Shown here: positions 1 through 64,000 of the stretch, one piece after another
How positions within the stretch are numbered: the stretch's first letter is position 1
Layout: the number at the start of each line of letters is the position of its first letter
Assembly: GCA_041906885.1 (NCBI GenBank)
Contig: JAYRII010000012.1
Coordinates: 94,955 to 158,954 of the forward strand
Direction of reading: 5' to 3'
DNA length: 64,000 nucleotides
DNA from: Candidatus Saccharimonadia bacterium
GTDB lineage: Bacteria; Patescibacteriota; Saccharimonadia; CAILAD01; CAZGYV01
Notes under the pieces: generated by a model
Told to the model about the DNA's origin: nothing
The model's database searches: none
Seen by the model: only the letters and a program-made list of their open reading frames with translations
Translations under genes and position numbers: made by a program

Positions 1-441
1 CCAGAGGATTTGCCTTCACCCACGAAAAGTAAATCATCCAGCTCAACAGATCAAGCTGGCGGTGGTGCTGTTGGAAAAATTATCGAAGGCCATTTTGACG
101 GTCAGAATATGATTGGGCCGAATGATAAGACGTACCCTGTGCCGGCAAACTACGCCTCAAAATCTAAACTAGTCGAAGGTGATACCCTGAAGCTGACAAT
201 AGCCGAAGACGGATCATTTATATATAAGCAAATTGGTCCAGTTGAGCGTAAGAAACTAATCGGTAAAATTGTCCTAGATGATGGCCAGTATATGGTTGAG
301 GCTGGTGGTAAAAAGTATCATGTCTTGTTTGCTAGTGTGACGTATTTCAAGGCCAGTCCTGGTGATGAGGTTACTATTGTGGTGCCAGCCGACGGAAGTG
401 CAAAATGGGCAGCAATTGAAGCTGTAATTGGTGCTGAATAG
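1..441 (+). CDS. hypothetical protein, 5'-partial (frame open to window start; TTG at 10 is probably not the true start)
   Basis: ORF track 10..441; reading frame continues to position 1; no recognisable motif. Confidence 0.35.
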   Translation, partial: PEDLPSPTKSKSSSSTDQAGGGAVGKIIEGHFDGQNMIGPNDKTYPVPANYASKSKLVEGDTLKLTIAEDGSFIYKQIGPVERKKLIGKIVLDDGQYMVEAGGKKYHVLFASVTYFKASPGDEVTIVVPADGSAKWAAIEAVIGAE

Positions 442-481
442 TAATTGTCTAAAGCAATATGAAATTTGTCAGAGCTAGAGA

Positions 482-967
482 ATGGGGTTGATGTTTCTAT
501 TTTTGTTTACGCTCGTATTATGTTTTGGTATTGCTGTGTTTCGAGGGGCGCCATACCTACCAACTTTTTCGCGCGATATCGAAGAAATCATCAACCAATG
601 CAACCTCAAGGCTGGCGACAGATTAGTTGATCTCGGTAGTGGTGATGGTAAGGTACTGGTGGCCGCTGCCAAGCGGGGTATTCACGCAACAGGCTATGAG
701 ATTAATCCAATTTTGTGGCTAATTTCTTCAGTCAGACTATGGCCATATCGCGAAATTGCCTCAGTTCGTCTGGCAAGTATGTGGCGAGCTGATGTGGTCA
801 AGGCTGATGTAGTTTTTATCTTTTTACTTGATCGACTGATGTCCAAAATGGAAAAAAAATTGAGTGCTGAGATGGGTCATGGGTCAATCGTGGCTTCATA
901 TGTGTTTAAATTCTCCAGTAGAAAAGAGATTTGGAAAACCCGGAATGCTTATGGTTATAAATTTTGA
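482..967 (+). CDS. small class I SAM-dependent methyltransferase with N-terminal hydrophobic segment
   Basis: motif-I-like LVDLGSGDGKVL following a hydrophobic N-terminus. Confidence 0.5.
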   Translation: MGLMFLFLFTLVLCFGIAVFRGAPYLPTFSRDIEEIINQCNLKAGDRLVDLGSGDGKVLVAAAKRGIHATGYEINPILWLISSVRLWPYREIASVRLASMWRADVVKADVVFIFLLDRLMSKMEKKLSAEMGHGSIVASYVFKFSSRKEIWKTRNAYGYKF

Positions 968-1029
968 CTTTAAGGCCTGATAAAACTTAAAATAATATTA
1001 AGTTGATAGTTATGAGAAGGGAGTTGAAG

Positions 1030-1626
1030 ATGGAAGTAAAACCTCTAAAATATAAAAAGCTAGCTGGTCTGAGCCAACGTCAGCTAGCCGAACATCATGA
1101 TGTTCTGTATGCTGGTTATATCAAAAAATACAATGAGATTGTTGAAAAATTAGACTCGGTCGACTATTCTCAGGCCAACGCTACTTATTCTGAGATCCGC
1201 GAGCTTTCACTCGAGAAAGGATTTGCCCTCAATGGTGTTAAGTTGCACGAATATTATTTTGACAACCTGACAGATAAACCAAAAAATATTGATGGGCCGA
1301 TCAAACAACTGATCGAGATGCGATGGGGGAGTGTGGCGGCCTGGTCGGAAGAATTTGCGGCACTCGGAGTCGCCTCGCGCGGCTGGGTGGTATTGAGTTG
1401 GGATTTTGATCTTGATCGGCTCGACAACGTGCTGTGCGATGTTCATAATCAGGGTGGAATCTGGAATGGCACGACCATACTGGTGATGGATGTTTATGAG
1501 CATGCTTATTTCTTGGATTATGGCGTTAAGCGCAAGGATTATATAGAAGCATTTATGTCGGCTATCGATTGGGAAATTGTTAATGCCCGCTTACCAAAAT
1601 GGGTTATAGAAAAATATACTAAATAA
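1030..1626 (+). CDS. sodA: Fe/Mn superoxide dismutase
   Basis: N-terminal HH...H pattern and C-terminal DVYEHAYFLDY (SOD DVWEHAYY signature); AAGGGAG RBS before ATG at 1030 (track ORF starts 1003). Confidence 0.85.
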   Translation: MEVKPLKYKKLAGLSQRQLAEHHDVLYAGYIKKYNEIVEKLDSVDYSQANATYSEIRELSLEKGFALNGVKLHEYYFDNLTDKPKNIDGPIKQLIEMRWGSVAAWSEEFAALGVASRGWVVLSWDFDLDRLDNVLCDVHNQGGIWNGTTILVMDVYEHAYFLDYGVKRKDYIEAFMSAIDWEIVNARLPKWVIEKYTK

Positions 1627-1637
1627 GGAGAAAAATT

Positions 1638-2165
1638 ATGTTAACTTTAGGAAAAAAAGCCCCAGATTTCAAAAATCCAGCTTATCAAAAGGGGATTAAA
1701 GGTGATTTTCGAGAAATCAGCCTCTCAGATTATAAAGGCAAATGGCTGGTGTTGTTTTTTTACCCGCGTGATTTTACCTTCGTCTGTCCGACAGAAATTG
1801 AGGGTTTTGCTCGTCACGAGGCTGAATTTAATAAGGCAGGTTGCGAAATTGTAGCAGCTTCAACTGATAGTGTTCATTCGCATAAAGCATGGTTTGAGCG
1901 TGATCTCAAGACGGTAGCTTATCCTATTTTGGCCGATACGACACATCAGTTATCCAAAGATTACGGCGTGTTAAATACATCCGATGGAACAGCAGAACGC
2001 GGCACTTTTATCATAGATCCAGAAGGCGATTTGCGATATATCTTAGTTTCTGATGGTAATGTCGGTCGTAGTATCGAGGAAACTCTGCGGGTCGTTAAAG
2101 CGTTACAAACCGGTGGACTATGTCCGGTAGATTGGCAGCCGGGCCAGGCTAATTTACAAGGGTAG
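1638..2165 (+). CDS. 2-Cys peroxiredoxin (AhpC/Prx family)
   Basis: FTFVCPTE peroxidatic Cys motif, thioredoxin-like; resolving Cys near C-terminus (GGLCPVDW). Confidence 0.85.
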   Translation: MLTLGKKAPDFKNPAYQKGIKGDFREISLSDYKGKWLVLFFYPRDFTFVCPTEIEGFARHEAEFNKAGCEIVAASTDSVHSHKAWFERDLKTVAYPILADTTHQLSKDYGVLNTSDGTAERGTFIIDPEGDLRYILVSDGNVGRSIEETLRVVKALQTGGLCPVDWQPGQANLQG

Positions 2166-2240
2166 AAAGCTGCAAGCCCTTCTGCTTAAAGGATTTTTGA
2201 TTTGCCAAAAGCATGACTTTTATATGATAATGTAAATTAA

Positions 2241-3041
2241 ATGGATTCAAGCCAAAATAACAATCAGAGCCAGCCTCAATATAAACCGCCTGACAGCACG
2301 ACCCAATACCAACCGCAGACATCTGGATTTCAACCAAGCGATCTAAGTGGTCAGCCGATTGGTGTTTCGTCGCGTGGCAACCCCAATCAAGGTAAAACTT
2401 CAGCCGAGCAACTTAAGCGCAATAAGATTTTGCTAATTATCGTGTCCTCGATCGCTGGTGTGCTCTTTGTGGCCTGTCTTGTATTAACGTATTTTGCCAC
2501 AATTAATCAGGGTAAGCTTAATGCCGAGTACAAAAAAGGCCAATCAGATGGCAAGGTTACTCAAAGGACGGCCGACAATGAAGAGTACGCTAATAAGCTC
2601 AATAGTGAGTTCACTACCTATAAAGCACGCGAAGAAGATGGTAGCTTTGAGGTCAGTTTTCCTAAGTATTGGAGCATCTCAACCAACTCATCAGGCCAAG
2701 ACCAGTTGCTGGCCTATGCTCATCCCGACAAGGTTGATATGACGACCGGTGTCTATGCGTTGCGTTTTACACTCAAAAAGGCGGGAGTAGAAGAAACCCG
2801 TAAAACTTGGGATCAGATGGTAAAAAATAAAAAACAACATCTCAGTATGGAGGCAGTCACAATACCTGGTAATATCCAGGGTTATAAATACACTGGCTTG
2901 CTGGATCAGAAAGCTAAAAATAATGGGACCGCCATTATTGTTCCGGTCAGAGATAAGACCTTGGTCTTCCAGACCGACAAGAACGATGGATATCTGGATA
3001 TGTTCAATAAGATTATTGCTCAGGTAAAAATCTACCCTTAA
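2241..3041 (+). CDS. hypothetical membrane-anchored protein with Q/P-rich disordered N-terminus
   Basis: low-complexity N-terminus, one TM helix (LLIIVSSIAGVLFVACLVLTYF). Confidence 0.4.
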   Translation: MDSSQNNNQSQPQYKPPDSTTQYQPQTSGFQPSDLSGQPIGVSSRGNPNQGKTSAEQLKRNKILLIIVSSIAGVLFVACLVLTYFATINQGKLNAEYKKGQSDGKVTQRTADNEEYANKLNSEFTTYKAREEDGSFEVSFPKYWSISTNSSGQDQLLAYAHPDKVDMTTGVYALRFTLKKAGVEETRKTWDQMVKNKKQHLSMEAVTIPGNIQGYKYTGLLDQKAKNNGTAIIVPVRDKTLVFQTDKNDGYLDMFNKIIAQVKIYP

Positions 3042-3050
3042 AATTGCACT

Positions 3051-3836
3051 ATGAAGCGGCCGAGTAAATGGCACCAGTTCTACTCAAGCAGGGCTTTTCC
3101 CGTCTTGTTGCTGGTATTTTTTGTTTTGGCACTGACTTGTGCTGTCTTTTGGTGGTATAAGTATCGTTGGAATATTCCATTACTCCATCCATCTGCTACA
3201 CCAACTCCATCAACCCAAGCAAGCTTGTATACACTGGCAATTACCACATCGGCCTCTCAAATGAATGCTTCAAACGACTACGGCTCTGGTGTAGAGCTAA
3301 CCTTTGAGCTGCGTGATGCCAATGGGGGTAAGGTTAGAGCCGAAGGCAGCCGGATTGTTATTTTGAGTAGCGATGCGGCGGCCTCGAGCTTTGAATCTGG
3401 CGATACAGTTACGATTAATGACGGAGACTACGGCGCCTCGACCCGTTATAAATCGACTAAGGCCGGCGTTTCGACAATTACTGCCGTGGTTGGTGATATT
3501 AAGCCCGCTACGGCTAGAATACTAACGATAGCTGGTCACGCTTCAGGCTTATCACCGATAAGTCTCCGTGGCTCAGCTGATATTCACGAGCTCAAGAGCC
3601 AGATGGAATATAGCTTCGAGGCTAGTGTTGTTGATAGCTTTGGCAATGTAGTCGAAAGCCCATCTTTGGTAAATTGGCAGGTGTTATCTGATCCGACGGT
3701 TTATCCAGTCAAGACTGATGTCAAAGGCAAGTCAATTTTTAACTACGTTTTTGGTGGTGATCAGTCGCGCTCTGAGATAATAAGGGCTAGTGCTGGCAGT
3801 GGCCATCAAGATTATCCGGTGACCATCGTCCAGTAA
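3051..3836 (+). CDS. hypothetical membrane-anchored extracytoplasmic protein (Ig-like/Big-type repeats suspected)
   Basis: N-terminal TM, T/S-rich linker, beta-rich repeats. Confidence 0.35.
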   Translation: MKRPSKWHQFYSSRAFPVLLLVFFVLALTCAVFWWYKYRWNIPLLHPSATPTPSTQASLYTLAITTSASQMNASNDYGSGVELTFELRDANGGKVRAEGSRIVILSSDAAASSFESGDTVTINDGDYGASTRYKSTKAGVSTITAVVGDIKPATARILTIAGHASGLSPISLRGSADIHELKSQMEYSFEASVVDSFGNVVESPSLVNWQVLSDPTVYPVKTDVKGKSIFNYVFGGDQSRSEIIRASAGSGHQDYPVTIVQ

Positions 3837-3900
3837 ATAACGATTGCCTTAATACTTAAGCTTGTGCTAAGCGCGTAAAAACTATAATTTAGTTGATAGG

Positions 3901-4674
3901 ATGAGGGTGAGAACTGAGACAAGCAATGAAATATCGGCGAGTGAGCTGCAAGAGCTAGTATTGCTGCTCTTGCATCATGCAAAAAGCCCATTGGTGGCTG
4001 TTAGTGGCTTTATCGATATGGCTAAGAGCGAACCAGCTGATCGTTCCACCGCTCACCCAGCTATCAATCAGAAGCTTCTACGTTACGCCAGGCTGAGTGC
4101 CGAGAGGGCTTTGACTCTGATCGATACCATTTCGACAATTACATCTCTGAGTATCAATGGCAATAGTGCTGTCATTATGCCAACCAGACTAGATCTGGCT
4201 CTTAAAAATTCTTTACTAAATTATCAAGCCAGCCAGGATCAAAAGCAGCTTATCTGTAGCATTCGTCGCAGCTATAAATTGCCCATGGTACTGGCAAATC
4301 AACCCAAACTCGAGGAGTCACTGCGACTCTTGGCACACATTTTTTTAAGCGCCGGCCCGAGTAAGCAGGAAAAACTCAATATCGGCTTTCGGACTCGAGG
4401 TGATTATCTGGTGATGCGCTTATCTTCGGCTGCACTAGCGAGTGCTCTGGCTGATGTCAGAAAAGTTTTTTATAAGAAGATTCAACTAACTCGACTAGCC
4501 ACCGAGCATAATTGCGAAGCGGTTGTGCAAGCCTACATCATCAGGCGCAATATTGAGCTGGCTGGCGGGTTCGTCAAGGTTGAAGCCAAGCGGGGCGCAC
4601 TGACCAGTATGTATATTCATTTGCCACTTAGTCGACAATTACAACTCGAGGGTTGCTTGGAGAGGCAGGAGTAG
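3901..4674 (+). CDS. HisKA/DHp-like domain protein, possible degenerate sensor kinase lacking recognisable ATPase boxes
   Basis: H-box-like LLHHAKSPLVAVSGF; no N/G1/G2 boxes seen; immediately followed by a receiver gene. Confidence 0.35.
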   Translation: MRVRTETSNEISASELQELVLLLLHHAKSPLVAVSGFIDMAKSEPADRSTAHPAINQKLLRYARLSAERALTLIDTISTITSLSINGNSAVIMPTRLDLALKNSLLNYQASQDQKQLICSIRRSYKLPMVLANQPKLEESLRLLAHIFLSAGPSKQEKLNIGFRTRGDYLVMRLSSAALASALADVRKVFYKKIQLTRLATEHNCEAVVQAYIIRRNIELAGGFVKVEAKRGALTSMYIHLPLSRQLQLEGCLERQE

Positions 4675-4723
4675 GGTAGGCTTAAGTTAGTACCGAGGAA
4701 TATTTTAGAAGGAGGGTAATTGG

Positions 4724-5110
4724 TTGGCTCAACCCACCATATTGTTAGTCGAGGACGACGAGACCTTGGCCGCGATGTATCAGCTCAAGTTGGAAGCAGC
4801 CGGCTATAAGGCTGACGTGGTGCATTCTGGAGCGGCTTGTTTGGCCTATATTGATCGCAAGAAACCCAGCTTGATTTTGTTGGATATACTTTTGCCGAAG
4901 CTAAACGGCTTTCAGGTCTTAAAAGAGCTACGCAAAATCAAATCTATGGCTCAAACGCCAGTCATCATCCTGACCAACTTGGTCGAGGCCGATGTCAGTA
5001 TGAGCCAAGAGCTGGCCAGTAGTCTCGGTGTAGTTGATTATTTGGTTAAGTCTAAGGTGACACCAAATGAGGTGGTGGCCAGGGTCAACTTGGCAATTGG
5101 TGGCAAGTAA
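4724..5110 (+). CDS. single-domain response regulator receiver (CheY-like)
   Basis: LLVEDDE...LILLDILLP...K pattern typical of REC domains. Confidence 0.8.
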   Translation: MAQPTILLVEDDETLAAMYQLKLEAAGYKADVVHSGAACLAYIDRKKPSLILLDILLPKLNGFQVLKELRKIKSMAQTPVIILTNLVEADVSMSQELASSLGVVDYLVKSKVTPNEVVARVNLAIGGK

Positions 5111-5139
5111 ATGATGATAATAGCAACAGGCAGCTAGGC

Positions 5140-5856
5140 GTGAGAGCTAGGAATTATAGGGCGCGTGGCTTGGTCATTAAGAGGCACAATCTGGGTGAGG
5201 CCGACCGGATATTGACGGTTTTTACGAGTGAGCTGGGCAAGTTGCGGGTAGTCGCTAAAGGTGTGCGTCGAGGTCGTAGCAAGCTGGCTGGCCACCTAGA
5301 GCCGTTTGTCGAGACAGAGCTTCAGTTGGCGCGTGGTCGCAACCTGGATGTGGTGACAGGCGCGCGCGGGCAGCGCTACTACTTAATCAATCAAGATAGC
5401 CTGGAGACTATCACGACGGCTTATTTGTGCCTAGAGGTTATCGACCGACTGATGGCTGACGAGCAGGCGAGCGAGCCTGTCTACGCGCTGGCCGGTGAAG
5501 TCTTAGCGAGGCTAGAGAGCGGTGTAAATTACCTGCTAGCGCGGCACTATTTCTTCGTCAAGTTTTTATACTTGACTGGCCAACAGCCTAATATGGAAGC
5601 GCGTGATGGGGCAAGTGAATATTTCTTGAATTTTGATGCCGGAGTAATCAGCGGCCAGGTCCAAGAGGGACAAGAGGCCAGGCCGATAGCTAGAGAGATT
5701 ATTAAGCTGTGGCGACTCATCTACGGTAATGATCTAGCCCAGATCAGCCGCTTGGGTGGGGTGGAGCGACATTTGGCGGCCGCCCAGGAGCTGATTGAGC
5801 TCTTCTATGATTACCACCTGCATACTCGCTTCAGGTCGGAGAAGATATTGGGGTAG
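5140..5856 (+). CDS. recO: DNA repair protein RecO
   Basis: N-terminal OB-fold signature GLVIKRHNLGEADRILTVFT, length 238 aa. Confidence 0.8.
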   Translation: MRARNYRARGLVIKRHNLGEADRILTVFTSELGKLRVVAKGVRRGRSKLAGHLEPFVETELQLARGRNLDVVTGARGQRYYLINQDSLETITTAYLCLEVIDRLMADEQASEPVYALAGEVLARLESGVNYLLARHYFFVKFLYLTGQQPNMEARDGASEYFLNFDAGVISGQVQEGQEARPIAREIIKLWRLIYGNDLAQISRLGGVERHLAAAQELIELFYDYHLHTRFRSEKILG

Positions 5857-5874
5857 GCTTTTTTAAGTTTTTAA

Positions 5875-5930
5875 CTACGTTTCGTCCTCATTAGGACTCA
5901 TCAGAACGACTATATAATTCGTTGACGTAG
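5875..5930 (-). ncRNA. hammerhead ribozyme, type III topology (open stem III)
   Basis: minus strand reads CUACGUC|AACGA-AUUAUAUAG-UCGUU-CUGAUGA-GUCC-UAAUGA-GGAC-GAA-ACGUAG: complete CUGAUGA and GAA core, GUC cleavage triplet, stem III CUACGU/ACGUAG (6 bp), stem I AACGA/UCGUU, stem II GUCC/GGAC. Confidence 0.8.
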
Positions 5931-5951
5931 CCCGCCCCTAAAAGGGGCGGG
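5931..5951. terminator. strong GC hairpin CCCGCCCC-uaaaa-GGGGCGGG abutting the ribozyme cleavage site; bidirectional hairpin between convergent recO and minus-strand ORF
   Basis: perfect 8-bp G/C stem; no clean U-tract, so probably an RNA 3'-end stabiliser rather than a classic intrinsic terminator. Confidence 0.45.
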
Positions 5952-6013
5952 TGCCACCCTAGATCATCTTGTGACCTCGGGTAGCTGGAGAAGAGAAGAA
6001 AGTCAGTGTGGCA

Positions 6014-6631
6014 TTATTTATGCCACCAGACTACCTCCTCGGGGGAGCCGGTGAACTCTCTCACCTCCTCGCGAACCGAGAAGCTCATTAGCTTCTCGGC
6101 GTGCCCATAGGCCAAGATTTGTGACCGGTTGAAGGCAATATATGCTTTGCCTTCAAAATCAGGTTTGACCGCATAGATAGGCCATTCAAAGCCTTTGTCC
6201 AGGTATTCGGACACGAAGAGCTCTGGGTCGAGCTCTTCTCCTGGGATTTTGGCTACTGATAGCCCCTCCGGGCTATCTTCGAACCACTCGATCCAACCGT
6301 TGCTTGAGTCTCCGAGAGCGAATGGCTTTCCATTCGCTACGGTAAATAGCACCCCTTCGACCCTATCTGTGCCGGTGGGGGTTGCTGCATATTCATGCAG
6401 CAACTCGATAGCCTCCTCCTTCGAGCGCACTATGTACGCATAAGAGTAGTCTTTTCCAAAAGCTACTTCGTTGAATCGGTCGGTTATTACCAGGTATGCC
6501 TGGTCTTCCATCTTCCCTCCAGGGAAGTCGTCCTCCGAGTACTCATTATTCCTCGAAGGTGGGTCATGGTGGCCACTTCTGGAGTGACCTTTCGTTTCCG
6601 CTTTTTTTTGACCCATTCGGACCTGATACAC
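6014..6631 (-). CDS. hypothetical protein (GC-richer than neighbours; His/Lys-rich N-terminus)
   Basis: 205-aa ORF; alternative ATG at 6616 (MGQKK...); no recognisable motif. Confidence 0.5.
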   Translation of the reverse strand: MYQVRMGQKKAETKGHSRSGHHDPPSRNNEYSEDDFPGGKMEDQAYLVITDRFNEVAFGKDYSYAYIVRSKEEAIELLHEYAATPTGTDRVEGVLFTVANGKPFALGDSSNGWIEWFEDSPEGLSVAKIPGEELDPELFVSEYLDKGFEWPIYAVKPDFEGKAYIAFNRSQILAYGHAEKLMSFSVREEVREFTGSPEEVVWWHK

Positions 6632-6963
6632 CTGGCCAGGTTCTTTTTTCTTAACCCGTAGGTGACCTGGTAGGTGGTATCAGAAAACTCAAGGTGCCGA
6701 TCAGGTTTTTAACCCTCACAACGTCATACATATTACCATAAGTGAAATAATATGTCAATAGTTTTGTGCCAGTCTGGAATAGCTCTATGTCTCGACCATA
6801 AAGAAAGTAGTAGATCCCCTGCGCCCTCGAAAAACAGAAAGTCGAGTTAGGAATTTAGTTGATCCAGAAATACAGCTTTGAGCGGGAGCGAGTCTGTATT
6901 TCCAACTAAAATTCTAATGAGACACTTCTAGCTTTTGAGCCCTAGGCGCGAAAGAGGCTTTTG

Positions 6964-6990
6964 CTACTTTTGGCCGTAACCCAAAAGTAG
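6964..6990. other. perfect 10-bp-stem hairpin CTACTTTTGG-ccgtaac-CCAAAAGTAG
   Basis: seen directly in sequence, immediately upstream of repeat array. Confidence 0.6.
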
Positions 6991-6995
6991 AGAAG

Positions 6996-7144
6996 AGATC
7001 CTTCGGCTACGCTCAGGATGACAACGGGGGATATACGAATAGATCCTTCGACTGCGCTCAGGATGACACTTGGTGAGCTCAGGATGACGGGGCGGCTCAG
7101 GATGATGGAGGGTGAGAGATCCTTCGGCTACACTCAGGATGACA
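6996..7144. repeat. direct-repeat array: three 28-bp copies AGATCCTTCG(G/A)CT(A/G)C(G/A)CTCAGGATGACA (6996, 7041, 7117) plus two short copies GCTCAGGATGA(C/T) (7077, 7095)
   Basis: repeats read directly; irregular 45/36/18/22-bp spacing. Confidence 0.7.
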
Positions 7145-7161
7145 GGACGAGAGAATTTAAA

Positions 7162-7190
7162 ATGACAGACCAGATCATTTAAGGTATAAT
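7162..7190 (+). promoter_or_regulatory. sigma70-like promoter ATGACA-N17-TATAAT 10 nt upstream of glyQS ATG (near-leaderless)
   Basis: hexamers and 17-bp spacer seen in sequence. Confidence 0.4.
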
Positions 7191-7200
7191 ATGGCTCAAT

Positions 7201-8574
7201 ATGGCAGAAAATAAACCTGAAAAACAATCTCATATTTCAATGGAAGAGCTAACCAGCTTCGCCAAAAGGCGCGGCTTTGTCTTTCAAGCCAGTGAGCTTT
7301 ATGGCGGCATTGCCGGCTTCTGGGATCTCGGTCCGTATGGGGTCGAGCTGGCCAGTAATATCAAAAAAAGCTGGTGGCGCGAGTTTGTCTATAAAAACCC
7401 TGAAATTATCGGCCTTGATTCGACCATTATTCAAAACCCCAAGCTGTGGCAGGCCAGTGGTCACACCGATACCTTTGTCGATCCGATGATTGATTGTAAG
7501 GCCTGCAAGCACCGTTTTCGAGCAGATCACGTGGCTGGAGTTGACACAAGTGACCTGGCCAAGCTAGACAAGGCTCTAGCAGATAAAGCTTGTCCGAACT
7601 GTGGCAAGACCAAGACTTTCACTCCAGCTCGGACTTTCGGCATGATGTTTAAGACTTACGTCGGCCCGATCGAAGACGAAGCTGCCAAAAGCTATCTGCG
7701 CCCCGAAACGGCCGGGGGAATATTTACTGATTTCGAGCTAGTACGGGAGACGATGCGAGCCAAGCTGCCATTTGGTATCGCTCAGATTGGTAAGGCTTTT
7801 CGCAACGAGATCACGCCTGGAGATTTTATATTTCGAGTGCGTGAATTTGAGCAAATGGAGCTGGAGTACTTTGTCGACCCCAAGGAGGCGAAGAAATGGT
7901 ACGAAGACTGGAAGAAAGCTTGCATGGCTTGGTGTGAGTCGATTGGCCTCTCGAAGGAAAACCTGCAATTCCACGATCACGCTCCAGATGAAAAAGCACA
8001 TTATGCCGATGCCAGCGTCGATATCCAGTATCGCTATCCGTTTGGCTTCAAGGAGCTTTATGGTATCGCTAATCGAACTGACTTTGACCTCAAGGCCCAC
8101 GCCAAAGAGTCAGGCCGCGATTTGAGCTACTTTGATGAAGCCTCGGGCAAGCGTTTCGTGCCTTATGTAATTGAGCCGTCGGTTGGTGCCAGCCGGCTAA
8201 TGCTGGCGCTACTGCTCGACGCTTATGATGAGGAAGAGGTTAGCGGCGAGAAGCGGGTCGTACTACGATTTAAGCCAGAAATAGCTCCGGTCAAAGTAGC
8301 GATATTGCCATTATCAAAGAAGCCCGAGCTATCCAAGCTGGCGCACGAAGTTTATACGACAGTAGCAGGGGAGTACAATGTCGAATATGATGAGACCCAA
8401 TCGATTGGCCGGCGCTATCGCCGCGCCGACGAGATCGGCACACCGTATTGTGTGACAGTTGATTTTGAGAGTCTCGAGGATCAGGCTGTGACCGTGCGTG
8501 AACGTGACTCGATGAAACAAGTACGGATTAAAATCAACCAGCTCAAGGGATATCTTGCAACTAGATTGAACTAG
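7201..8574 (+). CDS. glyQS: glycyl-tRNA synthetase, alpha2 (GlyQS) type
   Basis: class II aaRS motifs, length 457 aa, N-terminal FQASELYGGIAGFWDLGPYG typical of dimeric GlyRS. Confidence 0.9.
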   Translation: MAENKPEKQSHISMEELTSFAKRRGFVFQASELYGGIAGFWDLGPYGVELASNIKKSWWREFVYKNPEIIGLDSTIIQNPKLWQASGHTDTFVDPMIDCKACKHRFRADHVAGVDTSDLAKLDKALADKACPNCGKTKTFTPARTFGMMFKTYVGPIEDEAAKSYLRPETAGGIFTDFELVRETMRAKLPFGIAQIGKAFRNEITPGDFIFRVREFEQMELEYFVDPKEAKKWYEDWKKACMAWCESIGLSKENLQFHDHAPDEKAHYADASVDIQYRYPFGFKELYGIANRTDFDLKAHAKESGRDLSYFDEASGKRFVPYVIEPSVGASRLMLALLLDAYDEEEVSGEKRVVLRFKPEIAPVKVAILPLSKKPELSKLAHEVYTTVAGEYNVEYDETQSIGRRYRRADEIGTPYCVTVDFESLEDQAVTVRERDSMKQVRIKINQLKGYLATRLN

Positions 8575-9064
8575 ACTTTAGATAAACCCCAACGGCGATG
8601 CCAATAGCACAGGCCACACCGCCGATTACTAGTACTTCGAGGCCGCTACGCAGGGGAGAGCGGCCGGTAATCTTGCCTTTGCCAAGCCCCAGTATAAAAA
8701 GCCCGACTAAAGCTAAAATGACACTGACTACCACCGAGATAGAAGGTGGCAAAAGCACAATCGGCGCGATTGGTAGCAATCCAGCCATAAAGTAGGCTAT
8801 AAACATAATTATGCCACCAAATACTGGCCGATCTTTGGCCTGGCCGTGCTTTAGCTCGTTGGTGGTTTGTTCGCTCAAAAATTCGCCAGCCGCCATCGAG
8901 ATACCAACAATACCAGCCAGGACAATAAATTTTGGATCTTGCGTACCGGCGCCAATGCCGGCGATTAGGCCCGTTGTAGACACCAGACTGTCTTCAATGC
9001 CAAAGAATGCACTACGCAAGTAGTCGCCCGACACTCTGTGGCGATGCTGTTTATGTCTACCCAT
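8561..9064 (-). CDS. VIT1/CCC1-family membrane protein (putative Fe/Mn transporter)
   Basis: Gly-rich TM helices GLIAGIGAGTQD...MAAGEFLSE pattern. Confidence 0.5.
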   Translation of the reverse strand: MGRHKQHRHRVSGDYLRSAFFGIEDSLVSTTGLIAGIGAGTQDPKFIVLAGIVGISMAAGEFLSEQTTNELKHGQAKDRPVFGGIIMFIAYFMAGLLPIAPIVLLPPSISVVVSVILALVGLFILGLGKGKITGRSPLRSGLEVLVIGGVACAIGIAVGVYLKSSSI

Positions 9065-9133
9065 AAATAAATTATAACCTAAAAAGCTTGAGCTTATATA
9101 AAAAAGCTAAAAAGTCGTAAAAAACTCTTGCCA

Positions 9134-9180
9134 GTGGGTATAGTAAAGTATTATACTGATTGTAGTGGGTGAAAGTGGGT
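9134..9180 (+). promoter_or_regulatory. putative MraZ operator: GTGGGT at 9134, then GTGGG-tgaaa-GTGGG at 9165/9175 (5-nt spacer)
   Basis: matches the known MraZ GTGGG direct-repeat operator architecture; location upstream of mraZ. Confidence 0.45.
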
Positions 9181-9228
9181 AATACTAAACAATAGAAATA
9201 AGTCAAAAGAAAGCCACCACTTTTTAAG

Positions 9229-9600
9229 ATGAACACACGAGAAATAGATTACTTTGAAAGAAAGCTTGATGATAAGAATCGCTTATCAATTCCAACCGCC
9301 TTGCAAGAAGAATTTGGCGAAAGAGTTGTGATCACTCGTGGATTTGGCGATTATCTTCATCTCTACCCTGAAAAGGTATGGAATATAGACATGGAATCGG
9401 CCTTAGCTGGAGATATTCTCGATGAGCGAGTAGCTGATCTTAATGTCAAATTCCGCACCGGAAAAGTGATCGCTACCTTGGACAAAAAACAAGGTCGGAT
9501 CACACTTGAATCTCATCATTTGGTGTACGCGCGGATTGATCGCGATGTAGTTGCCGTACGAGCTGGCAAATACTGGCGCATTCAACCAAAAAAACACTAA
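9229..9600 (+). CDS. mraZ: transcriptional regulator MraZ
   Basis: two DXXXR motifs (LDDKNRLSIP; LDKKQGRITL), ~123 aa, first gene of dcw cluster. Confidence 0.85.
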   Translation: MNTREIDYFERKLDDKNRLSIPTALQEEFGERVVITRGFGDYLHLYPEKVWNIDMESALAGDILDERVADLNVKFRTGKVIATLDKKQGRITLESHHLVYARIDRDVVAVRAGKYWRIQPKKH

Positions 9601-9919
9601 TTGATGGGGTTTAAAAAATAAACCAAGCAACTTGAAAAAACAAAAATAAAAATATCAAGATCAGCTATTCGGCAGTCAGTAAGCGCATCAAAGTAACGAG
9701 CGGCGCTTACCAACTGCTCTGACGTACCTTTTTAAAGATCAAAGGAAACAAAACTCCACCTCACAAACTTTAACTCTTGTATCTTGGACTTATTCTTTTA
9801 CTATAAGCATAAGTCCTTGCCACACAATCGTTGGGACACCTTACTAGTCCTAACAAACACTTTTTCAAAAACAAAAACAAACATAGACAACTGGCTGCTG
9901 AATAGGTAACCTTGACAAT

Positions 9920-10822
9920 ATGGAACCACACAACCCAGTCTTAATTGACAGTGTATTAGATGTGACGAGTTCGCATTATGGAGATAGATATTTGGATTTG
10001 ACAGCAGGATATGGTGGGCATGCAGCAAAAGTATTAGAAAGAGTTGGCGCAAAAGGACAAGCCTGGCTGTATGATCAAGACGACGAAGCGATTGACCACC
10101 TGCGACGTAAATTTAAGGACGCCTCAAATGTTGTGATCACGAAGAGTAATTTTAACGAGATTGATTTTCGCACTTTGCCAGATTTTGAGAGTATTTTGAT
10201 GGACTTAGGCGTCAGCTCACCACAGCTAGATGAGCCGTCAAGGGGATTTAGCTTTAACAAAGAGGCGGATTTAGATATGCGTATGGATAGAACTCGCGAG
10301 CTTGATGCGCGTGAGATTGTGAATACTTATGATGAGAAGAAGTTAGCAGATATTTTTTATCGATACGGCGAAGAGCGTAAGAGTAGACAGGTCGCGAGGG
10401 CAATTTGTGAAGCAAGGAGGGTGAGACCAATTGCAAGCACAATAGAACTGGCTAGTATCATCGAGAGGGTTGTGAAAAAAAGTAATAAAATCCATCCTGC
10501 TACGAAGGTTTTTCAGGCTCTACGTATCGAAGTTAATGATGAGCTTAGCGTACTTGAGGACGCTTTACCGAAGATTGTTACTAAGCTCACGCCAGGTGGC
10601 AGATTGGTGATTATTACCTTTCATTCACTCGAAGATCGGATCGTTAAACAGTACTTTAAATCACTTGTGACGCTAGAGCGTGATAACTTTGGACATGAAA
10701 TTGGGGTTCCACAATTCAAATTAGTTACCAAACGTCCGATTAAAGGTTCGGTAGTAGACCGAAATAATCCCCGTAGCAGGAGTGCTAAGCTCCGCGCTAT
10801 CGAGAAAATCAAACAAAAATAA
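9920..10822 (+). CDS. rsmH: 16S rRNA (cytosine1402-N4)-methyltransferase RsmH
   Basis: DLTAGYGGHA SAM-binding motif, length 300 aa, position after mraZ. Confidence 0.9.
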   Translation: MEPHNPVLIDSVLDVTSSHYGDRYLDLTAGYGGHAAKVLERVGAKGQAWLYDQDDEAIDHLRRKFKDASNVVITKSNFNEIDFRTLPDFESILMDLGVSSPQLDEPSRGFSFNKEADLDMRMDRTRELDAREIVNTYDEKKLADIFYRYGEERKSRQVARAICEARRVRPIASTIELASIIERVVKKSNKIHPATKVFQALRIEVNDELSVLEDALPKIVTKLTPGGRLVIITFHSLEDRIVKQYFKSLVTLERDNFGHEIGVPQFKLVTKRPIKGSVVDRNNPRSRSAKLRAIEKIKQK

Positions 10823-11021
10823 AAAGGAGGCGAGTATGACATTAGTAGTCAAGAATCTTAGACCAAGAGCGGTCAAGCTAAAAGTCCGCGTCGTAAAATA
10901 ATTCATTTGAGTACTGCTTGACTAGTAGAAATAATACATCAGCAGTACCTCAAGTAGGCTTGAATAGAACAATCATTCAAGCCTCGTCATCATAAAAACA
11001 AAAATCAAAGGAAAAATAAAC

Positions 11022-11348
11022 ATGACAACTTCAGCCGTGGCTATGCGCCGCAATCAGAATTTAACCCGTACTAGCACCAGTATACAGTCTGGCCCGTTGA
11101 CGGTTAGTTTTATGTTTATTGCCCTGGTTATTTTATTATCTCTTTTGTATTTAAACCAAGTCACCAAGACATCTACCTTTAACTACAAAATTGCGAATCT
11201 GGATAGCAAGCACAAACAGCTCGAAGCTATGAAAGAAAAAATGCAAATTGATGCAGCCAGACTGCAGTCTCTCTCAAACGTGCGAGATTCCGCTGCAGTT
11301 GGTAAAATGGTAAATGTCGAGAGCGTAAGCTATGCTGATGCGCGATAG
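11022..11348 (+). CDS. ftsL: FtsL-like cell division protein
   Basis: small bitopic protein (TM then coiled-coil-like region) between rsmH and ftsI. Confidence 0.5.
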   Translation: MTTSAVAMRRNQNLTRTSTSIQSGPLTVSFMFIALVILLSLLYLNQVTKTSTFNYKIANLDSKHKQLEAMKEKMQIDAARLQSLSNVRDSAAVGKMVNVESVSYADAR

Positions 11349-11379
11349 TTTATAACTTGATCTAAAACAAGAGGGTATT

Positions 11380-13128
11380 TTGGCTTTTACAGATAATTTG
11401 CGGGCCAGTCGCCGTATTACAATCATCACGGTATTTTTTGCTATCTGCTCGATGGCGGTTACAGCACGCTTATTTGAAGTTCAAGTCGTCAAAAGTCAGG
11501 AGTATATAGCCAAGGCTGACGCTCAACAAGAAAGAAAATTTCAGATCCCAGCAAAGCGTGGGCAAATTTATTTGAGTGAGAATAATGATCTTTATCCAAT
11601 TGCCTTAAATCAGAGCTTAAAGATGCTTTATGTCGATCCCAAGTTTGTGCAAGACCCAGCCCAGTCAGCCCAAAAGCTATCTCAAGTTACTGGCCTTGAC
11701 CAAGTCAAACTAGAAAAAATTTTAACTTTTGATGGCAAGAAACGCTATGAAGTCATAAAAGAAAAGGTCTCGGCTGAAGAGTCTGCCAAGATTCAAGCTC
11801 TTAGGTTGCAAGGCGTGGTGCTAGCGGACAAGGACTACCGTTATTATCCTGAGGCGAATTTGTTTTCGCATGTCTTAGGCTATGTCAACATCGATGGAGA
11901 GGGTCAATATGGTATCGAACAATACCTCAACGATGATTTGACAGGCCAGCCGGGCCAGGTTAAGGCAGTGACTGATAGCTTCGGTGTGCCAATCGTCAGT
12001 CAGGAAAACACCATCAATGACCCGAAGAATGGTAATAGCTATATCTTGACGATTGATCGTTCGATTCAAAATATTGCTGACCGTGCTCTAAAGGATGCAG
12101 TTGAGAAAAACAAAGCTGAATCGGGCAGTATCGTGGTAATGGATCCCAAAACGGGCGCCATTAAAGCACTGGTCAATTATCCTAACTTTGACCCCAATAA
12201 TTATGCCAGCGTGAAGCCGGAAGATTATCGCCGTTTCATCAATAGTACCGTCTCAAATCAATTTGAACCGGGCTCTGGCTTTAAAGTTTTCACTATGTCA
12301 GCTGGTATTGATACGGGCAAGGTCAAAGCCGATACGACCTATAATGATACTGGTGAGGTTAAAGTGGCCGATCGCACCATCAAGAACGCTGAAAATCATA
12401 AGTTTGGTATTCAAACTATGACAGATGTCATTCAGAAGTCACTTAATACTGGCGTGGTTTTTGTCTTAAAGCAGCTTGGCGGTGATTCAAATAAAATTAC
12501 CAGGGCTGGTAAAGAAATATTTTATAAATACATCAGAGACTTTGGTTTTGGTGAACGAACTGGTATCGAGCAGGCTGGTGAAGCTACGGGCAAGGTCAGG
12601 GATGCTAAAGCTTCAGATGTGGATTATGCTAATATGACTTTTGGCCAGGGCTTATCAACCACGACAATTCAGATGGTTCAGGCAGTCGGTGCGATTGCCA
12701 ATGGCGGTACCATATACCAACCTTATTTGGTCGACAAGACTATCAATGCCGATCAAGATGTTGTGGATAATAAGCCAAAGGTAGTTAAGGATCGAGTTAT
12801 TAGTAAGCAATCGGCTGCAATTGTCGCTTCGATGATGCAAAAAGTTGTTGAGCATGGTTCTGGCTATGCGACCAGGATTAAAGGTTATAACATTGCCGGT
12901 AAAACTGGAACAGCTCAGGTACCTCGGGCAGATGGACAGGGTTACGATGAGGATAAAAATATTGGTAGTTTTGTTGGTTTTGCTCCAACCGAAGATCCGA
13001 AGTTCGTCATGATGGTTAGGATTGACTATCCGCATGTCTCTGGCTTTGCTGAGAAAACTGCCGTACCGGCTTTTGCGATAGTAGCAAAAGAACTATTAAA
13101 GTATTATCAGATACCTCCTAGTAGCTAG
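11380..13128 (+). CDS. ftsI: penicillin-binding protein 3 / FtsI transpeptidase
   Basis: SGFK (SxxK), SLN, KTGTA motifs; N-terminal TM; PBP dimerisation region. Confidence 0.85.
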   Translation: MAFTDNLRASRRITIITVFFAICSMAVTARLFEVQVVKSQEYIAKADAQQERKFQIPAKRGQIYLSENNDLYPIALNQSLKMLYVDPKFVQDPAQSAQKLSQVTGLDQVKLEKILTFDGKKRYEVIKEKVSAEESAKIQALRLQGVVLADKDYRYYPEANLFSHVLGYVNIDGEGQYGIEQYLNDDLTGQPGQVKAVTDSFGVPIVSQENTINDPKNGNSYILTIDRSIQNIADRALKDAVEKNKAESGSIVVMDPKTGAIKALVNYPNFDPNNYASVKPEDYRRFINSTVSNQFEPGSGFKVFTMSAGIDTGKVKADTTYNDTGEVKVADRTIKNAENHKFGIQTMTDVIQKSLNTGVVFVLKQLGGDSNKITRAGKEIFYKYIRDFGFGERTGIEQAGEATGKVRDAKASDVDYANMTFGQGLSTTTIQMVQAVGAIANGGTIYQPYLVDKTINADQDVVDNKPKVVKDRVISKQSAAIVASMMQKVVEHGSGYATRIKGYNIAGKTGTAQVPRADGQGYDEDKNIGSFVGFAPTEDPKFVMMVRIDYPHVSGFAEKTAVPAFAIVAKELLKYYQIPPSS

Positions 13129-13150
13129 TATGATAAAATAATTATATAAA

Positions 13151-14176
13151 ATGACAGAAATCACCATAATTTCACAACTGATGCGTATCTTGCTTCTAGC
13201 TTTTTCTAGCTTCTTGCTGGCAATGTGCTTAACACCGGTTTATACCCACTTTGCTTACAAGCATAAGTGGTGGAAGCAGGTGCGTGATACCACTACAACG
13301 GGAGAAAAAGCACCGGTATTTTATAAGCTTCACGCCGCGAAGCACAAACGACATATTCCGACAATGGCCGGGCTTATTATGATAGTGGTGGTCTCAATTA
13401 TTACACTTTTGTTCAACTGGAGTCGATCGCAAACCTACTTGCCGCTTTTCGGGTTGGTTTGCGCTGGAGCAGTTGGCTTGATCGATGACATTATAAATAT
13501 TAGGGGTGATGGTAAAGGGGTGGCGGGTATGCGTGGTAAGATAAAATTTGGTTTGATTCTGACAATCGCGGTCGTTGGCGCTTTGTATTTCTACTTCAAG
13601 CTTGGCTATGACTTGCTGCACATTCCGGCGGTCGGCACATTTAGTATTGGCTGGCTTTATATGCCGCTCTTTGTCTTGGTGGTAATATGCACGGCTAATG
13701 CGGTTAATATTACAGACGGTCTCGACGGTTTGTCGGGAGGGCTTTTGGCGACAGCTTTTAGTGCTTTTGCAGTGATTGCTTTTGCTCAGGGTAATTTTGG
13801 TATCGCCACATTTTGTGCCACGGTTGTCGGTGCAGTATTGGCCTATACTTGGTTTAACATTTTTCCGGCTCGGTTTTTCATGGGTGATTCGGGGGCGTTT
13901 GCACTTGGTACGGCATTGGGTGTAATTGCGATGTTGACTGATTCAGCCTTAGTTTTACCGATCATCGGAGCTGTCTTTGTGGCTGAAGCTGGCTCCAGTG
14001 TCTTACAAATAGTCTCCAAAAAACTATTTAATCAAAAAATATTTTTGTCAGCTCCATTACATCATCATCTAGAAGCTAAAGGCTGGCCAGAGACTAAGGT
14101 CACTATGCGTCTGTGGATTATTGGTGCGGCTGTTGGTATCTTGGGTCTGATTATTGGTCTGATTGCACGCGGGTAG
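13151..14176 (+). CDS. mraY: phospho-N-acetylmuramoyl-pentapeptide transferase MraY
   Basis: NITDGLDGL motif, ~10 TM helices. Confidence 0.9.
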   Translation: MTEITIISQLMRILLLAFSSFLLAMCLTPVYTHFAYKHKWWKQVRDTTTTGEKAPVFYKLHAAKHKRHIPTMAGLIMIVVVSIITLLFNWSRSQTYLPLFGLVCAGAVGLIDDIINIRGDGKGVAGMRGKIKFGLILTIAVVGALYFYFKLGYDLLHIPAVGTFSIGWLYMPLFVLVVICTANAVNITDGLDGLSGGLLATAFSAFAVIAFAQGNFGIATFCATVVGAVLAYTWFNIFPARFFMGDSGAFALGTALGVIAMLTDSALVLPIIGAVFVAEAGSSVLQIVSKKLFNQKIFLSAPLHHHLEAKGWPETKVTMRLWIIGAAVGILGLIIGLIARG

Positions 14177-14181
14177 ATCGT

Positions 14182-15414
14182 TTGAGAGCAAATCGCACCA
14201 GTACAAAAATTAATCAACCTCACCGGCCAGACTATATAATCGCAGTTTTTGTTATCACTTTAATTGCGATTGGGTTAGTTATGATCTATTCGACTGGGTC
14301 AATTGTCAGCTTTAATGTTACCGGTGGCTCATCGGATAAGAATACGTTTTTCTACACTCAGTTGATTAGTTTTTGTTTGGGTTTGGTTGCCTGGTATGGA
14401 GTAAGTAAGGTTGATTACCATAAGTGGCGCAAATGGGCTCCGTGGATATTTTATTGTTCACTGGTATTGATGTTTTTAGTGCTAATTCCTCAGTTTTCAA
14501 TGGCTACCAAGGGTGCCACGAGGTGGCTGAAAATAGGTATTTTGCCAGGTTTCCAGCCGGTAGAATTTTTTAAGCTCGGCCTGGTGCTCTATTTGGCATC
14601 GTGGATCGAGAAAAATCGTGAGAATCTTGGCAAGATATCTACCGGCCTGATTCCATTTCTTATCATAATTGGTTTAATCTCCGTTCTGGTGATGGTTATC
14701 CAAAAAGATATGGGGAGTGCAGCGGTGCTTGTTGGTGCGGCATTGAGCATCTATTTTATCTCCGGTGTGCCACTTTGGATTTTCGGTGCGGGAGTAGCTT
14801 CGCTGCTCGCTGGTGCTACTATGATGGTAATGATATTTCCGTATAGATTAGCTCGGGTTTTGACATTCATCAACCACAAGGAAGATACTGCCGGTAGCGG
14901 CTATCATATAAATCAAGCTTTAATTGCATTAGGCAGCGGTGGCATTCTAGGCAAAGGGCTGGGCAAGACCCTGCAGGCTTATGGCTATTTACCAGAATCT
15001 ACTAATGATTCGATTTTTGCTATTATCGGCGAAGAATTCGGGCTTTGGGGCGCAATGTTGGTTATAATGTTATTTAGCGGATTGGTTTATCGGGGCTTAC
15101 GCATTAGCCGTCATGCTCCTGATGGATTTGGTAGATCGGTAGCAATTGGTATCACGGCATGGATTGGCTTCCAGGCACTGATTAATGTCGCTGCCATGCT
15201 CAACCTGATACCATTAACGGGCATTCCGTTGCCATTTATCAGCTACGGTGGCACCAGCTTGCTGGCCCTCTTGGCTGCAGTTGGTATCTTGCAGAATATA
15301 TCAAAATTCACATATAAAGAGGCAATTCATGAGAGTAGCAGTATCAGGCGGGGGAACCGCCGGCCATATAGCGCCAATTCTGGCAATGCTCGAAGAGTTA
15401 AAATCGTACAATAA
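14182..15414 (+). CDS. ftsW: SEDS-family cell division protein FtsW (track ORF from ATG 14113 overlaps mraY; in-frame TTG 14182 more plausible)
   Basis: polytopic SEDS pattern; C-terminal SYGGTSLLA-like region. Confidence 0.8.
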   Translation: MRANRTSTKINQPHRPDYIIAVFVITLIAIGLVMIYSTGSIVSFNVTGGSSDKNTFFYTQLISFCLGLVAWYGVSKVDYHKWRKWAPWIFYCSLVLMFLVLIPQFSMATKGATRWLKIGILPGFQPVEFFKLGLVLYLASWIEKNRENLGKISTGLIPFLIIIGLISVLVMVIQKDMGSAAVLVGAALSIYFISGVPLWIFGAGVASLLAGATMMVMIFPYRLARVLTFINHKEDTAGSGYHINQALIALGSGGILGKGLGKTLQAYGYLPESTNDSIFAIIGEEFGLWGAMLVIMLFSGLVYRGLRISRHAPDGFGRSVAIGITAWIGFQALINVAAMLNLIPLTGIPLPFISYGGTSLLALLAAVGILQNISKFTYKEAIHESSSIRRGNRRPYSANSGNARRVKIVQ

Positions 15415-16486
15415 GTCAATAGAGATCTTATTTATTGGATCGGGAGGCTCGATTGAGAAAAAAATTCTTGAAGGGGTTGGTTTGCAGTACGTTCAAATTC
15501 CTGCCGGCAAGTTCAGGCGTTACAATCGCTCCATTATCCAGGCTGCTCTTGATGTCAAAACCAACTGGAAGAATACAAAAGATTTTTTTAGATTTAATGC
15601 CGGTATTTTGAAAGCGCACAAGATCTTGCGTAAGTTTGATCCGGACGTTGTTTTTGTCAAAGGGGGCTTTGTCGGCTTACCGGTTGGGATTGCTGCCCGA
15701 CGCCTGAAGCTGCCACTAGTGATTCATGAATCAGATTTGTCCTTTGGGATGACAAACCAATTTTTAGCCAAATTTGCAGACAAAATTGCCGTTGGCTTTC
15801 CGCTTGAATTTTATCGCCAATTACCACACAAAAATCTAGTTTATACAGGTTCACCCATACCGCGCAGCAGTCTCGTTGGAGATAAGAAGTCTGCCAAGTT
15901 GTATTTTAAGATAACAGAAGAAAAACCGAACATATTTATTACTGGTGGTTCACAAGGGGCTCAGCCTATCAATAAGGTTATCTTCGATAGTTTAGAGCTA
16001 CTGGCCAGGAATTATAATCTTATTCATCAGACAGGGGAGGGTGACATTGAGCGGGCCAGATTTCTGGCTAGTCGCTTGAAGCCAGCGGAGAAGAAGTCGT
16101 ATCGACCTTATAGCTTTCTAAAAACCGAAATGGGCTTGGCTTACGCGCTTGCCGATATCGTAATCTCGAGAGCTGGAGCTAATGCACTGATCAATCTGGC
16201 AGCTTGGCGTAAGCCGTCTATCATTATCCCATTACCGAGCTCTGCCCAGGATCATCAATCCGAAAACGCCCGTTTATTGGCCCGGGCTGGTGCTATTAGG
16301 ATGATGCCACAGGCAAATTTAACAGGTCTGCGATTGGCCTCAGAGATCGATGGAATTTTAAAAAATAAAGAAGCCCAGGCTTATTTGGCTGAAGGCATTC
16401 ACAAATTCTACAATCAAGATGCAGCGGGTGATCTGGCCAAAGTGATTTATGATGTTGGTACGGGCCAGGGGAGCAAAACGCATTGA
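15329..16486 (+). CDS. murG: undecaprenyldiphospho-muramoylpentapeptide beta-N-acetylglucosaminyltransferase MurG
   Basis: GGGTAGHIAP N-terminal motif at internal Met (track ORF starts earlier at 15248). Confidence 0.85.
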   Translation: MRVAVSGGGTAGHIAPILAMLEELKSYNKSIEILFIGSGGSIEKKILEGVGLQYVQIPAGKFRRYNRSIIQAALDVKTNWKNTKDFFRFNAGILKAHKILRKFDPDVVFVKGGFVGLPVGIAARRLKLPLVIHESDLSFGMTNQFLAKFADKIAVGFPLEFYRQLPHKNLVYTGSPIPRSSLVGDKKSAKLYFKITEEKPNIFITGGSQGAQPINKVIFDSLELLARNYNLIHQTGEGDIERARFLASRLKPAEKKSYRPYSFLKTEMGLAYALADIVISRAGANALINLAAWRKPSIIIPLPSSAQDHQSENARLLARAGAIRMMPQANLTGLRLASEIDGILKNKEAQAYLAEGIHKFYNQDAAGDLAKVIYDVGTGQGSKTH

Positions 16487-17292
16487 GGGGCCGCAATGTA
16501 CGTAAGCCATCTCGAATAGCAACCGCACCGGTCTATCGCACCAGGTATACAGAGCCCAAAAAACCGATTCAAATTCGCAATATTGTGCGACCCATATTTT
16601 ATGTTTTTATTGTCAGCTTAGTCTTTTGGTGGATATTTTTGTCGGGATTTTTTACGGTCAAACAAATTGATGTAAAAGGGAATCGAACGGTCTCAGGTAG
16701 AGAAGTTGCGGAGCAATTAACAAATATTATGAATAGCTCGATATTGGGTAAAAATATCATTTTTATAAATACTAATAAACTGGCGGCCCAATTTGCAGAT
16801 AAGCATCCCCAGCTAAGTGGCATTAAGATTAAAAAGAAGTTCTTAAACAAGATCGAGATTAGTCTAACAGAACGACAGGCGTCTCTAATTTGGAAGACAG
16901 GCAATAACCAATTTGTTTTAAGCGAGGATGGTCGGGCATACAGTCAATGGAGCGGGGGGAGTACAAATCTACTGATCGTGACAGATGGTGCTAATCTGCC
17001 AGTTACAATTGGCCAACAGGTGGTACCAGCGAGTTTTATTGTTTTCACGCGCCAGCTGATTTCACGGCTGAACGAACAAAAAATTGCCTACAGCGGTATA
17101 TCTGTTCCTGAAACCACCAGCGAGGTATATATCACAACTAAAGATGGCTACATCTTAAAATTGGATACGACTAGATCGGTTGATGATCAGATAGCAGACC
17201 TAAAGGCAGTGATAGCATTACTGGCTAAACAAAAGAATAAGCCAAAAGAATATATCGATTTAAGGATATCAGGTAAAGTCTTCTATAAATAA
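16483..17292 (+). CDS. ftsQ: FtsQ/DivIB-like cell division protein (POTRA)
   Basis: TTG start overlapping murG stop; TM then VKxIxVxGN POTRA-like start. Confidence 0.65.
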   Translation: MRGRNVRKPSRIATAPVYRTRYTEPKKPIQIRNIVRPIFYVFIVSLVFWWIFLSGFFTVKQIDVKGNRTVSGREVAEQLTNIMNSSILGKNIIFINTNKLAAQFADKHPQLSGIKIKKKFLNKIEISLTERQASLIWKTGNNQFVLSEDGRAYSQWSGGSTNLLIVTDGANLPVTIGQQVVPASFIVFTRQLISRLNEQKIAYSGISVPETTSEVYITTKDGYILKLDTTRSVDDQIADLKAVIALLAKQKNKPKEYIDLRISGKVFYK

Positions 17293-17734
17293 GAACAATT
17301 TATTTAAAAAAATCATTTTGCACTACTTTTAAGTTCGGTATTTGTTTAACGGATAGTTTTAAACGGCGGAATCCTCTCGCGCTCAATAAAAAAAATGATG
17401 AGTTAGAGTGCCAAATAGGCGACAAAACTAAAAAATTTTATATAAATTAAAACATAAATTTATATAGCAAAACTTAATGTTATTTAATAGCACAAGCATG
17501 TTAATGCCTTTTAGTGGTGGTCTAATTTCATCGCAGGCATGCCTATGCTATAGATAGCTTATATCTGTCTATTACAGGAGTGTGTAGCGGCTTGAGTATT
17601 AACCATTTTGGTATATTTATACCTGCATGTGATAATAATACAGTGTCGCAAAATATACATTGTACGACGCTAACATCTATTATTTATCAAATGTGGCAAA
17701 AACACTACAGCACTATTACTTTTGCTTATACTCG

Positions 17735-20392
17735 CTATTTTTCTACACGTTCATGTGGCTTAGCTGGTTGTCTGGCTTTATGGTGTTTTCTTTTGTGTCC
17801 AGCATCATTTGGAGAAGATTTTTTCAGTTGCTGACTATAGATTTTAGGCTCAATTCCAGAAATGTTTGGTTTTTGTACAACTGTAGGGATGAGTGGTTGT
17901 TCTCCTAGCTCTACCTGATTATCATCAGATTTTGATTGTTCGGCCTTAAATCCAGACCATTTAGATATTTCTGCCTCCACCTCGGACTTAGTTTTACTAT
18001 AGTGGGATCTAGATGTTTGAACGATACTATCTGTTAAATCCCTATGAGGTGCTGGCATCGGTAAAGTTTTAGCTGAAAACGGGATAGATGTTTGGCCATC
18101 AATACTCATCGAGACATAGATATTTTGTATGTTGAGGTTGACCAAGTCATTAGACTCAAATGTCGGTTCAAAATATTTAGTTAGGAAGGTGGCATCGGCT
18201 GCACCAATCCTAAAGCTAACCATCGAGCCGACATTACCAAAGACAGCTTCTCTAACCTCTTCGGGCATTTGCCCGACGTATTGGTTGGCAACAGTCAGGA
18301 ATAGTCCATACTTCCTGGCCTCACTTAGGATGACAGCGAACGATTCGGTGGCGAAGTTCTGGAATTCATCGACGTAAAGGTAAAATGATCGTCTCTCATC
18401 AAAGCTGATATTAGCCCTACTCATGGCTGCAAGTTGAATCTTGGTAATGACTAAAGCACCCAAGATCGAAGCATTGTCCTCGCCCAGTCTGCCGCGAGAT
18501 AAGTCGACAATCAGGATTTTACCTTGATCCATGATCTGGCGGATATCAAAGCTTGATTTAACTTGGCCAAGTACATTTCTAATGAGAGGATTGGCTGTGA
18601 AAGCCCCTACCTTATTGAGGACTGGTGCAACCGCTTCTGAGGCGAATTTATCATTCCAGCTAGCAAACTCATTCACCCAAAAAGCTTTTACCACCGGGTC
18701 AGTTACACTTCCTACGACCTGCTTACGGTACCCCTTATCGGTCAGCATGCGGGTGATGCCGAGCATGGTTGCATCCGGTGTCTCTAGGAGTGCTAAGAGT
18801 GTAAAACGCAAAATGTGTTCTAAACGCGGACCCCATGAGTCGGCAAACATTTTCTTTAACACGCCGACGATCTCCGAAGCAATCGAAGCTCGCATATTGG
18901 GATCGCTGTTTTCCATCGGGTTAAATGATATCGGAAAGTCTAAATCAGACGGGTTGAAATATATCACATCGTCAACCCGATGTTCGGGTATATATTTCAT
19001 GACATCCTGAGCATAGTCACCGTGCGGATCAACCACCGCGAAGCCGTGATCATGGTATATGTCTGACAAGGTTAATAGCTGGAGTAAAAATGATTTACCA
19101 ACACCCGACTTACCGATAATGTAGAGATGCCGTTTGCGGTCTTCTCTTTTGATGCCAAACTTGACATTCCCCTGTCTAAATGTAGTCGTACCAATTAAAC
19201 TAATATCCTCCGCTCTGGTATTTTCGCCCGTCGGTAAATTCGTCGGCGGCTCCCCTACTTTAGTGGTCGTCCAGGCTATATTTGGCGTCTCAACTGAGAT
19301 ATGTGGTAGGTGCCAGAGGCTAGCTAACTCTTCAATATTGAGAACGAAACCAGGATCGTCGAAAAGCCTAGCCCGGTATTCATCCAAGCTGTCAGGTTTA
19401 TTGTCTATCCCCTTACCGATAAAACCATTCAGGTTGATGGTATTAAATTGTTTAAAACCTCCGACCAATGCTTGCAGACGTTGTTTGGCTACATTCCCAT
19501 CGGTACCAATATAGGTTGTTCGTATTTTGACCGCATAGCCTAGCTTCTGGGCCTTAGTTTCGATGGCGGTGTTGACGGTGGTTTGGCCGGTTGGCAGTTC
19601 TTTCTTGTCCTCCTTCTTCTTATCCTCCGGCTTGGCCGGGCCAACGAAGGCAGCTTTGGCGAGCATGCCGAGTAGTCTAAATGGCAAGATTAAAATTTTC
19701 TTTTCCCAATTATCAAATAGATTAGTTCGACCGCCATTTTTGATCGATTCGATATAGCTATGCGATCGAGCGTGCCAACTGTCATCGACTGGTCTAATTA
19801 ATATCTGTAGCCACATTTCCTCACTACCTTCTAGAGTGGCAAGAGCGGTCGTAATGCCTGCGAGAGGGTCTACCTCAAAAGTAGGAAATGTTCGAATTGG
19901 AAAAATTTCATCTTTCGAGAGAGCTATTTCAGTCGTATAACCTTCTCGATCATTAAGGTCTTGCTTGGCATAATCATCATCCATCTGATTGATCTGGACT
20001 GTTGGATATTGAGCATAAATTTGGCTCTCAACGTAGCCTTTGAGTGCTTTGGGTAGCCAAACATAAAAATTTATCAGATTTTTTTCAGCTGCAATCTCAA
20101 AGCTAATATGGTCTTGCAGACTACCTTCTGAGGTAATCTGACTCTTGGGTTTTAAAATATTGTGCAAACTGGCAAATAACTGCTCGGCTGAAAGCTCTTT
20201 TTTTTCATTGTCCTTTGGTACGACAATATGCAGTATAATATGCTCACTACTGGTGACGTAGCGGACGCGCCGCCTGTTTTGCCAAATTTGCCAAGCAAAA
20301 TAAGCTGCTACAAGTGTCCAGCCCCAATATTTAAAGAGTACTGTACCTATTAATGACAGAATTAGTCCTAGTACGTTTAGAATTATGTCCAT
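17735..20392 (-). CDS. VirD4/TraG-like (type IV coupling protein-like) membrane ATPase of the HerA/FtsK/VirB4 superfamily
   Basis: two N-terminal TM helices, Walker A YIIGKSGVGKS, Walker B YLYVDEFQNF, ARKYG motif; 885 aa. Confidence 0.6.
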   Translation of the reverse strand: MDIILNVLGLILSLIGTVLFKYWGWTLVAAYFAWQIWQNRRRVRYVTSSEHIILHIVVPKDNEKKELSAEQLFASLHNILKPKSQITSEGSLQDHISFEIAAEKNLINFYVWLPKALKGYVESQIYAQYPTVQINQMDDDYAKQDLNDREGYTTEIALSKDEIFPIRTFPTFEVDPLAGITTALATLEGSEEMWLQILIRPVDDSWHARSHSYIESIKNGGRTNLFDNWEKKILILPFRLLGMLAKAAFVGPAKPEDKKKEDKKELPTGQTTVNTAIETKAQKLGYAVKIRTTYIGTDGNVAKQRLQALVGGFKQFNTINLNGFIGKGIDNKPDSLDEYRARLFDDPGFVLNIEELASLWHLPHISVETPNIAWTTTKVGEPPTNLPTGENTRAEDISLIGTTTFRQGNVKFGIKREDRKRHLYIIGKSGVGKSFLLQLLTLSDIYHDHGFAVVDPHGDYAQDVMKYIPEHRVDDVIYFNPSDLDFPISFNPMENSDPNMRASIASEIVGVLKKMFADSWGPRLEHILRFTLLALLETPDATMLGITRMLTDKGYRKQVVGSVTDPVVKAFWVNEFASWNDKFASEAVAPVLNKVGAFTANPLIRNVLGQVKSSFDIRQIMDQGKILIVDLSRGRLGEDNASILGALVITKIQLAAMSRANISFDERRSFYLYVDEFQNFATESFAVILSEARKYGLFLTVANQYVGQMPEEVREAVFGNVGSMVSFRIGAADATFLTKYFEPTFESNDLVNLNIQNIYVSMSIDGQTSIPFSAKTLPMPAPHRDLTDSIVQTSRSHYSKTKSEVEAEISKWSGFKAEQSKSDDNQVELGEQPLIPTVVQKPNISGIEPKIYSQQLKKSSPNDAGHKRKHHKARQPAKPHERVEK

Positions 20393-20454
20393 ATTATAGT
20401 TGCTTTTTTGCCCTCTCTATTGTCTAGATCGATGCTACTTACTTAAGTCAAACC

Positions 20455-21486
20455 TTAGCTTTGTTTGAGCTGATAAGTTGCTTTACTGATGCGTTCGAAT
20501 TGAGGCTTTTCTTGTAGGTTAAGTGCGATGGTTGTGACTTTTACCTGACGACGAGCTAATACCCGACGAACGATTTCGTCCTTTGTGAGCGGAGATTCTT
20601 CTTTCAATATACTCTCTATAATATCAGCAACAGTGCCGGCTTGGTAGCCCCATTCTGCTAAGGCGTATATGCCGCGTCCGATTAGGACAAATCTTTTATC
20701 CTTAATTAGTTCATTGTGGACGGCTTGCGTGGTGACTTTTTTGGGATTTGCTTCAACTTGACTAATTTTCTTTGCAATTTGAGAAAAATGCATCGGTTTG
20801 TGAGATTTATTTAAGACCAAATAAACTTTATCTCGAATACTTTTTGGATTAACTTCAGGCCATTGGGCTAAGCCCCACATCGAGTCTAACTCAGAGATGA
20901 GATTAGAACTAATCGCAAGCTGCCTTAATGCAGTTGATTTGTGCGGACCATCGATTTTTTTGGCGAAATTGTCAAAGACATCGGGTTGTCCATAGGTCTT
21001 GATGGCTGTTATTAGTTTTTCATGCAAAAGAGCAACATCACTTGGATTATACATCTCGCCCAATACCACAATTGTGTCATGGTTGTCATTTCGATCGATT
21101 AGATTAAATCCGGGATCTAGCTTGATTAGGAAGCTTAATTTGGCCTTATTATCAGGGTAAATCTTAAGTTTATTAGACAAATCTTCAAATGTAATAATAC
21201 CACCTTCATCGGTCAGAACTTCAGTAATTTTTTGATTGAGCTGGTTATTAAAGGACTGCTCTTTTTGGATCCGACTCATAGCCGCTTTCTCGATTTGGCG
21301 AACGCGTTCTCGGGTGATACCAAGTTGAGTTCCAATTTGCTCTAGCGTATAAGAATTAGCAACATCAATACCATGTCGCTTAATTAGAATATCCCGATCT
21401 CGATCCTTCTTGAGGTAGTTCAAAGAATCTTGAATCAGGTCATCTAAGTTTTCTAGCTGTTGTATTTGAGTAGTATTTTGCTGCAT
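20455..21486 (-). CDS. DNA-binding protein: sigma70 region 4 HTH followed by HARE-HTH-like winged-helix domains
   Basis: YTLEQIGTQLGITRERVRQIEKAAM (sigma r4.2-like); later GRGIYALAEWGY (HARE-HTH signature). Confidence 0.5.
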   Translation of the reverse strand: MQQNTTQIQQLENLDDLIQDSLNYLKKDRDRDILIKRHGIDVANSYTLEQIGTQLGITRERVRQIEKAAMSRIQKEQSFNNQLNQKITEVLTDEGGIITFEDLSNKLKIYPDNKAKLSFLIKLDPGFNLIDRNDNHDTIVVLGEMYNPSDVALLHEKLITAIKTYGQPDVFDNFAKKIDGPHKSTALRQLAISSNLISELDSMWGLAQWPEVNPKSIRDKVYLVLNKSHKPMHFSQIAKKISQVEANPKKVTTQAVHNELIKDKRFVLIGRGIYALAEWGYQAGTVADIIESILKEESPLTKDEIVRRVLARRQVKVTTIALNLQEKPQFERISKATYQLKQS

Positions 21487-21583
21487 GAATATTGTTGGCC
21501 TAGGGCACTTTATGAGTAGAGTTATATACCGATAAATTATATCATCTAAGTGCTATTTGGTCAACAAATTCTGGCAGTATGAA

Positions 21584-23536
21584 TTAATGATTTTGTTGGT
21601 TAGGTTTTGTCCATGTTGCATAATCACAATCTGGATAACGACTACAACCGTAAAATTTACGACCCTTTTTGGTTTTTTTCTCAACCACTTCACCATCTTG
21701 ACATTTCGGACAGGCCAGACCAATAGATTTGACAATTGGCTTGGTATTTTTACATTCGGGCCAGCCAGAACAGGCCAAAAATTGACCAAATCTGCCAGAT
21801 TTTATGACCATTGGCTTACCACATAGCTCGCATTTTTCATCTGTCATAATGACTGGTATTTTAACGCGTTCGATAGAGTCTGTCTTTTCTTGGACTAATT
21901 TTTCCATAGGCGTGTAAAAATCTCTAACCACCGGTTGCCAGCTTTCTTTACCATCTGCGATATCGTCTAATTTATCCTCCATTTGGGCAGTAAATTCAGG
22001 CTCGGTCACAAATTCGAAGTTTTGACTCAATAAATCACTGACAATTATGCCGATTGATTGAGGAATCAGTCGCTTCTCTTCGCTAACGACATAGCCTCGA
22101 CTTTGAATGGTAGAAATTGTTGGGGCATAGGTGCTTGGTCGACCAACTCCCTCTGACTCAAGTTTTTTAACCAGGCTGGCTTCGGAGTAGCGAGCTGGTG
22201 GCTGGGTGAAATGTTGTTCTGTGCGAACAGACTCGAGGTTGAGAGATTCATTTTTGGTTAATTCTGGTAAAATTTGTGGCTCATTCTTTTTACTATTGCC
22301 CCAGACCTTCGTAAAGCCATCAAAAAGCACGATTCGACCGGTTGATCGCAAGGTATATTGCCCGGCTACTACATCGATGCCGTTTTGCTGGTAATGCGCC
22401 TCATTCATTTGTGATGCGACAGCTCTTTGCCATATTAGTCGGTAGAGCTTCAATTCATCACTCTTTAGGCTGCTCTCAAGCGACTGGGGGCTTTTGAAGA
22501 AGTCAGTTGGTCTAATGGCTTCATGGGCCTCTTGGGCACCTTTTGATTTCTTCTTATAAAATCGTGGCTTAGTTGGCAGATAGTTGTCGCCGTATTGTTT
22601 TTTGATAAGCTTTCTAACCTGTTCCATTGCAATATCACTAATATTGGTTGAGTCTGTTCGCATATAACTAATTAGGCCACCCTCATAGAGCTTCTGAGCT
22701 ATGCTCATTGTTCTGCGTGTGTCATAGCCGAGTCTGGAATACGCTGATTGTTGCAAGGTGGAAGTAATAAATGGTGGTAGCGGGCTTTTTCGGCTTTCCT
22801 TTGAATCTATCGATGAGACCACATAGCTGGCTTTTTTCAGATCAGCTTCAATGTCTTTAGCATCATTTTCAGTCCTTACGACCGCCTTTTTGTTGTCGAT
22901 TTTGGTTAGTTCGGCCGCAAAAACTTCGCTTTTAGCTGTTTTTAAGTCAGAAAAGATTTGCCAGTATTCTTCTGCTTTAAAAGCTTCTATTTCGCGTTCA
23001 CGATCGACGATAAATTTTAATGCCACTGATTGTACTCGTCCAGCGGACAGACCATATCTAATTTTTTTCCAAAGCACTGGTGACAGACTGTATCCGACCA
23101 GTCGGTCTAAGATTCGTCGGGCTTGCTGAGCGTCCACTAAGTTTTGGTTAAGCTTTCTTGGATGGGTAATCGCCGCCTTGATGGCTGACTCAGTAATTTC
23201 TGAGAAAGTGATTCGTTTGACTGTTTGCTCGGAAGTTGGCGGAACGGCCTGGATGATATGCCAAGCAATTGCTTCCCCTTCTCTGTCAAGGTCAGTGGCC
23301 AGATAAATGGTTTGGGCCTGGTGGATTTGTTTCTTGAGCTCATTAATTCTTTTGGCGCTACCACGCGGTATCATATATTCTGGCGTAAAATTATGATCGA
23401 CATCAATGCCGAGCTTGGACTTGGGTAAGTCGCGAACATGGCCAAAACTAGCCACCACTTGGTAGTCCTTACCAAGATAGCCTTCAATGGTGGCAGCCTT
23501 TGCGGGACTTTCTACTATTACAAGATTTTTAGACAT
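21584..23536 (-). CDS. topA: DNA topoisomerase I with C-terminal zinc ribbons
   Basis: Toprim start MSKNLVIVESPAKA, active-site region, C-terminal CxxC pairs. Confidence 0.9.
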   Translation of the reverse strand: MSKNLVIVESPAKAATIEGYLGKDYQVVASFGHVRDLPKSKLGIDVDHNFTPEYMIPRGSAKRINELKKQIHQAQTIYLATDLDREGEAIAWHIIQAVPPTSEQTVKRITFSEITESAIKAAITHPRKLNQNLVDAQQARRILDRLVGYSLSPVLWKKIRYGLSAGRVQSVALKFIVDREREIEAFKAEEYWQIFSDLKTAKSEVFAAELTKIDNKKAVVRTENDAKDIEADLKKASYVVSSIDSKESRKSPLPPFITSTLQQSAYSRLGYDTRRTMSIAQKLYEGGLISYMRTDSTNISDIAMEQVRKLIKKQYGDNYLPTKPRFYKKKSKGAQEAHEAIRPTDFFKSPQSLESSLKSDELKLYRLIWQRAVASQMNEAHYQQNGIDVVAGQYTLRSTGRIVLFDGFTKVWGNSKKNEPQILPELTKNESLNLESVRTEQHFTQPPARYSEASLVKKLESEGVGRPSTYAPTISTIQSRGYVVSEEKRLIPQSIGIIVSDLLSQNFEFVTEPEFTAQMEDKLDDIADGKESWQPVVRDFYTPMEKLVQEKTDSIERVKIPVIMTDEKCELCGKPMVIKSGRFGQFLACSGWPECKNTKPIVKSIGLACPKCQDGEVVEKKTKKGRKFYGCSRYPDCDYATWTKPNQQNH

Positions 23537-23655
23537 ATACTCCTAGTATGCTAATGGTTATGTTTGTTTAGCGCAAGTCATATATATTTGTTTTAAAAAA
23601 GACACATGGCGCGCAAAGTCAGACTTTAGCAATCTTTAGCTATTTTGTCAAAAAG

Positions 23656-24501
23656 CTATCTGATAATCCATGTGCCACCACCAATATTGCGGATCTTGCC
23701 TGTAATTTCCATCAGTGAAATCAGATGAGCAAACTGAGCTGCCTCCATGCCAGTTTGCTCGATGAGAGCTTGATTAGAGCTTACTCCACGATCAATTAAA
23801 CCAATGATAGTCTCCTCCTCAATAGAATCGGCTTTGATTGGCTTGGTGGTGAGCTTGGGGCTAACCAATCCGAGCTGGGTAAGGACATCAATACCACTCG
23901 TTACAGCGATCGCACCCATCTTAATTAGGTCATTTGGACCGCAGCTTCTGGGACTAAAAATATTACCAGGCACAGCCATAACCTGCCTATTTTCCTGCAA
24001 GGCAAAATTAGCAGTGATCAGCGAACCACTTTTACTCTCTGCCTCAGTTACAATTGTGGCTAGACTCATCCCGGCAATTATTCTATTGCGGGCAGGAAAA
24101 TGAGATTTAAATGGCTGCACACCAATGTCATATTCTGAGATGAGGCAGCCGCCACTAGCGACAATATTTTGAGCCAGAGGCTTATTGATTGAAGGATAGA
24201 TTGTATCCAACCCACATCCAAGTACAGCAATAGTCACGCCACCGGCATCGATGGCGGCCTGATGGGCAACCGCATCAATGCCAAGTGCTAGGCCGCTGAC
24301 AATTACCAGCCCAGCTTTTGCCAGGTCATGACTCAATCTATAGGTAGCTTGCTTGCCGTAATCGGACATCTTTCTGGTGCCAACGATTGCGACCATGGGT
24401 AAGTCAGGCAACTTCCCAACAATATGTAGCTCTTTCGGCGGCTGGGCAATTTCCGCTAAAAGCGATGGATATTGGTTGCTATTTTTACTAATACGTTTCA
24501 T
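23656..24501 (-). CDS. dprA: DNA processing protein DprA
   Basis: Rossmann-like VIVSGLALGIDAVAHQAA motif, 281 aa, adjacent to topA. Confidence 0.85.
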   Translation of the reverse strand: MKRISKNSNQYPSLLAEIAQPPKELHIVGKLPDLPMVAIVGTRKMSDYGKQATYRLSHDLAKAGLVIVSGLALGIDAVAHQAAIDAGGVTIAVLGCGLDTIYPSINKPLAQNIVASGGCLISEYDIGVQPFKSHFPARNRIIAGMSLATIVTEAESKSGSLITANFALQENRQVMAVPGNIFSPRSCGPNDLIKMGAIAVTSGIDVLTQLGLVSPKLTTKPIKADSIEEETIIGLIDRGVSSNQALIEQTGMEAAQFAHLISLMEITGKIRNIGGGTWIIR

Positions 24502-24619
24502 TGTTAGGTTCTTTTTTAGGTGGTCTTAGTGGCAAAATTGAAGACTTATTTATTCTTTTAATAAATGTAATAGCTTAAAAAGTATTGACAAATATTACAA
24601 CTAATGTTACTATACATAA

Positions 24620-24826
24620 GCCTTTTTTTGAAGGTGGAAATCTGTCTCGCGAGGTTTAACCTAAATCTCACCCTCCTTTAGGTTTACTCGAGGGGCAGAT
24701 TCCCCCCTTTAATGACCACGGTTTATAGAATATTTAAGAAACCGGCAAACTCCCGTATGGGTGGCATTAGAGGGTGTTTAAAAACAGACCAGCTAGACTA
24801 ACCAGGCTGGTCTGTTTCTATTTTGT
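24620..24826 (+). ncRNA. candidate structured small RNA of unknown class
   Basis: TTGACA(24585)-N17-TACTAT promoter; ~70-nt long imperfect hairpin (GGAAAUCUG...CAGAUUCC); 3' intrinsic terminator CAGACCAGC...GCUGGUCUG + U-run at 24784..24826; no ORF. Confidence 0.3.
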
Positions 24827-24862
24827 ACGGTATTACACCGATTTGCAAGCTAAACTGCAATC

Positions 24863-25429
24863 CTAATCAATCAATTGATATGAGGTGTGCTTGGGTTCTC
24901 CGTTAATCCCATCAATTATCTTCTCTGCTACCTGACTGCAGATAGTGTCTAAATGCTTCTTTTCAATATCAGTAAATTGACTTAGGACAAATTTTTCACT
25001 GGTGACTTTTGAGCTGAATTTATTGTGAATGCCAACCCGAAAGCGAATATAATCCTCTCCAATTGCTTGAGAGATTGATTTAATGCCATTATGGCCGGCC
25101 GAACCGCCTCCTTTACGAATCCGCATTTGACCAAATTCTAGGGCCAGTTCGTCGTGAACAATCCAGATATCTTCGGCAGATATCTTATAGAAATTTGCCA
25201 CTAGTCCGACGGCCTGGCCAGAGTTATTCATAAATGTTGATGGTTTGAAAAGGATTATTTTCTGGTTTGATTTACTAGTTTCTGTGATCTGGCCGATAAA
25301 TTTTGGACTGTTGGCAAACTTCAGTATAGCCAGCTCCGATGCCAGCCTATCCAAAATCAAATACCCAAGATTGTGACGCGTATTGATATACTCTTGACCT
25401 GGATTGCCCAGACCTACTATCAATTTCAT
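24863..25429 (-). CDS. pth: peptidyl-tRNA hydrolase
   Basis: MKLIVGLGNPG...RHNLG signature. Confidence 0.9.
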   Translation of the reverse strand: MKLIVGLGNPGQEYINTRHNLGYLILDRLASELAILKFANSPKFIGQITETSKSNQKIILFKPSTFMNNSGQAVGLVANFYKISAEDIWIVHDELALEFGQMRIRKGGGSAGHNGIKSISQAIGEDYIRFRVGIHNKFSSKVTSEKFVLSQFTDIEKKHLDTICSQVAEKIIDGINGEPKHTSYQLID

Positions 25430-25453
25430 AGTTGGCTTTGCTCGTCTACTAAA

Positions 25454-26791
25454 CTATTTATTCTTACATTCTATTATAATTGGAGTGCCGCTATATTCAT
25501 ACGCTTTGCGGAGCTGGTTTTCAATATAGCGCAAGTACGAAAAGTGAATTTGCTCCGGATAGCTGGAAAATAAACTAAAAATCGGCGGCTTGGTGCCCTT
25601 TTGAACAGCATATTTCAGCTTTGGTCGCTTGCCTTTTAAGCCGGCTGGGGGCTGTTTAGCAACTGCTTCTGCAATAATATTATTGAGTAACTTGGTAGGT
25701 ATTTGTGTTTGACGATTCAATTCGACTTGTGTAATTATATCCAGTAATTTATCGTTGTTTTGACCGGTTTTGGCTGATGAAAAAATTAATGGTGCCCACC
25801 ACACAAATTGATAGTTGGCCGTAATCAGTCTGGTCAGGCGAGCCATTGATTTATCATCCTTGTTATAAAATGCGTCCCACTTGCTAACCACTAGGATTAG
25901 GCCTTTGCCAGCTTCTTTGACTAGACCAGCAATTTTTTGATCTTGGCTGGTAAGCGGCTCATTAACATCTATTAAAAGCAGGCAAACGTCACTATCATTA
26001 ATAGCTTTTGATGTCCTAAGACTCGAAAAATACTCGATATCCCGACCTATTTTACCGGGTCGGCGCAGACCGGCCGTATCAGCAAATTCAATTATTTGTC
26101 CATTGTGTTCGACTGCACCATAATTAACGTCTCGAGTGGTGCCTGCAACCGGCCCAGTAATTGCTAAGCGCTGTCCAGACAAGCTATTGAGCAAGCTAGA
26201 TTTGCCGACATTCGGCCGGCCTAGAATGGCAACCTTGAGTTTAGTTAGATGCTCGATCTTTTGACCGGCTGGCAGATAATCAGTGATTTGGTCTAATAGG
26301 TCGCCCGAGCCAGTTCCAGAGATAGCAGCAATGGTTTGAATTTGTTTAATGCCAAGCTGAGAAAAATATTTAGCTGGCTGCAATTTTTTCGCTTGATCGG
26401 CTTTATTTACGGCTAATATACAAGGTTTTTTACTTTTTAGCGATTGACGAGCTAATCCGCGATCGTATTCGTTTAAAGTGGCCGTACCGTCAATGACTAA
26501 AACGATGACATCGGCTAGATCTAGGGCGTGATCTATGAGCCTGACCGCCTCTTTGATGAGAGGGTCGTTACTCTTATTAAGGCCGGCCGTGTCGATAAGC
26601 TCAAACTGCTTGTCACGCCATTTGACCGTAGTGTAAACCAAATCGCGAGTTGTATTGGCAATATCTGAGATGATTGCTTGCTTAGCACCTGCTAGACGAT
26701 TAAATAAGGTTGATTTACCAACATTAGGTTGGCCAATAATTACTACTTTGAGGGATTTTTGATTCATATTATTTCCAGGTGTGATTTGCAA
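25454..26791 (-). CDS. der: ribosome-biogenesis GTPase Der (EngA), two G domains + KH
   Basis: two P-loops GQPNVGKST and GRPNVGKSS. Confidence 0.9.
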   Translation of the reverse strand: MQITPGNNMNQKSLKVVIIGQPNVGKSTLFNRLAGAKQAIISDIANTTRDLVYTTVKWRDKQFELIDTAGLNKSNDPLIKEAVRLIDHALDLADVIVLVIDGTATLNEYDRGLARQSLKSKKPCILAVNKADQAKKLQPAKYFSQLGIKQIQTIAAISGTGSGDLLDQITDYLPAGQKIEHLTKLKVAILGRPNVGKSSLLNSLSGQRLAITGPVAGTTRDVNYGAVEHNGQIIEFADTAGLRRPGKIGRDIEYFSSLRTSKAINDSDVCLLLIDVNEPLTSQDQKIAGLVKEAGKGLILVVSKWDAFYNKDDKSMARLTRLITANYQFVWWAPLIFSSAKTGQNNDKLLDIITQVELNRQTQIPTKLLNNIIAEAVAKQPPAGLKGKRPKLKYAVQKGTKPPIFSLFSSYPEQIHFSYLRYIENQLRKAYEYSGTPIIIECKNK

Positions 26792-27701
26792 ACGCCCAGT
26801 CTAACATATTTTTACTCTCTTGAAAACGGTCTGGGCTGTTTAAAACTACAGCCAGAAGCTGATGATTATCCTTTTGAGCAAATGAAATCAGGGTTTGGCC
26901 AGCCTCGGTGGTAAAACCGGTTTTAATACCGTGGATGTAGTTATAACCGAGCAGTTTGTTTGTATTAGTTAGGACATATTCTTTGCCGTCTTTATTCTTG
27001 GCGGTATAGCTTGGTGTATCAACGATTTTTCTAAAATCATCATTTTGCATTAAGATGGTGGCAAGAGTGATTAGATCAGACGCGCTTGAATAGTGATTAT
27101 TTTCGTCGAGTCCAGTCGGGTTGACGAAATGAGTATTTTTCAGACCCCATAATTTGGCTTGATTATTCATTTTGGTGATAAATTTACCTCTTGAGCCAGT
27201 ATCCCAGGTGGCTAGGGATTCAGCCATATCATTTGCAGATGATATAAGCATGGCCCGCAAGGCTTCGTCCAAGCTAAATTTCTCACCGGCCTTTAATCCC
27301 ACCTGCTCGCCATCAGTCGGTAATGATATTACTTTGGGGATTGTGATAGTTTCATTTAATTGATGGCCATTTAGTATAACTAAGGCTGTAGCAATTTTTG
27401 TAATTGATGCAATTGGCATTTTTTCATCAGCTTTTTTTTGATATAGAAATTGAGCCGAGTCAAGATCATAAACAGCCGCTGCTTTTGCCGCCGCTTCGTA
27501 GCTGACGGCCGATTCATTCCGATATGGAAAAGCTTTATATGCTAAGCCCGGCTTGTTGGCCGGCTGTAGGCTGTTGTTCTGATTTGTTTGAATGACACGC
27601 TCAGCTATCTGCTTGTGCAAGCGGCTAAAAATATTGCCGTTTGGTAATAAAGCAGCCAGTAGAGTTAGTACGATGGCGTATTGACTGATCAGCTGATTCA
27701 T
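26769..27701 (-). CDS. D-alanyl-D-alanine carboxypeptidase (peptidase S11)
   Basis: SITK (SxxK), SAND (SxN), KTGFT (KTG) motifs; signal peptide. Confidence 0.8.
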   Translation of the reverse strand: MNQLISQYAIVLTLLAALLPNGNIFSRLHKQIAERVIQTNQNNSLQPANKPGLAYKAFPYRNESAVSYEAAAKAAAVYDLDSAQFLYQKKADEKMPIASITKIATALVILNGHQLNETITIPKVISLPTDGEQVGLKAGEKFSLDEALRAMLISSANDMAESLATWDTGSRGKFITKMNNQAKLWGLKNTHFVNPTGLDENNHYSSASDLITLATILMQNDDFRKIVDTPSYTAKNKDGKEYVLTNTNKLLGYNYIHGIKTGFTTEAGQTLISFAQKDNHQLLAVVLNSPDRFQESKNMLDWAFANHTWK

Positions 27702-28393
27702 GCTGGTTTTTCCATTTCAATAAACTTGTGCTTACCTATAGCTAAGGTGCCGATTTTATAGTTATCAATCCTGACTCGTTCAAGTTTAGTGATAGTGTGG
27801 TCAATTGCTTCAAAACTTCGCCTAATTTGTCGATTGCGGCCGGTAGTTAAGACAAGCCTGAGGGTATTTGAATTAATTTTTTTAACAAGTTTAAAATAAC
27901 TCATGCCATCATCTAGCTTGATTCCGCTCCTTAGCCTACTGATGTCATGTTGGCTTAATGGCGTGACGGTGGAGACAATATATTCTTTTTCTTTCGCACT
28001 AGACGGGTGGCTCATTTGCTGTACAAAATAGCCGTTAGAACTAAGAATCATCAGTCCCTGGCTATCTTTGTCTAGTCTACCAGCGCACTTAAGTCGTGAA
28101 AATTTTTTTGGTAGCAATTGGTAAATTGTCTCTTGGGATCCTTGGGCTTTGTGAGTACAAACGTAACCTTTTGGTTTATTAAAGACGATTGCTATATCAT
28201 TTTCCAGGCGACCGAGCTTGCCTTGGGCTTTAATGCTATCACTCTGAGACACTTTGGTCGTCAGTGCCGTGACTATTTGGCCGTTAATACTAACTTGCCC
28301 TTGCTTGATGAGTTCATCGGCCGATCTTCTGGAATTTGCCAGACTCAACTCAACCAGTCGCTTATTAAGCCTAATTAGGTTTGGCTGACTCAT
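27698..28393 (-). CDS. rluB: RsuA/RluB-family pseudouridine synthase with S4 domain
   Basis: GRLD catalytic motif region, N-terminal S4-like segment. Confidence 0.75.
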   Translation of the reverse strand: MSQPNLIRLNKRLVELSLANSRRSADELIKQGQVSINGQIVTALTTKVSQSDSIKAQGKLGRLENDIAIVFNKPKGYVCTHKAQGSQETIYQLLPKKFSRLKCAGRLDKDSQGLMILSSNGYFVQQMSHPSSAKEKEYIVSTVTPLSQHDISRLRSGIKLDDGMSYFKLVKKINSNTLRLVLTTGRNRQIRRSFEAIDHTITKLERVRIDNYKIGTLAIGKHKFIEMEKPA

Positions 28394-28875
28394 TGCAACT
28401 TCGGCAGCTGTTTAATTGATGCTAGACCGAGAGCAGTCAGTAACTTTCCAGTTGTCTTATAGACTATCTGTGTTTTACTGGCATTTTGAATTTCAATGAT
28501 TAGTTTGCGAGCTAATAGACCCTTGATGCTTTGATCACTCGAAACACCCCTAATTTGCTCTATTTGTGATTTAGAGACTGGCTGATTGTATGCAACAATG
28601 GCCAACACCTCAAGGGCGGCTTGAGACAATGTTGGTGCGGTTTTATGCTGAAATAATTGGACATCTTGAGCAAATCTACTAGATACTGCGAGCTGGTAGG
28701 ATGTAGTGTGCTCGATTAGCTCCAAACCGCTATCAGTTAAATATTTTTTTAATTTTTTCAGACAATCTCTGATATCAGATTCTCTCATTTTAGTATTTTT
28801 TTGCAAATCGCTAATATCCACAAAACCAGGCTGACTAAAGAGGATGGCTTGTAGTTTGGCTACGTCGTCAGGCAT
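28390..28875 (-). CDS. scpB: segregation and condensation protein B
   Basis: size and position immediately downstream of scpA-like gene; winged-helix pattern. Confidence 0.65.
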   Translation of the reverse strand: MPDDVAKLQAILFSQPGFVDISDLQKNTKMRESDIRDCLKKLKKYLTDSGLELIEHTTSYQLAVSSRFAQDVQLFQHKTAPTLSQAALEVLAIVAYNQPVSKSQIEQIRGVSSDQSIKGLLARKLIIEIQNASKTQIVYKTTGKLLTALGLASIKQLPKLQ

Positions 28876-29573
28876 TTGTTGGCTCTTAAAATAAACTGCT
28901 CGTACTTACCAGTACTTTGCTTGATGATCAAAATACGGCCAGACTTGTGTAGCTCCAAGATGGCTAAAAAATACAGTACAGCCTCATGGGTGTTTTGGGT
29001 GTTATTTATAACCTCGGTCATATCGCAAGTACCTGACTGCAGTAGCTTTAATTCAAGCTTTTTAATGACCTGGTCAATTCTAATCTTTTGCTCAATCATC
29101 TCCCACTGAACATGTGGTTGACGGTTGCGGACATCACTTAGGCACTTTTGGTAGGCTGAGCTTATTAAATCTACTGTTAAGTTGGTTGGTGTTAGGTCTT
29201 GATTGGTAGAGTTCTTTAGACGTGGCCTTGGAATAGCTGGATTTTTGGATAATATTGCAAATTCTCGAGCCATGTTGCGGAATATGCGATAGGTTTTAAG
29301 CTGCTCAGTAAGATCTAGGGCTTCATCTTCTTCGTCTAGCGTGTCCTTGTCTGACAAAAGAACTTGTGATTTGATCCTGACTAGCTTACTTGCAATCTCA
29401 ACAAACCAATTTAACTCTTCTGGCTCGAGGTCTAGCTGGCTCATCTGGGCTAAGTAATCGTTGGTTACTTTACTGATCGCAATATCGGTAATATCTAGTT
29501 GTTCGCGCTCTATAAAACGCAAAAGCAGCTCCAATGGTCCTTCAAAATTTGCTAATAATACTGTGTAGCTCAT
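28860..29573 (-). CDS. scpA: segregation and condensation protein A (kleisin)
   Basis: length ~237 aa, overlaps scpB start; kleisin-like N-terminus. Confidence 0.65.
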   Translation of the reverse strand: MSYTVLLANFEGPLELLLRFIEREQLDITDIAISKVTNDYLAQMSQLDLEPEELNWFVEIASKLVRIKSQVLLSDKDTLDEEDEALDLTEQLKTYRIFRNMAREFAILSKNPAIPRPRLKNSTNQDLTPTNLTVDLISSAYQKCLSDVRNRQPHVQWEMIEQKIRIDQVIKKLELKLLQSGTCDMTEVINNTQNTHEAVLYFLAILELHKSGRILIIKQSTGKYEQFILRANKCLTT

Positions 29574-29591
29574 ATTGCCCTCCAGGAGAAA

Positions 29592-31001
29592 CTATTTTTT
29601 TGGTGATTGCTTTGCCACATTGATGCCCAGCTCATGTAATTGCTCTGGGTTGGCGGCTGATGGCGCATCTAGCATTAAGTCGCGCATATCGCCGGTTTTC
29701 GGAAAAGCCACCACATCTCTAATTGACGGCGTTTTCATCAGTAGCATAATAATTCGATCAAGGCCGGGCGCTAAGCCACCGTGTGGCGGAGCACCATATT
29801 CGAAGGCCTTTAAGAACTGCCCAAATCTATCGGTAATTTGATCGTCAGTCATACCCATCAATTTAAATATTTTGCGTTGCAATTTTGGATCGTGTATGCG
29901 CAAGCCCCCGCTTGATAGTTCAAAACCATTTAAGACCAAGTCATAGCTGTAAGCTCTAATTTTCAGTAAATCTTCTGGATTTTTACTGTCCAGTAATTTT
30001 AGGTCTTCGTCTCGCGGTCTGGCAAATGGATTGTGGGCAAAAGTAATGTCTCCCTCACTGTTTCGTTCGAAGACCGGAAAGTCAACGATCCAAACAAAGG
30101 CCAGCTCGTTGTCGTCTTGCTGATTTTTTCTCAGGTCTGGCTTATCGGTTTGGTATTTTTGAATGGCTTCGTCATAAGTCAAGCGAGGAAATTCATCTGG
30201 CAATTTCTTGTCTGGCAGCAGCTCTTTAATGACGCTTTTAAACATTGCTTCGGTCAGCTCGAGGATTTCGTCTTGAGTAACAAAGCTCATCTCGATATCA
30301 AGTTGTGTGAACTCGGGCTGGCGATCAAGCCGCAGGTCTTCGTCGCGAAAACAACGGGCGATTTGATAATATCTTTCAAACCCGGCAATCATGAGAAGCT
30401 GTTTAAACTGTTGAGGAGCTTGGGGTAAGGCATAAAATTTACCAGAATTTAATCGTGAAGGCACTAAGAAGTCTCGTGACCCCTCAGGGCTGCTTTTTGT
30501 CAAGATTGGCGTTTCGATCTCGATAAAACCAACTTTATCTAGGTAGTTTCTAATTGATTTTACAAATTTATGCCGAAAATGCATAATCTCTTGCATGCGG
30601 CGGGAGCGCAAATCCAAATAGCGATACTGCATTCTAGTTTCTTCGCCGACTGTATGATGCTCATCCTCTACCTCAAAGGGCGGAGTTTGGGCTGAATTGA
30701 CGATGATAATCTCATCAGCCACCAACTCAATTTTACCAGTCGACATGTTGGGATTGGCTAGTTTCTGAGGGCGTTGTTGGACATGACCATTGATTTCGAC
30801 AACGAATTCAGGTCTTATTGTGGCAATAGCTTCGGTTTGTTTACTTTGTTCGTTTTTAAATACTACCTGAACTCTATCGGTGTGATCACGTACTTCAAGA
30901 AACAACAGCTTGCCATGGTCACGCCTGACACTGACCCAACCGTTGATTTTAACTCTGTCCCCTGTTTGATTAACTAAGTCTCTAATATAAGAACGTTTCA
31001 T
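29592..31001 (-). CDS. aspS: aspartyl-tRNA synthetase, bacterial-type catalytic core but lacking GAD insertion (469 aa)
   Basis: motif FRDEDLRLDRQPEFTQLD matches bacterial AspRS motif 2 region; N-terminal OB anticodon-binding fold. Confidence 0.85.
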   Translation of the reverse strand: MKRSYIRDLVNQTGDRVKINGWVSVRRDHGKLLFLEVRDHTDRVQVVFKNEQSKQTEAIATIRPEFVVEINGHVQQRPQKLANPNMSTGKIELVADEIIIVNSAQTPPFEVEDEHHTVGEETRMQYRYLDLRSRRMQEIMHFRHKFVKSIRNYLDKVGFIEIETPILTKSSPEGSRDFLVPSRLNSGKFYALPQAPQQFKQLLMIAGFERYYQIARCFRDEDLRLDRQPEFTQLDIEMSFVTQDEILELTEAMFKSVIKELLPDKKLPDEFPRLTYDEAIQKYQTDKPDLRKNQQDDNELAFVWIVDFPVFERNSEGDITFAHNPFARPRDEDLKLLDSKNPEDLLKIRAYSYDLVLNGFELSSGGLRIHDPKLQRKIFKLMGMTDDQITDRFGQFLKAFEYGAPPHGGLAPGLDRIIMLLMKTPSIRDVVAFPKTGDMRDLMLDAPSAANPEQLHELGINVAKQSPKK

Positions 31002-31085
31002 TGGGTGTAATTATACCAGAGAAACTCATAAAATCAGAGTGTCGCTTGTAAGTTTATGTAAAAATATCTTACTAGTTGGTCGGAT

Positions 31086-31526
31086 TTAGTTTGATGCTGG
31101 AGGTGTGTCGTCACTCACTACGGGCGGCTTATCGCTAGTTTGAGCGGTTGAGTTGGCTGCACCAGACAGTACACGTTTGACCGTGACTACAACATCTTCA
31201 AGAGTTACTTGTGATTTGACTAAGTATTGATCTACGCCGAGTTTTTCGCCTCTTTGGCGATCCTCTGGCGACGATAATGCCGTCATCATAATGACTTTGG
31301 TCTTGGCGGTTTCTGGCGTCGAACGAATAATATCAAGCACATCAAAGCCTGAAATGCGAGGCATCATGACATCTAGTACGATTAGGTCGGGCTTCTCCTT
31401 GACTGCGGCGGCCAGTGCTTCCTCGCCATTGCCTGCTACTACCAAATTAAAACCTTCTGCTTGGAATCTCGCAAAATAGACATCACGCAGGTTGACGTCG
31501 TCTTCAACTAATAAAATTTTTGCCAT
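31086..31526 (-). CDS. single-domain response regulator receiver with P/S/T-rich C-terminal tail
   Basis: LLVEDD...LIVLDVMMP...K receiver pattern. Confidence 0.8.
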   Translation of the reverse strand: MAKILLVEDDVNLRDVYFARFQAEGFNLVVAGNGEEALAAAVKEKPDLIVLDVMMPRISGFDVLDIIRSTPETAKTKVIMMTALSSPEDRQRGEKLGVDQYLVKSQVTLEDVVVTVKRVLSGAANSTAQTSDKPPVVSDDTPPASN

Positions 31527-31580
31527 TACACCTTCCTTGTTTTATGAATATTGTAATCTCAAATAGCCCAATGATGCAAG

Positions 31581-33302
31581 TTATTTGACTAGCGGCAGCG
31601 AAAAATTAAATTTGCTACCCTTGCCAACTTGGCTTTCGACCCAAATGCGCCCGCCATAGGTTTCGATTAAACTGCGAGCGATATAGAGGCCAAGCCCGGT
31701 ACCGCCGATCTCTCGAGTCATTGAGCTATTGACACGATAGAATTTTTGAAATAAATGTTTTTGGTCTTCAGCTGAAATTCCAGCACCGGTGTCAGCCACT
31801 GAGACAGTGACACTTTGCCGATTACCACTTAGATAGACATCAACCCCTCCTGTGGCGGTGTATTTGATCGCGTTATCAATCAAATTTGAAACCACCTCTC
31901 GAAGTCTTTCAGGGTCAGCACTGACCTTATATGTAGGGGCAAGTACTAATTGATTTTTCATGCTAGTCTCTCCGATATGGGTATGCAAGACTAAATTCTT
32001 GCGTTTAGCAATAATTTCCATTTCTGAGGCAATTTGAGTGATCAACTCGCTTAGATTAAAGACTTGTCGATTGTCTACTAATCGCTTATCTTCTATCTTG
32101 GTAACACTCAAGAGGTCTTGGAATAATTTGCCCAGATGCAAGGCAGAGTTATGTGCTTTTGAGATAAAGTTTCTTGCTCTCTCGTCGACTGTTGCTAAAT
32201 TAGGATTGATGGCCATTGATAGATAGCCCTCAATGGCTGCTACAGGAGTACGCATCTCGTGACTAGCAGTTGATACAAATTCATTACGCTCACGCTGAAC
32301 GGCTTTCTGCTCGGAGATATCATGAAATACAGCGACCGCACCTTCGATTTGTTGACGTATGTTATAGGTCGGTGCAATTGAGATTGAGAACGAGATTTTT
32401 TGATTGTTTTTATCGAGCATATAAAAATCATCTCTACTTGTGTGCTTGTTTTCTTTTAATACCATCATAAATGGATCGGTCAGATTATTGATTTCTTGGT
32501 CTTTAGCATCTTTTAGCTTAAAAATAGTATTGTATTGTATACCAAGAGCACTATTGATGTCCCAACCGGTCAGTCTCTCAGCTGCTTGATTAAATAATAC
32601 AATTTTAAGATTTTTATCAACACCAACTACAGCATCATCGATGGCACTCATCATGAGTTGTTCTTTAACTTCAGCTGTATCCAATTGGCTGATAAGCTTT
32701 TCGGCAATGCTAATATCTTTGCGGTAGTTATCAATTAGAATACTAATGACAAAACTGAGCGCGGTCGCAGTGACAGTTAAAATCCAGACTGTAATACTAC
32801 CGAGATGGTTGGTATGAGTGGTGAATGTGAGACCAGCTGCAATCAGGTAGTAAAGCAAAGTCAGTGTAGTAGCGAGAAAGCAAACGCGCCGTGATAGTAG
32901 GCCGGCAATAATTACGACCGTAAACCAGCGCACGAAATATTGGCTAGCCAATCCCCCATCGGCGAACGTTAAAATCATTAGAACTAAAGAGATAGTGAGC
33001 GCAACTGAAAAAACCGCCATTGGCCGGTCGCGAGATTTTAATTTAGGCCAAATTATTAAGTTGTAGATCAGTCCAATAACCGACAGTCCTATTGCAGAGA
33101 ATTTAATTATCAACGAATAACTGTTTAATTGACCTGTTTGAGGTAAAAATAGTACAGTTGCTATGACTGCAAGCTGGAGTACGGAAGAAATGTACATTAA
33201 CCAGTTGTTAAAACGTCGGTCAATACGAGAAACTCGCCACAGGTCACTTTCGGTATTGGGTGGATTTTTTATTTCTGCCGACTGATTGGTAGTTGGTACC
33301 AT
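31581..33302 (-). CDS. sensor histidine kinase (multi-TM N-terminus, PAS, HisKA, HATPase_c)
   Basis: H-box SHEMRTPV, N-box, G-boxes DTGAGIS and GGTGLGL. Confidence 0.85.
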   Translation of the reverse strand: MVPTTNQSAEIKNPPNTESDLWRVSRIDRRFNNWLMYISSVLQLAVIATVLFLPQTGQLNSYSLIIKFSAIGLSVIGLIYNLIIWPKLKSRDRPMAVFSVALTISLVLMILTFADGGLASQYFVRWFTVVIIAGLLSRRVCFLATTLTLLYYLIAAGLTFTTHTNHLGSITVWILTVTATALSFVISILIDNYRKDISIAEKLISQLDTAEVKEQLMMSAIDDAVVGVDKNLKIVLFNQAAERLTGWDINSALGIQYNTIFKLKDAKDQEINNLTDPFMMVLKENKHTSRDDFYMLDKNNQKISFSISIAPTYNIRQQIEGAVAVFHDISEQKAVQRERNEFVSTASHEMRTPVAAIEGYLSMAINPNLATVDERARNFISKAHNSALHLGKLFQDLLSVTKIEDKRLVDNRQVFNLSELITQIASEMEIIAKRKNLVLHTHIGETSMKNQLVLAPTYKVSADPERLREVVSNLIDNAIKYTATGGVDVYLSGNRQSVTVSVADTGAGISAEDQKHLFQKFYRVNSSMTREIGGTGLGLYIARSLIETYGGRIWVESQVGKGSKFNFSLPLVK

Positions 33303-33501
33303 ATATTTAATATTGTAGCATAAACAATTACATCAAAAGCTTAATAATAACTTAAGTTAGTGCGTCAATATCTAGTAGTACTTATATCTGTGGCGGCTGG
33401 ACAAAATAGTTGAATTATAGCTCAACTGCTTTGTGGGCCGCCACCCGACCTTAAGGCCGGGTAGCGTGAACCAACTTTGTCTCGTCTAACGAAAAATTTG
33501 G

Positions 33502-33615
33502 TTATTGGTCGTTTTTACGCAGGGCCGCGATCATGGCAGCAAGACCGATACATACCCCCACAAAGGAGTATGCAATTGTGGCAACCACCAACTTGTCATA
33601 AATCCGCTTCTTCAT
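33502..33615 (-). CDS. candidate 37-aa hydrophobic peptide (MKKRIYDKLVVATIAYSFVGVCIGLAAMIAALRKNDQ)
   Basis: GGAG RBS 7 nt upstream of ATG; single TM; not in ORF track because <60 aa. Confidence 0.3.
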   Translation of the reverse strand: MKKRIYDKLVVATIAYSFVGVCIGLAAMIAALRKNDQ

Positions 33616-33671
33616 TATTATCTCCATTTTTATTTGGTCATGCAGTATCCCTTACAGATACAAATGTACTA

Positions 33672-33700
33672 AAAAACCATCTTACCAATCAGATGGCTTT
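33672..33700. terminator. bidirectional intrinsic terminator AAAAAA-CCATCT-taccaatc-AGATGG-CTTTT
   Basis: 6-bp stem flanked by A-run and T-run. Confidence 0.45.
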
Positions 33701-33746
33701 TAAGACCTACTATCTAACAAATGGTGCATATTGGCAATAATTTTCT

Positions 33747-33908
33747 TGGTGATCCCACGGGGAGTGTAGCTACGCTACGTGCATTCGCAGTGCTCGATCC
33801 GCCCGGTGGCGGATTCTGTGCTCTGCTCATTGGCACCCGCCCCATGGGTTCGAGATATCTCACGATATCAACCATGAAAAATGCCCACCTTGCGGTGAGC
33901 TTCTTTCA
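33747..33908 (-). repeat. ~140-nt element downstream of tRNA-Glu ending in a 19-nt direct repeat (TGGTGATCCCACGGGGAGT, plus-strand 33747..33765) of the tRNA 3' end
   Basis: exact 19-nt duplication of 33909..33927; internal hairpins; homologous to element after tRNA-Leu. Confidence 0.55.
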
Positions 33909-33983
33909 TGGTGATCCCACGGGGAGTCGAACCCCGGTTACCAGGATGAGAACCTGGCGTCCTAACCACTAGACGATGGGACC
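33909..33983 (-). tRNA. tRNA-Glu (anticodon CUC), 75 nt with encoded CCA
   Basis: cloverleaf folded by eye: acceptor GGUCCCA/UGGGAUC, D-stem GUCU/GGAC, anticodon stem CCAGG/CCUGG loop UUCUCAU, T-arm CGGGG-UUCGACU-CCCCG. Confidence 0.9.
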
Positions 33984-34081
33984 GGACTAATATTAGCTAT
34001 TTTTAACCACAAAATAATACCATAAAAAGTTATTTACTCCAAGAGGCCCATGTGCATTAGATGTGATAAAATATAATTCTT

Positions 34082-35314
34082 ATGGCAAATAAAAAACCAC
34101 AATTTAAAGCTATCGACATCAGTATTCGCAAACGAGCTATAAAGCCAGAAGTTCCACTGGGAAAAAAAAGTCTCAGCACACCCCAGACTACAAAAAGCAC
34201 TAAAATATCTGCCGCTACTGAGCAGCAAACAGCAAGCTCCCCGTCCAAACCCAAAAAAAGGCTTAGTAAAAAGACAAAAATAATCATAATAGTGACAGTT
34301 ATTCTATTAGTTTTGTCTGCCGCGGGGCTGATTTTTTATTATACTCGCCCCAAGCCGACCACTACTCGCGCTCAAACTAGCGTCAAGACATCAGAAGAAG
34401 CAGTTAAGCCGGCTACCGTGCCGAGTCCTTTGACTGGTGTTGGTGTTGGCGGGGCGGCTGCCAAGCAGCCGGTTGTGGCGGTTGTCGTCGAAAATTTCTA
34501 TCCAGACGCTCGTCCCCAGTCTGGTTTGGCCAGCGCCGGAGTAGTTTATGAGGCCTTAGCCGAAGGTGGAATTACGAGATATCTTGCTCTCTATCAGGAT
34601 CATTTAGCACCAGATATTGGTCCCGTGCGGTCGCTCAGGACCTACTTTGTTGACTGGGGGCTTGAATACAACGCTCCCGTTGCGCATGTCGGTGGTAATG
34701 CCGATGCACTAGATTTAATTAAACCACTCAATATGAAGAATCTTGATCAATTCTATAATGGTAGCTACTTTCGGCGAGTGACGTCACGCTATGCTCCACA
34801 TAATGTTTATATCATTGATGCGCAGATGAAAAAATTATTAAATGATCGAGGCTACGCTGGCGAGCCAACCTTTACTCCTTGGCCGAGGAAAGACGATAAA
34901 AAGTCAGATAGTTTAACGGCCTCGACTATCACTGTGAATTTTTCCGGTGCTGACTATCAGGCGAAATTCGAGTACGACCCGAGCAGTAACAGTTACGCGC
35001 GATTTGTGCGCAACACGCCTGATGTGGACGCCAATGACAAGGTGGCAGTTAAACCCAAAAACGTTATTGTAATGTATATGCCAACTCAATTTGGTGCGAC
35101 TAGAATTGGTGAGGCTACTGTTGTTATGCAAACCGTCGGTACTGGCAAGGCGGTTGTTTTTATGGACGGTGTGGCGACTGAAGCGACCTGGAAAAAAGCC
35201 AGTCATGAAGGTCGGACACAGTATTATGACACCAACGGTGCTGAAATCAAGCTAAATCGCGGCCAGACATGGGTATCGGTGATACCGGTTGGCAAAGAAG
35301 TCAGCTACAAGTAA
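34082..35314 (+). CDS. DUF3048-like lipoprotein/secreted protein
   Basis: signal anchor, T/P-rich linker, conserved VVVENFYPDARPQSGL...RSLRTYF pattern of DUF3048. Confidence 0.55.
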   Translation: MANKKPQFKAIDISIRKRAIKPEVPLGKKSLSTPQTTKSTKISAATEQQTASSPSKPKKRLSKKTKIIIIVTVILLVLSAAGLIFYYTRPKPTTTRAQTSVKTSEEAVKPATVPSPLTGVGVGGAAAKQPVVAVVVENFYPDARPQSGLASAGVVYEALAEGGITRYLALYQDHLAPDIGPVRSLRTYFVDWGLEYNAPVAHVGGNADALDLIKPLNMKNLDQFYNGSYFRRVTSRYAPHNVYIIDAQMKKLLNDRGYAGEPTFTPWPRKDDKKSDSLTASTITVNFSGADYQAKFEYDPSSNSYARFVRNTPDVDANDKVAVKPKNVIVMYMPTQFGATRIGEATVVMQTVGTGKAVVFMDGVATEATWKKASHEGRTQYYDTNGAEIKLNRGQTWVSVIPVGKEVSYK

Positions 35315-35317
35315 TCT

Positions 35318-35716
35318 TCAGTCGTTTTGAATATTGATACTAGTGCTGGTGGAATTTTGAGTGTTGGCAGATCCGTCGTCACTACTAGCTGATTGGCTCG
35401 ACTGATTAGTAACTGACACGTTATTAGTGCCGTCTTTGTGCTCAACAGTTGAGTCGGAGCTTGAGCTGACCGATCCACCTGGGCTTGTCTGGCGACTAGT
35501 TTCCTGCTTGATTTCGACCTTAGACTTCTCGGACTGATCACTCATTTCAATCTCCTGACTTACCTCTGGCAATTTGGTGGCATGATTTTTACTATTTTGC
35601 TTACTGGTTGAATTATGCGTTTGTACCGCCAGGCCAATACCACCAAGAATCAACGATGCCAAAATACCAAATCCGATCTTGGTAAATATTTTTTGGCTAT
35701 TTCTAAACTTAAACAT
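35318..35716 (-). CDS. hypothetical signal-anchored Ser-rich protein
   Basis: N-terminal TM then low-complexity S/N/Q-rich. Confidence 0.35.
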   Translation of the reverse strand: MFKFRNSQKIFTKIGFGILASLILGGIGLAVQTHNSTSKQNSKNHATKLPEVSQEIEMSDQSEKSKVEIKQETSRQTSPGGSVSSSSDSTVEHKDGTNNVSVTNQSSQSASSDDGSANTQNSTSTSINIQND

Positions 35717-35771
35717 TATCGTAATTCCCCTAATTCATTCTACAATACAAAGAGTAAAATTCTGTAAGATT

Positions 35772-36722
35772 TTACTCATTTTTTATGTTAATAATATTGG
35801 TTGTCTGATTGCTGGTTGACGAATTACCACTATTAGAGCCGTTACCACTAGTACTTTGTTGGTTGTTACTATTTATGATGCCGATATTGTTGTTATTCAC
35901 GATATTGATATTACAGTTGTCATTAAACGTGATTGAATTGGTCGAGCCAGGACCAGTGTCTGTAATCGTGCCACTGTGATTTGGCGTTGGGCAGGTGTTA
36001 TTGTTGCCACCTGAGCCTGAATTATTAACGGAGATGGTATTACCAATCAGACTAGCTTGAGAAAAAAGCCCTGCCCTGGCGTAACTAAAGCTTAACAATG
36101 AAAAAACCACAATCACCAAGGCTCGTTTAGCTATACCGTCAATATTGGGTCGGCCTGCCTTTGGTGTTTGATCAGCCGGTTTTGTCTTGTCTTTGATGGG
36201 AGGATTTTTGGGTAAATCATTGTGTGATTTGCTGGTTTTTCTAAGAGACTGTCGAAGAATTCTTATTTCATCGTAAATGATAAAAGCGGCCGGAATGAAA
36301 ATGAGTAATATTATAATTGGCCAGCCTTTGGAGTGGTTTAGGTAGCCGCCAATTTTGGGATAATGCCACTCTACCCTACCAACTACATTGCCACCGAATA
36401 TCTCAGCGTCATTCTGTTCGTTGGCGTCACCTTTCGTGATCAATGCCGGTAGACCTTGTTTGGTTTTTAGCTCGACGATGCGGTGAGTAATAGTCTGTTT
36501 GGTGTTTTGCGGATTGATATAGGTCACTACGTCGCCAGTTTTTAGCTGCTTATAGGGAACGCGATGGACTATTACCAGTGATTCCTGCGGGATGGCAGGA
36601 TTCATACTGCCAGTCAAAACCGACATGGCCCTAAAGCCAGTTTGCGGTAATAAAAAGACTGCCAGTATGATCCCGCTGATCACACAAATCGTGGCACAAA
36701 ATATTTTTAGAGCTTTGATCAT
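35772..36722 (-). CDS. sipW: SipW-like (archaeal/ER-type, S26B) signal peptidase I with unusual C-terminal extension
   Basis: LTGSMNPAI (SGSMxP box), ITHRIV (His box), ITKGDANEQND (TKGDNN box); second TM then Asn-rich tail. Confidence 0.7.
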   Translation of the reverse strand: MIKALKIFCATICVISGIILAVFLLPQTGFRAMSVLTGSMNPAIPQESLVIVHRVPYKQLKTGDVVTYINPQNTKQTITHRIVELKTKQGLPALITKGDANEQNDAEIFGGNVVGRVEWHYPKIGGYLNHSKGWPIIILLIFIPAAFIIYDEIRILRQSLRKTSKSHNDLPKNPPIKDKTKPADQTPKAGRPNIDGIAKRALVIVVFSLLSFSYARAGLFSQASLIGNTISVNNSGSGGNNNTCPTPNHSGTITDTGPGSTNSITFNDNCNINIVNNNNIGIINSNNQQSTSGNGSNSGNSSTSNQTTNIINIKNE

Positions 36723-36763
36723 GTTTTGATCTCCCGAAAAGGAATAATTTATTTGTGTTGTTT

Positions 36764-37300
36764 TTAAGGTTGTGTGCCAGTAAAGACAATGTCAAAGGCA
36801 TTGATCTGAGCCGCAGAGCCAGTCACAGCATCGGCGTGCACATTTACAACCACTTGATAGTTGTTTGTAGCAGCCGCATTGATAGTGGCAATTGAGACGT
36901 TGCCATTAATCAGATCCGCTAAAGTTGTGTCAACGACAGGCGAGTTGTCAATTTTCTGAATCTTGACTTCTACTTTGTTGAAATCTGTAAAGTTGCTGTA
37001 AGTTGGGGCAACTGGCACATGTGCAGTGACAGCTAATGCTACACCACCATTGTTTTTCAAATCAAAAGCGAAGGGTGTGGTATTCACACCAGGAACTACA
37101 TTTGTAAGCATAAAACCCTGCGCCGAGCTACCAAAACCAGACCCAGTATCAACTTGCAAATCAGCCGTGGCAGTAGCTAGCGTGTTATTTGTCAGGGTCG
37201 CAGTTGAAGTCAAATTCGCAAAAGTTGCACCTGCGACTAAAGTGAGAGTTGCTCCAATAGCAACAGCAGCACGAGAGATTGCCATACGTCGTGTTGTCAT
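36764..37300 (-). CDS. TasA/camelysin-family (SipW-cognate signal peptide) secreted protein
   Basis: signal peptide MTTRRMAISRAAVAIGATLTLVAGATFANL with A-x-F-x-N SipW-cognate motif and downstream TLATATADLQVD resembling TasA N-terminus; adjacent to sipW. Confidence 0.55.
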   Translation of the reverse strand: MTTRRMAISRAAVAIGATLTLVAGATFANLTSTATLTNNTLATATADLQVDTGSGFGSSAQGFMLTNVVPGVNTTPFAFDLKNNGGVALAVTAHVPVAPTYSNFTDFNKVEVKIQKIDNSPVVDTTLADLINGNVSIATINAAATNNYQVVVNVHADAVTGSAAQINAFDIVFTGTQP

Positions 37301-37487
37301 ATCTAAATCACCCCCTCTCTGATCCAATTAGCCTCACAAAAAGCTTATCCTTATTATACACTTATTATAATAAAAGCAATCTTTAAATGTAATAAAGCAC
37401 AATTTTTTTGACAGAAGAGGCTGTCTGCTCTATCCTGCAGTCATCATTATAGTTAATTGGGGTGGTGTACTGGGCAAGATTTTATTA

Positions 37488-38570
37488 GTGAGATTAGGGC
37501 TAGGGTTGCTGATCGGAGTATATATAATCGGAGGCTTAGTTCTGTCTGGGGGCAATCCAGTTTTAGCATTGGTGGAGTCAGTCAAGCAGGAGCTCCAGTC
37601 GCCAAGCCAGTTGGCTCGATCGCCCATCCCAGCAAATAGTCAACTAGCTAATGACACTAGTCAAACCCCAGTCTCCAAATCGCCAGCAGCCAAATCTGGT
37701 GAGAATATGAAATCAAACAGTCAGCCACTGACAAAAAAGCCCCAGTCAGTTGGCATTTTTATCAGCAATTCCCCGGATGATCCGGCTGCGTTTGGCGTCC
37801 TAGATCAGGTCTCGGCTATGGGCTTTAACACGGTCTATAACTATTCTTCTTTTCACTCATCACCAGAAAACGTTAGAAAATACCTTGACTATGCTGGAGG
37901 GCGTGGCCTGAAAGTTATTTTTAGTCTTAAAGATCTCTATGATCAATTACCAGGCAGTCAGCAGTGGCCACAAAATTTTGGTTATTATGGAGGTAGCAAC
38001 GAGGAAATAGCCCTAAACGTTGTCCGACTATTTAAGGACCACCCCGCAACCTGGGGATTTTCAATTAGTGATGAAGCACCGGAGGGCCCTGCCCAGTTAT
38101 CGTCTTGGCAGCAAGTGCTTGAAAGCCGTTATCAAAAGATCAAGTCGATCACCAATAAGCCCGTTATGTTGGTATTGGTCGGACAGACCAGCCCAAACCA
38201 ATCGACTCGCAGGAATTTCTTAAGCAGCCTGAGGAGTGCTCGAGATAATTTTGCACTTGATTACTACCCGATTCCGTTCGAATCCCCTGACCAAATTAAT
38301 TCTATCACTGCTGATATGCCAGCGATTGGTGAAAATAATGGTTGGTTCGTTGCTCAATGCTTTAGCTGGAGTAGCTATTCAACAACAGCCTATGGCTTGG
38401 GCTATAATGCCTCTGTTGCTCGCCCGCCAGCCGCTGAGGAGATGTATAATATGGCCAAAATGGCCTTAAACTCCGGAGCGCGCAATATTATGTTTTATTC
38501 ATATTTTGACATCAAAGACAATCCAGCCCAGCTGGCGGCCCTAAAAAGCGTAGTCGCCAGACTACGCTAG
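37488..38570 (+). CDS. secreted hypothetical protein (TIM-barrel glycoside-hydrolase-like suspected)
   Basis: signal peptide; no firm catalytic motif identified. Confidence 0.3.
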   Translation: MRLGLGLLIGVYIIGGLVLSGGNPVLALVESVKQELQSPSQLARSPIPANSQLANDTSQTPVSKSPAAKSGENMKSNSQPLTKKPQSVGIFISNSPDDPAAFGVLDQVSAMGFNTVYNYSSFHSSPENVRKYLDYAGGRGLKVIFSLKDLYDQLPGSQQWPQNFGYYGGSNEEIALNVVRLFKDHPATWGFSISDEAPEGPAQLSSWQQVLESRYQKIKSITNKPVMLVLVGQTSPNQSTRRNFLSSLRSARDNFALDYYPIPFESPDQINSITADMPAIGENNGWFVAQCFSWSSYSTTAYGLGYNASVARPPAAEEMYNMAKMALNSGARNIMFYSYFDIKDNPAQLAALKSVVARLR

Positions 38571-38601
38571 TTTTGATCTTTAGCTTGATTGAAGCGTGCT
38601 A

Positions 38602-40311
38602 CTAGATTTGTGGTGTAAGCTCGGTAATCGCCTGATCAACAGTTTTAATCGGCACTCCAGACTGCTCAATTGCAGAAATGTGTGTATCGAGGTCAGTCGG
38701 CGTAACGGCATAACTGTCACCCGAACTATCTACTTGGTGATAAACTAGCACCAACCAAGTTTTATCGGCTTTGGCTCTGGCGACCCAGCTTGCAACTTGC
38801 TCTGGCGTGGTAGTTGATAAGATGTTTTGTACCCTGATATTATATAGGTCAAAGTTATCTTTACTGTTGTAGCCCTCATCAACCGATCGGTGTGAGCGAT
38901 AGAGTATCTTAATCGCTGCGATAGTGGATGAATTGTATGCACCATATGGCGAGGCAAAATCCTGGACTGGGCTACCAAAATGCACTTCTAAGAAACTTTT
39001 TGAATTGGTCAATTCAGCCATCAAATCATTGTAGGCCAAAGTCGTCAGATCGGGGTGAGTCACTGTGTGTGAAGCAATCTGGTGGCCAGCATTTTTGAAT
39101 GCCATCACATCACTTGAGGTCATGTAGAGTGGATCTTTGTCGATATTACCCGTCAAAATGTATTGCGTTGACAAGACATGATGGGCTGAGAGAATTGGCA
39201 GACCACTGCTGTAAATAGATTTCCAGCCGTCATCAAAAGCCAAGCTGACCAGGCCATTATTAAAGCCGTGTACGGTGGTTGGTACGAAGCTATAATCATC
39301 TACACTCAAATAGCCGACCCCGGCAATCAAGTGAAATACTGTCACGCTTGAGGTGCCGGCTGGCAGTTCAACGCTGTCGCTATATTGCGTCCAGCTTGTC
39401 GGGCTGGCTGGGGCATTTTTTAGGTTCAAATAGCTTATCGTACCATCAATCTTGCTAGCAGCAACCACAACGTGTGTATCGATGCTGGATTTGTAGTAAT
39501 CACTAAAACTATAGATTTGTCCGCCCTGAGCCGGCTGCGAGTCAAAGTACCATTTGGCGTCTCCGTCGGTGTACTTAGTCATGTCAATCCGAGCAGCATG
39601 GTTACCATTGTGACCTGTACTGAGGAGGCTAAAAGTGGCCGTATTAGTACCCCATTTACTATTCTGCCAGGCCAGTGGGCTGCCAGTTAGGTCGTTCACC
39701 TGTTCTAGTGAGTTATTTGGCACCCCGCTAGTTATGACTGGTACGTCAGCTGTGTATTGAGCCAGCTTAGTATTGTCGATGATTAGCCAGCCCCGACCAG
39801 TAATTAGGTGTAAAACAGTAACTGATTTGGCCTTAGCAGGTGTACTAAAAACATATGATACTTGTTTCCAGGTGTTTGTTTTAGCTGCCGTACCTAGCCA
39901 TTGGTAGCTGACACCACCGTCTTCATCGGTCACCCGGACGACTACTTCAGAACTAATATTGGCCCGATAATAATCACTGTATATATACTGTGAGTTAGCT
40001 TTGACCGCCACATCGTCAGAGAACCATTTGGCGTCACCATCGGTGTAGCTAGCTATATTGACTTTGACGCTCCGACTGCCAGTCTGACCGGTCTTGAGAT
40101 AGCTGTATCCGGCAGTATTTGTTCCCCAATTCGAATGAGTCCAGCCTTGAGGTAGTTGGCCTGGTTTATTGGTGCTTGGTTGCTCCATTGATGGATTGAC
40201 GATCAAGTTAGGCCCAATTGCTGCCTGAGCAGGGTTCATCAAGGCACTCACGACAAAAGCAGCCAGAGCAATCATTAGACCTAGTCCAAATCGCATAAGT
40301 AATTTTTTCAT
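38602..40311 (-). CDS. secreted polysaccharide deacetylase (CE4/NodB) with two N-terminal CBM-like beta-sandwich repeats
   Basis: NodB motifs LAFDDGW and HTVTHPDL; duplicated ~150-aa N-terminal modules; signal peptide. Confidence 0.75.
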   Translation of the reverse strand: MKKLLMRFGLGLMIALAAFVVSALMNPAQAAIGPNLIVNPSMEQPSTNKPGQLPQGWTHSNWGTNTAGYSYLKTGQTGSRSVKVNIASYTDGDAKWFSDDVAVKANSQYIYSDYYRANISSEVVVRVTDEDGGVSYQWLGTAAKTNTWKQVSYVFSTPAKAKSVTVLHLITGRGWLIIDNTKLAQYTADVPVITSGVPNNSLEQVNDLTGSPLAWQNSKWGTNTATFSLLSTGHNGNHAARIDMTKYTDGDAKWYFDSQPAQGGQIYSFSDYYKSSIDTHVVVAASKIDGTISYLNLKNAPASPTSWTQYSDSVELPAGTSSVTVFHLIAGVGYLSVDDYSFVPTTVHGFNNGLVSLAFDDGWKSIYSSGLPILSAHHVLSTQYILTGNIDKDPLYMTSSDVMAFKNAGHQIASHTVTHPDLTTLAYNDLMAELTNSKSFLEVHFGSPVQDFASPYGAYNSSTIAAIKILYRSHRSVDEGYNSKDNFDLYNIRVQNILSTTTPEQVASWVARAKADKTWLVLVYHQVDSSGDSYAVTPTDLDTHISAIEQSGVPIKTVDQAITELTPQI

Positions 40312-40451
40312 ATTTTCTCCCTTATTGAAATTTAATGTTGCACTAAAGAAGCTATGACGCGTGACATTAAAACTATGTGGTAAATACCAAATGCAGTAGC
40401 CACAAAAGCTATTATTAAAGATCTAATTTTAAACTTTATCAAAATAACCTG

Positions 40452-40628
40452 CTATTTTGTGGCGTTTTTGAGGTACAAAACACCCCAAACAAGTAAAATG
40501 ACTGCTGACAAGCTAGCTACTGGGATAGCCCAGTTAGCACCAGTTGATGGCAACACAGCTACGCCGGCACCAGCTACTACTGGTACTATTACGCCGCCGC
40601 CGCGGCCTGGTGTAATTCCTTCACTCAT
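40452..40628 (-). CDS. 58-aa peptide ending in a cell-wall sorting signal (LPSTG + hydrophobic + KNATK)
   Basis: AGGAAA RBS 6 nt upstream of ATG; LPSTG-ANWAIPVASLSAVILLVWGVLYL-KNATK; below ORF-track size cutoff. Confidence 0.4.
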   Translation of the reverse strand: MSEGITPGRGGGVIVPVVAGAGVAVLPSTGANWAIPVASLSAVILLVWGVLYLKNATK

Positions 40629-40651
40629 GATTTTTCCTTACTATTAAAAAA

Positions 40652-41758
40652 CTATCTGGTCTGGATGCGATAGCGTCGCGATGACGTTTCCCATCCAGGC
40701 TTAATAGTTTTAAAACGACCCAGAATAATTACCTCGATAAATGACTTATAAAACAGGTATAGATTCGTAAATCTCAAAACGTAAAATAACGGAAAAGCGG
40801 TAAATATATCCCACCGTTTATTTAAGGCAGCGGCAAACGTTGTCCAGCCGAGCATGAAGCCAATGTCAAAGATAAAGTACATCGCCAAAGAGCTTAGCCC
40901 GCGTTGGCTCAAGGCTGCAAATGCCATAATCAAGAGGAGTTCAATCGTAAAAATAAATGTCTCAGCAATCATAAAAAACATATAAGCATCAATTTTTTGA
41001 GCTCGCATGGCTAGCTGGTGTTTTTTCTGACCTTGCCAAAATCCTCTGTACCATCGGACTACCTGATTTTTAAAATCTTTAAAATCTTTCGGATCTTGAG
41101 TGTAGCTTTTTGCTTCCGGGAAATAGGCGATTTTACCAAGTCTGGCGCGGTGTAATTGGATAGTCAGGTCAAAGTCCTCGGTCAGACTACTGTGATCAAA
41201 GTCTAGCTGGTCGAAAATATCAGATCTAAAGCATGAAGTTGGACCGGGAATGACAGTAATTGTGCCCAGCCAGGCCTGCAAACGACGGAAAATTTCTAGA
41301 CCGATAGTGTATTCGAAGGTACGGTATTTGCTAACCCATCCGCCTGGTAAGCTCTGGACATGACCACAGGCAGCTGCATACTTTGGGTTGAGTTTATGAC
41401 GGAAAACCTTGAAATATGTTGGTCCGAAGACTCCATCAGCATCGGCGATATGGATCCAAGAATAGCGTGCCGTCAGATTATAAAAATCAACACACTTCTT
41501 GATCGCACCAGCTTTACCACTGTGCGCTACCTTGATGACATTATTTGGATGTATCATCTGGCTGGCAATTAGTGAGGTGTTATCAACCGAAGCATCATCA
41601 ACGACATAAATATCTCGCTTCGGTTGACCAGCTTTTTTGGCCGAAGCAATTGTAGCAGCAATCACCAGCTCTTCATTATGGGCTGGAATGACCAGGGCTA
41701 ATTTACGTTTATAAATTCTAGCTTTAAACATGAGCTTCCTTGTGTAAACAAAGCCCAT
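40652..41758 (-). CDS. processive family-2 glycosyltransferase (PgaC/IcaA/cellulose-synthase-like)
   Basis: DDAS, DADG, TED and QVVRW (QxxRW) motifs; C-terminal TM helices. Confidence 0.75.
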   Translation of the reverse strand: MGFVYTRKLMFKARIYKRKLALVIPAHNEELVIAATIASAKKAGQPKRDIYVVDDASVDNTSLIASQMIHPNNVIKVAHSGKAGAIKKCVDFYNLTARYSWIHIADADGVFGPTYFKVFRHKLNPKYAAACGHVQSLPGGWVSKYRTFEYTIGLEIFRRLQAWLGTITVIPGPTSCFRSDIFDQLDFDHSSLTEDFDLTIQLHRARLGKIAYFPEAKSYTQDPKDFKDFKNQVVRWYRGFWQGQKKHQLAMRAQKIDAYMFFMIAETFIFTIELLLIMAFAALSQRGLSSLAMYFIFDIGFMLGWTTFAAALNKRWDIFTAFPLFYVLRFTNLYLFYKSFIEVIILGRFKTIKPGWETSSRRYRIQTR

Positions 41759-41924
41759 TTTTTAAATAAAAAGAGGGCTTTCACCCTCGAAATAAACAAT
41801 GAGGCGTATAATAACTTATAATTAACAATATGTCAATAGTCATTAGGTAATAAATTACAAAATACATTTTAAATTTTACTGCCAAAACGCTTACCCTTTG
41901 ATATAATACTTCCTAGGACCAATC

Positions 41925-43301
41925 ATGGCATTATCACGCAGGATCCCTAGTCCCCTAGGCTCTACTTTAGTCGAAATAATTATTAGTCTAAGTATTGTAT
42001 CGGTTGTAATTTTGGCAGTTGTATCGGTACTGATATTTAATTTACGAATAATTTCCAGCGCTAAAGCTCGAGCTATCGGCACGGCACTAGCTAATGAAAA
42101 ATTAGAAAATCTACGCAACATGCCCTACGATAGCCTGGCTACGGTCAATGGACCGATCTATCCGGCCGGTACGATTCCGGATGATCAAAACGTTACTGTC
42201 AGCAATATCAAAATGCGTGTTCACACCGATATTGACTACGTTGACGATCCTTATGATGGAAACTATAGTGGTACAATTGTTGGTAAGCCAAAGGATTTAT
42301 ACCCTTATGATTATAAAAAAGCTACCATATCTGTTTATCTAGTAGCTGGCAATCAGAAATTAACCTCACTCAGTTCAAATATAGCCGGTAAGGTTGCCGA
42401 GACGGCCAGTAATACCGGCATTATCGCGGTTAAAGTCCAAGACGCCAGCGGCAATCCAGTCGAAGATGCTGTTGTCCATTTGACTAATTCCTCAGTTGCA
42501 CCAGCGGTTGATATCACCACTAATACTGATATTCAGGGTCAAGTATTAGTGCCAAAAATGCCACCAGATGCTGGTGGTCATTATCATATTGAAGTGACTA
42601 AAACTGGCTATTCAAGCGATCAAACATATCCAGCTACAGCTCAATTACCAGTACCGGCGCGACCGGACTTTAGTGTTATAGCACAGCAAACTATCAGTCT
42701 GACATTTAGCATTGATCAAACAGCTAATTTAACCGTTAGAGTAAAAGACGCCTCTGGCAATGCTTTAGCTGGTAAGTCAATTACTGTCAGCGGGCAAAAA
42801 CTACTCAATGATCCGAATTCTACACCAAATGTACCAAAAACAACCCAAACACTAACGACTGATGCGACTGGAAAAATCAATATTTCTAGCCTGGAGTGGG
42901 ACAGTTACACTTTCTCAATAAATGGATATAAAATCCTCACTTCATCCCCCTATAGTCCGGTTAGTGTCGGCCCGCTTTCAAGCCTGACAGTTGATATTGT
43001 GGCTGATGTTAATTCAACTAATTATCCGACTATCAGTAATGTTAGCCCTCGCAGTGCCCCACCAGGAGGCAGTTTGCAACTTGATGTAATTGGAAATAAC
43101 TTGAGCAGTACGACCACAGTCAGGCTGAAAAAATCTGGCCAAAGTGATATTCTTGCATCTGGAGTAACTTATGATAGTTCAACAGGTACGCTGAGTGGTA
43201 ACGTTGATCTGAGTAGTGCGGCAACAGGAAACTGGGATATCGAGATTACAAAAGGCGGCTTAACAACTACCCAGATTGGAGGTCTGAATGTCTCAAATTA
43301 G
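41925..43301 (+). CDS. type IV pilin-like (pseudopilin) protein, 458 aa
   Basis: prepilin-type N-terminus ...PLG|STLVEIIISL (Glu at +5) then hydrophobic helix. Confidence 0.6.
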   Translation: MALSRRIPSPLGSTLVEIIISLSIVSVVILAVVSVLIFNLRIISSAKARAIGTALANEKLENLRNMPYDSLATVNGPIYPAGTIPDDQNVTVSNIKMRVHTDIDYVDDPYDGNYSGTIVGKPKDLYPYDYKKATISVYLVAGNQKLTSLSSNIAGKVAETASNTGIIAVKVQDASGNPVEDAVVHLTNSSVAPAVDITTNTDIQGQVLVPKMPPDAGGHYHIEVTKTGYSSDQTYPATAQLPVPARPDFSVIAQQTISLTFSIDQTANLTVRVKDASGNALAGKSITVSGQKLLNDPNSTPNVPKTTQTLTTDATGKINISSLEWDSYTFSINGYKILTSSPYSPVSVGPLSSLTVDIVADVNSTNYPTISNVSPRSAPPGGSLQLDVIGNNLSSTTTVRLKKSGQSDILASGVTYDSSTGTLSGNVDLSSAATGNWDIEITKGGLTTTQIGGLNVSN

Positions 43302-43893
43302 GCCAAGCTGGACTCAGTCAAAAGGTATGACAATGCTAGAGATTATCATTGTACTGCCAATGGTAGCAATTCTAACTATTATTGTCTTTGTATTAATAAC
43401 CAGTTCGCTCAAAAGTTATCGTTATTCCCAAGCTCAAGCCCAAGGCTCATACCAGATTGCTAACTATCTAGAACGGGTCGGACGGGTATTGCGTGGTGCT
43501 TTTGATGTTGAGAGTGCAGATAGTAAATCGTTGGTGATACACGCCTACTTCTCTCCTCGAGACAACATCCCTGACCGGATCAGGTATTTTGTTGATAGTA
43601 GCGGCAACCTAAAGGTTGGTACTGTAGTTGCCACTGGTACCGCTCCCAATTACACCTATAATGTCGCCAGTGAACGAGTTACTACACTACTGTCGAATAT
43701 TAAAAATGATACTACCACACCTGTTTTTACCTACTATGATGATAATGGCAACCAGCTGACCGGTACAATTGCACCTACATCTATTAAGGAAGTTGGCATT
43801 AGATTTGACATTAATCCAGATAGTTCAATCTTGAAAAAGAACATGACCGGACAAACTAGAATCAATCTTAGAAACAGAAAAACGAACCTATGA
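43288..43893 (+). CDS. type IV pilin-like protein, 201 aa
   Basis: ...SKG|MTMLEIIIVL (Glu +5). Confidence 0.6.
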   Translation: MSQIRPSWTQSKGMTMLEIIIVLPMVAILTIIVFVLITSSLKSYRYSQAQAQGSYQIANYLERVGRVLRGAFDVESADSKSLVIHAYFSPRDNIPDRIRYFVDSSGNLKVGTVVATGTAPNYTYNVASERVTTLLSNIKNDTTTPVFTYYDDNGNQLTGTIAPTSIKEVGIRFDINPDSSILKKNMTGQTRINLRNRKTNL

Positions 43894-45332
43894 AAATAGC
43901 TAAAAAATTATTCAATACCGGTGATACTATAAAGGGGTTTACCACAGTTCAAGTCATAATTACATCAATCTTATTAATAAGTATTGGTCTAATTGTCGCC
44001 ACCACTGCCGTGATGAATTACAAATTCTCTACCTACACCCAAAAATCGATTAGCGCCGGAGCTATCGCCGAGGCAGGTGTTAACTACTATTTGTGGCATT
44101 TATCGCATAATGTGACAGATTATTGCGATGGCAATACATGCGGCGTACAAGGTCCTGACGGTTTCGGCCCTTTCGCTTATAACTATAAAGATAGTAGTGG
44201 TAAAGTGGTTGGTACCTATTCTCTCTATGTTAAGCCGCCCCAGAATTATGCTAATACCGTCACTGTCAAGTCAATTGGCAAAGTCAATGGCCTAAATAAA
44301 TCACGAGTAGTTCAGGCTCAACTATCTATTCCGACAGTCGCCTCGTACGTCCTACTCACTTCAACCCAAGCTTGGATTGGACAGAACGAGACATTTAATG
44401 GGCCACTACATTCAAATATTGGCTTAAGAGTAGATTCGACAGTTAATGCCCCAGTGACGGTGGCTCAAAGCACCTACACGCCATCGGTACAGTTTGGTGG
44501 TAATGGTTCGGTCAAACCGGGTATTTGGGCAGGGGTCAATCCTCAACCCGGCAAGTCTACCTGGCAATTTCCGGTGCCGCCGATCGACTTTAGCTCTGTC
44601 ACGACCAACTTACAACAGCTAAAATCCAGCGCTCAGTCGGGTGGAAAATATTTGGGAGCATCTGGCAAAAAAGGTTATTATCTTTTCTTAAAAAGTGATA
44701 ATTCGATTGACGTCTACAAGGTTAATACAGAGAATTGTAATGGTCAGCACATCACAAAAAGCTTTTATCAAAATATTTCTAAGCCGGCTAACGGCATACT
44801 ATTTGTTGAGGATGATGTTTGGATCCAGTCAAATGGCTCACAGCCTAATGTTGATAAGTATAACGGCCGATTGACTATTGCAACTGGTCGCTTCCCAACC
44901 AACAGTAGTACGAACACAACTATCACAATCGAGGGTGACATCTTGTATGCTAAAAAAGATGGTAGCAATGTGATTGGCCTGATAGCCCAAAAAGACGTCA
45001 AAGTGTCACGATTTGCGCCTACTAACATTGAGATCGACGCTGCTATGCTAGCTCAAACTGGCCATGTTTGGTACAACAAAGATACGCTAAATAATAATGG
45101 TAATTGTCAGACTTCAGTTAAAAATAATATTAATTTTTATGGCTCAATGGCGACCTACGATTATTGGACTTGGACGATCGTCAATGGCTCTGGTAGCACG
45201 ATCGATGGCTACAATACTACGGTGAATAATTATGATCAAAATCTCAAATATAATCCCCCACCGGGCTTTCCGACCACAACAACTGGTAATTTTGCTATTC
45301 TCAACTACCGCGAACTACTCGAAAATCCATAA
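43890..45332 (+). CDS. large minor-pilin-like protein lacking Glu+5 (GspK/PilX-like), 480 aa
   Basis: ...IKG|FTTVQVIITS (Gln at +5), overlapping start with previous gene. Confidence 0.5.
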   Translation: MKIAKKLFNTGDTIKGFTTVQVIITSILLISIGLIVATTAVMNYKFSTYTQKSISAGAIAEAGVNYYLWHLSHNVTDYCDGNTCGVQGPDGFGPFAYNYKDSSGKVVGTYSLYVKPPQNYANTVTVKSIGKVNGLNKSRVVQAQLSIPTVASYVLLTSTQAWIGQNETFNGPLHSNIGLRVDSTVNAPVTVAQSTYTPSVQFGGNGSVKPGIWAGVNPQPGKSTWQFPVPPIDFSSVTTNLQQLKSSAQSGGKYLGASGKKGYYLFLKSDNSIDVYKVNTENCNGQHITKSFYQNISKPANGILFVEDDVWIQSNGSQPNVDKYNGRLTIATGRFPTNSSTNTTITIEGDILYAKKDGSNVIGLIAQKDVKVSRFAPTNIEIDAAMLAQTGHVWYNKDTLNNNGNCQTSVKNNINFYGSMATYDYWTWTIVNGSGSTIDGYNTTVNNYDQNLKYNPPPGFPTTTTGNFAILNYRELLENP

Positions 45333-45344
45333 GGAGCCAACACC

Positions 45345-46790
45345 TTAAAGCGCTTGTAAGATTGCTTTAATTCTGACGACCGATTCTGTTATACCCAAGA
45401 CGTGTATCGTTGCAAACAAGCCGGGTGCGGCCGTCTTGCCAGTGATGGCGACTCGAATTGGGTAAAAAAGCTCTCCAGGCTTAACCCCGTTTTCTTTAGC
45501 TTGGTAGCGTAAGCATTGCTCGATCGATTGCTCGTCGTCTGAGCATTTACTCAGGGCAATAGATGCACTTGTGAGTAATTTGGTGATTTCTGATCGACTG
45601 TTTTTCTTACAAACTAGCTCAATTAAGTTCGAATCAACCCTTGGGGCTAGAAAGAAAAATTCTAAAAGCTCCGTAACCTCTCCAAATGCCCTAATCCGAT
45701 CGCGCTCTAAATTGGCCGCTAAGGTGATATATTCCTGGTTATATTTTTTTAAATCAAGGTTGGATTTATTGAGCTCTTTTGCGACATGCTTGAGATATTC
45801 TGACTGACTGATTTTCTCACGAATATAAACACCATTGATCCAGTCAAGCCTTTCCCTATCAAAGATTGCTGGGCTTTTTAAAATTCGATCAATACTAAAT
45901 TTAGCTACAAGCTCACTAATAGAATAAATTTCTTGAGTCGAGCCATCGTTCCAGCCCAAAGAAACTAAAAAATTAATCAATGCTGCTGGTAAATATCCTT
46001 TTGCTCTATAGTCCAATAAGTCGGTATCGCCATCTCGCTTTGAGAGTTTCTTACCGCTAGCACCATTTATGACTGGTAAATGAATCCAATACGGCCTTTC
46101 CCACTTGAGGGCGTCATAGAGCATGACGTGTTTTGGCGTACTGGAAATAAACTCATCACCACGAATGACGTGACTAATCTTCATCAGATGATCATCAACT
46201 ACGTTAGCAAAATTGTAAGTCGGAAATCCGTCAGCCTTAATGATGATAAAGTCATCGATAAAGTCATTATTGATATCAAAATCACCCCTAATCTCGTCAC
46301 GCCACTTGGTAGTGCCGCGACTAACCTTTAGGCGAATTGGTAGGTTATTATTTGGTTTAATAACACTCTTTGGCTCCATGCTCTGGCGGTAAACAAACGG
46401 TTGCTTGGCAGCAATAGCGGCATCGCGCCTAGTTTTGTAATCGGCTGGGTCGATAATGGAATAATATGCCAAGCCTGCTTCGACTAACTTGTTGGCAAAA
46501 TCTTGGTAATGCGGCAGTCTTTCTGATTGGATATAGGGACCAAATTCTCCCTTATGCTGCCCCATCCAAAATCCTTCATCCGGCTTGAGGCCAAGCCAAT
46601 TCAAGCTTTCGATTATCTGAAGGGCGCTCGAGTCGACAAATCTGTCTCTATCGGTATCTTCCAGACGCAAAATGAACTTACCCTGGTAGTGTTTAGCAAA
46701 TAGATAGTTAAATAAGGCTGTCCTAACCCCACCAATGTGCATAAGGCCAGTTGGAGATGGGGCGAAGCGCACTCTTACATTGGATTTCAT
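45345..46790 (-). CDS. gltX: glutamyl-tRNA synthetase
   Basis: HIGG motif (HIGGVRTALFN), KMSKS-like KLSKR. Confidence 0.9.
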   Translation of the reverse strand: MKSNVRVRFAPSPTGLMHIGGVRTALFNYLFAKHYQGKFILRLEDTDRDRFVDSSALQIIESLNWLGLKPDEGFWMGQHKGEFGPYIQSERLPHYQDFANKLVEAGLAYYSIIDPADYKTRRDAAIAAKQPFVYRQSMEPKSVIKPNNNLPIRLKVSRGTTKWRDEIRGDFDINNDFIDDFIIIKADGFPTYNFANVVDDHLMKISHVIRGDEFISSTPKHVMLYDALKWERPYWIHLPVINGASGKKLSKRDGDTDLLDYRAKGYLPAALINFLVSLGWNDGSTQEIYSISELVAKFSIDRILKSPAIFDRERLDWINGVYIREKISQSEYLKHVAKELNKSNLDLKKYNQEYITLAANLERDRIRAFGEVTELLEFFFLAPRVDSNLIELVCKKNSRSEITKLLTSASIALSKCSDDEQSIEQCLRYQAKENGVKPGELFYPIRVAITGKTAAPGLFATIHVLGITESVVRIKAILQAL

Positions 46791-46838
46791 AAAGTCATTA
46801 TACTCGAATTACAGTCTCAACCAACACTCCTTGACAGT

Positions 46839-47168
46839 TTAGAGTATGCCCTCGGGAGCTATCTCCAGCCAATCATTATTGGTTTTTTGATATAGCACAA
46901 CCTTGCTACTCGTTTCTTCTGGGTCGTATATGTTTTCGATACGCTGGGCACCACCTGATCGATGATAGTAAGTTTTTTTGTCGATAATGCGTGGCTTGAT
47001 TGTGCGGGTAAATTTATATTCTTGACCGGACCGTTCAAATACAACTTCGATGATTGTTTCTTCTAAGTTGTGGTTGTCCTCAAGCTTTTGGACGTGCCGG
47101 CGGTGTGACGAGATGCCATATTTTTGGTCGATTACATCAAGTAGTTCTTCCCATGCTCGATCGCTCAT
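46839..47168 (-). CDS. hypothetical protein
   Basis: 109-aa ORF, start overlaps upstream gene stop. Confidence 0.4.
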   Translation of the reverse strand: MSDRAWEELLDVIDQKYGISSHRRHVQKLEDNHNLEETIIEVVFERSGQEYKFTRTIKPRIIDKKTYYHRSGGAQRIENIYDPEETSSKVVLYQKTNNDWLEIAPEGIL

Positions 47169-49447
47169 AAGCTGGTTGCAATTTTAATGATTTGGTCTTG
47201 TGAGAGACCGTGATCTTGACCCTCAATACGATACCAATTGCCACGGTTAATCCAGCTTGCTTGATTGTTGCCGTAAACATAAATAGTCAACCCCTGAGCT
47301 TGTAAGGCTAAATAATTTGGTGATTTTGAAGCTATATAGTTTTCCGCCAATGCTTGCGAGTCCCAGTCAGTTTTTGATTCTGTAATTGCCACCTGACGCT
47401 TATTTCCATCAGATTGTAAATCATAACTGACGACCCCGGGTGAAGTTTTAATATTATTACTTAATTTCCAACCGCTCGGGATGTATCCTGGTGAACTAGC
47501 ACTAATGCCCGCCTTGCTAGCCGCTACTTTAAAAGCTAAATTTGGATAATTAATTTGCCAGATATAAGCACCGACTAAAAATAAGCCGACAATACTTAGG
47601 CCCATCGTGCTAGCAGAAAAGCTATGACCAACTTTTGGCTTAGGTAAATTTGCCTCCTCAGCGACCTTTTTATGAACTAGTTTTAAGGCTTCCTCTTCGG
47701 TAAGCGGCCTATCTTCTGTCTCGGCCTCTGCAGGCTTAACCTTCATCACAGGATAATCTATCGCGTGACTTGGATGAAATGACACACCTGGCGTGATACC
47801 ATCTGGTGATGGCGGCAAAGTAGTAATTGTATTTTGGCTGTAGACCTTCTCAGCTCTATTGGCTACGTTGGATGTTGTTTGAGCTGAAGTACTTGGCTTT
47901 GTAACAGCTGCAGTATCAATTGGCTTAAATGCCTTTGGTCTAGTTGCAGCTTCGCTATTGGCATTAATCGGTTCAGTTGTCTTAACAGATGACTGCGGAG
48001 CTTGTGTTACAGAATCAACATTTGAGTTCGATGCTGAGACAGTTGGGCTAGTCCTTGCTAGCTCGTTAAATTCATTATCGCTAATGACAGATTCATCCTT
48101 AGTGTCAAGTGAGATAATTTCACTACCTATGTGCTCAGTATTATCGTTATCCTCCGTCGTAGCAACGGTAGCAGCAGATATGGCCGGTTGGCTTTCTGCA
48201 GTATCATCTTGTGGCTGAATAGATGGCTGCTGAGAGGTAACTGTAGAACGGCTTGGGTCGCTAACACTACCGACAAGGTTTGTTAGTTGATCAAGGGTGT
48301 TTTGATTGAGTTGACCAAGATTGGTCTTTGGTACTGCAGTTGAGGCTGAGTCCTCACTGGCCTGCTCGATTACTGCTGTATTATCACCAGTCGCAACATT
48401 TATTGGTCCATTTTGTTGAATTGGAATTGTATTTGCCAGCTCCGAGAAAGTTTGCGATTTTTGAATATTATTAGGCCCAAGTTGGGTACCCACATTAGGC
48501 TTAGGAGGTGGTAGCGGTGGTGGCGCAATAGTGGCTCTAGTTGTCTGGTTAGCGACATTAGCTGGTTGCGGTATATTAGCTTGACTGATTGTCTGCGGTT
48601 GGAATTTATTTATTACTGCAGATCTCGGCACTGTAGCGGCACTTATGTACTTTTGTTCTCGGTTCCTGGTAATAACTTGTGGGCTATTATTAGTCTGCGC
48701 CACACTAGGCTTATTAGAAGCTAAGCTCGACATGCGATCAGACAGAACTTTAGTCGGGCTGGTTTGTTTTACGGGCTGTCTTGATGTAATTACTTGATCG
48801 ATGACCTCTGCAATGCGTTCACTTGGTATTGGAGAAAAATTTGAAATCTCAGCGTTTTCGCTTAGCATTCTTGTATCAATTTGCATCGGGTTGGCTTGAG
48901 AGCTTTGTTGATTAGCAATACCAATATTGAGTGCAAATTCTTGTGATCCGTCCTTAATGTCTCCAATTGGCGAGTGGGGAATAATCGGTTTGATTAGATC
49001 TTCACTCGCGATGATATTTCTTGACTCCTGTGGGACGGTAGCCAAATTTTGAGCTATCTCTTTGACAATTGATTCATTTTGATGATTTGCTCTAGAAATT
49101 AATTCGCCCGATTGCTTACTGGCTTTTAGTCTGTCTTCGATATTGTCAATCTTCTTGGCTACGATGGGAGTAGCTTTTGGCGTTGATATGCTCGTCTTAC
49201 TAATAGTGGGTAAAATCGTTTTTTGGACGACCGGAGGAGCTGGTTTGGCTTGTGGCTGAGTTGGTGCTGGTGGATTGGGTAATTTTTGAGCAGTACTTAA
49301 AGCGGGAGTAGCTTTTTGAGCATCTCCACTGGCGACTTTGTCGCCTGTCGCATTGCTTGGTTGCCATGGTGTGCCACAATTAGCACAAAAAACCCTGCCA
49401 GCAATTACGATCTTGTCTTTATCTTCGCAATCAGGACAATTTACCAT
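47165..49447 (-). CDS. hypothetical protein: N-terminal zinc ribbon, ~550-aa P/S/T/Q-rich disordered region, TM helix, C-terminal extracytoplasmic domain
   Basis: CPDC...CANCG; low complexity; GLSIVGLFLVGAYIW TM. Confidence 0.5.
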   Translation of the reverse strand: MVNCPDCEDKDKIVIAGRVFCANCGTPWQPSNATGDKVASGDAQKATPALSTAQKLPNPPAPTQPQAKPAPPVVQKTILPTISKTSISTPKATPIVAKKIDNIEDRLKASKQSGELISRANHQNESIVKEIAQNLATVPQESRNIIASEDLIKPIIPHSPIGDIKDGSQEFALNIGIANQQSSQANPMQIDTRMLSENAEISNFSPIPSERIAEVIDQVITSRQPVKQTSPTKVLSDRMSSLASNKPSVAQTNNSPQVITRNREQKYISAATVPRSAVINKFQPQTISQANIPQPANVANQTTRATIAPPPLPPPKPNVGTQLGPNNIQKSQTFSELANTIPIQQNGPINVATGDNTAVIEQASEDSASTAVPKTNLGQLNQNTLDQLTNLVGSVSDPSRSTVTSQQPSIQPQDDTAESQPAISAATVATTEDNDNTEHIGSEIISLDTKDESVISDNEFNELARTSPTVSASNSNVDSVTQAPQSSVKTTEPINANSEAATRPKAFKPIDTAAVTKPSTSAQTTSNVANRAEKVYSQNTITTLPPSPDGITPGVSFHPSHAIDYPVMKVKPAEAETEDRPLTEEEALKLVHKKVAEEANLPKPKVGHSFSASTMGLSIVGLFLVGAYIWQINYPNLAFKVAASKAGISASSPGYIPSGWKLSNNIKTSPGVVSYDLQSDGNKRQVAITESKTDWDSQALAENYIASKSPNYLALQAQGLTIYVYGNNQASWINRGNWYRIEGQDHGLSQDQIIKIATSL

Positions 49448-49504
49448 ATTATTTACACTTATGCCTATACTAGATTATAGAAGTAATTATCATAAGCGTA
49501 AAGA

Positions 49505-50347
49505 TTATTTTTGTCGTTTAGTAGAGAAATAGACTAGCCAGACGAAATATGGCACGCTGAGCATTCTGATGATGCGCTTTGGCTGCATGAATAGGCGCCA
49601 CAGCCACTCTAGACCAATTTTACGCATAGCCTGCGGGGCTCGTTTAATACGACCTCCCAGCTGATCATAATCAAAGCTGCCACCTTCACCTATTAGCACA
49701 CGAGCCAAGTCTGTTTCCAGGTATTTACAGATAAACTTTTCTTGTAGTGGAAATCCTCGTGCCACCAAGAGAATGTCTAGATTGTATGATTTGATATCGT
49801 CGATCATGACTCTCTCGAGGGAGTCATCAAAATACCCAGGCCAAACTCGAACTAGGTTCAAAGTCGGGAAGATTTTTTTTAGATTATTTTTGACGCTAGC
49901 CGTATTACTGTCCTTCCCTGTCATTATTCCAATACTCCAGTCATGTTTTTGAGCGACTTGCAATAATTTACTTGTTGCATCGACTCCCGCTCCCCGTTCT
50001 TTTATGATTTGTTGTCGCCACTGTGGCTTTTGAATATAAACAAATAAACTTTTAATCAGCTTCCATATAGTTGGTTTAGTGCTCGGCCTCCCATATAAAA
50101 AGCTAGCCGCCCACTGCAAAGACACGCCATCGGCCAAGCATAGTTCAGCTTGATTGAGTATATTTTTAATGTTTTTATCATGACTAGCTTTGGTCATAAA
50201 CTCCACATAAGGCTTGACGATATAAATGCTAGTAGTACGCTTTTGAGATAAAAACCCTTCGATATACTGAATTGATTCATCGGGCGAGAGACAGTCGATC
50301 TCAACACCGAGTATAGTTGCCTTGTCGAATTTAGTTTGCTTTGACAT
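49505..50347 (-). CDS. WecB/TagA/CpsF-family (GT26) glycosyltransferase
   Basis: family-typical N-terminal ILGVEIDCLS and overall length; start set at internal Met (track ORF to 50407). Confidence 0.75.
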   Translation of the reverse strand: MSKQTKFDKATILGVEIDCLSPDESIQYIEGFLSQKRTTSIYIVKPYVEFMTKASHDKNIKNILNQAELCLADGVSLQWAASFLYGRPSTKPTIWKLIKSLFVYIQKPQWRQQIIKERGAGVDATSKLLQVAQKHDWSIGIMTGKDSNTASVKNNLKKIFPTLNLVRVWPGYFDDSLERVMIDDIKSYNLDILLVARGFPLQEKFICKYLETDLARVLIGEGGSFDYDQLGGRIKRAPQAMRKIGLEWLWRLFMQPKRIIRMLSVPYFVWLVYFSTKRQK

Positions 50348-51467
50348 CGGCTTCCATAAGTTTATCCACTTGAGACTTGATCTTACTAGTAAAGATTTTT
50401 CGATCAAACTTCTTGGCTTGCGCTACTAATAACTTATTATCGAAGGATGTTTTTTCAGCCTGCGCAATAGCGCGGTTCAATGACTCAACCGTTTGCTCTT
50501 TAAAAAGCACACCGGTCTTCCTATCGATAACTGTTTCACAAACGCCACCTTGAGACAAGGCTATCACTGGTGTACCAGCAGACATGGCTTCAACTGGCGT
50601 GATACCAAAATCTTCAATTCCAGGAAAAATGAATCCTCTTGCTTGTTCAAGTAAAATACCCCTTTTAAAATCGTTGATTCGACCTAAAAAAGTAATATTA
50701 CTTTGTCCAGCTGCAAGATTCTGTAAGCGTGCTGCATCAGGACCGTCTCCGGCAATTATGAGCTTCTTGCCGCTGGCAATAAAAGCTTTGATTGCCAGAT
50801 CAATATTTTTGTATCGACTCAAAACTGACAAGATCAAATAGTAGCTCTGTTTGGTATGCTTGTATTGCGAACTAAATAATTCTGTCTTGACTGGTGGATA
50901 AATCACAACCGACTCTCGATTATAAAATTTATTGATTCTTCCCGCTACAAATTTGCTATTGGCCACGAACTGGTCTACACCTTCTGAGCCGTAATAATCC
51001 CACACCCTCAAGCTTGAAGCTATCTTGTAAATAAAATACCGGCTAATTGGTCCAAGCTTGAAGGATTTGATTTTAATATCATTCAAATAAGCCGGCCAAC
51101 TATCCCAAAGCATCCTAGCTGGACTATGGCAATAGCATAAATGCTTTGTTTTCTTGTCTAGACTGATGTTTTTAACCCAAGCCGTTGAGCTAGATATGAC
51201 CAAATCATAGCTGCTAAAATTCATGTCTTTGACGGCGTCCTTGATAAATGGTAAGAACAATTGCGGGCTAAACTTCATAAAATTTGGGAATTTTTGTAGT
51301 TTACTTGTTTTGATTGGCCGTCCAGATAGAAAGCTGCCGAATTTTGAATAGTCGCAGACTAGTGCATAGAGATCTGCTTCTGGATAAAGCCTGGCTAGCT
51401 CAAAGAAAACTGACTCTGCCCCACCAATTTTAGTGTTGAGCCAGTCATGTACGATAGCGACTCTCAT
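50331..51467 (-). CDS. GT4-family glycosyltransferase
   Basis: E-X7-E motif region (GIEDFGITPVEAMSAG). Confidence 0.8.
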   Translation of the reverse strand: MRVAIVHDWLNTKIGGAESVFFELARLYPEADLYALVCDYSKFGSFLSGRPIKTSKLQKFPNFMKFSPQLFLPFIKDAVKDMNFSSYDLVISSSTAWVKNISLDKKTKHLCYCHSPARMLWDSWPAYLNDIKIKSFKLGPISRYFIYKIASSLRVWDYYGSEGVDQFVANSKFVAGRINKFYNRESVVIYPPVKTELFSSQYKHTKQSYYLILSVLSRYKNIDLAIKAFIASGKKLIIAGDGPDAARLQNLAAGQSNITFLGRINDFKRGILLEQARGFIFPGIEDFGITPVEAMSAGTPVIALSQGGVCETVIDRKTGVLFKEQTVESLNRAIAQAEKTSFDNKLLVAQAKKFDRKIFTSKIKSQVDKLMEADVKAN

Positions 51468-52753
51468 TGTCTTCTCCCATGTTGCACTCCAAGTAAAGCC
51501 AGCAGTGTGATCGCTAGAGTACTATCACTAAAGCTATGTAAAAACATGTTAGTACCAGCCAGACCAATGATACTGGCAAATAACCCTATACTAGCCAAGT
51601 TCTTACTGTCTAAGCTGTCTTTAAAGAGCGAGAAGGCATTGATCACAAAAAATGCGATGAACAATATTAGGCCAATTAGACCTAATTCGATGGCGATTTG
51701 AAGATACCAATTTTCTGTAATGAGAGATTTAAGTGAATGATAGCTGGCTGGTCCGGCTGTGCCCAAGCCCTTGCCCAGTGGGTTTTTTAGAGCGTCTTCT
51801 AGTCCGGCTTTCAGGGAGGATAATCTGATCTGATCAGAACCCTTTAATGAGTTATTGGTGCAGCTGCCATGCAATAAGTAGTATTGAATGGTATTGCTTG
51901 GATCGCAGAAATTACGCGATACGATCAGTAGCAAACCAAGGCCGGTAACAATGCCGAGGCCGATCAGTATCTTCACCCTACTCTTCTTCGAAACACTAAC
52001 TATTATGGTAGTTAATATCGCCAAAGCTGCTCCGATCCAAGCACTTCTGGAATAGGTCAAATATAGTCCGGTGAGCAGACTCAAAAGTATGATTAACTTT
52101 TTGCCATCAAATTTTTTGACTAAATTCGCCGTCACTAAGGTAATTGGTAAAATCAGATAAGCCCCTAATTGGTTGGGGCCGCCGAGCGTTGAAAATGCTC
52201 TTATGACCATGGTCGTGGAGTCAACGTACTGGCCAGGTATTATTGTTGAGCTGCCATAGCCAAGCTTGGTTAGAAAATCTGGCGGTATGGCCAGAGCTTG
52301 TAAGATAGCCAAGACAGAAACAATAAAAGCCGGCCAGACGATTAGATTGTAGACTTTAAACTCATCGAATCTAGAGGCAACAATTTGGGCTAATAGAAAG
52401 ATCACAAGTGGCATTAGGTCGGTTTTAATACCGAAGATTAAAGCCGACAAACTACCGAACCTAACCAGACTAACGACTAAAGCCAAAATAAAGATCGCGA
52501 TCACCAACTTGTTGAGTTGATCAAGCTTGAGACGTGCTTCTTTTTTGTTGAACAAATATACAGCAGCAATGGCGGCTAAGGCAACTGTTAATATTTCCTT
52601 CCAAGCTTGAAGACGATGGCCCAAATGCAATAAATTACCGAAGTATATTGTCAAAAAAGCATGGAAAGGCATGGCAATAATTAGCGTCACAATTCCAGCG
52701 TATAAAATCTGCTCTAGATTTACTTTGATCAGTTTATTCTTTTCTGCCTTCAT
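51464..52753 (-). CDS. O-antigen ligase/Wzy-like polytopic membrane protein
   Basis: ~11 TM helices with large loop; location in glycosyltransferase cluster. Confidence 0.55.
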   Translation of the reverse strand: MKAEKNKLIKVNLEQILYAGIVTLIIAMPFHAFLTIYFGNLLHLGHRLQAWKEILTVALAAIAAVYLFNKKEARLKLDQLNKLVIAIFILALVVSLVRFGSLSALIFGIKTDLMPLVIFLLAQIVASRFDEFKVYNLIVWPAFIVSVLAILQALAIPPDFLTKLGYGSSTIIPGQYVDSTTMVIRAFSTLGGPNQLGAYLILPITLVTANLVKKFDGKKLIILLSLLTGLYLTYSRSAWIGAALAILTTIIVSVSKKSRVKILIGLGIVTGLGLLLIVSRNFCDPSNTIQYYLLHGSCTNNSLKGSDQIRLSSLKAGLEDALKNPLGKGLGTAGPASYHSLKSLITENWYLQIAIELGLIGLILFIAFFVINAFSLFKDSLDSKNLASIGLFASIIGLAGTNMFLHSFSDSTLAITLLALLGVQHGRRQ

Positions 52754-53757
52754 CGGTTTGAGATTACGCTTCTCATGTACTCATCCAAATTCTCTAAAGC
52801 AATGCCAGTTCCTTTGGCGACACAAAGTAGAGGTTCTTCAGCCACATAAGCGGGTACGCCGGTTACCTTTGTCATTAGCTTATCGATATTGCGTAACAAG
52901 CTTCCCCCGCCCGTCATGACCATGCCTCGATCAATAATATCGCTTGAAAGTTCGGGAGGGGTTTGTTCTAAGACTACTTTGACGGCCATAATGATTTCAT
53001 CGAGTCGATCACCGATCGCCTCAGTCACCTCTGTCGAGTCGAGATTGACAGTCTTTGGTAGTCCAGCAATCATATCACGACCTCTGATCTGCATGCGCAT
53101 CGGTTTATCTAGGGGCATAGCAGAGCCAATTTGTTTTTTAATGTCTTCAGCTGTTTTATCACCGATAACTAGGCCATATTTTTTCCTAATATAGTCACTA
53201 ATAGCTTGATCGATCTTATTGCCGCCAATTCTAACGCTATTCTGGGCGACAATACCACCCAATGAGATAATTGCCACTTCGGTCGTTCCACCGCCGATAT
53301 CAACTACTAAATTGCCTGCTGGAGCTGCAATTGGCACATTTGCACCAATTGCTGCTGCTAGTGGTTCTCTGATAATATGAGCTTTCTTTGCCCCGGCTGC
53401 TAAAGCAGCATCAATCACAGCTCGTCTCTCGGTCGATGTTACGCCGGCTGGGATACTTATCATCAGCTCAGGACGACTCAATCTGAAGCGGCCGGAGACT
53501 TTGTTGATATAGTGTTTGAGCATAGCCTGTGTAATTCTGTAGTCAGCAATCACGCCATCACGCAAGGGTCGATTAGCTGTAATGATATCAGGTGTACGCC
53601 CAAGCATTTCCTTGGCTTCATTGCCGATTGCAACAATTCGATTGTCATCGACACTAACTGCCACTACGCTAGGTTCATTGGCCACAATACCCTTTTTAGG
53701 TAAATAGACTAGAATGTGGGCGGTGCCTAAATCAATCGCTATTCGCTTTTTAATCAT
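52750..53757 (-). CDS. mreB: rod shape-determining protein MreB
   Basis: actin-fold N-terminus IAIDLGTAHILVY, DIGGGTTE phosphate-2 motif. Confidence 0.9.
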   Translation of the reverse strand: MIKKRIAIDLGTAHILVYLPKKGIVANEPSVVAVSVDDNRIVAIGNEAKEMLGRTPDIITANRPLRDGVIADYRITQAMLKHYINKVSGRFRLSRPELMISIPAGVTSTERRAVIDAALAAGAKKAHIIREPLAAAIGANVPIAAPAGNLVVDIGGGTTEVAIISLGGIVAQNSVRIGGNKIDQAISDYIRKKYGLVIGDKTAEDIKKQIGSAMPLDKPMRMQIRGRDMIAGLPKTVNLDSTEVTEAIGDRLDEIIMAVKVVLEQTPPELSSDIIDRGMVMTGGGSLLRNIDKLMTKVTGVPAYVAEEPLLCVAKGTGIALENLDEYMRSVISNR

Positions 53758-53806
53758 AATCTATATAATATCAATTAACACCTTAAATTACCATCCTAAG
53801 CTAGGT

Positions 53807-55072
53807 TTAAATAGCTGATGTTTGTCGATGCATATCGGCACCTAGTAGACGTAACCGAGCATCAAAGTTTTCATATCCGCGGTCAATATGCTCGACTCGA
53901 TCAATCACTGTGCGTCCTTCAGCCACCATAGCAGCAATTAAAATTGTGGCTCCAGCTCTGATATCAAAACTAATTAGCTCGGTACCAAAGAGTGGTGTAG
54001 GGCCAGAGATAGTGCCAGTGTGCGTATCTTTAATCGCGACATTTGCACCCATACGCTGAAGCTCATAAAGGTATTGCAACCTACCTTCGTAGAGTGTTTC
54101 AAAAATTTCTGAAGTACCAACAGCTTGGGTTAAAAGCACGGCTAATGGCGCCTGCAGATCACTAGGAAAATTTGGATACGGCTGCACTTTGATCGTAGTA
54201 GCCTTAAGCGGTTGTCGGCGTGGTTTGATATGCAAGGTATGATCATTGACCACCTTGAAATTAACACCAATCTGGGCAAATTTTATCAAAAGAGCATCAT
54301 GGTCGTTGATGACAAAGTCATCGATCAGCACATCGCCATTGGTAGCTGCAGCGGCAATGGCCAGTGTCCCGGCCTCAAGCTGATCTGGTGCAATTGACCA
54401 TTCGCCGCCATGCAACTTCTTGACCCCTTTGATTTCTAAGACATGACTACCAATACCGGATATTTTGGCACCAAGATGATTTAAGAAATTACATAGATCT
54501 ACTATATGCGGTTCGGTTGCGGCCATTCGTAATTCGGTCACGCCATCGGTCAGCACCGAGGCCATGATGATATTCTCAGTTGCTGTAACCGATAAATCGT
54601 CCAGGATTACTCGACCTGGCTTAGGCGTTCCAGATAGTGATACTAGGCCATCCTTGTAGACAACTTTTACACCTAAAGCCTCAAAGGCATGGAGGTGAGT
54701 GTCGAGCGGTCGCGCACCAATGATATCACCTCCGGGTTCGGCAATCTTTATCTTGTGTAGTCGAGCAATTGCCGCCCCCATAATCAGTACAGAGGCTCGC
54801 ATACGCGCTGTTAGACTACGCTCTACGGTTGTGGCACTAATATGGCGGGCCGTGATATTTAATATGCCGTTTCCATAAGCAACATCAGCCCCCAACTGGC
54901 GCAATATATCAGTCATGACCCAGACATCGGAAATATCAGGGATATTTTTTAGGTAAACCGGCTTTTCACTTAAGAGACAAGCTGCGATAATAGGTAGAGT
55001 GGCATTTTTACTACCAGCCACTTTGATTTGACCATTAAGTTGACTAGGCCCGTCTATGATTAATTTTGCCAT
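53807..55072 (-). CDS. murA: UDP-N-acetylglucosamine 1-carboxyvinyltransferase
   Basis: length 421 aa, GSKNATLP motif region, catalytic Cys loop. Confidence 0.9.
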   Translation of the reverse strand: MAKLIIDGPSQLNGQIKVAGSKNATLPIIAACLLSEKPVYLKNIPDISDVWVMTDILRQLGADVAYGNGILNITARHISATTVERSLTARMRASVLIMGAAIARLHKIKIAEPGGDIIGARPLDTHLHAFEALGVKVVYKDGLVSLSGTPKPGRVILDDLSVTATENIIMASVLTDGVTELRMAATEPHIVDLCNFLNHLGAKISGIGSHVLEIKGVKKLHGGEWSIAPDQLEAGTLAIAAAATNGDVLIDDFVINDHDALLIKFAQIGVNFKVVNDHTLHIKPRRQPLKATTIKVQPYPNFPSDLQAPLAVLLTQAVGTSEIFETLYEGRLQYLYELQRMGANVAIKDTHTGTISGPTPLFGTELISFDIRAGATILIAAMVAEGRTVIDRVEHIDRGYENFDARLRLLGADMHRQTSAI

Positions 55073-55157
55073 TGACTAGGTATAAATAATATGAGATTAG
55101 AGCACTTATTAACAAACATTACGGTAACCATTATAATCTAATAAAGCATTTGATACT

Positions 55158-56555
55158 ATGATTTCCAAACAAACTCGAACTGCAATTTTCTACATCGCTA
55201 GTATCTTGATTATTGTCATTGGTACGATCATTTTAGTCGCACTAGCTCGAGGCTATAGTTATGATTTCTTTAATGGTCAGATTAAAGAAAATGGCCTTGT
55301 GATAGTTAACTCAATACCTTCTGGGGCTTCGATCAGCTTTAATGGCAATGTTACTAAATATAAAACTCCTTACAGATTGGTTAACGCCGAGCCGGGCAGC
55401 CTGACTGTTAGCTTAAAAAAGGCTGAATTTCGAGATTGGCAGAAAAAGCTAATTGTCCAAGCTCAAGAAGTAAGCTTTGCTGACCGGGCTCTTCTAATAC
55501 CACAGACGATATTCTACGAAAACCTATATGGCTCATTTCGAGTCGCAGCCAGTTTGCAATCTAATGACAACCGAAAAGTAGTTTTTGTAACCGATAAGCC
55601 TACCCTATCAATCTGGATGTCGGAAGGCGAAAAAGCTCCAGTTAAAATTTACCAGGTGCCAACGCCTGATAAACCCGAAGAGACAATCACTTCGATTAGT
55701 GATCTGCAGCTCTCACCAAATAATGGTAGCCAATTACTTTTTAAAGTCACTAGTCAGGCCAGGAGTAATTATTTAACTCTCCCTACTATTGAGAATCAAA
55801 TACCAATAAATATCAACAATACATTTGGTATTAATAGTGGTAATCTGACGTTTAACCCGACAAATAACCACGAATTCTATTGGCTTGACAGTGGCCTGGT
55901 CAGAAAGATAAATCTCGATTCAAAGAATACTGGTGATATATTGGTCGACAATATTATTTATATCAAGGTGGATAGCGATCGAATATTCTATATATCAGCC
56001 GCCACTCCTAATAATTTAAGTCGTGAGTTATGGGGAATGGATCTTAATGGAGTACGAAAAATCAAAATTCTTAACTCGGTTGTCGATAGCCCGGATTACC
56101 AGATTGATTATACGCGCGTCAATCAAAAAGACTATCTTGTGCTGCTAGCCTCAAAGGATAAAACGGCCACGCTATATAGTGATATCTATAATCAGCTACA
56201 AAGTAGTGTACTGAGCAAAGACGCAGTTGGATTCACTTTTTCACCCAATGGGACTTACTTAGTGGTTAATAACAACAACTCAACAAAATCTTTCGATCTT
56301 GATCTGGTCAAACACTATAACTTCAAAACGGATCTAGCCGGCTTGTCGGATTGGCGTTGGCTTGATGACTATCACTTACTAATTATTACAAATGGTAAGC
56401 TCAGAATAATGGATTTTGATGGTCAGAATGATCAGTTAATTTCTGCATCCGGTGATATCGTATCGAATGTTTTGCCCAACAATGACATTAAGTCAATTAA
56501 CTATGTATCATCTGGACAAGTTAAAAAACTTCATTTAACTTTAATGAAAAAGTAA
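55158..56555 (+). CDS. PEGA-domain membrane-anchored protein with C-terminal beta-rich domain
   Basis: N-terminal TM; VIVNSIPSGASISFNG...KTPY PEGA-like segment. Confidence 0.45.
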   Translation: MISKQTRTAIFYIASILIIVIGTIILVALARGYSYDFFNGQIKENGLVIVNSIPSGASISFNGNVTKYKTPYRLVNAEPGSLTVSLKKAEFRDWQKKLIVQAQEVSFADRALLIPQTIFYENLYGSFRVAASLQSNDNRKVVFVTDKPTLSIWMSEGEKAPVKIYQVPTPDKPEETITSISDLQLSPNNGSQLLFKVTSQARSNYLTLPTIENQIPININNTFGINSGNLTFNPTNNHEFYWLDSGLVRKINLDSKNTGDILVDNIIYIKVDSDRIFYISAATPNNLSRELWGMDLNGVRKIKILNSVVDSPDYQIDYTRVNQKDYLVLLASKDKTATLYSDIYNQLQSSVLSKDAVGFTFSPNGTYLVVNNNNSTKSFDLDLVKHYNFKTDLAGLSDWRWLDDYHLLIITNGKLRIMDFDGQNDQLISASGDIVSNVLPNNDIKSINYVSSGQVKKLHLTLMKK

Positions 56556-56556
56556 T

Positions 56557-57699
56557 TTAGCTGACCTCAGGTAAATGAGGTGATTTTGTGTTATCCGGTG
56601 TGGGCTGGAGATTATTTTGATTATCATTTTTGTGAGGATTAAAAAACGCTATAATTTTATTAAATAATCCTTTAATCTGATCGCCAAAACTCGGAGCGTT
56701 ACCCGGCAAATTAGCTGATTTTACATCACTTACTGCTGCTAATTGTGGTGTGGTCTCCGTTTTTGGTAATGGTTCGATTTGTTTGGCCGTCACTATCAAT
56801 CGCTTCCAACTCGTACCTGGTGGTGTGCAAGTAATCAAAGTCAGGATTGGCTCACTAGTTTGGTTTAAAACTGAAAGATCGGTTGGTGCTACAATTTTGG
56901 TGTTGATCACCTCATAAACATACTTACGTGAAGAATAGTTGACTTGAACTTTATCTCCAACCGCGAGCTTATCGAGCAAAGCAAAGACAAATTTATAGTT
57001 ACCTGGCTCCCACCAATCATTACTTGAGTGTCCGACTATGACTACATTTCCGATCTCACCTGGTACAGCCGTACCGGCATAGTGTACAACGCCATCACGC
57101 AAAGCCACCTGTATGTTCTTCTCCTGTTGGCTAGGCTCGAGGATAAGTGGTGCTGTCGAGTTTATCTTTGGGACCGATACGATATTTTCTGGTGGTACGA
57201 CTTCCGCCTGAGGCGCACTGGCTTGCTTGGTCGAGACAGGGAGATTGATGCTCTCTTGAGCTTTGGGCGGATTAAAAAAATAATTTATCTGCGAGATAAT
57301 AACGGGAGCATTAAAAATAAGTGCAAAAACCGTAAAGCTAATCAAGCCAATACCTAAGTACTTCAGACGACGTTTAGTGGCAATCTTGTTAAGATGGAGA
57401 TTTTTAATCACTTTTTCTGACCAGGTAGACGGTTCTTTGTTTATGGCTAAATCTGAATGACTTGGGCTGTAGTCGTGCAGAGTGTTGGGCTTAATACCGC
57501 TATCGACTTTGATTTGAGGCATTGGCTCGGCTTTTGGTGGCGGAGGTGGCGGTGGACTTGGCTGTTTAATGACATTTAATAACTCATTTGCTTCTAGCTC
57601 AGCCTTGGTTGGTTTTTGGACACGACCCAAATTCGGCTGACTTGCACCGGTTCGGTCATCGATATTGAGGTTAGTGGGATTGTTATCTGAGGGATTCAT
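56557..57699 (-). CDS. sortase (transpeptidase) with Pro-rich cytoplasmic N-terminus
   Basis: VIVGHSS (His), TLITC (TLXTC Cys), conserved Arg region; TM helix. Confidence 0.8.
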   Translation of the reverse strand: MNPSDNNPTNLNIDDRTGASQPNLGRVQKPTKAELEANELLNVIKQPSPPPPPPPKAEPMPQIKVDSGIKPNTLHDYSPSHSDLAINKEPSTWSEKVIKNLHLNKIATKRRLKYLGIGLISFTVFALIFNAPVIISQINYFFNPPKAQESINLPVSTKQASAPQAEVVPPENIVSVPKINSTAPLILEPSQQEKNIQVALRDGVVHYAGTAVPGEIGNVVIVGHSSNDWWEPGNYKFVFALLDKLAVGDKVQVNYSSRKYVYEVINTKIVAPTDLSVLNQTSEPILTLITCTPPGTSWKRLIVTAKQIEPLPKTETTPQLAAVSDVKSANLPGNAPSFGDQIKGLFNKIIAFFNPHKNDNQNNLQPTPDNTKSPHLPEVS

Positions 57700-57755
57700 G
57701 CTTTAATTTCGTGATATAATCTATTATAATACAGGAGTTTTGGAGTTACAGCCAA

Positions 57756-57842
57756 GCCAGAGTGGTGGAATTGGTATACACGCATGACTCAAAATCATGT
57801 GGAGCTTGCTCCTTGTGGGTTCGAGTCCCACCTCTGGTACCA
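57756..57842 (+). tRNA. tRNA-Leu (anticodon CAA), 87 nt with long variable arm and encoded CCA
   Basis: acceptor GCCAGAG/CUCUGGU, anticodon stem CAUGA/UCAUG loop CUCAAAA, variable arm GGAGCUUGCUCC, T-arm GUGGG-UUCGAGU-CCCAC. Confidence 0.9.
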
Positions 57843-58010
57843 ACTAAAGCTCGCACGCCAGTGGGGGCTTTAGTTGGTATTTGGCGAGAACCCAAGGTTC
57901 GGTGAAGCAGAGCGCGCAGGCCAAAAGTCAAATTAATTTGATCTTTTACCGAGCACTTTGCGGAGGTCGCGTCAGCGACAGTCCCACCTCTGGTACCAAC
58001 TAAAGCTCGC
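57843..58010 (+). repeat. ~130-nt element after tRNA-Leu ending in 30-nt direct repeat (GTCCCACCTCTGGTACCAACTAAAGCTCGC, 57981..58010) of the tRNA 3' end + trailer (57825..57854)
   Basis: exact 30-nt duplication; ~75% similar to the tRNA-Glu-associated element over much of its length. Confidence 0.55.
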
Positions 58011-58034
58011 GCGTTAGACTGCAAGGTAGTTTTT

Positions 58035-58901
58035 TTAATTTTCACGATTGATTTCCATTTTGATATTATCAATTAAAGATACTGCGTCATGATGATAAGC
58101 TGATGTTACCTTAAAGATATATCCGGCTGTCATGGCTCGTTTAAAGAAATTTATATTTTTACTGCTAGAATCAGCTAGTAAGCCAGACATGAGCCCCAAT
58201 AAAACGCCTCTGCGAGCTAAAATATCAACATTGTTAGTGTCTACAATACCCATTACATCATCTCGACTGCAAACTAAAATTTGCTCCTTGTCATAAACAA
58301 TAAAGTCACTTTTGAATTTGCCTTGGAGCTCTTTAATTATATCAATTTTATTAAATACACCCCTGTCAGGACGAATCGAGACACCGATTTTTTGGTAGTT
58401 CGCTAGGTCGATCAGGCCATGTGAGCTAATTAGAAAAATCGTATTCGTGCGGTGAAATACTGTTGGGTTAAGCCTGGCCAGCCGTAGAGCCTCATCGGTA
58501 ATAATGACAGGTGAAGTACAATTTTCGAACATATAATCACAAGCGATTTGATTAGTACTATTTTGTGGCAGAAAAGGCGCCAGAACCAACAAATTAGCAT
58601 CGTCTAGCTGTGACTTTAAGATGGCTTTATTGATTTGGCCAGCTGATTGTAGCTCAATACAGGCCTTAGCCGGTACCTTGACCCCTAATTTCGATAAACC
58701 GCTTGGCACTATTAGCTCAGGATAGGCATCTAAAGCACTTAAAATCTGATAGGCTGTATCCAAATTATTTAAGCTACCAACTTCGCCACCGACTATCAAC
58801 ACAACTGGTTTGAGCATAGGGTTGATTGGCTTATCAAACAGAACCTCTGGATAAAGCATATCGCCTTTTTGATGAATAATTTTTTGACTACTAGATGACA
58901 A
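58035..58901 (-). CDS. hypothetical protein, possibly degenerate YjeF_C/carbohydrate-kinase-like fold
   Basis: weak resemblance VVLIVGGEVGS / GVLLGLMSGLLA to NAD(P)HX dehydratase motifs; true start probably internal. Confidence 0.3.
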   Translation of the reverse strand: MSSSSQKIIHQKGDMLYPEVLFDKPINPMLKPVVLIVGGEVGSLNNLDTAYQILSALDAYPELIVPSGLSKLGVKVPAKACIELQSAGQINKAILKSQLDDANLLVLAPFLPQNSTNQIACDYMFENCTSPVIITDEALRLARLNPTVFHRTNTIFLISSHGLIDLANYQKIGVSIRPDRGVFNKIDIIKELQGKFKSDFIVYDKEQILVCSRDDVMGIVDTNNVDILARRGVLLGLMSGLLADSSSKNINFFKRAMTAGYIFKVTSAYHHDAVSLIDNIKMEINREN

Positions 58902-58906
58902 AATCT

Positions 58907-59305
58907 TTAAGCTTTTATATAAATTTGGTTGAGATCTGCGGGCAAGGCTCGCATTAGCTTCGTTCTCGCCTGGGGGCTGACAACTATCTTGACAGCTTTG
59001 AAGTATGCCTTGAGTACTGTAGCGACCTCCGATTCATCAGTTAATTGGAGGGATATTTTTAGTCTCTCGACTAATGTCACTCGCTTGAATCGAGGTTGCC
59101 AATCCATTATACGGACGTAAAATTTCTGTTGACTAGGCTGTAAATATCCTGGCATTATAGAAAATAAATAGTTAGCCCTTTTAGGATCAATTGTCATATC
59201 GAGTCCGTCAGATATCAGCCTTATGACTCGCACGGCCTCATCATCACTACGCAAATTGGCATGTTGCTTGACAAGTGCAATAAAATAATCAGGAATGGGT
59301 TTCAT
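58907..59305 (-). CDS. hypothetical protein
   Basis: 132-aa ORF. Confidence 0.4.
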   Translation of the reverse strand: MKPIPDYFIALVKQHANLRSDDEAVRVIRLISDGLDMTIDPKRANYLFSIMPGYLQPSQQKFYVRIMDWQPRFKRVTLVERLKISLQLTDESEVATVLKAYFKAVKIVVSPQARTKLMRALPADLNQIYIKA

Positions 59306-59349
59306 GATTTATATATTATACAATAAGCGTGAAGATTAGTCCACTATTT

Positions 59350-59517
59350 TTATTTGTCGAAACCCTGCTTTAATGTTTCGACTTTATTTTCAGCGTTTTT
59401 AAGATAAACCTGAAGTTCTTGGGCGATTTTTATGCCATGTTCATATTTTTGCATGGCATCGTCCAGATTTATCTCAGAGCCTTCTAGGAAATTTGCAATT
59501 TCCTCAAGCTCAGACAT
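59350..59517 (-). CDS. xseB: exodeoxyribonuclease VII small subunit
   Basis: MSELEEIANFLEGSEINLDDAMQKYEHGIKI pattern; start set at internal Met to avoid 71-nt overlap with xseA. Confidence 0.7.
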   Translation of the reverse strand: MSELEEIANFLEGSEINLDDAMQKYEHGIKIAQELQVYLKNAENKVETLKQGFDK

Positions 59518-59530
59518 TTTCTTACTAAAA

Positions 59531-60769
59531 TCAAAATTTGAGTCTGGTTTGGTTGCCTTTTTGGCTCTGTGATTGTGGCCGTTTGATGCGTTGTTTGACA
59601 CCAGAGCCTCCTTTATTCAGCTTAAGTTCAACTCTTCCTTGGTATAATTGTAACACAACCAAGTCTTCAGGTTGAATTTGTTCTTCTGACATCACAACTT
59701 GACCAAGAATTGTTGCTACACTATAACCACGAGCTAAAATTGCTTTCGGGTTTAAGCTAGTTAGAACTCGCAAGAGACCGGCCAATTTGTCGGCTTGGTA
59801 GCGCAAAATCCGCTCCATGCTATGATCGTTTTGGTGCCCTAGCTCCGACAATCTGGTTTTAAACTCCCCATATCTGCGCATAAAGACGTGATTTATTCTC
59901 TCGATTTGCGTTTCGGACTGTTTAATTAGACTGATCACTGATTTTGATGATTGATTTTGTAAGCTAGTAATAGAGCTTATGACTTGAGTCATATCTGGAA
60001 CTAATCTGCGAGCGGCATCACTTGGTGTGGCTGCTCGCTGGTCGGCCGCTAGTTCAGCTAAGCTAATATCGTCTTCGTGGCCGATTCCAACCAAGCAAGG
60101 TATTTTTGAGCCGTAGACTGCTCTCACGACGTCTTCGTGATTGAAAGCCTGCAGATCCTCGGCGCTACCACCACCTCTTATCACCACTAGCACGTCAGAT
60201 TGTTCAGGATGCTCATTAAAATAGTTGATAGCGCTTACAATTTGTCTTGGCGAGTCTATACCTTGAACCTGAACTTGAGCGTGGATAATATTTAAGCCGC
60301 GCCAGCGGTCACCGACAATTTTTAGAAAATCATTGAAAGCAGCTGCCTGCTTCGACGTAACAAGGGCAATATTTTTTGGATATTGGGGTAGAGGTCGCTT
60401 GCGCTCTAAGGCAAAAAGTCCTTCACGCTCGAACTTGGCTTTTAGAATATCAAAAGCTTTTTTTACGGCTCCCTCGCCCGATAACTCAACCTCCTTAATG
60501 GTAATACTAAACTTGCCCCATTTGGTTAGATTCGGAGTGGCAGCGACTTTGACTAGCATACCGTCTTCAAGCGGGACATTTAAGTGATAAATAGGCATAA
60601 AGCAACCAATCGTACAATCCGCATCCTTCAGATCAAAAAAGACCCATTTGCCTTGATTCACCTTAAAGCTGGCAATTTCACCCTCGATAACAACTAGTGG
60701 ATAGGCAAATCCTAATGTTTGATTGATTAAGTTATTAAACTCGCTAACTGTCAGTACTTCATTTTCCAC
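59531..60769 (-). CDS. xseA: exodeoxyribonuclease VII large subunit
   Basis: OB-fold N-terminus, conserved RGGGSAEDL motif. Confidence 0.85.
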   Translation of the reverse strand: MENEVLTVSEFNNLINQTLGFAYPLVVIEGEIASFKVNQGKWVFFDLKDADCTIGCFMPIYHLNVPLEDGMLVKVAATPNLTKWGKFSITIKEVELSGEGAVKKAFDILKAKFEREGLFALERKRPLPQYPKNIALVTSKQAAAFNDFLKIVGDRWRGLNIIHAQVQVQGIDSPRQIVSAINYFNEHPEQSDVLVVIRGGGSAEDLQAFNHEDVVRAVYGSKIPCLVGIGHEDDISLAELAADQRAATPSDAARRLVPDMTQVISSITSLQNQSSKSVISLIKQSETQIERINHVFMRRYGEFKTRLSELGHQNDHSMERILRYQADKLAGLLRVLTSLNPKAILARGYSVATILGQVVMSEEQIQPEDLVVLQLYQGRVELKLNKGGSGVKQRIKRPQSQSQKGNQTRLKF

Positions 60770-61787
60770 GACTAATCTCTTGTTTCATTTTCGGCTTGTC
60801 AATCATAGATTTTTTATAGTAATACAAGCCAAGCGGTATAAACAGCCACAATGCAATTAGCCGATAAATCGTCACAACTGAGAGACTGAGCGCAAACGGC
60901 TGCCCCAGAGCCACGAAAGTGGCCACCATAGTAGCTTCATAGACACCAATGCCACCAGTGAAAAATGAAGCTAGTGAAAACACCAAAGCAATAATATAGC
61001 CTGCAATCACAACACCAGGATTTACAACTACGCCAAAAGCCAAGAACACAATATAAATCGATGTCGCCTCGAAAATAATATAGGCAATCAATGCTGTGAT
61101 TGGCTTTTTTAGCCTCAAATGATGGCTAGTGACATAATCGAGAGCATTGTAGAAGTCAGCAATAAATTTATTGATATTTTTTTCAGACAGGATGTCTCTT
61201 TTGAATTTCTTTAAGATCGCATTGACTGGCCGAGTGGCCCAAAATAAAAGCTTCTTTGATAAATCTCGAGAAAACATCAAGACGGCTGCAGCAGCACCGG
61301 CTACTATTATCACAATCAAAAATATAAGCACAATCTTGGAGCTAATTTTACCAGCTTGATTAGACATAAATAACATCAAAAAACAAAGCCCGGCAAAAAA
61401 TAAATAACAAAAGAAGCTAATCGGGTACCAGAATATTTGAGCTATTGTAACCGTCTGACTATCAACCTTATCATTGAGCTCTCTAGACATATAGGATATT
61501 CCTGAAATTCCACCAGTTGGAAAAACTGTATTGACAAAATTCATTGCCATAATCACTGGAAATAGGCGTTTGTATCTTATTTTATGATTAAAAATACCAA
61601 AAAAACCTTGGAAGTATTTGGTATTAGCCCAATAGCTTAGATATCGGATGAGTATGATCAGGCTCAAGATCCAAATGTTTAGATTTTGGATCAGATTTGT
61701 TAGATTTTGAAACTTGCCAAAATTCCGTACGAAAAGCAGACCAATAATCACCAGTGCGATAAAAAACAAAAAATGTCTTGCTTTCAT
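60759..61787 (-). CDS. UPF0104/flippase-like (LPG-synthase TM domain family) membrane protein
   Basis: 8 TM helices, family-typical layout. Confidence 0.55.
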   Translation of the reverse strand: MKARHFLFFIALVIIGLLFVRNFGKFQNLTNLIQNLNIWILSLIILIRYLSYWANTKYFQGFFGIFNHKIRYKRLFPVIMAMNFVNTVFPTGGISGISYMSRELNDKVDSQTVTIAQIFWYPISFFCYLFFAGLCFLMLFMSNQAGKISSKIVLIFLIVIIVAGAAAAVLMFSRDLSKKLLFWATRPVNAILKKFKRDILSEKNINKFIADFYNALDYVTSHHLRLKKPITALIAYIIFEATSIYIVFLAFGVVVNPGVVIAGYIIALVFSLASFFTGGIGVYEATMVATFVALGQPFALSLSVVTIYRLIALWLFIPLGLYYYKKSMIDKPKMKQEISRGK

Positions 61788-61861
61788 AATTACTCGTATT
61801 TTAGCCTATTTTCTAGCATTTTTGCCAATAATTATAAAAATCTTAAGCTATAATTAAGGCT

Positions 61862-63040
61862 ATGAAACTGGTGATTTTAGGACGAGAGACTAACTTATGT
61901 CGAGCTGAAATCGAAGCTATCGCTCAAGATGTTAGCCACTTAGATGGTGGCGTGAGCCTAGTGTCAGATGCGATTGAGCTGGATATTAATCACGCTGGCG
62001 GTATTGTTAAGATCGCTCAAGTTATTACACGAACTTCTGGCCATAAAGCAGCTACCCTAGCTAGTGATATCCAAAAGCTAGTTATCGAGTTTATAAAATC
62101 ACACCAGCTGGAGCGAAAAGTCTCGTTTGGTATTAGTCTATATGGTGATAAAATAACTTGCCAGCCTCTAATCAAGAAAAATTTGGGTCTTGGCATTAAG
62201 AAGCAGTTAGTAGCCGAGGGCATCAGTTGCCGCTACGTCATGGCCAAAAACGGCCACACTACTTCAGCTGCTCAAGTTAACTACAATAGTTTGCTCGGTC
62301 CAGGCAGTAAAGGCTTTGATTTCGTATGCTACGCCAGTCAGAAAAAGCTTATTCTTGGCTATACTACGGCCGTCCAGGACATTGCAAGCTACACCAAGCG
62401 TGATTTTAAACGACCTTGCCGTGATATGGTCACTGGTATGCTGCCGCCTAAACTGGCTCAGATAATGATCAATTTAGCTCATCTCAAAAATGGCCAAGTC
62501 ATTGTCGATCCATTTTGTGGCAGTGGTGTTATATTGCAGGAGGCGCTACTGATGGGCTATGACACCCATGGTAGTGATATGAGTGATAAAATGGTGCGCT
62601 GTAGTCAAAATAATCTAACTTGGCTAAGAGCAAATTATAAGATCGCAAGTCACTTTCGCGTCAGTCAAGCCGATGCCACCACGATCAGTACACTGCCTCA
62701 AAATTGTGCTATTGTAACCGAAGGCTATCTTGGCAAACCGTTAAGTCAAGCCATTGATGAAGCCGATTTTTTGCTTATTCAAAAAGAGCTGACCAACCTT
62801 TACCTAGTCTTCTTTGAGAATTTGTCATTACTTAAGCACCAACCTAGCATCATTGTAATAAGTCTACCTGTCTGGCGGGCTAAAACGAATATATTAACAC
62901 TCGAGATTATTGACCAAATTGAGGATTTAGGTTATACTTTAGAACAGTTTGCAGGTCAGAATGTGGCTGATTTGATTTATCTAAGAGACAATCAGTTCGT
63001 TGGCCGGCAAGTATTAGTACTTAGTAGAAAGGCAACTTAA
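61862..63040 (+). CDS. THUMP-domain RNA methyltransferase (class I SAM MTase)
   Basis: N-terminal THUMP-like region; [14 protein letters not shown] motif. Confidence 0.65.
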
Positions 63041-63321
63041 TGTCAAAGACAAAAGCTGGAGGTTCGACTAGAAACGGCCGAGATTCTCAGGCCAATCGGC
63101 TAGGGGTCAAGCTTTTTGGCGGTCAAATCGTTAAGCCTGGCGACATCATCGTGCGTCAGCGTGGTACTAAATTCGACTGTGGCAAAAATACTGGACTAGG
63201 TGTCGATCACACAATTTATGCCAAGACTAGCGGGCAGGTAACCTTCTCGAGTGCCCGAAAAACGCTTTTTACGGGTTCAACCAAAAGAAAAACTATCGTC
63301 AGCGTCACACCCTCCCATTAA
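63040..63321 (+). CDS. rpmA: 50S ribosomal protein bL27
   Basis: [20 protein letters not shown]...[12 protein letters not shown] signature. Confidence 0.9.
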
Positions 63322-63350
63322 AAGCGTTGCATTCAAATCTAATTGCGATA

Positions 63351-63740
63351 CTACTTTTTGGTTTCTTTGATATTTAGCAACTTTTTAACTTCACTAACCA
63401 CATCATCGATTGTAGATTGTGATTTTATACAATAGCCATCTGCACCTAAAGCTTTTGCTTTATCAATATCCTTTTTCTGCGACAATGCCGATAAGACAAT
63501 AATCTTAATGTGCTTGATACCGTCGGTATTGCGCAGAATGTCAAGTACGTCGTAGCCTGAGATGCGTGGCATCATGATATCAAGCAAGATTAAATCTGCT
63601 TCATGTTTAGCAATTTTAGCTAGAGCTTCTTCGCCATTTGACGCCCAAAAAACATCAAAATCTTCTGCTTCTAGTCTAGTTTGATAAACAGACGCTAGTT
63701 CCTGGTCATCTTCAACGAGTAATATTTTATACTTTGCCAC
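63351..63740 (-). CDS. single-domain response regulator receiver
   Basis: LLVEDD...LILLDIMMP...K pattern. Confidence 0.8.
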
Positions 63741-64000
63741 CTTTGACTCCTTCTACTCTTAATATTTTGCTTTGATTTGACTGTCTAATTAACTTCGCCG
63801 CACCAATAAAGTCTCTAAATAATGGATGTGGTCGATCTGGACGTGACAGAAATTCGGGATGGAATTGGCTGCCGACATAAAATGGATGATCCGATATCTC
63901 GACTATTTCTACTAACTTGTTGTCCGGCGATGTACCGCTAATCACCAAGCCATTGTCTTGCAGAGACTGTCGGTATTTATTATTAAATTCATATCTGTGT
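63727..64000 (-). CDS. pyrG: CTP synthase, C-terminal (glutamine amidotransferase) end; gene continues beyond window
   Basis: GSQFHPEF...RPHPLF C-terminal signature; frame open to window edge. Confidence 0.8.

Follow-up and report, generated by a model that had tools for sequence, protein, structure and literature searches.

Organization of the recO-glyQS Locus

The slot between recO and glyQS in a Saccharibacteria genome, studied here within a 64-kb stretch of DNA (64,000 nucleotides, hereafter the window), contains a minus-strand unit made up of a promoter, a folded leader RNA, an orphan gene, and a type III hammerhead ribozyme. The two flanking housekeeping genes lie on the plus strand: recO (5140..5856; Pfam RecO_N and RecO_C) is convergent with the cassette, its stop codon being 17 nt from the 3' end of the hammerhead, while the gene of a glycyl-tRNA synthetase of the glyQS type (7201..8574; Pfam tRNA-synt_2b and HGTP_anticodon) has a promoter-like site of its own at 7162-7190, as revealed by a promoter scan. 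The same scan identified the sigma-70-like promoter of the unit at 6758-6730 on the minus strand, in which TTGACA and TAATAT are spaced by 17 nt and a TG precedes the -10 hexamer; this promoter is kept in the corresponding loci L013, L015, L022, and L024 of relatives. By nhmmer, the leader and the hammerhead each have a single copy in the window and in every fetched locus. The cassette and its flanks yielded no mobility gene, no phage gene, and no second ribozyme, and the flanking genes (response regulator, recO, glyQS, VIT1, and mraZ) include no phage, integrase, or transposase gene.

The Hammerhead Ribozyme and the 3' Untranslated Region

The hammerhead proposed in the first-pass annotation was substantiated by a match to Rfam RF00008 (Hammerhead_3) at 5931-5874 on the minus strand, with 42.9 bits and E-values of 1.3e-7 (region) and 5.1e-6 (whole window), being the sole hammerhead match in the window; in relatives there is likewise one per slot. 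The window copy is under the Rfam gathering score of 48.5, and its positional orthologues reach 48.0 (L013), 46.2 (L015), 39.9 (L020), and 50.6 bits (L024), the last of which passes this score. The core is complete (CUGAUGA, GAAA, and the GUC cleavage site) and is surrounded by stem III (CUACGU/ACGUAG), stem I (AACGA/UCGUU), and stem II (GUCC/GGAC); helices I and II are closed by loops, helix III is open, and thermodynamic folds give the three-way junction. The cleavage triplet occupies 5926-5924 on the minus strand and the predicted cut is after C5924, between 5924 and 5923. The A15.1-U16.1 pair is present, and the corresponding U9-A114 of the hammerhead alignment is invariant.

In this alignment 99.1% of the cells pair, the CUGAUGA and GAAA core is invariant, and compensatory changes affect 4 of the 16 pairs (in stems III and I) versus 0-1 in slid controls, statistics that are thin because they rest on 7 distinct but related sequences; the strains that show the compensatory pairs have recO nucleotide differences of up to 39%. 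Acceptance of a hammerhead has been made dependent on paired bases adjoining the core, N1.1-N2.1 and N10.1-N11.1 (Perreault et al. 2011, PMC3088659), which in the window are A-U and G-C. The ribozyme is intact, at the same position, in all six ORF-bearing variants and damaged in both ORF-less lineages: L020 has an A1.1/C2.1 mismatch by the core, which breaks the pairing rule, and L027/L008 has lost stem III. The hammerhead is, from these alignments, tied to the gene, intact where the ORF is present and decaying where it is not. In L021 and L022 its loop 1 holds REP-like hairpin insertions of 40-60 nt. Natural hammerheads need loop-loop contacts at cellular Mg2+, which such insertions might impair, so that strict ribozyme activity may not be required.

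A scan of the ORF strand found no terminator-like site after the hammerhead, and Rfam searches, with permissive filters on the leader, gave no match to other ribozyme families in the region, the loci, or the leader. Since the hammerhead lies on the ORF strand, 3' of the stop codon and with no terminator after it, processing of the transcript 3' end, as already suggested in the first-pass annotation, is the natural reading of the sequence. A literature search returned no co-mention of "hammerhead ribozyme" and "Saccharibacteria", and hammerheads are unmentioned in the top-ranked literature of a wider CPR/TM7 search.

The 3' UTR, whose fold has a z of -7.8, carries further stem-loops on the minus strand. 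Hairpin B (5931..5951), a 9-bp GC-rich stem-loop CCCGCCCCU-UUU-AGGGGCGGG directly 5' of hammerhead stem III, would sit 7 nt from the predicted 3' end of the cleaved mRNA; a stable hairpin is found at its position in all ORF-bearing relatives, with variation in the loop or in an extension. Hairpin A (5953..5985; loop CACAAGAUG) is kept in L013, L015, L021, and L022 with stem changes that preserve pairing, and in L015 the stop codon of an unrelated ORF falls inside its 5' arm. The hairpin previously noticed over the ORF stop is also real: it is the core (GTGGCAT/ATGCCAC, 6008-6026, spanning the TAA at 6014-6016) of a stem-loop at 5993..6040 that is restricted to the ORF family of the window and L013. 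Terminal hairpins usually stabilise bacterial mRNA.

The Structured Leader

The 5' leader, about 215 nt (6512..6724, minus strand), was defined from an alignment of four leaders folded with RNAalifold. Its layout comprises a 5' hairpin, a conserved anti-Shine-Dalgarno (SD)-like stretch GCACCUUGAG, a nested middle domain whose loops are A-rich, a hairpin with the loop GAAUAAUGAGUA, and, as the last helix, CUUCCC-UGGA-GGGAAG (6527-6512), which holds the SD sequence and adjoins the ATG. The consensus has 56 pairs, with 91.5% of the cells paired and compensatory changes in 16 of the 56 versus 1-4 in slid controls and 0/500 shuffles; with 4 distinct, related leaders from about 3 lineages these statistics are thin. 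The fold of the window leader has a z of -3.2. The SD helix itself covaries, being CUUCCC/GGGAAG in the window, CUUCUC/GAGAAG in L022, and CCCCU/AGGGG in L024; the leader of L024 is short and without the middle domain, and that of L021 is largely different. The promoter and the leader are conserved ahead of unrelated ORFs. Rfam 15 searched with the leader alone or with the region gave nothing better than E = 0.5, all matches being far below gathering scores.

The Orphan Gene

The gene spans 6511-6014 on the minus strand and encodes a soluble protein of 165 aa with a pI of 4.5 and without signal peptide or transmembrane segment. The first-pass annotation had described a motif-free ORF of 205 aa, of which the lack of motifs was upheld and the length was not: translation starts at the ATG at 6511, preceded by GGAGGG, a start shared by gene callers and by the single homologue. 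The longer reading from a GTG was rejected because the extension enters the leader, which evolves by compensatory base-pair changes. The protein has zero matches in Pfam, PHROG, PADLOC, and PDB, and a search of 5.8 billion proteins retrieved only itself, while exhaustive phmmer on 1.84 billion representatives recovered one true homologue, P0002, encoded in the same slot, 30-35% identical, and alignable end to end. None of the ORFs found in this slot (hereafter the cargos) matches PHROG, and a word-indexed search with the L024 ORF retrieved only itself. AlphaFold2 pLDDT values are 36.7 for the window ORF (2-sequence alignment) and 31.8 for the L024 cargo, too poor for the models to be used in fold searches.

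The GC content of the ORF is 0.514 versus 0.428 for the window (sd 0.037), placing it within the top 1.6% of 500-nt windows, so that the enrichment reported earlier stands against the window; it disappears against the neighbours, recO having 0.540 and glyQS 0.499. As both flanking genes are equally GC-rich, the composition of the ORF is no sign of foreign origin in the window, and GC was rejected as a signal of horizontal acquisition here. Among the cargos, GC3 ranges from 0.48 (L021) to 0.84 and in four of six is at least that of the neighbours; in particular, the L024 cargo has a GC of 0.62 and a GC3 of 0.84 versus about 0.46 for its neighbours.

Repeats Upstream of the Promoter

The hairpin at 6964-6990 and the direct-repeat array, which the first-pass annotation had joined to the hairpin over the ORF stop in one cassette of "stacked hairpins and repeat array", exist as described but do not belong with the ribozyme; it is two 3'-UTR hairpins that are part of the conserved cassette. 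The hairpin is a perfect 10-bp one (6964-6973/6981-6990) and, with the long imperfect hairpin of a MITE-like palindromic element (about 6820-6950), makes up the unstranded segment 6812..6996. L015 and L024 lack this segment, L020 carries it in the orientation of the window, and L027/L008 carries it inverted. At about 6948 the Logan contigs of this organism come to an end; the organism is present in SRR31861110, SRR30909874, and SRR11913995. The array (6992..7144, unstranded) is REP-like and consists of three full 32-nt copies with 91-100% identity plus two partial ones, the unit reading GTCATCCTGAGCG..GAAGGATC on the minus strand. With at most 1 mismatch allowed, the window holds 7 occurrences of GCTCAGGATGAC, of which 5 are in the array, versus 0.21 expected. 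In relatives this REP-like family, with covarying stems, is found at varying sites, including the inside of hammerhead loop 1, positions 8401 and 8513 of L022, and position 7013 of L027; within the window all REP-like and MITE-like copies fall in the recO-glyQS spacer. The hairpin and the array are placed outside the ribozyme unit because they lie upstream of the promoter and are independently present, absent, or inverted in relatives. A literature search with the REP-like sequence gave primer coincidences only.

Comparison with Relatives

In relatives whose RecO is 60-92% identical, the slot retains the promoter, the leader, the two 3' hairpins, and the hammerhead, and the cargos belong to five mutually unrelated orphan families. 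In every case these ORFs, 165-302 aa long, use the SD-ATG of the leader as their start and stop short of hairpin A. The replacement is seen between L013 and L015, whose nucleotide identity is 95% in recO, 98% in the response regulator, 94% in glyQS, 92% in the leader, and 94% in the trailer, while the 179-aa ORF of L013 and the 302-aa ORF of L015 show no detectable similarity in any frame. Hidden kinship of the cargos, for example by frameshifted descent, was considered and discarded, as tblastn and blastn among all of them returned only the match between the window and L013. The ORF has been lost in two lineages (L020 and L027/L008), and in relatives with RecO 46-49% identical (L030, L031, L032, and L039) the recO-glyQS gap is 24-68 nt and the cassette is absent. 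The synteny check proposed in the first-pass annotation supports an accessory nature of the cassette, nothing lying between the two genes in the more distant relatives and the ORF being replaced by unrelated ORFs or deleted in closer ones; as judged by these comparisons, the cassette is accessory and specific to one Saccharibacteria subclade. The first pass had missed the more unusual features, namely the conserved promoter, the structured leader, and a replacement that affects only the ORF.

Neither the window nor IMG/VR nor the JGI metagenomes yielded an extra leader or trailer, and a donor pool of cargo ORFs was not found. In IMG/VR the hammerhead pattern had 0 matches and the leader pattern 4 chance matches, none of which fits the leader or hammerhead profile, and a scan of the JGI metagenomes with the hammerhead pattern returned just one unrelated, high-GC, phage-like contig (L014).

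Proposed Function and Alternative Explanations

On the whole, the earlier observations were partly confirmed and their interpretation is partly supported. The locus is probably an accessory cassette for the expression of a single gene, inserted in the recO-glyQS slot, in which the ribozyme is predicted to make the 3' end of the mRNA. Transcription from the sigma-70-type promoter would produce a minus-strand mRNA whose leader, of about 215 nt, would hold the SD sequence in a helix and offer the distal anti-SD-like stretch as an alternative partner; with this arrangement, translation of any following ORF is probably regulated. The ORF would be an exchangeable cargo: the swap from strain to strain is seen in the sequences, and recombination within the conserved leader and trailer may have brought it about. 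As there is no intrinsic terminator, the hammerhead would cleave the nascent RNA after C5924, leaving an mRNA that would end 7 nt after hairpins A and B and, by analogy, might be protected by them from 3' exonucleases; cleavage would also, again by analogy, free the mRNA from read-through RNA antisense to the convergent recO. Cleavage is a prediction, as are the transcription start and the 3' end. A role of the cargos in conflict, as immunity or anti-defence proteins, is a guess made from their small size, acidity, and hypervariability.

The main competing explanation is that the cassette is the remnant or "moron" of a phage or mobile element, with an anti-defence or defence cargo and a ribozyme derived from the processing of polycistronic phage RNA. 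It would agree with the frequent occurrence of bacterial hammerheads beside small non-conserved prophage ORFs, for example around ardA (PMC3088659, PMC6155905), with the small and acidic cargos, similar in this to many anti-restriction proteins, with the foreign composition of the L024 cargo, and with the lack of the cassette in more distant relatives. However, the flanks are without phage, integrase, or transposase genes, no cargo matches PHROG, tblastn and blastn found no match of the cassette in 50,697 phage records, and the leader and hammerhead are absent from IMG/VR; moreover, the ribozyme is single rather than clustered, and the unit, with a promoter of its own, stays at a single fixed chromosomal site over the whole range of 60-92% RecO identity. 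The selfish or phage-derived module suggested in the first-pass annotation is therefore not favoured, and we regard this origin as unlikely. A hammerhead without function, either a chance match or a decaying relic, in a spacer that serves as a dumping ground for repeats next to a fast-evolving or spurious ORF, might be suggested by its score under the gathering threshold, by the unrelated repeats that fill the spacer, and by the damaged copies that persist without an ORF in L020 and L027; it is made very unlikely by the window-wide E-value of 5e-6, by the invariant core and four compensatory pairs maintained despite the divergence of recO, and by cargos that consistently run from the SD-ATG to hairpin A, have a GC3 of at least that of their neighbours in four of six cases, and, for the window ORF and P0002, align from end to end.

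Two further readings concern the leader. It could hide a second, undescribed self-cleaving motif, so that both ribozymes would excise the ORF RNA with a 5'-OH and a 2',3'-cyclic phosphate, leading to a circular RNA or to another RNA-level step. Bacterial ribozymes are known on both sides of variable ORFs, new ribozyme classes have been found beside them, and the leader is a covarying structure without an Rfam family; nevertheless, at E<=10 it resembles no ribozyme family, the last helix together with the anti-SD stretch has the appearance of an element for translational control, and a middle domain entirely missing in L024 and a largely different leader in L021 also speak against this two-ended processing, which is highly improbable. 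A speculative proposal, in which we have little confidence, is that the leader and the trailer formed by hairpins A and B and the hammerhead are the ends of an undescribed CPR cassette system, in which unrelated ORFs would be installed precisely between structured-RNA boundaries, possibly via RNA or the ribozyme, and in which the leader could represent a new regulatory RNA or ribozyme class serving any gene placed there.

Most known bacterial hammerheads are in poorly resolved prophage contexts, whereas the cassette described here offers a simple, fixed, and comparable setting. The natural "experiments" available among relatives, namely a swapped ORF, a lost ORF with a decaying ribozyme, and an empty site, allow the idea of a ribozyme-made mRNA 3' end to be tested directly. 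A covarying leader RNA without a known family is also brought to light by the locus, as is a replacement limited to the ORF in near-identical strains of an ultrasmall epibiotic bacterium, whose accessory orphan genes likely concern host or phage interactions.

Comparison with Known Systems

The repeats upstream of the promoter appear to share with REP and MITE families the short palindromic units that have covarying stems and a conserved head (GTCAT...ATC), the organization in arrays, the occurrence in either orientation, and the restriction to intergenic DNA; they differ in that no associated transposase was seen and that the window copies are confined to one spacer. The ribozyme has the traits of the type III hammerheads of RF00008, that is the full core, GUC, the A15.1-U16.1 pair, closed helices I and II, an open helix III, and covariation in helices I and III, but the window copy scores below the gathering threshold, it is located on a Saccharibacteria (CPR) chromosome, and its relatives tolerate insertions in loop 1. 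With prophage hammerheads (PMC3088659; de la Peña et al. 2017, PMC6155905) it has in common the position beside small variable ORFs and the presumed cutting to gene length. In contrast to them, a single 3' ribozyme is accompanied here by its own promoter and a conserved structured leader, in a fixed slot between housekeeping genes that holds no phage genes and in which only the ORF is exchanged in near-identical strains.

In mammalian CLEC2 genes, a discontinuous hammerhead resides in the 3' UTR and its cleavage detaches the poly(A) tail, reducing expression. The location in the 3' UTR of a protein-coding mRNA and a cleavage that sets the 3' end, predicted in the present case, are shared features, whereas cleavage here would leave terminal hairpins. 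Integron cassettes and integration hotspots also have one exchangeable ORF per locus, a conserved structured element after the ORF, and presence, absence, or replacement among close strains. Unlike integron cassettes, the unit has its own promoter and leader and its exchange boundaries, the start codon and hairpin A, are internal to the transcription unit; no integrase-like Pfam occurs among the called flanking genes. Finally, leaders that sequester the SD sequence, such as translational riboswitches, RNA thermometers, and protein-binding leaders, are likewise long covarying 5' UTRs with a last helix pairing the SD and a distal alternative partner; the leader described here matches no known class and differs from them in that the same leader serves unrelated genes.

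Organization of the Cassette

Between recO (5140–5856, plus strand) and the class II glycyl-tRNA synthetase gene glyQS (7201–8574, plus strand), both assigned by Pfam and preceded by a response-regulator gene (Pfam), lies a spacer of 1344 nt that carries on the minus strand a terminator-less promoter-leader-ORF unit with, at its 3' end, a hammerhead that is complete and, in the alignments, conserved and covarying. The order on this strand is a promoter-like site (TTGACA-17-TAATAT with a TG extension, 6758–6730), a leader of ~215 nt, the ORF, a structured 3' UTR, and the hammerhead. The ORF starts at ATG 6511, located 5 nt after GGAGGG, and encodes 165 aa; the 205-aa reading of the first-pass annotation was discarded because this ATG is where gene callers place the start on seven Logan contigs from the same organism, and the only homologue begins there too. 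The 3' UTR is strongly structured (fold z = -7.8) and includes a stem-loop spanning the ORF stop codon, hairpin A (5985–5953), and the GC-rich hairpin B (5951–5931), which adjoins helix III of the hammerhead. A scan of the minus strand found no terminator-like site downstream, and 17 nt separate the end of the hammerhead from the convergent recO stop codon.

The hammerhead that had been reported in this spacer is recovered as Rfam Hammerhead_3 (5874–5931, minus strand) with 42.9 bits against a gathering score of 48.5, and E = 1.3e-7 for the region or 5.1e-6 for the whole window with permissive thresholds; the whole-window Rfam scan otherwise gave just two tRNAs and a weak match overlapping one of them. 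Its RNA, GCUACGUC/AACGA-AUUAUAUAG-UCGUU-CUGAUGA-GUCC-UAAUGA-GGAC-GAAAC-GUAGU, is assigned to type III due to the complete core, the GUC site, and the open helix III, with predicted cleavage between 5924 and 5923.

Variation of the recO-glyQS Slot

Comparison loci from other genomes and contigs were reached via RecO homologues and the ORF homologue P0002; the closest genome record by related RecO is L008, an uncultured Candidatus Saccharibacteria MAG (67% identity). The slot holds a 179-aa ORF (P0002), 30–35% identical to that of the window, in L013 (RecO ~92% aa identity to the window), and unrelated ORFs of 302 aa in L015 (92%), 172 aa in L021 (79%), 192 aa in L022 (70%), and 211 aa in L024 (60%). 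The ORF is absent from L020 (89%) and L027/L008 (67%), and the synteny check finds the whole cassette missing from L030, L031, L032, and L039 (46–49%), where the slot is empty and recO and glyQS are separated by 24–68 nt. Since the ORF differs, is missing, or leaves the slot empty among relatives, the slot is an accessory locus of one subclade.

In the window/L013 pair, good conservation is confined to the first 7 and ~last 30 residues; at the nucleotide level it is limited to the first 21 nt and ~last 100 nt, and between window 6014–6511 and L013 1706–2245 the proteins are ~30% identical and the flanking-gene DNA 83–87% identical. Such a pattern suggests either that these ORFs have diversified very rapidly or that recombination has made them mosaic. 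L013 and L015 share 94–98% identity in recO, response regulator, glyQS, leader, and trailer (hairpins A and B plus hammerhead), whereas their ORFs are unrelated; the divergence begins just past the start codon, after ATGGAAG, and stops at hairpin A. Judged from this alignment, the ORF difference is a replacement and not a divergence, and the variation in the slot is of three kinds: allelic hyper-divergence, non-homologous replacement, and loss.

The exchangeable ORFs, or cargo, share no similarity among families in any frame (phmmer, tblastn, and blastn). All six encoded proteins are soluble and acidic (pI 4.0–5.6), lack a hydrophobic segment, and received no family assignment, in agreement with the orphan status already ascribed to the window ORF; structure prediction for the window and L024 proteins yielded no usable model. 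An exhaustive phmmer search with the window ORF gave P0002 as the only true homologue, a third match, P0003, being read as spurious since it is a repetitive protein aligned over query residues 10–48 only, and a word-indexed search with the L024 cargo finds only itself. The higher GC content claimed for the window ORF holds against the window (0.514, top 1.6% of 500-nt windows; 42.8% overall) but not against its neighbours recO (0.540) and glyQS (0.499), which are equally GC-high, so that composition is uninformative on its origin. For the L024 cargo alone, composition indicates a foreign origin (GC 0.62 and GC3 0.84 versus ~0.46 for its neighbours).

The distant relatives devoid of this cassette carry further small acidic orphan ORFs on the minus strand, somewhat beyond the slot, between glyQS/CofD and VIT1 (L030 7193–7813; L032 6187–6588 and 6766–7362; L039 6180–6708), those of L030 and L039 forming one family with 38% identity. 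This interval is a possible second variable slot, in which no hammerhead was detected in L030, L032, or L039.

Conservation of the Hammerhead and of the Leader

The full ribozyme is kept in every ORF-bearing variant. In the alignment of seven distinct sequences, all from related strains, 99.1% of cells pair and compensatory changes affect 4 of 16 pairs, compared with 0–1 in slid controls. In particular, stem III changes from CUACGU/ACGUAG to UUCGCGU/ACGCGGAA in L022, and stem I from AACGA/UCGUU to AGCGG/CCGUU in L024, whose hammerhead reaches 50.6 bits, above the Rfam gathering score. In L021 and L022 a REP-like hairpin of 40–60 nt is inserted into loop 1, with the three-way junction retained and helix I lengthened in the predicted fold. 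Among the ORF-less loci, L020 has an A/C at the pair adjoining the core, a type of mismatch used as a rejection criterion by Perreault et al. 2011 (PMC3088659), and L027/L008 lack the 5' strand of helix III; the loss of the transcription unit is hence accompanied by ribozyme decay. From this comparison, the ribozyme is a conserved element coupled to the gene.

Promoter and leader are common to the window, L013, L015, and L022, where they precede ORFs of three unrelated cargo families, the window and L013 sharing one. These four leader sequences, from related strains, share a consensus fold of 56 pairs (RNAalifold) in which the paired cells amount to 91.5% and both sides have changed in 16 pairs, against 1–4 such pairs in slid controls and 0 of 500 shuffles. 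The last helix, which covaries, encloses the Shine-Dalgarno sequence directly ahead of the ATG, and an invariant 5' stretch, GCACCUUGAG, is able to pair with the same region; this anatomy leads us to infer a translational control element. No Rfam family matches the leader. The L024 leader is shorter, the middle domain being absent, and that of L021 (L021 1484–1659) is largely different, sharing only GCGGAACGAAAG followed by a hairpin, a motif that may represent the functionally important part of the middle domain.

Repeats Upstream of the Cassette

Both hairpins and the direct-repeat array described in the first-pass annotation are present; the hairpin at 6964–6990 and the array had been counted in the cassette, yet they are located upstream of its promoter and do not belong to it. 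This perfect 10-bp hairpin and a long imperfect palindrome constitute an element of ~185 nt (6812–6996) with covarying arms, which recurs in L020 (1248–1436) and, inverted, in L027 (4846–5036) and L008 (6860–6959), and is missing from L015 and L024. Its orientation relative to recO/glyQS varies by strain, and its behaviour across these loci is MITE-like; assemblies break in the repeat region, contigs tending to stop within this element. The array (6992–7144) consists of short hairpin repeats framed as GTCAT-[stem]-loop-[stem']-ATC, whose stems covary (CCTGAA/TTCAGG, TCCGG/CCGGA, and TCTGAG/CTCAGA). Copies are found at variable positions in L021 (834), L022 (5879, 8401, and 8513), L020 (1482), L027 (4753, 5047, 5344, and 7013), and L008 (6747 and 6829), and three lineages have one in hammerhead loop 1.

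On the glyQS side, a promoter-like site, ATGACA-17-TATAAT (7162–7190), stops just 10 nt short of the ATG, a distance suggesting that the glyQS mRNA is leaderless or nearly so; the upstream GlyRS T-box leader of some other bacteria is absent before the window gene (7162–7201).

Proposed Mechanism and Comparison with Known Hammerheads

Across the loci compared, the RNA parts stay conserved through ORF swaps and the ribozyme has decayed in the lineages that lost the ORF. In the proposed mechanism, co-transcriptional self-cleavage after C5924 would generate an mRNA 3' end 7 nt past hairpins A and B, which could shield the transcript from 3' exonucleases, and the cut would sever the mRNA from read-through transcript running antisense to recO. 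The leader is proposed to gate translation, and the cargo to be swapped via homologous recombination in the conserved UTRs.

A literature text search did not find "hammerhead ribozyme" together with "Saccharibacteria", and in a wider CPR/Patescibacteria/TM7 search hammerheads are unmentioned among the 12 top-ranked papers. In reviews and the primary survey (PMC6155905, PMC3088659), bacterial hammerheads are described as often occurring close together on either side of small non-conserved ORFs, commonly within prophages, with a role that is still open. This classical context is exemplified by an unrelated metagenome contig, L014 (Ga0181355_1055246), which is phage-like and high in GC; found by hammerhead pattern scan, it has a hammerhead (697–725) between short back-to-back ORFs. 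The recO-glyQS locus likewise pairs the ribozyme with small ORFs that are not constant; in contrast to the prophage type, however, only one ribozyme is present, at the 3' end, the unit has a promoter and structured leader of its own, and the chromosomal slot, in which the ORF alone is replaced, is fixed and without phage genes.

Follow-up and report, generated by a model that had tools for sequence, protein, structure and literature searches.

A type III hammerhead ribozyme behind a conserved hairpin and an exchangeable orphan gene between recO and glyS in a probable Saccharibacteria host

In one Saccharibacteria clade, the chromosomal interval between recO and glyS contains a small unit on the opposite strand, in which a promoter, a structured leader, an orphan gene and two hairpins are followed by a type III hammerhead ribozyme (Table 1). 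Judged from comparative sequence evidence, the predicted ribozyme is a genuine self-cleaving hammerhead RNA, and it probably trims the mRNA of the gene to a hairpin-capped end. It seems reasonably likely that this functional hammerhead constitutes the 3' end of a self-contained expression unit, antisense between the two housekeeping genes, and that ribozyme and hairpin together substitute for a terminator, whatever gene occupies the slot. The window (the whole 64-kb stretch of DNA that was analysed) is bacterial chromosome, and its host is probably a member of the Saccharibacteria. DNA of this organism is present in SRR31861110, SRR31861096, SRR31861104, SRR30909874 and SRR11913995. Within it, the ribozyme is located between the convergent recO and a 165-aa orphan gene, upstream of glyS.

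Table 1. Features of the recO-glyS interval (window coordinates; ribozyme elements are listed in the 5' to 3' direction of the minus-strand RNA where a range descends)
Feature	Position	Strand	Basis or remark
recO	5140..5856	+	Pfam RecO_N and RecO_C; convergent neighbour; synteny in relatives
Type III hammerhead ribozyme	5875..5930	-	Sequence reading, RF00008 match, orthologues and covariation
Stem III	CUACGU 5930-5925 with ACGUAG 5880-5875	-	Read from sequence
Cleavage triplet GUC	5926-5924	-	C17 = 5924; predicted cut 5924/5923
Stem I	AACGA 5923-5919 with UCGUU 5909-5905	-	Read from sequence
Loop 1	5918-5910	-	AUUAUAUAG
Core CUGAUGA	5904-5898	-	Read from sequence
Stem II	GUCC 5897-5894 with GGAC 5887-5884	-	Read from sequence
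Loop 2, UAAUGA	5893-5888	-	Read from sequence
Core GAA	5883-5881	-	Read from sequence
Hairpin B, 8-bp all-G/C, CCCGCCCC UUUUA GGGGCGGG	5931..5951	-	Directly abuts stem III
Hairpin A, about 13 bp, loop CAAGA	5953..5985	-	Folds; distal border of conserved 3' flank
Variable cassette ORF, 165-aa acidic orphan protein	6014..6511	-	Gene call; exact copies in Logan contigs
Conserved structured leader (5' UTR)	6512..6722	-	Start approximate, inferred from promoter-like site
Sigma-70-like promoter, TTGACA, 17 nt, TG-extended TAATAT	6730..6758	-	Consensus scan, 10/12 matches
glyS (glycyl-tRNA synthetase)	7201..8574	+	Pfam; other conserved neighbour

An earlier note on this DNA had described a complete type III hammerhead with all of its elements, a description borne out by the reading of the sequence, the match to the Rfam model, the orthologues, the invariant core and the compensatory changes in the stems. 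The hammerhead core (C3 U4 G5 A6 N7 G8 A9 and G12 A13 A14) is present in full. The cleavage site follows the N-U-H rule: the triplet is GUC, U5925 pairs with A5880 (A15.1-U16.1) and position 17 is a C, not a G; from the position of this triplet, the cut is predicted between 5924 and 5923. The topology is that of type III: loops close helices I and II, and helix III is left open. Stem I has 5 bp, stem II 4 bp including the G10.1-C11.1 pair, and stem III 6 bp, or 7 if G5931.U5874 is counted. Fast cleavage at physiological Mg2+ requires a tertiary contact of loop 1 with loop 2. Loop 1 begins with AUUA and loop 2 with UAAU, so that a 4-bp Watson-Crick contact is possible, and in the other lineages 3-4 bp are possible in shifting registers; the loops are A/U-rich, and such pairing may arise by chance.

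The covariance model for type III hammerheads (Hammerhead_3, RF00008), which the earlier note had named as a check, aligns end to end with 5931..5874 and gives 42.9 bits, with E = 1.8e-8 in a local search and E = 5.1e-6 over both strands of the whole 64-kb window. The match is full-length, but the score stays under the gathering cut-off of 48.5 bits, a curation threshold and not a biochemical feature, because loop 1 is longer (6-nt insertion); a default Rfam scan omits the ribozyme because of this sub-threshold score. The orthologues in two related loci score 50.6 bits (L140, above the cut-off) and 46.2 bits (L132). An Rfam search of both strands of the window at E<=1 returned no other self-cleaving ribozymes, and weak matches overlapping the region (GP20-b, sbcD, Thr_leader and ylbH; E 0.36-8.7) were dismissed as noise. 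The core pattern CTGATGA-N10-20-GAAAC was observed once, against an expectation of 0.13. The minimum-energy fold of the window copy differs from the hammerhead fold; the centroid of its 66-nt fold is the hammerhead, and in a 154-nt context stem III is not formed. In L132, L140 and L135, the minimum-energy fold is the hammerhead itself.

The comparative set is small, comprising seven related lineages with RecO 60-92% identical, in all of which the ribozyme lies at the same position with an unchanged core. Apart from the ribozyme, the intergenic DNA is mostly unalignable among the loci that keep it, over the same range of RecO identity (92% to 60%). In the six sequences used for the covariation count, 98.9% of stem cells are paired, compared with 22-45% in slid controls, and compensatory changes occur in four stem pairs, three of them in stem III and one in stem I, while stem II never varies; one of 500 shuffles matched this covariation result. 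For instance, stem III reads CUACGU/ACGUAG in the window and UUCGCGU/ACGCGGAA in L136, and stem I reads AACGA/UCGUU in the window and AGCGG/CCGUU in L140. Insertions of palindromic repeats (57 nt in L135, 76 nt in L136) are confined to loop 1. That the core stays invariant and the stems change in a compensatory manner, even at 60% RecO identity, speaks for purifying selection on the ribozyme rather than neutral persistence. A scan of the genome collection for RecO yielded one close relative, L007, whose contig stops 260 nt past recO, and a scan of JGI metagenomes with a lineage-specific hammerhead pattern gave 0 matches.

The 8-bp G/C hairpin that the earlier note had placed immediately 5' of the ribozyme was seen there, at 5951..5931, abutting stem III (hairpin B). 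It is the last structure of the predicted 5' cleavage product, whose terminal sequence is ...GGGGCGGG-CUACGUC>p. The hairpin lacks a U-tract, CUACGUCAACG coming next, and a G/C hairpin of this kind is ruled out as an intrinsic terminator. Moreover, a consensus scan found no terminator-like site on the minus strand within 5500-7500, including 5875-5500 and the interval between gene and ribozyme. Hairpin A is kept in L132, L147, L135 and L136; in L132, its 5' arm includes the stop codon of the gene that fills the slot. The position of hairpin B is kept in the same four loci and in L140, with differences in sequence and length. All six gene-bearing loci have a strong hairpin whose 3' end is 0-3 nt away from stem III. 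In each predicted 5' product (stop codon to C17), this hairpin lies 7-10 nt from the cut; energies are -25 to -55 kcal/mol and z-scores -2.5 to -7.4, the hairpin sequences being different.

The same association is found in viral contigs. In the 40 nt that immediately precede the ribozyme, a hairpin with an energy of <= -14 kcal/mol is present at 32 of 69 distinct type III hammerheads, as against 6 of 154 of type I (Fisher p=7e-14), and the enrichment was replicated in a second viral sample with different stem II sequences (p=1.7e-7). Its enrichment at type III fits a 3'-end cap: the body of a type I hammerhead stays on the 5' product, whereas type III leaves only one strand of stem III there. 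Among the viral type III hammerheads with a hairpin, 18 of 24 are located 3' of an ORF on the same strand, a figure from a mechanical ORF census that is too noisy to carry weight. The hairpin-protected mRNA 3' end suggested in the earlier note thus gains comparative support, from the presence of a hairpin in all six gene-bearing loci and from the enrichment at viral type III hammerheads. Alternatively, the hairpin could aid folding of the ribozyme, either because it stacks on the open stem III or because it shields the ribozyme from the variable sequence that precedes it.

Upstream of each cassette, promoter, leader and Shine-Dalgarno/ATG are kept; the conserved blocks named are TTGAC and TATGGTAATAT of the promoter and those of the leader, all shared with L132, L136, L140 and L147. 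The terminal hairpin of the leader sequesters the Shine-Dalgarno sequence (CUUCCC/GGGAAG), and an RNAalifold analysis of three sequences gave 56 pairs, 17 of them with compensatory changes. The leader has no match in Rfam. Its motif has 17 matches in viral contigs, which were attributed to chance, as BLAST similarity is limited to the pattern itself. The reading frame assigned earlier to the gene (6014..6631, 205 aa, GTG at 6631) gives way to 6014..6511, starting at an ATG at 6511 with GGAGGG before it, a start also picked by the gene callers; the stretch 6512..6631 belongs to the conserved non-coding leader common to loci with different genes. The distance from stop codon to ribozyme, previously given as 84 nt, is 83 nt (6013..5931). 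The assignment of the ribozyme to the 3' UTR of a minus-strand gene holds, given the upstream promoter, leader and Shine-Dalgarno/ATG, the finding of neither a promoter-like nor a terminator-like site between gene and ribozyme, and the decay of the ribozyme in the gene-less L138/L007.

The gene before the ribozyme differs in almost every lineage, and five mutually unrelated acidic orphan ORFs have been found in the slot. That of the window encodes a protein of pI 4.5 and has a GC content of 0.51, compared with 0.43 for the window. At relaxed thresholds, the cassette proteins match no Pfam, PADLOC or PHROG family, and a word-indexed protein search returned self-matches only. An exhaustive HMMER search of billions of proteins identified a sole relative of the 165-aa protein, P0122, which occupies the same slot in L147; a further match, to the 2901-aa repeat protein P0123, is regarded as spurious. 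The AlphaFold model of the 165-aa protein, built on a two-sequence alignment, is unusable (pLDDT 35.5). In L132, L135, L136 and L140, the slot is filled by unrelated ORFs. The swapped ORFs are flanked on one side by the conserved promoter and structured leader and on the other by the conserved 3' end of two hairpins plus hammerhead. Comparison of L132 with L147 illustrates the exchange: the flanks are about 96% identical, and the ORFs are unrelated. The borders of replacement are sharp and lie at hairpins.

Loss of the gene has also occurred. In the lineage L138/L139/L007, which lacks it, the cleavage triplet GUC is gone, as are the strands on the 5' side of stems III and I, and the ribozyme is decayed and presumably dead. 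L134, on a contig of very low coverage, has neither gene nor promoter, yet its hammerhead is almost intact, apart from an A.C mismatch at the base of stem I, so that the association of ribozyme decay with gene loss is supported mainly by one lineage. In the distant relatives L143-L146, recO and glyS are adjacent, with gaps of 24-69 nt that contain no hammerhead core. Compared at the DNA level with the phages of GenBank, positions 4000-9000 yielded only four short irrelevant matches, ruling out the window as a known phage. A viroid-like or retrozyme element is likewise ruled out, with one hammerhead in 64 kb and one copy per related locus. An integron gene cassette is not indicated either: the genes called in the 5 kb to each side include no recombinase at any locus, where a tyrosine-recombinase intI with attI would be expected, and, by eye, the hairpins and the hammerhead lack the R''/R' boxes (RYYYAAC ... 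GTTRRRY) of an attC site.

In the mechanism that we infer, which extends to cleavage in vivo, protection of the 3' end and the fate of the downstream RNA, transcription from the promoter (6758-6730, minus strand) would proceed through the structured leader, the ORF (6511-6014), hairpin A, hairpin B and the hammerhead, with no intrinsic terminator. Once transcribed, the hammerhead would fold and cut between C5924 and A5923. The released mRNA would carry a 2',3'-cyclic phosphate seven nucleotides beyond the all-G/C hairpin, and this hairpin-capped end should withstand 3'-to-5' exonucleases. Read-through RNA, which would be antisense to recO because the hammerhead ends 19 nt from the convergent recO stop, would be uncoupled from the mRNA and begin with a 5'-OH, an end targeted by RNase J1-type enzymes in Gram-positive bacteria.

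A ribozyme that is equally active could matter instead for its downstream fragment: an RNA antisense to the 3' part of recO, with its 5'-OH buried in the hammerhead body (stems I and II), could regulate recO, or cleavage could just insulate recO, the hairpin being a folding aid. This is unlikely, as the ribozyme decays in L138/L007 after loss of gene and promoter although recO is retained, and the relatives with recO but without the insert have no hammerhead. The convergent layout does suit such a role, with the hammerhead directly at the recO stop codon in L007/L138, and so do the lack of a minus-strand terminator between 5875 and 5500, the type III topology, which keeps the structured ribozyme body on the 3' product, and the constant place beside recO of a ribozyme whose upstream gene changes. 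However, within recO the minus strand showed no conservation beyond that of the coding sequence, and the hairpin enrichment at phage type III hammerheads spans many unrelated contexts. Mere chance likeness to the hammerhead consensus, with no catalysis, would accord with the sub-threshold Rfam score and the ambiguous minimum-energy fold of the window copy, but is very improbable in view of the E value for the window (5.1e-6), the orthologous position with invariant core and covarying stems, and the one orthologue that exceeds the threshold.

The whole unit might also be the relic of an accessory-gene cassette ('moron') of a phage or plasmid, in which case the hammerhead would persist without a present role in the cell, or would serve mobility or exchange of the cassette rather than formation of mRNA 3' ends. 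Prokaryotic hammerheads are persistently phage-associated and are found next to small ORFs that are not conserved (Perreault 2011, PMC3088659; de la Pena 2017, PMC6155905), and hammerheads with identical stem II (GUCC/GGAC) and core are abundant in viral contigs. The GC content of the cassette, which exceeds that of the genome, the lack of the insert in more distant relatives and the replacement of ORFs with sharp hairpin borders point in the same direction. Set against these, the gene tables are free of integrases, transposases, reverse transcriptases and phage genes over 5 kb to each side at every locus, and excision or circularisation by a ribozyme pair is precluded because there is only one hammerhead per locus. 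An invariant core with compensatory changes down to 60% RecO identity is also at odds with neutral persistence. A cassette remnant of this kind is accordingly given little credence, no more than regulation of recO, and a 3'-end function for the hammerhead and its hairpin is preferred to both.

The locus offers an unusually clean natural experiment: one ribozyme at a fixed chromosomal site, with the gene swapped, the ribozyme decayed in one gene-less lineage and a strong hairpin in front. Together with the enrichment at viral type III hammerheads, it leads to a concrete testable function, namely a capped mRNA 3' end without a terminator. The same data reveal a conserved structured leader without an Rfam family and a precise replacement of ORFs, both worth study in their own right. 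Hammerheads, already well known in bacteria and phages, are hereby extended to a Saccharibacteria-like genome; a full-text literature search found no report of them in the Saccharibacteria group. A bolder generalisation, offered tentatively and on balance doubtful, is that a strong hairpin followed immediately by a type III hammerhead represents a widespread, so far undescribed, ribozyme-based 3'-end module replacing the terminator, which is used by phages and which in this Saccharibacteria clade has become part of a fixed chromosomal 'expression slot' where orphan genes are exchanged with codon-level precision. If true, this would assign prokaryotic hammerheads a definite function in the cell and would point to an unknown cassette-exchange mechanism bordered by hairpins.

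The role of many bacterial and phage hammerheads has been described as still open (PMC6155905). The window copy resembles the type III members of this group in its canonical core, its three helices with an open stem III and its intergenic site beside a small non-conserved ORF of unknown function, the usual prokaryotic setting according to both PMC3088659 and PMC6155905. It differs in being single and unpaired, at a fixed chromosomal locus between housekeeping genes, with no recognisable prophage. In T4-type phages, PeSL cassettes, i.e. conserved modules of promoter plus stem-loop, delimit orphan ORFs, and nearly identical genomes differ by insertion, deletion or replacement of these ORFs (Arbiol et al. 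2010, PMC2839356). The outcome is similar here, with ORF replacement between conserved regulatory flanks. However, PeSL elements are present in many copies per phage genome and recombine with one another, whereas the unit described here has one slot per chromosome and a 3' module that includes a ribozyme; as leader and 3' module are each single-copy, both in the window and in every related locus, membership in PeSL-type shuffling is ruled out. In Gram-positive bacteria, RNase J1 degrades the fragments with a 5'-OH end that the glmS and hammerhead ribozymes produce, according to the account of Collins et al. (2007) in PMC7967978. The read-through RNA of the window unit is proposed to share the fate of this downstream fragment of a self-cleaved bacterial mRNA. 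The glmS ribozyme lies in the 5' UTR, needs GlcN6P and brings about destruction of the coding part, whereas in the window unit the coding part is the upstream fragment and would be spared.

Intrinsic terminators likewise define and protect the mRNA 3' end with a G/C-rich hairpin. They generate that end by release of the polymerase, whereas the window unit has no U-tract, and its end is proposed to arise by RNA cleavage after the hairpin. The mammalian CLEC2 mRNAs reportedly contain a discontinuous hammerhead in the 3' UTR, which is said to cut expression by removing the poly(A) tail. As in the window, that hammerhead is placed inside the 3' UTR of a protein-coding mRNA, and cleavage takes off the normal downstream end; in contrast to CLEC2, where expression is lowered, the window unit has a hairpin before the cut, and a stable end is proposed. 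The 3' ends of MALAT1 and MEN-beta are formed when RNase P cuts upstream of a tRNA-like element and leaves a protective triple helix. As in the present proposal, the 3' end is made by RNA cleavage, here in place of termination or polyadenylation, and the protective structure lies just before the cut; however, these RNAs are eukaryotic, rely on a trans-acting protein-RNA enzyme and use a different protective structure.

All the elements of a type III hammerhead ribozyme that the earlier note had read from the sequence were found on the minus strand, together with the 8-bp G/C hairpin (hairpin B) it had placed beside them. The reading as a complete type III hammerhead gains support from a covariance-model search, in which the full-length Hammerhead_3 model (RF00008) matched with 42.9 bits (E=1.8e-8 in a local search, E=5.1e-6 for the whole window). 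This match was taken on an E-value threshold, at which Rfam matched no other ribozyme in the window; its score lies below the Rfam gathering cut-off of 48.5, and the default Rfam scan lists two tRNAs and nothing else. In the model alignment the missing bits are accounted for by 6 inserted nt in loop 1. By chance the bare core pattern would be expected 0.13 times; it is present once. When 66 nt are folded, the centroid is the hammerhead and the minimum-energy structure a competitor lower by 1.3 kcal/mol. At the sequence level the copy has every defining type III feature except Rfam's curated score, and catalysis is predicted.

The window is bacterial chromosome rather than phage. A DNA search returned no similarity to GenBank phages. 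Among genome records, the nearest is a MAG of an uncultured Candidatus Saccharibacteria (L007, RecO 67% identical), the group to which the window probably belongs. The hammerhead lies in the gap between convergent recO and a minus-strand ORF, which with its promoter, leader and hairpins forms a cassette ahead of glyS (glycyl-tRNA synthetase); further neighbours are a response regulator, mraZ, rsmH, ftsL and ftsI. The ORF proposed at 6014..6631 stands, but its start does not: 6014-6511 is the better reading, with GGAGGG before the ATG, and it is also the start that gene callers assigned to the ORF in six Logan contigs that are near-identical. No terminator-like site was found downstream of the promoter on the minus strand.

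Coordinates of features in the window and in related loci (hammerhead elements and hairpin B by sequence reading)
Feature	Position	Strand	Remark
Stem III	5930-5925 with 5880-5875	minus	CUACGU/ACGUAG
Cleavage triplet	5926-5924	minus	GUC, predicted cut 5924/5923
Stem I		minus	AACGA/UCGUU, 9-nt loop
Core	5904-5898	minus	CUGAUGA
Stem II		minus	GUCC/GGAC, loop UAAUGA
Core	5883-5881	minus	GAA
Hairpin B	5951-5931	minus	8 bp, all G/C, abuts stem III
Hairpin A	5985-5953	minus	loop CAAGA
Slot ORF	6014-6511	minus	165 aa
Promoter	6758-6730	minus	sigma-70-like, TTGACA, 17 nt, TG-extended TAATAT
Leader RNA	6512-6722; L132 6738-6993; L136 6603-6875; L147 1490-1705	minus in window	
ORF replacement	5983-6505; L132 5837-6730 vs L147 1706-2245		precise; locus coordinates
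recO	5140-5856	plus	neighbour gene
glyS	7201-8574	plus	neighbour gene
~180-nt segment	6818-6996; L138 5840-6018, 7800-7974; L132 8462-8641; L134 1272-1450		
Loop-1 palindromic units	L135 about 845-880; L136 about 5870-5935; L138/L007 loop-1 region		
tRNA gene	33912-33983	minus	62.1 bits
tRNA gene	57756-57839	plus	57.8 bits, long variable arm

Related contigs found through RecO homologues (92-60% identical) represent seven lineages (L132/L133; L147; L134; L135; L136/L137; L138/L139/L007; L140-L142). All seven keep the gene order recO, insert, glyS, and the hammerhead's site and strand, opposite recO, are constant among them. In four more distant relatives (L143-L146, RecO 45-49%) the recO-glyS gap is 24-69 nt and no hammerhead core was found; since these lack it, the ~1-1.3-kb insert is a derived feature of one clade. 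Each of the four has, just downstream of glyS or cofD, a minus-strand hypothetical gene (133-211 aa, no Pfam family) between glyS and a VIT1-family gene, an interval in which no hammerhead core was found. Within the clade, Rfam hammerhead scores are 50.6 bits in L140 (over the cut-off), 46.2 in L132 and 39.9 in L134. The core does not vary across an alignment of six lineages, in which 98.9% of stem cells are paired, against 22-45% with the partners slid. Compensatory changes affect four pairs, three in stem III (window CUACGU/ACGUAG, L136 UUCGCGU/ACGCGGAA) and one in stem I (AACGA/UCGUU, L140 AGCGG/CCGUU), a signal matched by 1 of 500 column shuffles. The covariation is supportive rather than overwhelming, given the small number of sequences and the lack of any variation in stem II. 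Palindromic-repeat insertions of 57 nt in L135 and 76 nt in L136 are confined to loop 1, and the minimum-energy fold of L135 is the hammerhead, with the insert extending stem I.

Several repeats were seen in these loci. Short palindromes related to GCTCAGGATGACA (GATCCTGA...TCAGGATGACA and TCCGGA...TCCGGAATGACA) are inserted in hammerhead loop 1 in three lineages. GCTCAGGATGACA forms five tandem-like copies upstream of glyS (window 6994-7150) and occurs 8 times in the window against 1.3 expected; it is also here that Logan contigs with the window's cassette gene break off. A segment of ~180 nt holding a perfect 10-bp hairpin (CTACTTTTGG...CCAAAAGTAG) is dispersed: its location and orientation differ among the related genomes, and L138/L007 have it the other way round from the window. 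It has no Rfam match; a small mobile element is one possible identity, an sRNA gene another.

The ORFs between recO and glyS, all on the minus strand, encode proteins of 165 (window), 179 (L147), 302 (L132), 172 (L135), 192 (L136) and 211 aa (L140). Among these six loci the window and L147 proteins share 30-35% identity; their N- and C-termini agree, and they diverge in the middle. No other similarity was detected. No Pfam, PADLOC or PHROG family matched any slot protein, and a protein database search with the window and L140 proteins found no relatives outside the slot. All six are acidic (pI 4.05-5.6), and ORF GC mostly exceeds that of the genome (0.51 vs 0.43 in the window; 0.62 vs 0.45 in L140). 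Around them, the promoter and ~210-nt leader are kept on the 5' side, and hairpins A and B and the hammerhead on the 3' side. Between L132 and L147, identity is 96.7% across 3.2 kb spanning recO, the ribozyme and both hairpins, 94% in glyS and 91% in the leader, yet the ORFs are unrelated, and the break points fall 6 nt past the ATG and at hairpin A. The leader, which matched no Rfam family, is a candidate new cis-regulatory element. In an RNAalifold model from three sequences only, it has 56 pairs, 17 with compensatory changes, including a putative long-range helix (GGGUCA/UGACCC), a covarying hairpin, and a hairpin predicted to sequester the Shine-Dalgarno (CUUCCC/GGGAAG, covarying to CUUCUC/GAGAAG in L136). 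L140 keeps both leader ends and is missing the middle.

Cleavage is predicted to leave a 5' product that runs from the stop codon to C17 (position 5924 in the window) and folds hairpin B in 6/6 gene-bearing loci and hairpin A in 5/6, with energies of -25 to -55 kcal/mol and z-scores of -2.5 to -7.4. Hairpin B, which is not followed by a U-tract, is constant in position (7-10 nt to the cut) and variable in sequence and length: 8 bp in the window and L135, 17-18 bp in L132, L147, L134 and L136, and an unrelated 12-bp stem, CCCCUUCCCUCG/CGAGGGAGGGG, in L140. Hammerheads on viral contigs were gathered with three stem II sequences, and the 40 nt directly upstream were folded. As sorted by a simple, crude topology script and our own energy cut-off (-14 kcal/mol or stronger), a hairpin precedes 14/19 type III and 3/56 type I copies with a GUCC stem II (upstream mean MFE -14.7 and -7.1 kcal/mol), and 18/50 and 3/98 with GGCC or GCCC (-12.7 and -6.5 kcal/mol; Fisher p=1.7e-7); pooled, 32/69 vs 6/154 (Fisher p=7e-14). 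The downstream 40 nt of viral type III copies average just -3.5 to -4.6 kcal/mol, and in both independent samples (L012-L131, L165 onward) the hairpins end 0-3 nt ahead of stem III. Cleavage of a type III ribozyme leaves the upstream RNA a bare 6-7-nt tail, so a hairpin makes sense as a 3'-end cap; its dependence on topology fits as well, because a cut type I ribozyme remains on the upstream RNA. The association would also fit a folding role, in which the hairpin stacks on open stem III. In the literature consulted no earlier description of this arrangement was found, although one may exist. One viral contig (L017, 13753-13783, minus) carries a type I hammerhead with the same core and stem II as the window's and a stem I, AACGAAU/AUUCGUU, of the same sequence; the two look circularly permuted relative to each other, a likeness that may be coincidence.

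From the motif, its conservation and covariation, the hairpin, and the promoter and leader with no terminator-like site, we infer a transcript that starts at the conserved promoter, covers the leader, the ORF and hairpins A and B, and reaches the hammerhead, which would cleave at 5924/5923. The mRNA would then end in the G/C hairpin followed by CUACGUC with a cyclic phosphate, and be protected there; read-through RNA, antisense to recO, would be cut loose with a 5'-OH, an end type that RNase J1 degrades in Gram-positive bacteria, according to a passage in PMC7967978 (citing Collins 2007). As a whole, this account of a cut that both yields a hairpin-ended mRNA and severs antisense read-through is rather probable. 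That the hammerhead resemblance is mere chance is most improbable, with the score shortfall and competing fold on one side and the conserved site and compensatory changes on the other.

The functional product might instead be the downstream RNA, antisense or insulated; the constant strand opposite recO is compatible with this reading, which we regard as unlikely. A similarly low probability attaches to the unit being an accessory cassette of the phage type, with a ribozyme that either does nothing for the cell or takes part in exchanging cassettes. The precise ORF replacement speaks for this; against it, the related loci have no recombinase gene within 5 kb either side of the slot. The tie between ribozyme and gene bears on hairpin-ended mRNA as the product. 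In three independent assemblies of one lineage (L138/L139/L007) the slot has no gene, and the hammerhead is reduced to its 3' half, missing the GUC site as well as the 5' strands of stems III and I; this remnant has no Rfam match. L134, a contig of very low coverage, has neither gene nor promoter and retains a hammerhead in which a single A.C mismatch sits at the stem I base. Ribozyme decay after gene loss is thus clear in one lineage and ambiguous in the other.

Hundreds to thousands of hammerheads are known from bacteria and phages, often near integrases or in prophages, with flanking genes of inconstant identity (Perreault 2011, PMC3088659); reviews place them beside ORFs encoding small, non-conserved proteins and call their role an open question (de la Pena 2017, PMC6155905). 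The window hammerhead resembles these in lying beside a non-conserved ORF, and the ribozyme itself is ordinary. Less ordinary are its fixed chromosomal site between housekeeping genes, the conserved frame of leader, hairpin and ribozyme around swappable orphan ORFs, the association of hairpin and type III topology, and the host group; full-text literature searches found no publication on hammerheads from either Saccharibacteria or the candidate phyla radiation. The nearest analogue of the ORF swapping is the promoter-plus-stem-loop shuffling (PeSL) of T4-type phages (PMC2839356), whose defining dispersed repeats are absent here. The locus offers a direct way to test what prokaryotic hammerheads do, a long-standing question.

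Follow-up and report, generated by a model that had tools for sequence, protein, structure and literature searches.

A conserved pair of genes for a sigma region 4/HARE-HTH protein and a coupling protein-like membrane ATPase in Patescibacteria

Introduction

In FtsK (gamma domain and KOPS), Streptomyces TraB (clt) and the TraM–TraD pair, a DNA-binding module directs a hexameric pump to DNA. Such modules may be winged-helix domains or other folds, and they work in cis or in trans. Among the ultra-small Patescibacteria, 5,713 orphan homologues of the coupling protein (T4CP) family were reported from 2,918 genomes, of which 148 lie near virB4 (PMC12102498). The portion of that report available to us (Quinonero-Coronel et al. 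2025) mentions neither a partner with sigma-70 region 4 and a HARE-HTH domain (hereafter sigHARE) nor a DUF8128/VirB4-NTD-like domain, and likewise neither split and fused forms nor a conserved consensus promoter.

Published Tn-seq of Southlakia epibionticum covers the orthologs of the four genes of the string (PMC10633639 Table S1). The orthologs of sigHARE (SEML1_0294) and topA (SEML1_0296) are essential, the former at all three time points; SEML1_0294 is also a core, Patescibacteria-enriched gene (PMC10633639). The orthologs of dprA (SEML1_0298) and of the ATPase (SEML1_0293) are non-essential, as is ComEC, with normalised reads for SEML1_0293 dropping from 5817 to 2940 and 1372. FtsK is a separate, essential gene (PMC10633639 Table S1), and the T4SS cluster is essential and lacks a recognisable coupling protein (PMC10633639). 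In this species, sigHARE is thus essential and the ATPase is dispensable in laboratory co-culture, a difference that requires sigHARE to do something independent of the ATPase.

Here, we describe a previously undescribed two-gene module of these ultra-small bacteria, consisting of sigHARE and a membrane ATPase.

Results

Two proposed units side by side

The window, a 64-kb stretch of a Saccharibacteria chromosome, carries dprA, topA, sigHARE and the ATPase gene on its minus strand (Table 1), and the four-gene string reported in the initial annotation is real in coordinates, strand and protein families. The dprA and topA products scored 245.9 bits against TIGR00732 (cutoff 191) and 810.9 bits against TIGR01051 (cutoff 456), respectively. 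Co-orientation of the four genes is by itself uninformative, because the minus-strand run in which they lie extends over at least 13 successive ORFs (17735–33302) and also includes genes for a histidine kinase, a response regulator, a pseudouridine synthase and an S11 peptidase, together with aspS, scpA, scpB, der and pth. When most of the window ORFs with 120 aa or more were scanned against Pfam, no T4SS, pilus or ComEC family was detected, in agreement with the annotated lack of VirB or channel genes nearby. The spacer beyond the ATPase gene held no cassette ORF, Rfam family, tRNA or terminator-like site.

Table 1 Features of the locus (window coordinates)
Feature	Coordinates	Strand	Basis or remark
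dprA, 281 aa	23656..24501	-	TIGR00732 + PF02481
topA, 650 aa, housekeeping type IA topoisomerase	21584..23536	-	TIGR01051
Near-consensus sigma-70 promoter, TTGACC-17-TGaTATAAT	21536..21564	-	topA/sigHARE spacer
sigHARE, 343 aa	20455..21486	-	Pfam, NCBIfam, AF2, Foldseek
Sigma region 4, sigHARE residues 14-76	21259..21447	-	phmmer, alignment
HARE-HTH winged helix, sigHARE residues 216-279	20650..20841	-	PF05066
ATPase, 885 aa, T4CP family	17735..20392	-	Pfam, NCBIfam, BLASTP, motifs
N-terminal hydrophobic anchor, ATPase residues 1-40	20273..20392	-	Sequence, hydropathy, AF2
DUF8128, ATPase residues ~45-395	19208..20260	-	PF26449, AF2, Foldseek
P-loop ATPase domain, residues ~400-790	18023..19195	-	TrwB_AAD_bind, DUF87, TraG-D_C, PDB TrwB
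Walker A of ATPase	19091-19114	-	
Walker B of ATPase	18353-18382	-	
Basic low-complexity C-terminal tail, ATPase residues ~800-885	17738..17995	-	Sequence
Spacer without genes, 442 nt, ATPase/ftsQ (convergent)	17293..17734	.	Marks unit end

The promoter in the topA/sigHARE spacer matches TTGACA-17-TATAAT at 11 of 12 positions, has an extended -10 element and is the best promoter-like site in 17200–25600. Sites scoring at least 11/12 within 160 nt upstream of sigHARE were present in 118 of 134 loci, compared with 6% of 462 other intergenic regions, and the excess persisted when loci were de-replicated at 60% identity (12 of 17 clusters); a perfect 12/12 match plus TG was found at loci L083 and L164–L169. 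Because this near-consensus promoter is conserved, sigHARE and the ATPase gene appear to form a transcription unit of their own, which would start at this site. The string is best explained as two separate units, dprA–topA and sigHARE–ATPase, the former being ordinary synteny that Saccharibacteria keep within a large housekeeping block (der, pth, dprA, topA and so on, then the convergent dcw cluster).

The conserved neighbour of the ATPase is sigHARE

We surveyed 80 species-level loci anchored on the ATPase. The gene directly upstream on the same strand was sigHARE in 51 of 73 loci (median gap ~40 nt), and reciprocally the ATPase gene lay downstream in 50 of 64 sigHARE-anchored loci. All six distant sigHARE homologues (L164–L169), situated in at least four different neighbourhoods, have a DUF8128 gene downstream, with an ATPase gene after it; these two are separate genes in Parcubacteria-group lineages and fused in the 885-aa protein of Saccharibacteria. 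The pairing has exceptions: the ATPase is missing from 13 of 64 sigHARE loci, and sigHARE from 22 of 73 ATPase loci, including Dojkabacteria and Peregrinibacteria contexts. No sigHARE–ATPase fusion was seen among the 8 longest representatives.

The linkage of topA and dprA is of another kind. Upstream of the ATPase, topA was present in 35 of 59 loci and dprA in 28 of 54, and topA preceded sigHARE in 36 of 39 Saccharibacteria-like loci; both were missing at loci with less than 45% ATPase identity, and neither lay within 7 kb of the cassette in any of six loci from Falkow-, Buchanan- and Parcubacteria. In S. epibionticum, the order is interrupted twice, by a hydrolase gene between topA and the sigHARE gene and by another gene between dprA and topA. 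Thus, dprA is a neighbour by lineage-specific synteny and lies outside the conserved cassette, as does topA beyond Saccharibacteria, and the constant neighbour of the ATPase across phylum-level divergence is sigHARE rather than a relaxase or DprA. The best explanation of these data is a conserved Patescibacteria-wide cassette of sigHARE, DUF8128 and a T4CP-family P-loop motor.

These data bear on the DNA uptake function that the initial annotation had drawn from the adjacency to dprA. A competence motor working with DprA would pull DNA across the membrane independently of a T4SS. It would be in keeping with the DNA translocation carried out by the T4CP/FtsK motor family, with the position of dprA in the window (~3.3 kb away, same strand) and upstream of sigHARE in 27 of 31 Saccharibacteria-like loci, and with the natural competence of Saccharibacteria; ComFA was not detected when the supplementary tables for S. 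epibionticum were searched by text. We nevertheless consider it very unlikely. Linkage of dprA to the ATPase gene is confined to Saccharibacteria and disappears at ATPase identity below 45% and in 6 of 6 Parcubacteria-group loci; even among the 28 linked loci, 8 have dprA on the opposite strand, and additional genes may intervene between dprA and the ATPase gene, as in S. epibionticum. A separate strong promoter precedes sigHARE, transformation of S. epibionticum is ComEC-dependent, and the ATPase is related to coupling proteins of the export type encoded in T4SS clusters (see below). Since the conserved partner is sigHARE and not DprA, the uptake idea is left without support. What had been named as contrary evidence, a VirB4 with partners encoded elsewhere and no conserved linkage to dprA, is largely what we found, except that the ATPase is T4CP-like and not a VirB4.

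An intact, membrane-tethered coupling protein relative

HMM classification, the check proposed earlier, assigned the ATPase to DUF87 (32 bits) and TrwB_AAD_bind (28 bits; residues 416–711, including the region between the Walker motifs), with a sub-threshold match to TraG-D_C. Matches to the NCBIfam TraD, VirD4-like and CedD models were at the domain level only, and the protein remained far under every threshold of the curated T4CP equivalogs (35 bits versus 366); the E value against PDB TrwB was 1.3e-5. The VirB4 models CagE_TrbE_VirB, AAA_10 and TIGR00929 gave no match. The previously quoted motifs are in place, namely Walker A (GKSGVGKS, 427–434), Walker B (YLYVDEFQNF, 671–680) and RKYG (693–696), and all three are invariant among 38 homologues.

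Of the two N-terminal transmembrane helices proposed before, the hydrophobic N-terminus was confirmed and the number of helices was not: there is one stretch of ~35 residues (3–37), within an anchor (residues 1–40) that is followed by NRRRVRY. A hydropathy scan marked segment 1–23 only, and the AF2 model predicts a single helix (2–48), so that the anchor may be either a hairpin or one long transmembrane helix. Split DUF8128 proteins have an equivalent hydrophobic stretch (25–58). At the other end, the C-terminal tail is variable and unconserved in the homologue alignment; split ATPases carry a CxxC...CxxC zinc ribbon (zf_Tbcl_2/TIGR04272) in its place.

Precomputed annotation places DUF8128 (PF26449) over the N-terminal part of the ATPase, and a literature search found no mention of this domain. 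When its AF2 model (pLDDT 67, pTM 0.63) was compared with the PDB by Foldseek, the best 14 matches were all TrwK/VirB4 chains (E 5e-5 to 4e-3), the next following at E > 0.03. The predicted fold resembles the VirB4 N-terminal domain, at TM scores of 0.32–0.38 for a medium-confidence model; we found no sequence-level support for this likeness. The ATPase domain itself aligned with F TraC over 320 columns in hhalign.

A tblastn search of plasmids with the ATPase matched 615 records. The BLASTP match to an 883-aa Bacillaceae plasmid protein (E 1e-55, 25% identity) covered ATPase residues 93–782, including DUF8128; this protein, annotated as a DUF87 domain-containing protein, is flanked by primase and Replic_Relax relaxase genes, with TcpE and an AAA_10 VirB4 downstream. 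A homologue on a Streptomyces replicon is encoded directly after PrgI/VirB3 and VirB4 and before an SLT + NlpC/P60 protein. As these full-length relatives lie beside relaxase or VirB3/VirB4 genes, we class the ATPase as a monoderm T4SS-type coupling protein. The Bacillaceae plasmid's own VirB4 was unrelated to the query (E 0.03). The ATPase is thus catalytically intact and tethered to the membrane, is related to the coupling proteins found in monoderm T4SS/relaxase clusters and has become detached from T4SS genes. The earlier description of a coupling protein-like DNA-translocase relative encoded apart from T4SS genes therefore stands, but its contrast with a conjugative T4SS does not: the full-length relatives are coupling proteins of such clusters, and Saccharibacteria encode a T4SS elsewhere, in a cluster of its own without a coupling protein. 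Homology naturally suggests a DNA-handling role.

From the same evidence, the ATPase could be simply the T4CP of the origin-near Patescibacterial T4SS, with sigHARE an unrelated essential transcription factor that shares the operon by chance. T4CP genes often lie apart from virB4, the S. epibionticum cluster has no T4CP of its own, the homology to T4CPs within T4SS/relaxase clusters is full-length, and sigHARE is essential whereas the ATPase is not. We regard this explanation as unlikely, though worth serious consideration. The sigHARE–ATPase adjacency survives phylum-level divergence, gene fission and fusion, and complete turnover of the neighbourhood, a persistence that is difficult to account for unless the two are functionally linked. 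Moreover, relaxases are nearly absent (109 in 103 genomes), and an obligatory role of the ATPase in the T4SS is disfavoured by the finding that only the latter is essential.

The −35 recognition helix of primary sigma factors is conserved in sigHARE

In sigHARE, sigma-70 region 4 (Sigma70_r4, 45 bits, residues 28–75) precedes four winged-helix domains, the third of which is HARE-HTH (PF05066, 36.2 bits, cutoff 25.9, residues 221–279). Foldseek comparison of the AF2 model (pLDDT 88.8) retrieved SigA region 4 chains (38% identity, rmsd 1.2 A) and tandem winged-helix arrays. By phmmer, residues 12–74 matched B. subtilis SigA 297–358 (E 1e-10), whose TRERIRQIE corresponds to the recognition helix T58-R-E-R-V-R-Q-I-E66 of sigHARE; T58, R59, E60, R61, V62, R63, Q64 and E66 are invariant among 42 homologues. 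As judged from its sequence, the helix with which primary sigma factors read −35 elements is intact. Since sigma regions 1–3 are absent, sigHARE cannot be a sigma factor, and since the acidic tail is absent, it is not RNAP delta (36.5 bits against TIGR04567, under the cutoff of 42).

The intact region 4, with its beta-flap and −35 determinants, and the HARE-HTH fold, that of the RNAP delta subunit, would also suit a T4SS-independent role in transcription or chromosome upkeep. Here, sigHARE would bind the RNAP beta-flap and/or −35 elements, and the motor would remodel or tether transcribed or promoter DNA, for example by removing RNAP or by arranging the nucleoid at the membrane. Both genes are part of the core and enriched in Patescibacteria, and they sit in housekeeping contexts; sigHARE adjoins topA in Saccharibacteria, and as few as 148 of the 5,713 orphan T4CP homologues are near virB4 (PMC12102498). 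Against this, a T4CP-family motor in transcription has no known precedent, the ATPase is dispensable, some lineages lost it and retained sigHARE, and there is a canonical FtsK to handle the chromosome. We hold such a role to be distinctly improbable.

PADLOC matches raised the further idea of a defence-like surveillance pair, in which a sigma-HTH/HARE sensor and a HerA/FtsK-type pump would intercept foreign DNA, by analogy with MzaA, DndH and HerA-containing systems. The ATPase domain matched mad8 (56 bits), HerA and DndH, and sigHARE region 4 matched MzaA and PglW, all at the domain level only. A homologous sigma-like HTH/WH module occurs in a 1026-aa Ruegeria plasmid protein that adjoins a PT-dependent restriction enzyme, and the literature describes HerA/FtsK domains captured with HTH domains in defence systems. 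However, the cassette encodes neither a nuclease nor any other effector, both of its genes are core genes that are conserved vertically and lie in housekeeping neighbourhoods instead of defence islands, and sigHARE is essential. A defence function is accordingly most improbable.

Discussion

We propose that sigHARE brings DNA to a T4CP motor anchored in the membrane and that the pair has a conditional role in DNA transfer or acquisition; we put the probability of this model as a whole at roughly 0.45, and it should be taken as tentative. In the model, sigHARE would be an abundant, sequence-reading DNA-binding protein, which may recognise TTGACA-like sites, its own promoter among them. Beside its own essential role, it would act as the DNA-targeting adaptor of the hexameric motor, which would pump or remodel sigHARE-bound DNA at the membrane and most plausibly hand the substrate to the T4SS encoded elsewhere, itself without a coupling protein. 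The function would be conditional, serving horizontal DNA transfer or acquisition and not growth. Gene linkage is what suggests the interaction of the two proteins.

The adaptor model parallels relaxosome proteins or the gamma domain in the FtsK/KOPS, TraB/clt and TraM–TraD systems; by analogy, sigHARE would direct the pump, but in this case the DNA would be read by a protein of its own, with sigma region 4 as its basis. Its conserved recognition helix likens sigHARE to region 4 of primary sigma factors, and its delta-type HARE-HTH fold to RNAP delta. MzaA-type and PT-associated proteins have the same sigma-HTH plus WH array, but, unlike the MzaA/Dnd-associated modules, sigHARE is stand-alone, essential, core and not part of a defence system.

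The ATPase resembles TrwB (R388), VirD4 and TraD as a membrane-anchored P-loop motor of the FtsK/HerA superfamily, and its Walker A, Walker B and RK(A/Y)G motifs align with theirs; the similarity is weak (E 1e-5), and the ATPase has ~350 extra residues (DUF8128) between anchor and motor. With VirB4/TrwK it shares a two-domain layout and, according to Foldseek, a similar N-terminal domain, but no VirB3, VirB6 or VirB8 gene adjoins it. The coupling proteins of Bacillaceae and Streptomyces (814–883 aa) are homologous over both DUF8128 and the motor, are distinct from the AAA_10 VirB4 of their own clusters and lie inside conjugation/T4SS clusters with relaxase or VirB3/VirB4 genes. The window ATPase, by contrast, is chromosomal, core, detached from T4SS genes and paired with sigHARE, and has the N-terminal hydrophobic anchor that the Bacillaceae plasmid forms lack. 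It belongs to the orphan VirD4-like T4CP homologues already reported in Patescibacteria, whose members are encoded far from virB4 (PMC12102498); one of them, SEML1_0293 of S. epibionticum, non-essential by Tn-seq, has the same Pfam content and neighbours.

Layout of the locus

The four minus-strand open reading frames of the string dprA–topA–sigHARE–ATPase lie exactly where the initial annotation had placed them; from this string it had suggested a DNA uptake or transfer function rather than a conjugative type IV secretion system (T4SS). Here, sigHARE denotes a protein with Sigma70_r4 and HARE-HTH domains, and ATPase the VirD4-like protein encoded downstream of it. The four genes are part of a co-oriented run of at least 13 genes (a histidine kinase, a response regulator, aspS, scpA, scpB, a pseudouridine synthase, an S11 peptidase, der, pth, dprA, topA, sigHARE and the ATPase), and the dcw cluster (mraZ to ftsQ) converges on this run. 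Co-orientation by itself is therefore uninformative. The names of homologues placed the window in Saccharibacteria. As had been stated, no VirB or channel genes are nearby: a Pfam search that covered most of the window's ORFs of 120 aa or longer turned up neither VirB4 nor VirB6, and no pilin, relaxase or ComEC gene. Between the ATPase gene and ftsQ, which converge, lies an AT-rich spacer in which we found no Rfam family, tRNA or terminator-like site.

Elsewhere in the window, several sizeable ORFs with little or no Pfam annotation sit amid cell-envelope and polysaccharide genes; a 760-aa product has a weak C-terminal DUF4367 match only, and products of 201, 480 and 360 aa have none. Another protein, with UPF0020/N6_N4_Mtase domains, adjoins xseA and an LPG-synthase-like membrane protein and may be a DNA or RNA methyltransferase.

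Table. Coordinates of features in the window and in comparison loci (L-numbers)
Feature	Sequence	Position	Strand	Size	Description
dprA	window	23656-24501	minus	281 aa	TIGR00732, 245.9 bits against a cutoff of 191.15 (equivalog threshold passed)
topA	window	21584-23536	minus	650 aa	TIGR01051, 810.9 bits against a cutoff of 456.4; Toprim, Topoisom_bac, Zn ribbons
Promoter-like site	window	21564-21536	minus		TTGACC-17-TGaTATAAT, best of the region, in the topA/sigHARE spacer; TATAAT at 21536-21541
sigHARE	window	20455-21486	minus	343 aa	Sigma70_r4, residues 28-75; HARE-HTH, residues 221-279
ATPase	window	17735-20392	minus	885 aa	DUF87, TrwB_AAD_bind, TraG-D_C sub-threshold
Hydrophobic segment	window	19643-19696	minus		ATPase residues 233-250
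Spacer	window	17293-17734		442 nt	AT-rich, gene-free
Poorly annotated ORF region	window	47165-49447	minus
Poorly annotated ORF region	window	43288-45332	plus
Poorly annotated ORF region	window	37488-38570	plus
Putative methyltransferase	window	61862-63040	plus	392 aa	UPF0020/N6_N4_Mtase
Split ATPase	L164	9766-11454			C-terminal zinc ribbon
Tandem ATPase genes	L066	1232-6528
Tandem ATPase genes	L070	1128-6163
Protein with sigHARE-like module	L180	5588-8668			Ruegeria plasmid pTHAF33_d
Protein with sigHARE-like module	L179	26-1732		568 aa	Abditibacteriota plasmid

Genes that travel with the ATPase

We anchored 80 species-representative loci on the ATPase and scored the window genes in them, taking as denominators the loci with enough upstream sequence. 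sigHARE was directly upstream of the ATPase on the same strand in 51/73 loci, with a median gap of about 40 nt, and this arrangement was kept down to 40% ATPase identity. Both topA (35/59) and dprA (28/54) were found upstream essentially only at 50% ATPase identity or more, topA occurring in a single locus below that, and the topA–sigHARE gaps ranged from 170 to 3,900 nt. Conversely, we anchored 80 metagenome loci on sigHARE, all of them Saccharibacteria-like; the ATPase was downstream in 50/64, topA upstream in 36/39 and dprA upstream in 27/31. Thirteen of the 64 loci (L094, L097, L112, L124, L134, L137, L141, L143, L144, L147, L148, L151 and L158) have no ATPase, and sigHARE then directly faces the convergent ftsQ. 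They keep dprA, topA, sigHARE and ftsQ wherever the contig reaches far enough; no ATPase remnants were found in them, the space holding mutually unrelated ORFs of 135–190 aa without a Pfam match. Evidently, the motor has been lost or relocated more than once.

From records of Falkowbacteria, Buchananbacteria and Parcubacteria, which NCBI assigns to a candidate phylum group other than Saccharimonadota, we also collected six distant homologues of sigHARE. In 6/6 of these loci (L164–L169), sigHARE is followed by a separate gene for DUF8128, the domain that forms the N-terminal half of the window ATPase, and then by a gene for a soluble TrwB-like ATPase. The split DUF8128 proteins are 435–569 aa long with an N-terminal hydrophobic stretch, and the split ATPases 533–653 aa. 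The surroundings of the six loci are of at least four unrelated kinds (secDF, tgt, DUF3048 and others), with neither topA nor dprA within 7 kb of the cassette (0/6). Since DUF8128 and the motor are separate genes elsewhere, the Saccharibacterial 885-aa ATPase is a two-gene fusion, which explains a subfamily of matches that starts at query residue ~395 with more than 50% identity. An apparent sigHARE–ATPase fusion (L015) proved to be an artefact of a masked N-run. We found no Rosetta-stone fusion of the two; the eight longest ATPase representatives have long tails or a second P-loop only, with no sigma or HARE domain.

In other lineages, for example Dojkabacteria and Peregrinibacteria, the ATPase occurs without sigHARE, in other contexts or as tandem paralogues. 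Four Dojkabacteria-type loci (L071, L073, L076 and L077) carry it in another conserved co-oriented gene string, without sigHARE and directly downstream of a gene for a ~400-aa protein with a C-terminal LytR_C domain, as identified in a Pfam scan of L071; this string is a second conserved context of the family. Two further loci, L066 and L070, hold the motor in duplicate: two tandem T4CP-like ATPase genes of ~815–950 aa whose stop and start codons overlap, again lacking an upstream sigHARE.

A conserved predicted promoter separates the cassette from dprA–topA

The promoter-like site of the window lies between topA and sigHARE; the 62-nt sigHARE/ATPase spacer holds just a ribosome-binding-like AGAGAGGG, and no intergenic terminator was found in the cassette region. 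We scored the 160 nt upstream of sigHARE in 134 loci and obtained at least 11/12 in 118 (88%) and a perfect 12/12 in 62 (46%), against a background of 6% and 0.9%, respectively, in 462 other intergenic upstream regions of the same loci. After de-replication at 60% identity, 12 of the 17 clusters still reached 11/12 and seven of them 12/12, and TTGACA-17-TGnTATAAT was present in L083 and in all six Parcubacteria-group loci. As predicted from sequence, the cassette of sigHARE, DUF8128 and motor has its own, very strong and conserved promoter and is not an extension of a dprA–topA operon.

The string is, then, two juxtaposed units: a dprA–topA synteny kept by Saccharibacteria and a Patescibacteria-wide sigHARE–DUF8128–T4CP cassette. 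The dprA–topA adjacency occurs also in Bacillota such as B. subtilis. A motor for DprA-coupled uptake, as the initial annotation had it, would draw on the frequent presence of dprA upstream in Saccharibacterial loci. This inference is not supported: dprA was found in 0/9 loci below 45% ATPase identity, it was missing from the Parcubacteria-group loci, it was inverted in 8/28 of the loci that have it, and an independent promoter precedes sigHARE. We regard such a motor as very improbable.

sigHARE combines sigma region 4 with winged helices

By phmmer, residues 12–74 of sigHARE matched residues 297–358 of B. subtilis SigA. In an AF2 model (pLDDT 88.8), residues 14–76 superposed on SigA region 4 with 38% identity and an rmsd of 1.2 Å over 61 residues, and the remainder formed four winged helices of the SelB/UFL1/Dcc1/RPC62 type, the third being HARE-HTH. 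The recognition helix reads TRERVRQIE (TRERIRQIE in SigA), and these residues were invariant in 42 homologues. In structures with −35 DNA, the recognition helix of sigma region 4 carries the −35-contacting residues.

The gene of this protein with an intact −35-recognition helix is itself preceded by a perfect or near-perfect TTGACA-17-TATAAT across phylum-level divergence. This suggests either that the protein regulates its own gene through the −35 element or that very high expression has been selected for.

The ATPase family belongs with coupling proteins of monoderm T4SSs

The Walker A, Walker B and RKYG motifs previously read in the ATPase were all found, as GKSGVGKS, VDEFQNF and RKYG, and were invariant in 38 homologues; its P-loop motifs (Walker A, Walker B and R-K-x-G) align to those of TrwB, as in nucleotide-binding domains of the FtsK/HerA superfamily. 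TrwB_AAD_bind, which bears on the all-alpha insertion between the Walker motifs, matched residues 416–711 with 28–30 bits (cutoff 20.5), and the coupling protein TrwB was the closest solved structure by sequence (E 1.3e-5). An exhaustive search (E up to 1e-3) matched 23,727 cluster representatives, and more than 4,900 close homologues share the architecture of PF26449 (DUF8128) followed by TrwB_AAD_bind and DUF87. None of the curated T4CP equivalogs reached its threshold, the matches being domain-level only (SXT_TraD 35.5 against 366, CD1115 VirD4-like 31 against 250, TOL_TraD 25.5 against 648). The VirB4 models CagE_TrbE_VirB, AAA_10 and TIGR00929 had no match at E up to 0.001 (AAA_10 only E 0.085). 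With single sequences on one side, hhalign of the whole ATPase alignment covered 320 columns of F TraC (E 6e-4) and 45 of F TraD (E 0.03), a difference that does not discriminate between VirB4 and T4CP.

Two other identities were rejected. Replacement of FtsK/SpoIIIE is contradicted by the lack of any FtsK_SpoIIIE, FtsK_alpha or FtsK_gamma match and by the separate canonical, essential FtsK of Southlakia epibionticum; a phage or mobile origin, by the yield of just five IMG/VR contigs, which match the ATPase domain only and lack sigHARE. The VirD4 genes mentioned in papers on rice-phyllosphere and G6 Saccharibacteria are unrelated.

No relaxase or mating-pair-formation genes were seen beside the ATPase in the scanned window ORFs or in related CPR loci. 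By contrast, its homologues on plasmids and in Streptomyces do adjoin relaxase and/or mating-pair-formation genes. Among annotated plasmids, 615 records carry full-length relatives, at ~25% identity. Plasmids of Shouchella and Niallia encode an 883/867-aa "DUF87 domain-containing protein" that aligns to ATPase residues 93–782 (E 1e-55), the DUF8128 region included. Its gene is flanked by those for a primase-C-terminal-domain protein and a Replic_Relax relaxase and lies upstream of TcpE and of an AAA_10 VirB4 that is unrelated to the window ATPase (E 0.03). On a Streptomyces replicon, the gene for an 814-aa homologue comes after PrgI (VirB3) and VirB4 and before an SLT+NlpC/P60 VirB1-like protein. 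Given these T4SS–relaxase clusters, we conclude that the ATPase family is the coupling protein of monoderm-type T4SSs, in agreement with the homology of the patescibacterial T4SS to monoderm conjugation machinery described in the pertinent passages of PMC12102498. The same passages place the S. epibionticum copy far from virB4, give it as non-essential and state that exaptation "cannot be ruled out"; the family and its orphan status were thus already known. Published passages on this orphan homologue count 5,713 copies in 2,918 Patescibacteria genomes and flag its role as an open question.

The ATPase might be read as a plain T4CP, with sigHARE as an unrelated co-transcribed regulator. The T4SS contexts of its relatives fit this reading; the retention of sigHARE as direct neighbour at low ATPase identity and in six of six distant loci speaks for a closer tie, and we consider the plain-T4CP reading rather unlikely.

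N-terminal half and C-terminal tail of the ATPase

Hydrophobic residues 3–37 followed by RRRVR form a predicted N-terminal membrane anchor, either a hairpin or one long helix, where two TM helices had been annotated. By sequence, DUF8128 gave no Pfam match to VirB4 or another family and no significant PDB match, and hhalign did not match it to the N-terminal domain of F TraC. We modelled residues 1–400 with AF2 (19 sequences; pLDDT 67, pTM 0.63), and in a Foldseek search of the PDB the top 14 matches to the model were all R388 TrwK/VirB4 chains (E 5e-5 to 4e-3, with TM only 0.32–0.38); the next best was an unrelated protein (E >0.03). A fold like that of the VirB4 N-terminal domain is thus a lead of moderate strength for DUF8128.

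The hydrophobic segment ILILPFRLLGMLAKAAFV (residues 233–250), with a lysine/glutamate-rich stretch after it, lies within a low-confidence DUF8128 loop (pLDDT <50 over 221–266) and could be a membrane-interacting or re-entrant element. At the other end, the split ATPases of L164–L169 carry a C-terminal CxxC-x17-CxxC treble-clef zinc ribbon (zf_Tbcl_2/TIGR04272), instead of which the fused Saccharibacterial ATPase has a basic low-complexity tail.

Published genetics in S. epibionticum

In the Tn-seq data of Wang et al. 2023 (PMC10633639 Table S1), the ATPase orthologue SEML1_0293 is non-essential at all three time points, its normalised reads declining from 5817 to 2940 and 1372, whereas the sigHARE orthologue SEML1_0294, auto-annotated "RpoS", is essential at all three, with 1–2 insertions against 24 in the input. 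Both are core and Patescibacteria-enriched. Of the upstream genes in that table, topA (SEML1_0296) is essential and dprA (SEML1_0298) non-essential; two non-essential genes are inserted, an alpha/beta hydrolase (SEML1_0295) between topA and sigHARE and a CDP-alcohol phosphatidyltransferase (SEML1_0297) between dprA and topA. The canonical FtsK (SEML1_0096) is essential at the later two time points and gives a growth defect at the first (PMC10633639). ComEC is non-essential, yet required for transformation. The T4SS (SEML1_0006–0019) is essential, and neither a coupling protein nor a relaxase can be recognised within its cluster.

The contrast between an essential T4SS and a non-essential ATPase gene bears on whether the two are coupled. 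A T4SS-independent role in the chromosome or in transcription is a further reading, which we hold to be distinctly unlikely. Also improbable, if a little less so, is a Patescibacteria-specific, T4SS-independent DNA-handling machine made of sigHARE and the DUF8128/T4CP motor. Here, sigHARE would be an essential and highly expressed protein whose −35-reading domain was taken over from the primary sigma factor; it would mark TTGACA-like DNA including its own promoter, and would recruit a domesticated conjugation motor at the membrane. If true, this would give nucleotide-auxotrophic epibionts a new route to export, import or partition DNA; alternatively, it could be a layer of global transcription control in which a sigma-4 decoy is coupled to a membrane ATPase.

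Discussion

We tentatively favour a joint model, with a probability of roughly 0.45, in which sigHARE would be an abundant reader of DNA that fulfils an essential role independently and also directs DNA to the membrane-anchored coupling-type motor. The motor would most plausibly serve a separately encoded, distant T4SS in a conditional function, for example DNA transfer or acquisition. Since both orthologues are present in the genetically tractable S. epibionticum, these hypotheses are directly testable.

Patescibacteria account for a large part of bacterial diversity, and no function is assigned to most of their "enriched" core genes, among the most widespread of which is the orphan coupling-protein homologue. 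Our analysis adds that its constant neighbour is an essential sigma-region-4/winged-helix protein, neither DprA nor a relaxase; that the cassette has three modules, with DUF8128 and motor fused or separate; that the promoter upstream of sigHARE is unusually near consensus; and that the full-length relatives in known biology are coupling proteins of monoderm conjugation systems. The literature searched held no description of the constant sigHARE partner, the split or fused DUF8128–motor genes, the conserved consensus promoter, the VirB4-NTD-like fold or the full-length kinship with monoderm T4SS coupling proteins. A role of the pair in moving DNA between epibiont and host would have a bearing on the means by which Patescibacteria obtain DNA and nucleotides; competition of sigHARE for −35 elements or the beta-flap would make it a global transcription factor of a new kind.

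Comparison with known systems

Unlike sigma factors of the sigma-70 family, sigHARE has no region 2: only Sigma70_r4 was found, followed in the AF2 model by winged helices. As regions 1–3 are missing, it is not a sigma factor. It differs also from RNAP delta (RpoE), scoring 36.5 bits with TIGR04567, below the cutoff of 42, with an internal HARE-HTH (216–279) and no acidic tail. MzaA and a Dnd-associated 1026-aa protein contain a sigma-HTH plus WH modules similar to those of sigHARE, a likeness from which a defence-like sensor and pump might be proposed. PADLOC matches (mad8, HerA, DndH, MzaA and PglW) were, however, domain-level only and the cassette has no effector, which leaves this proposal a very slim chance.

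Two such modules homologous to sigHARE, with sigma region 4 and winged helices, lie within larger proteins encoded on plasmids. The 1026-aa protein is encoded on Ruegeria plasmid pTHAF33_d; a dndCDE–cysteine desulfurase block lies on one side, separated from it by one gene, and a PT-dependent restriction enzyme directly adjoins it on the other. On an Abditibacteriota plasmid, the module is part of an "RpoD" followed by very large hypothetical proteins.

For the joint model, the nearest parallel lies in conjugative elements: by analogy, sigHARE would occupy the position that relaxosome proteins have beside T4CPs.
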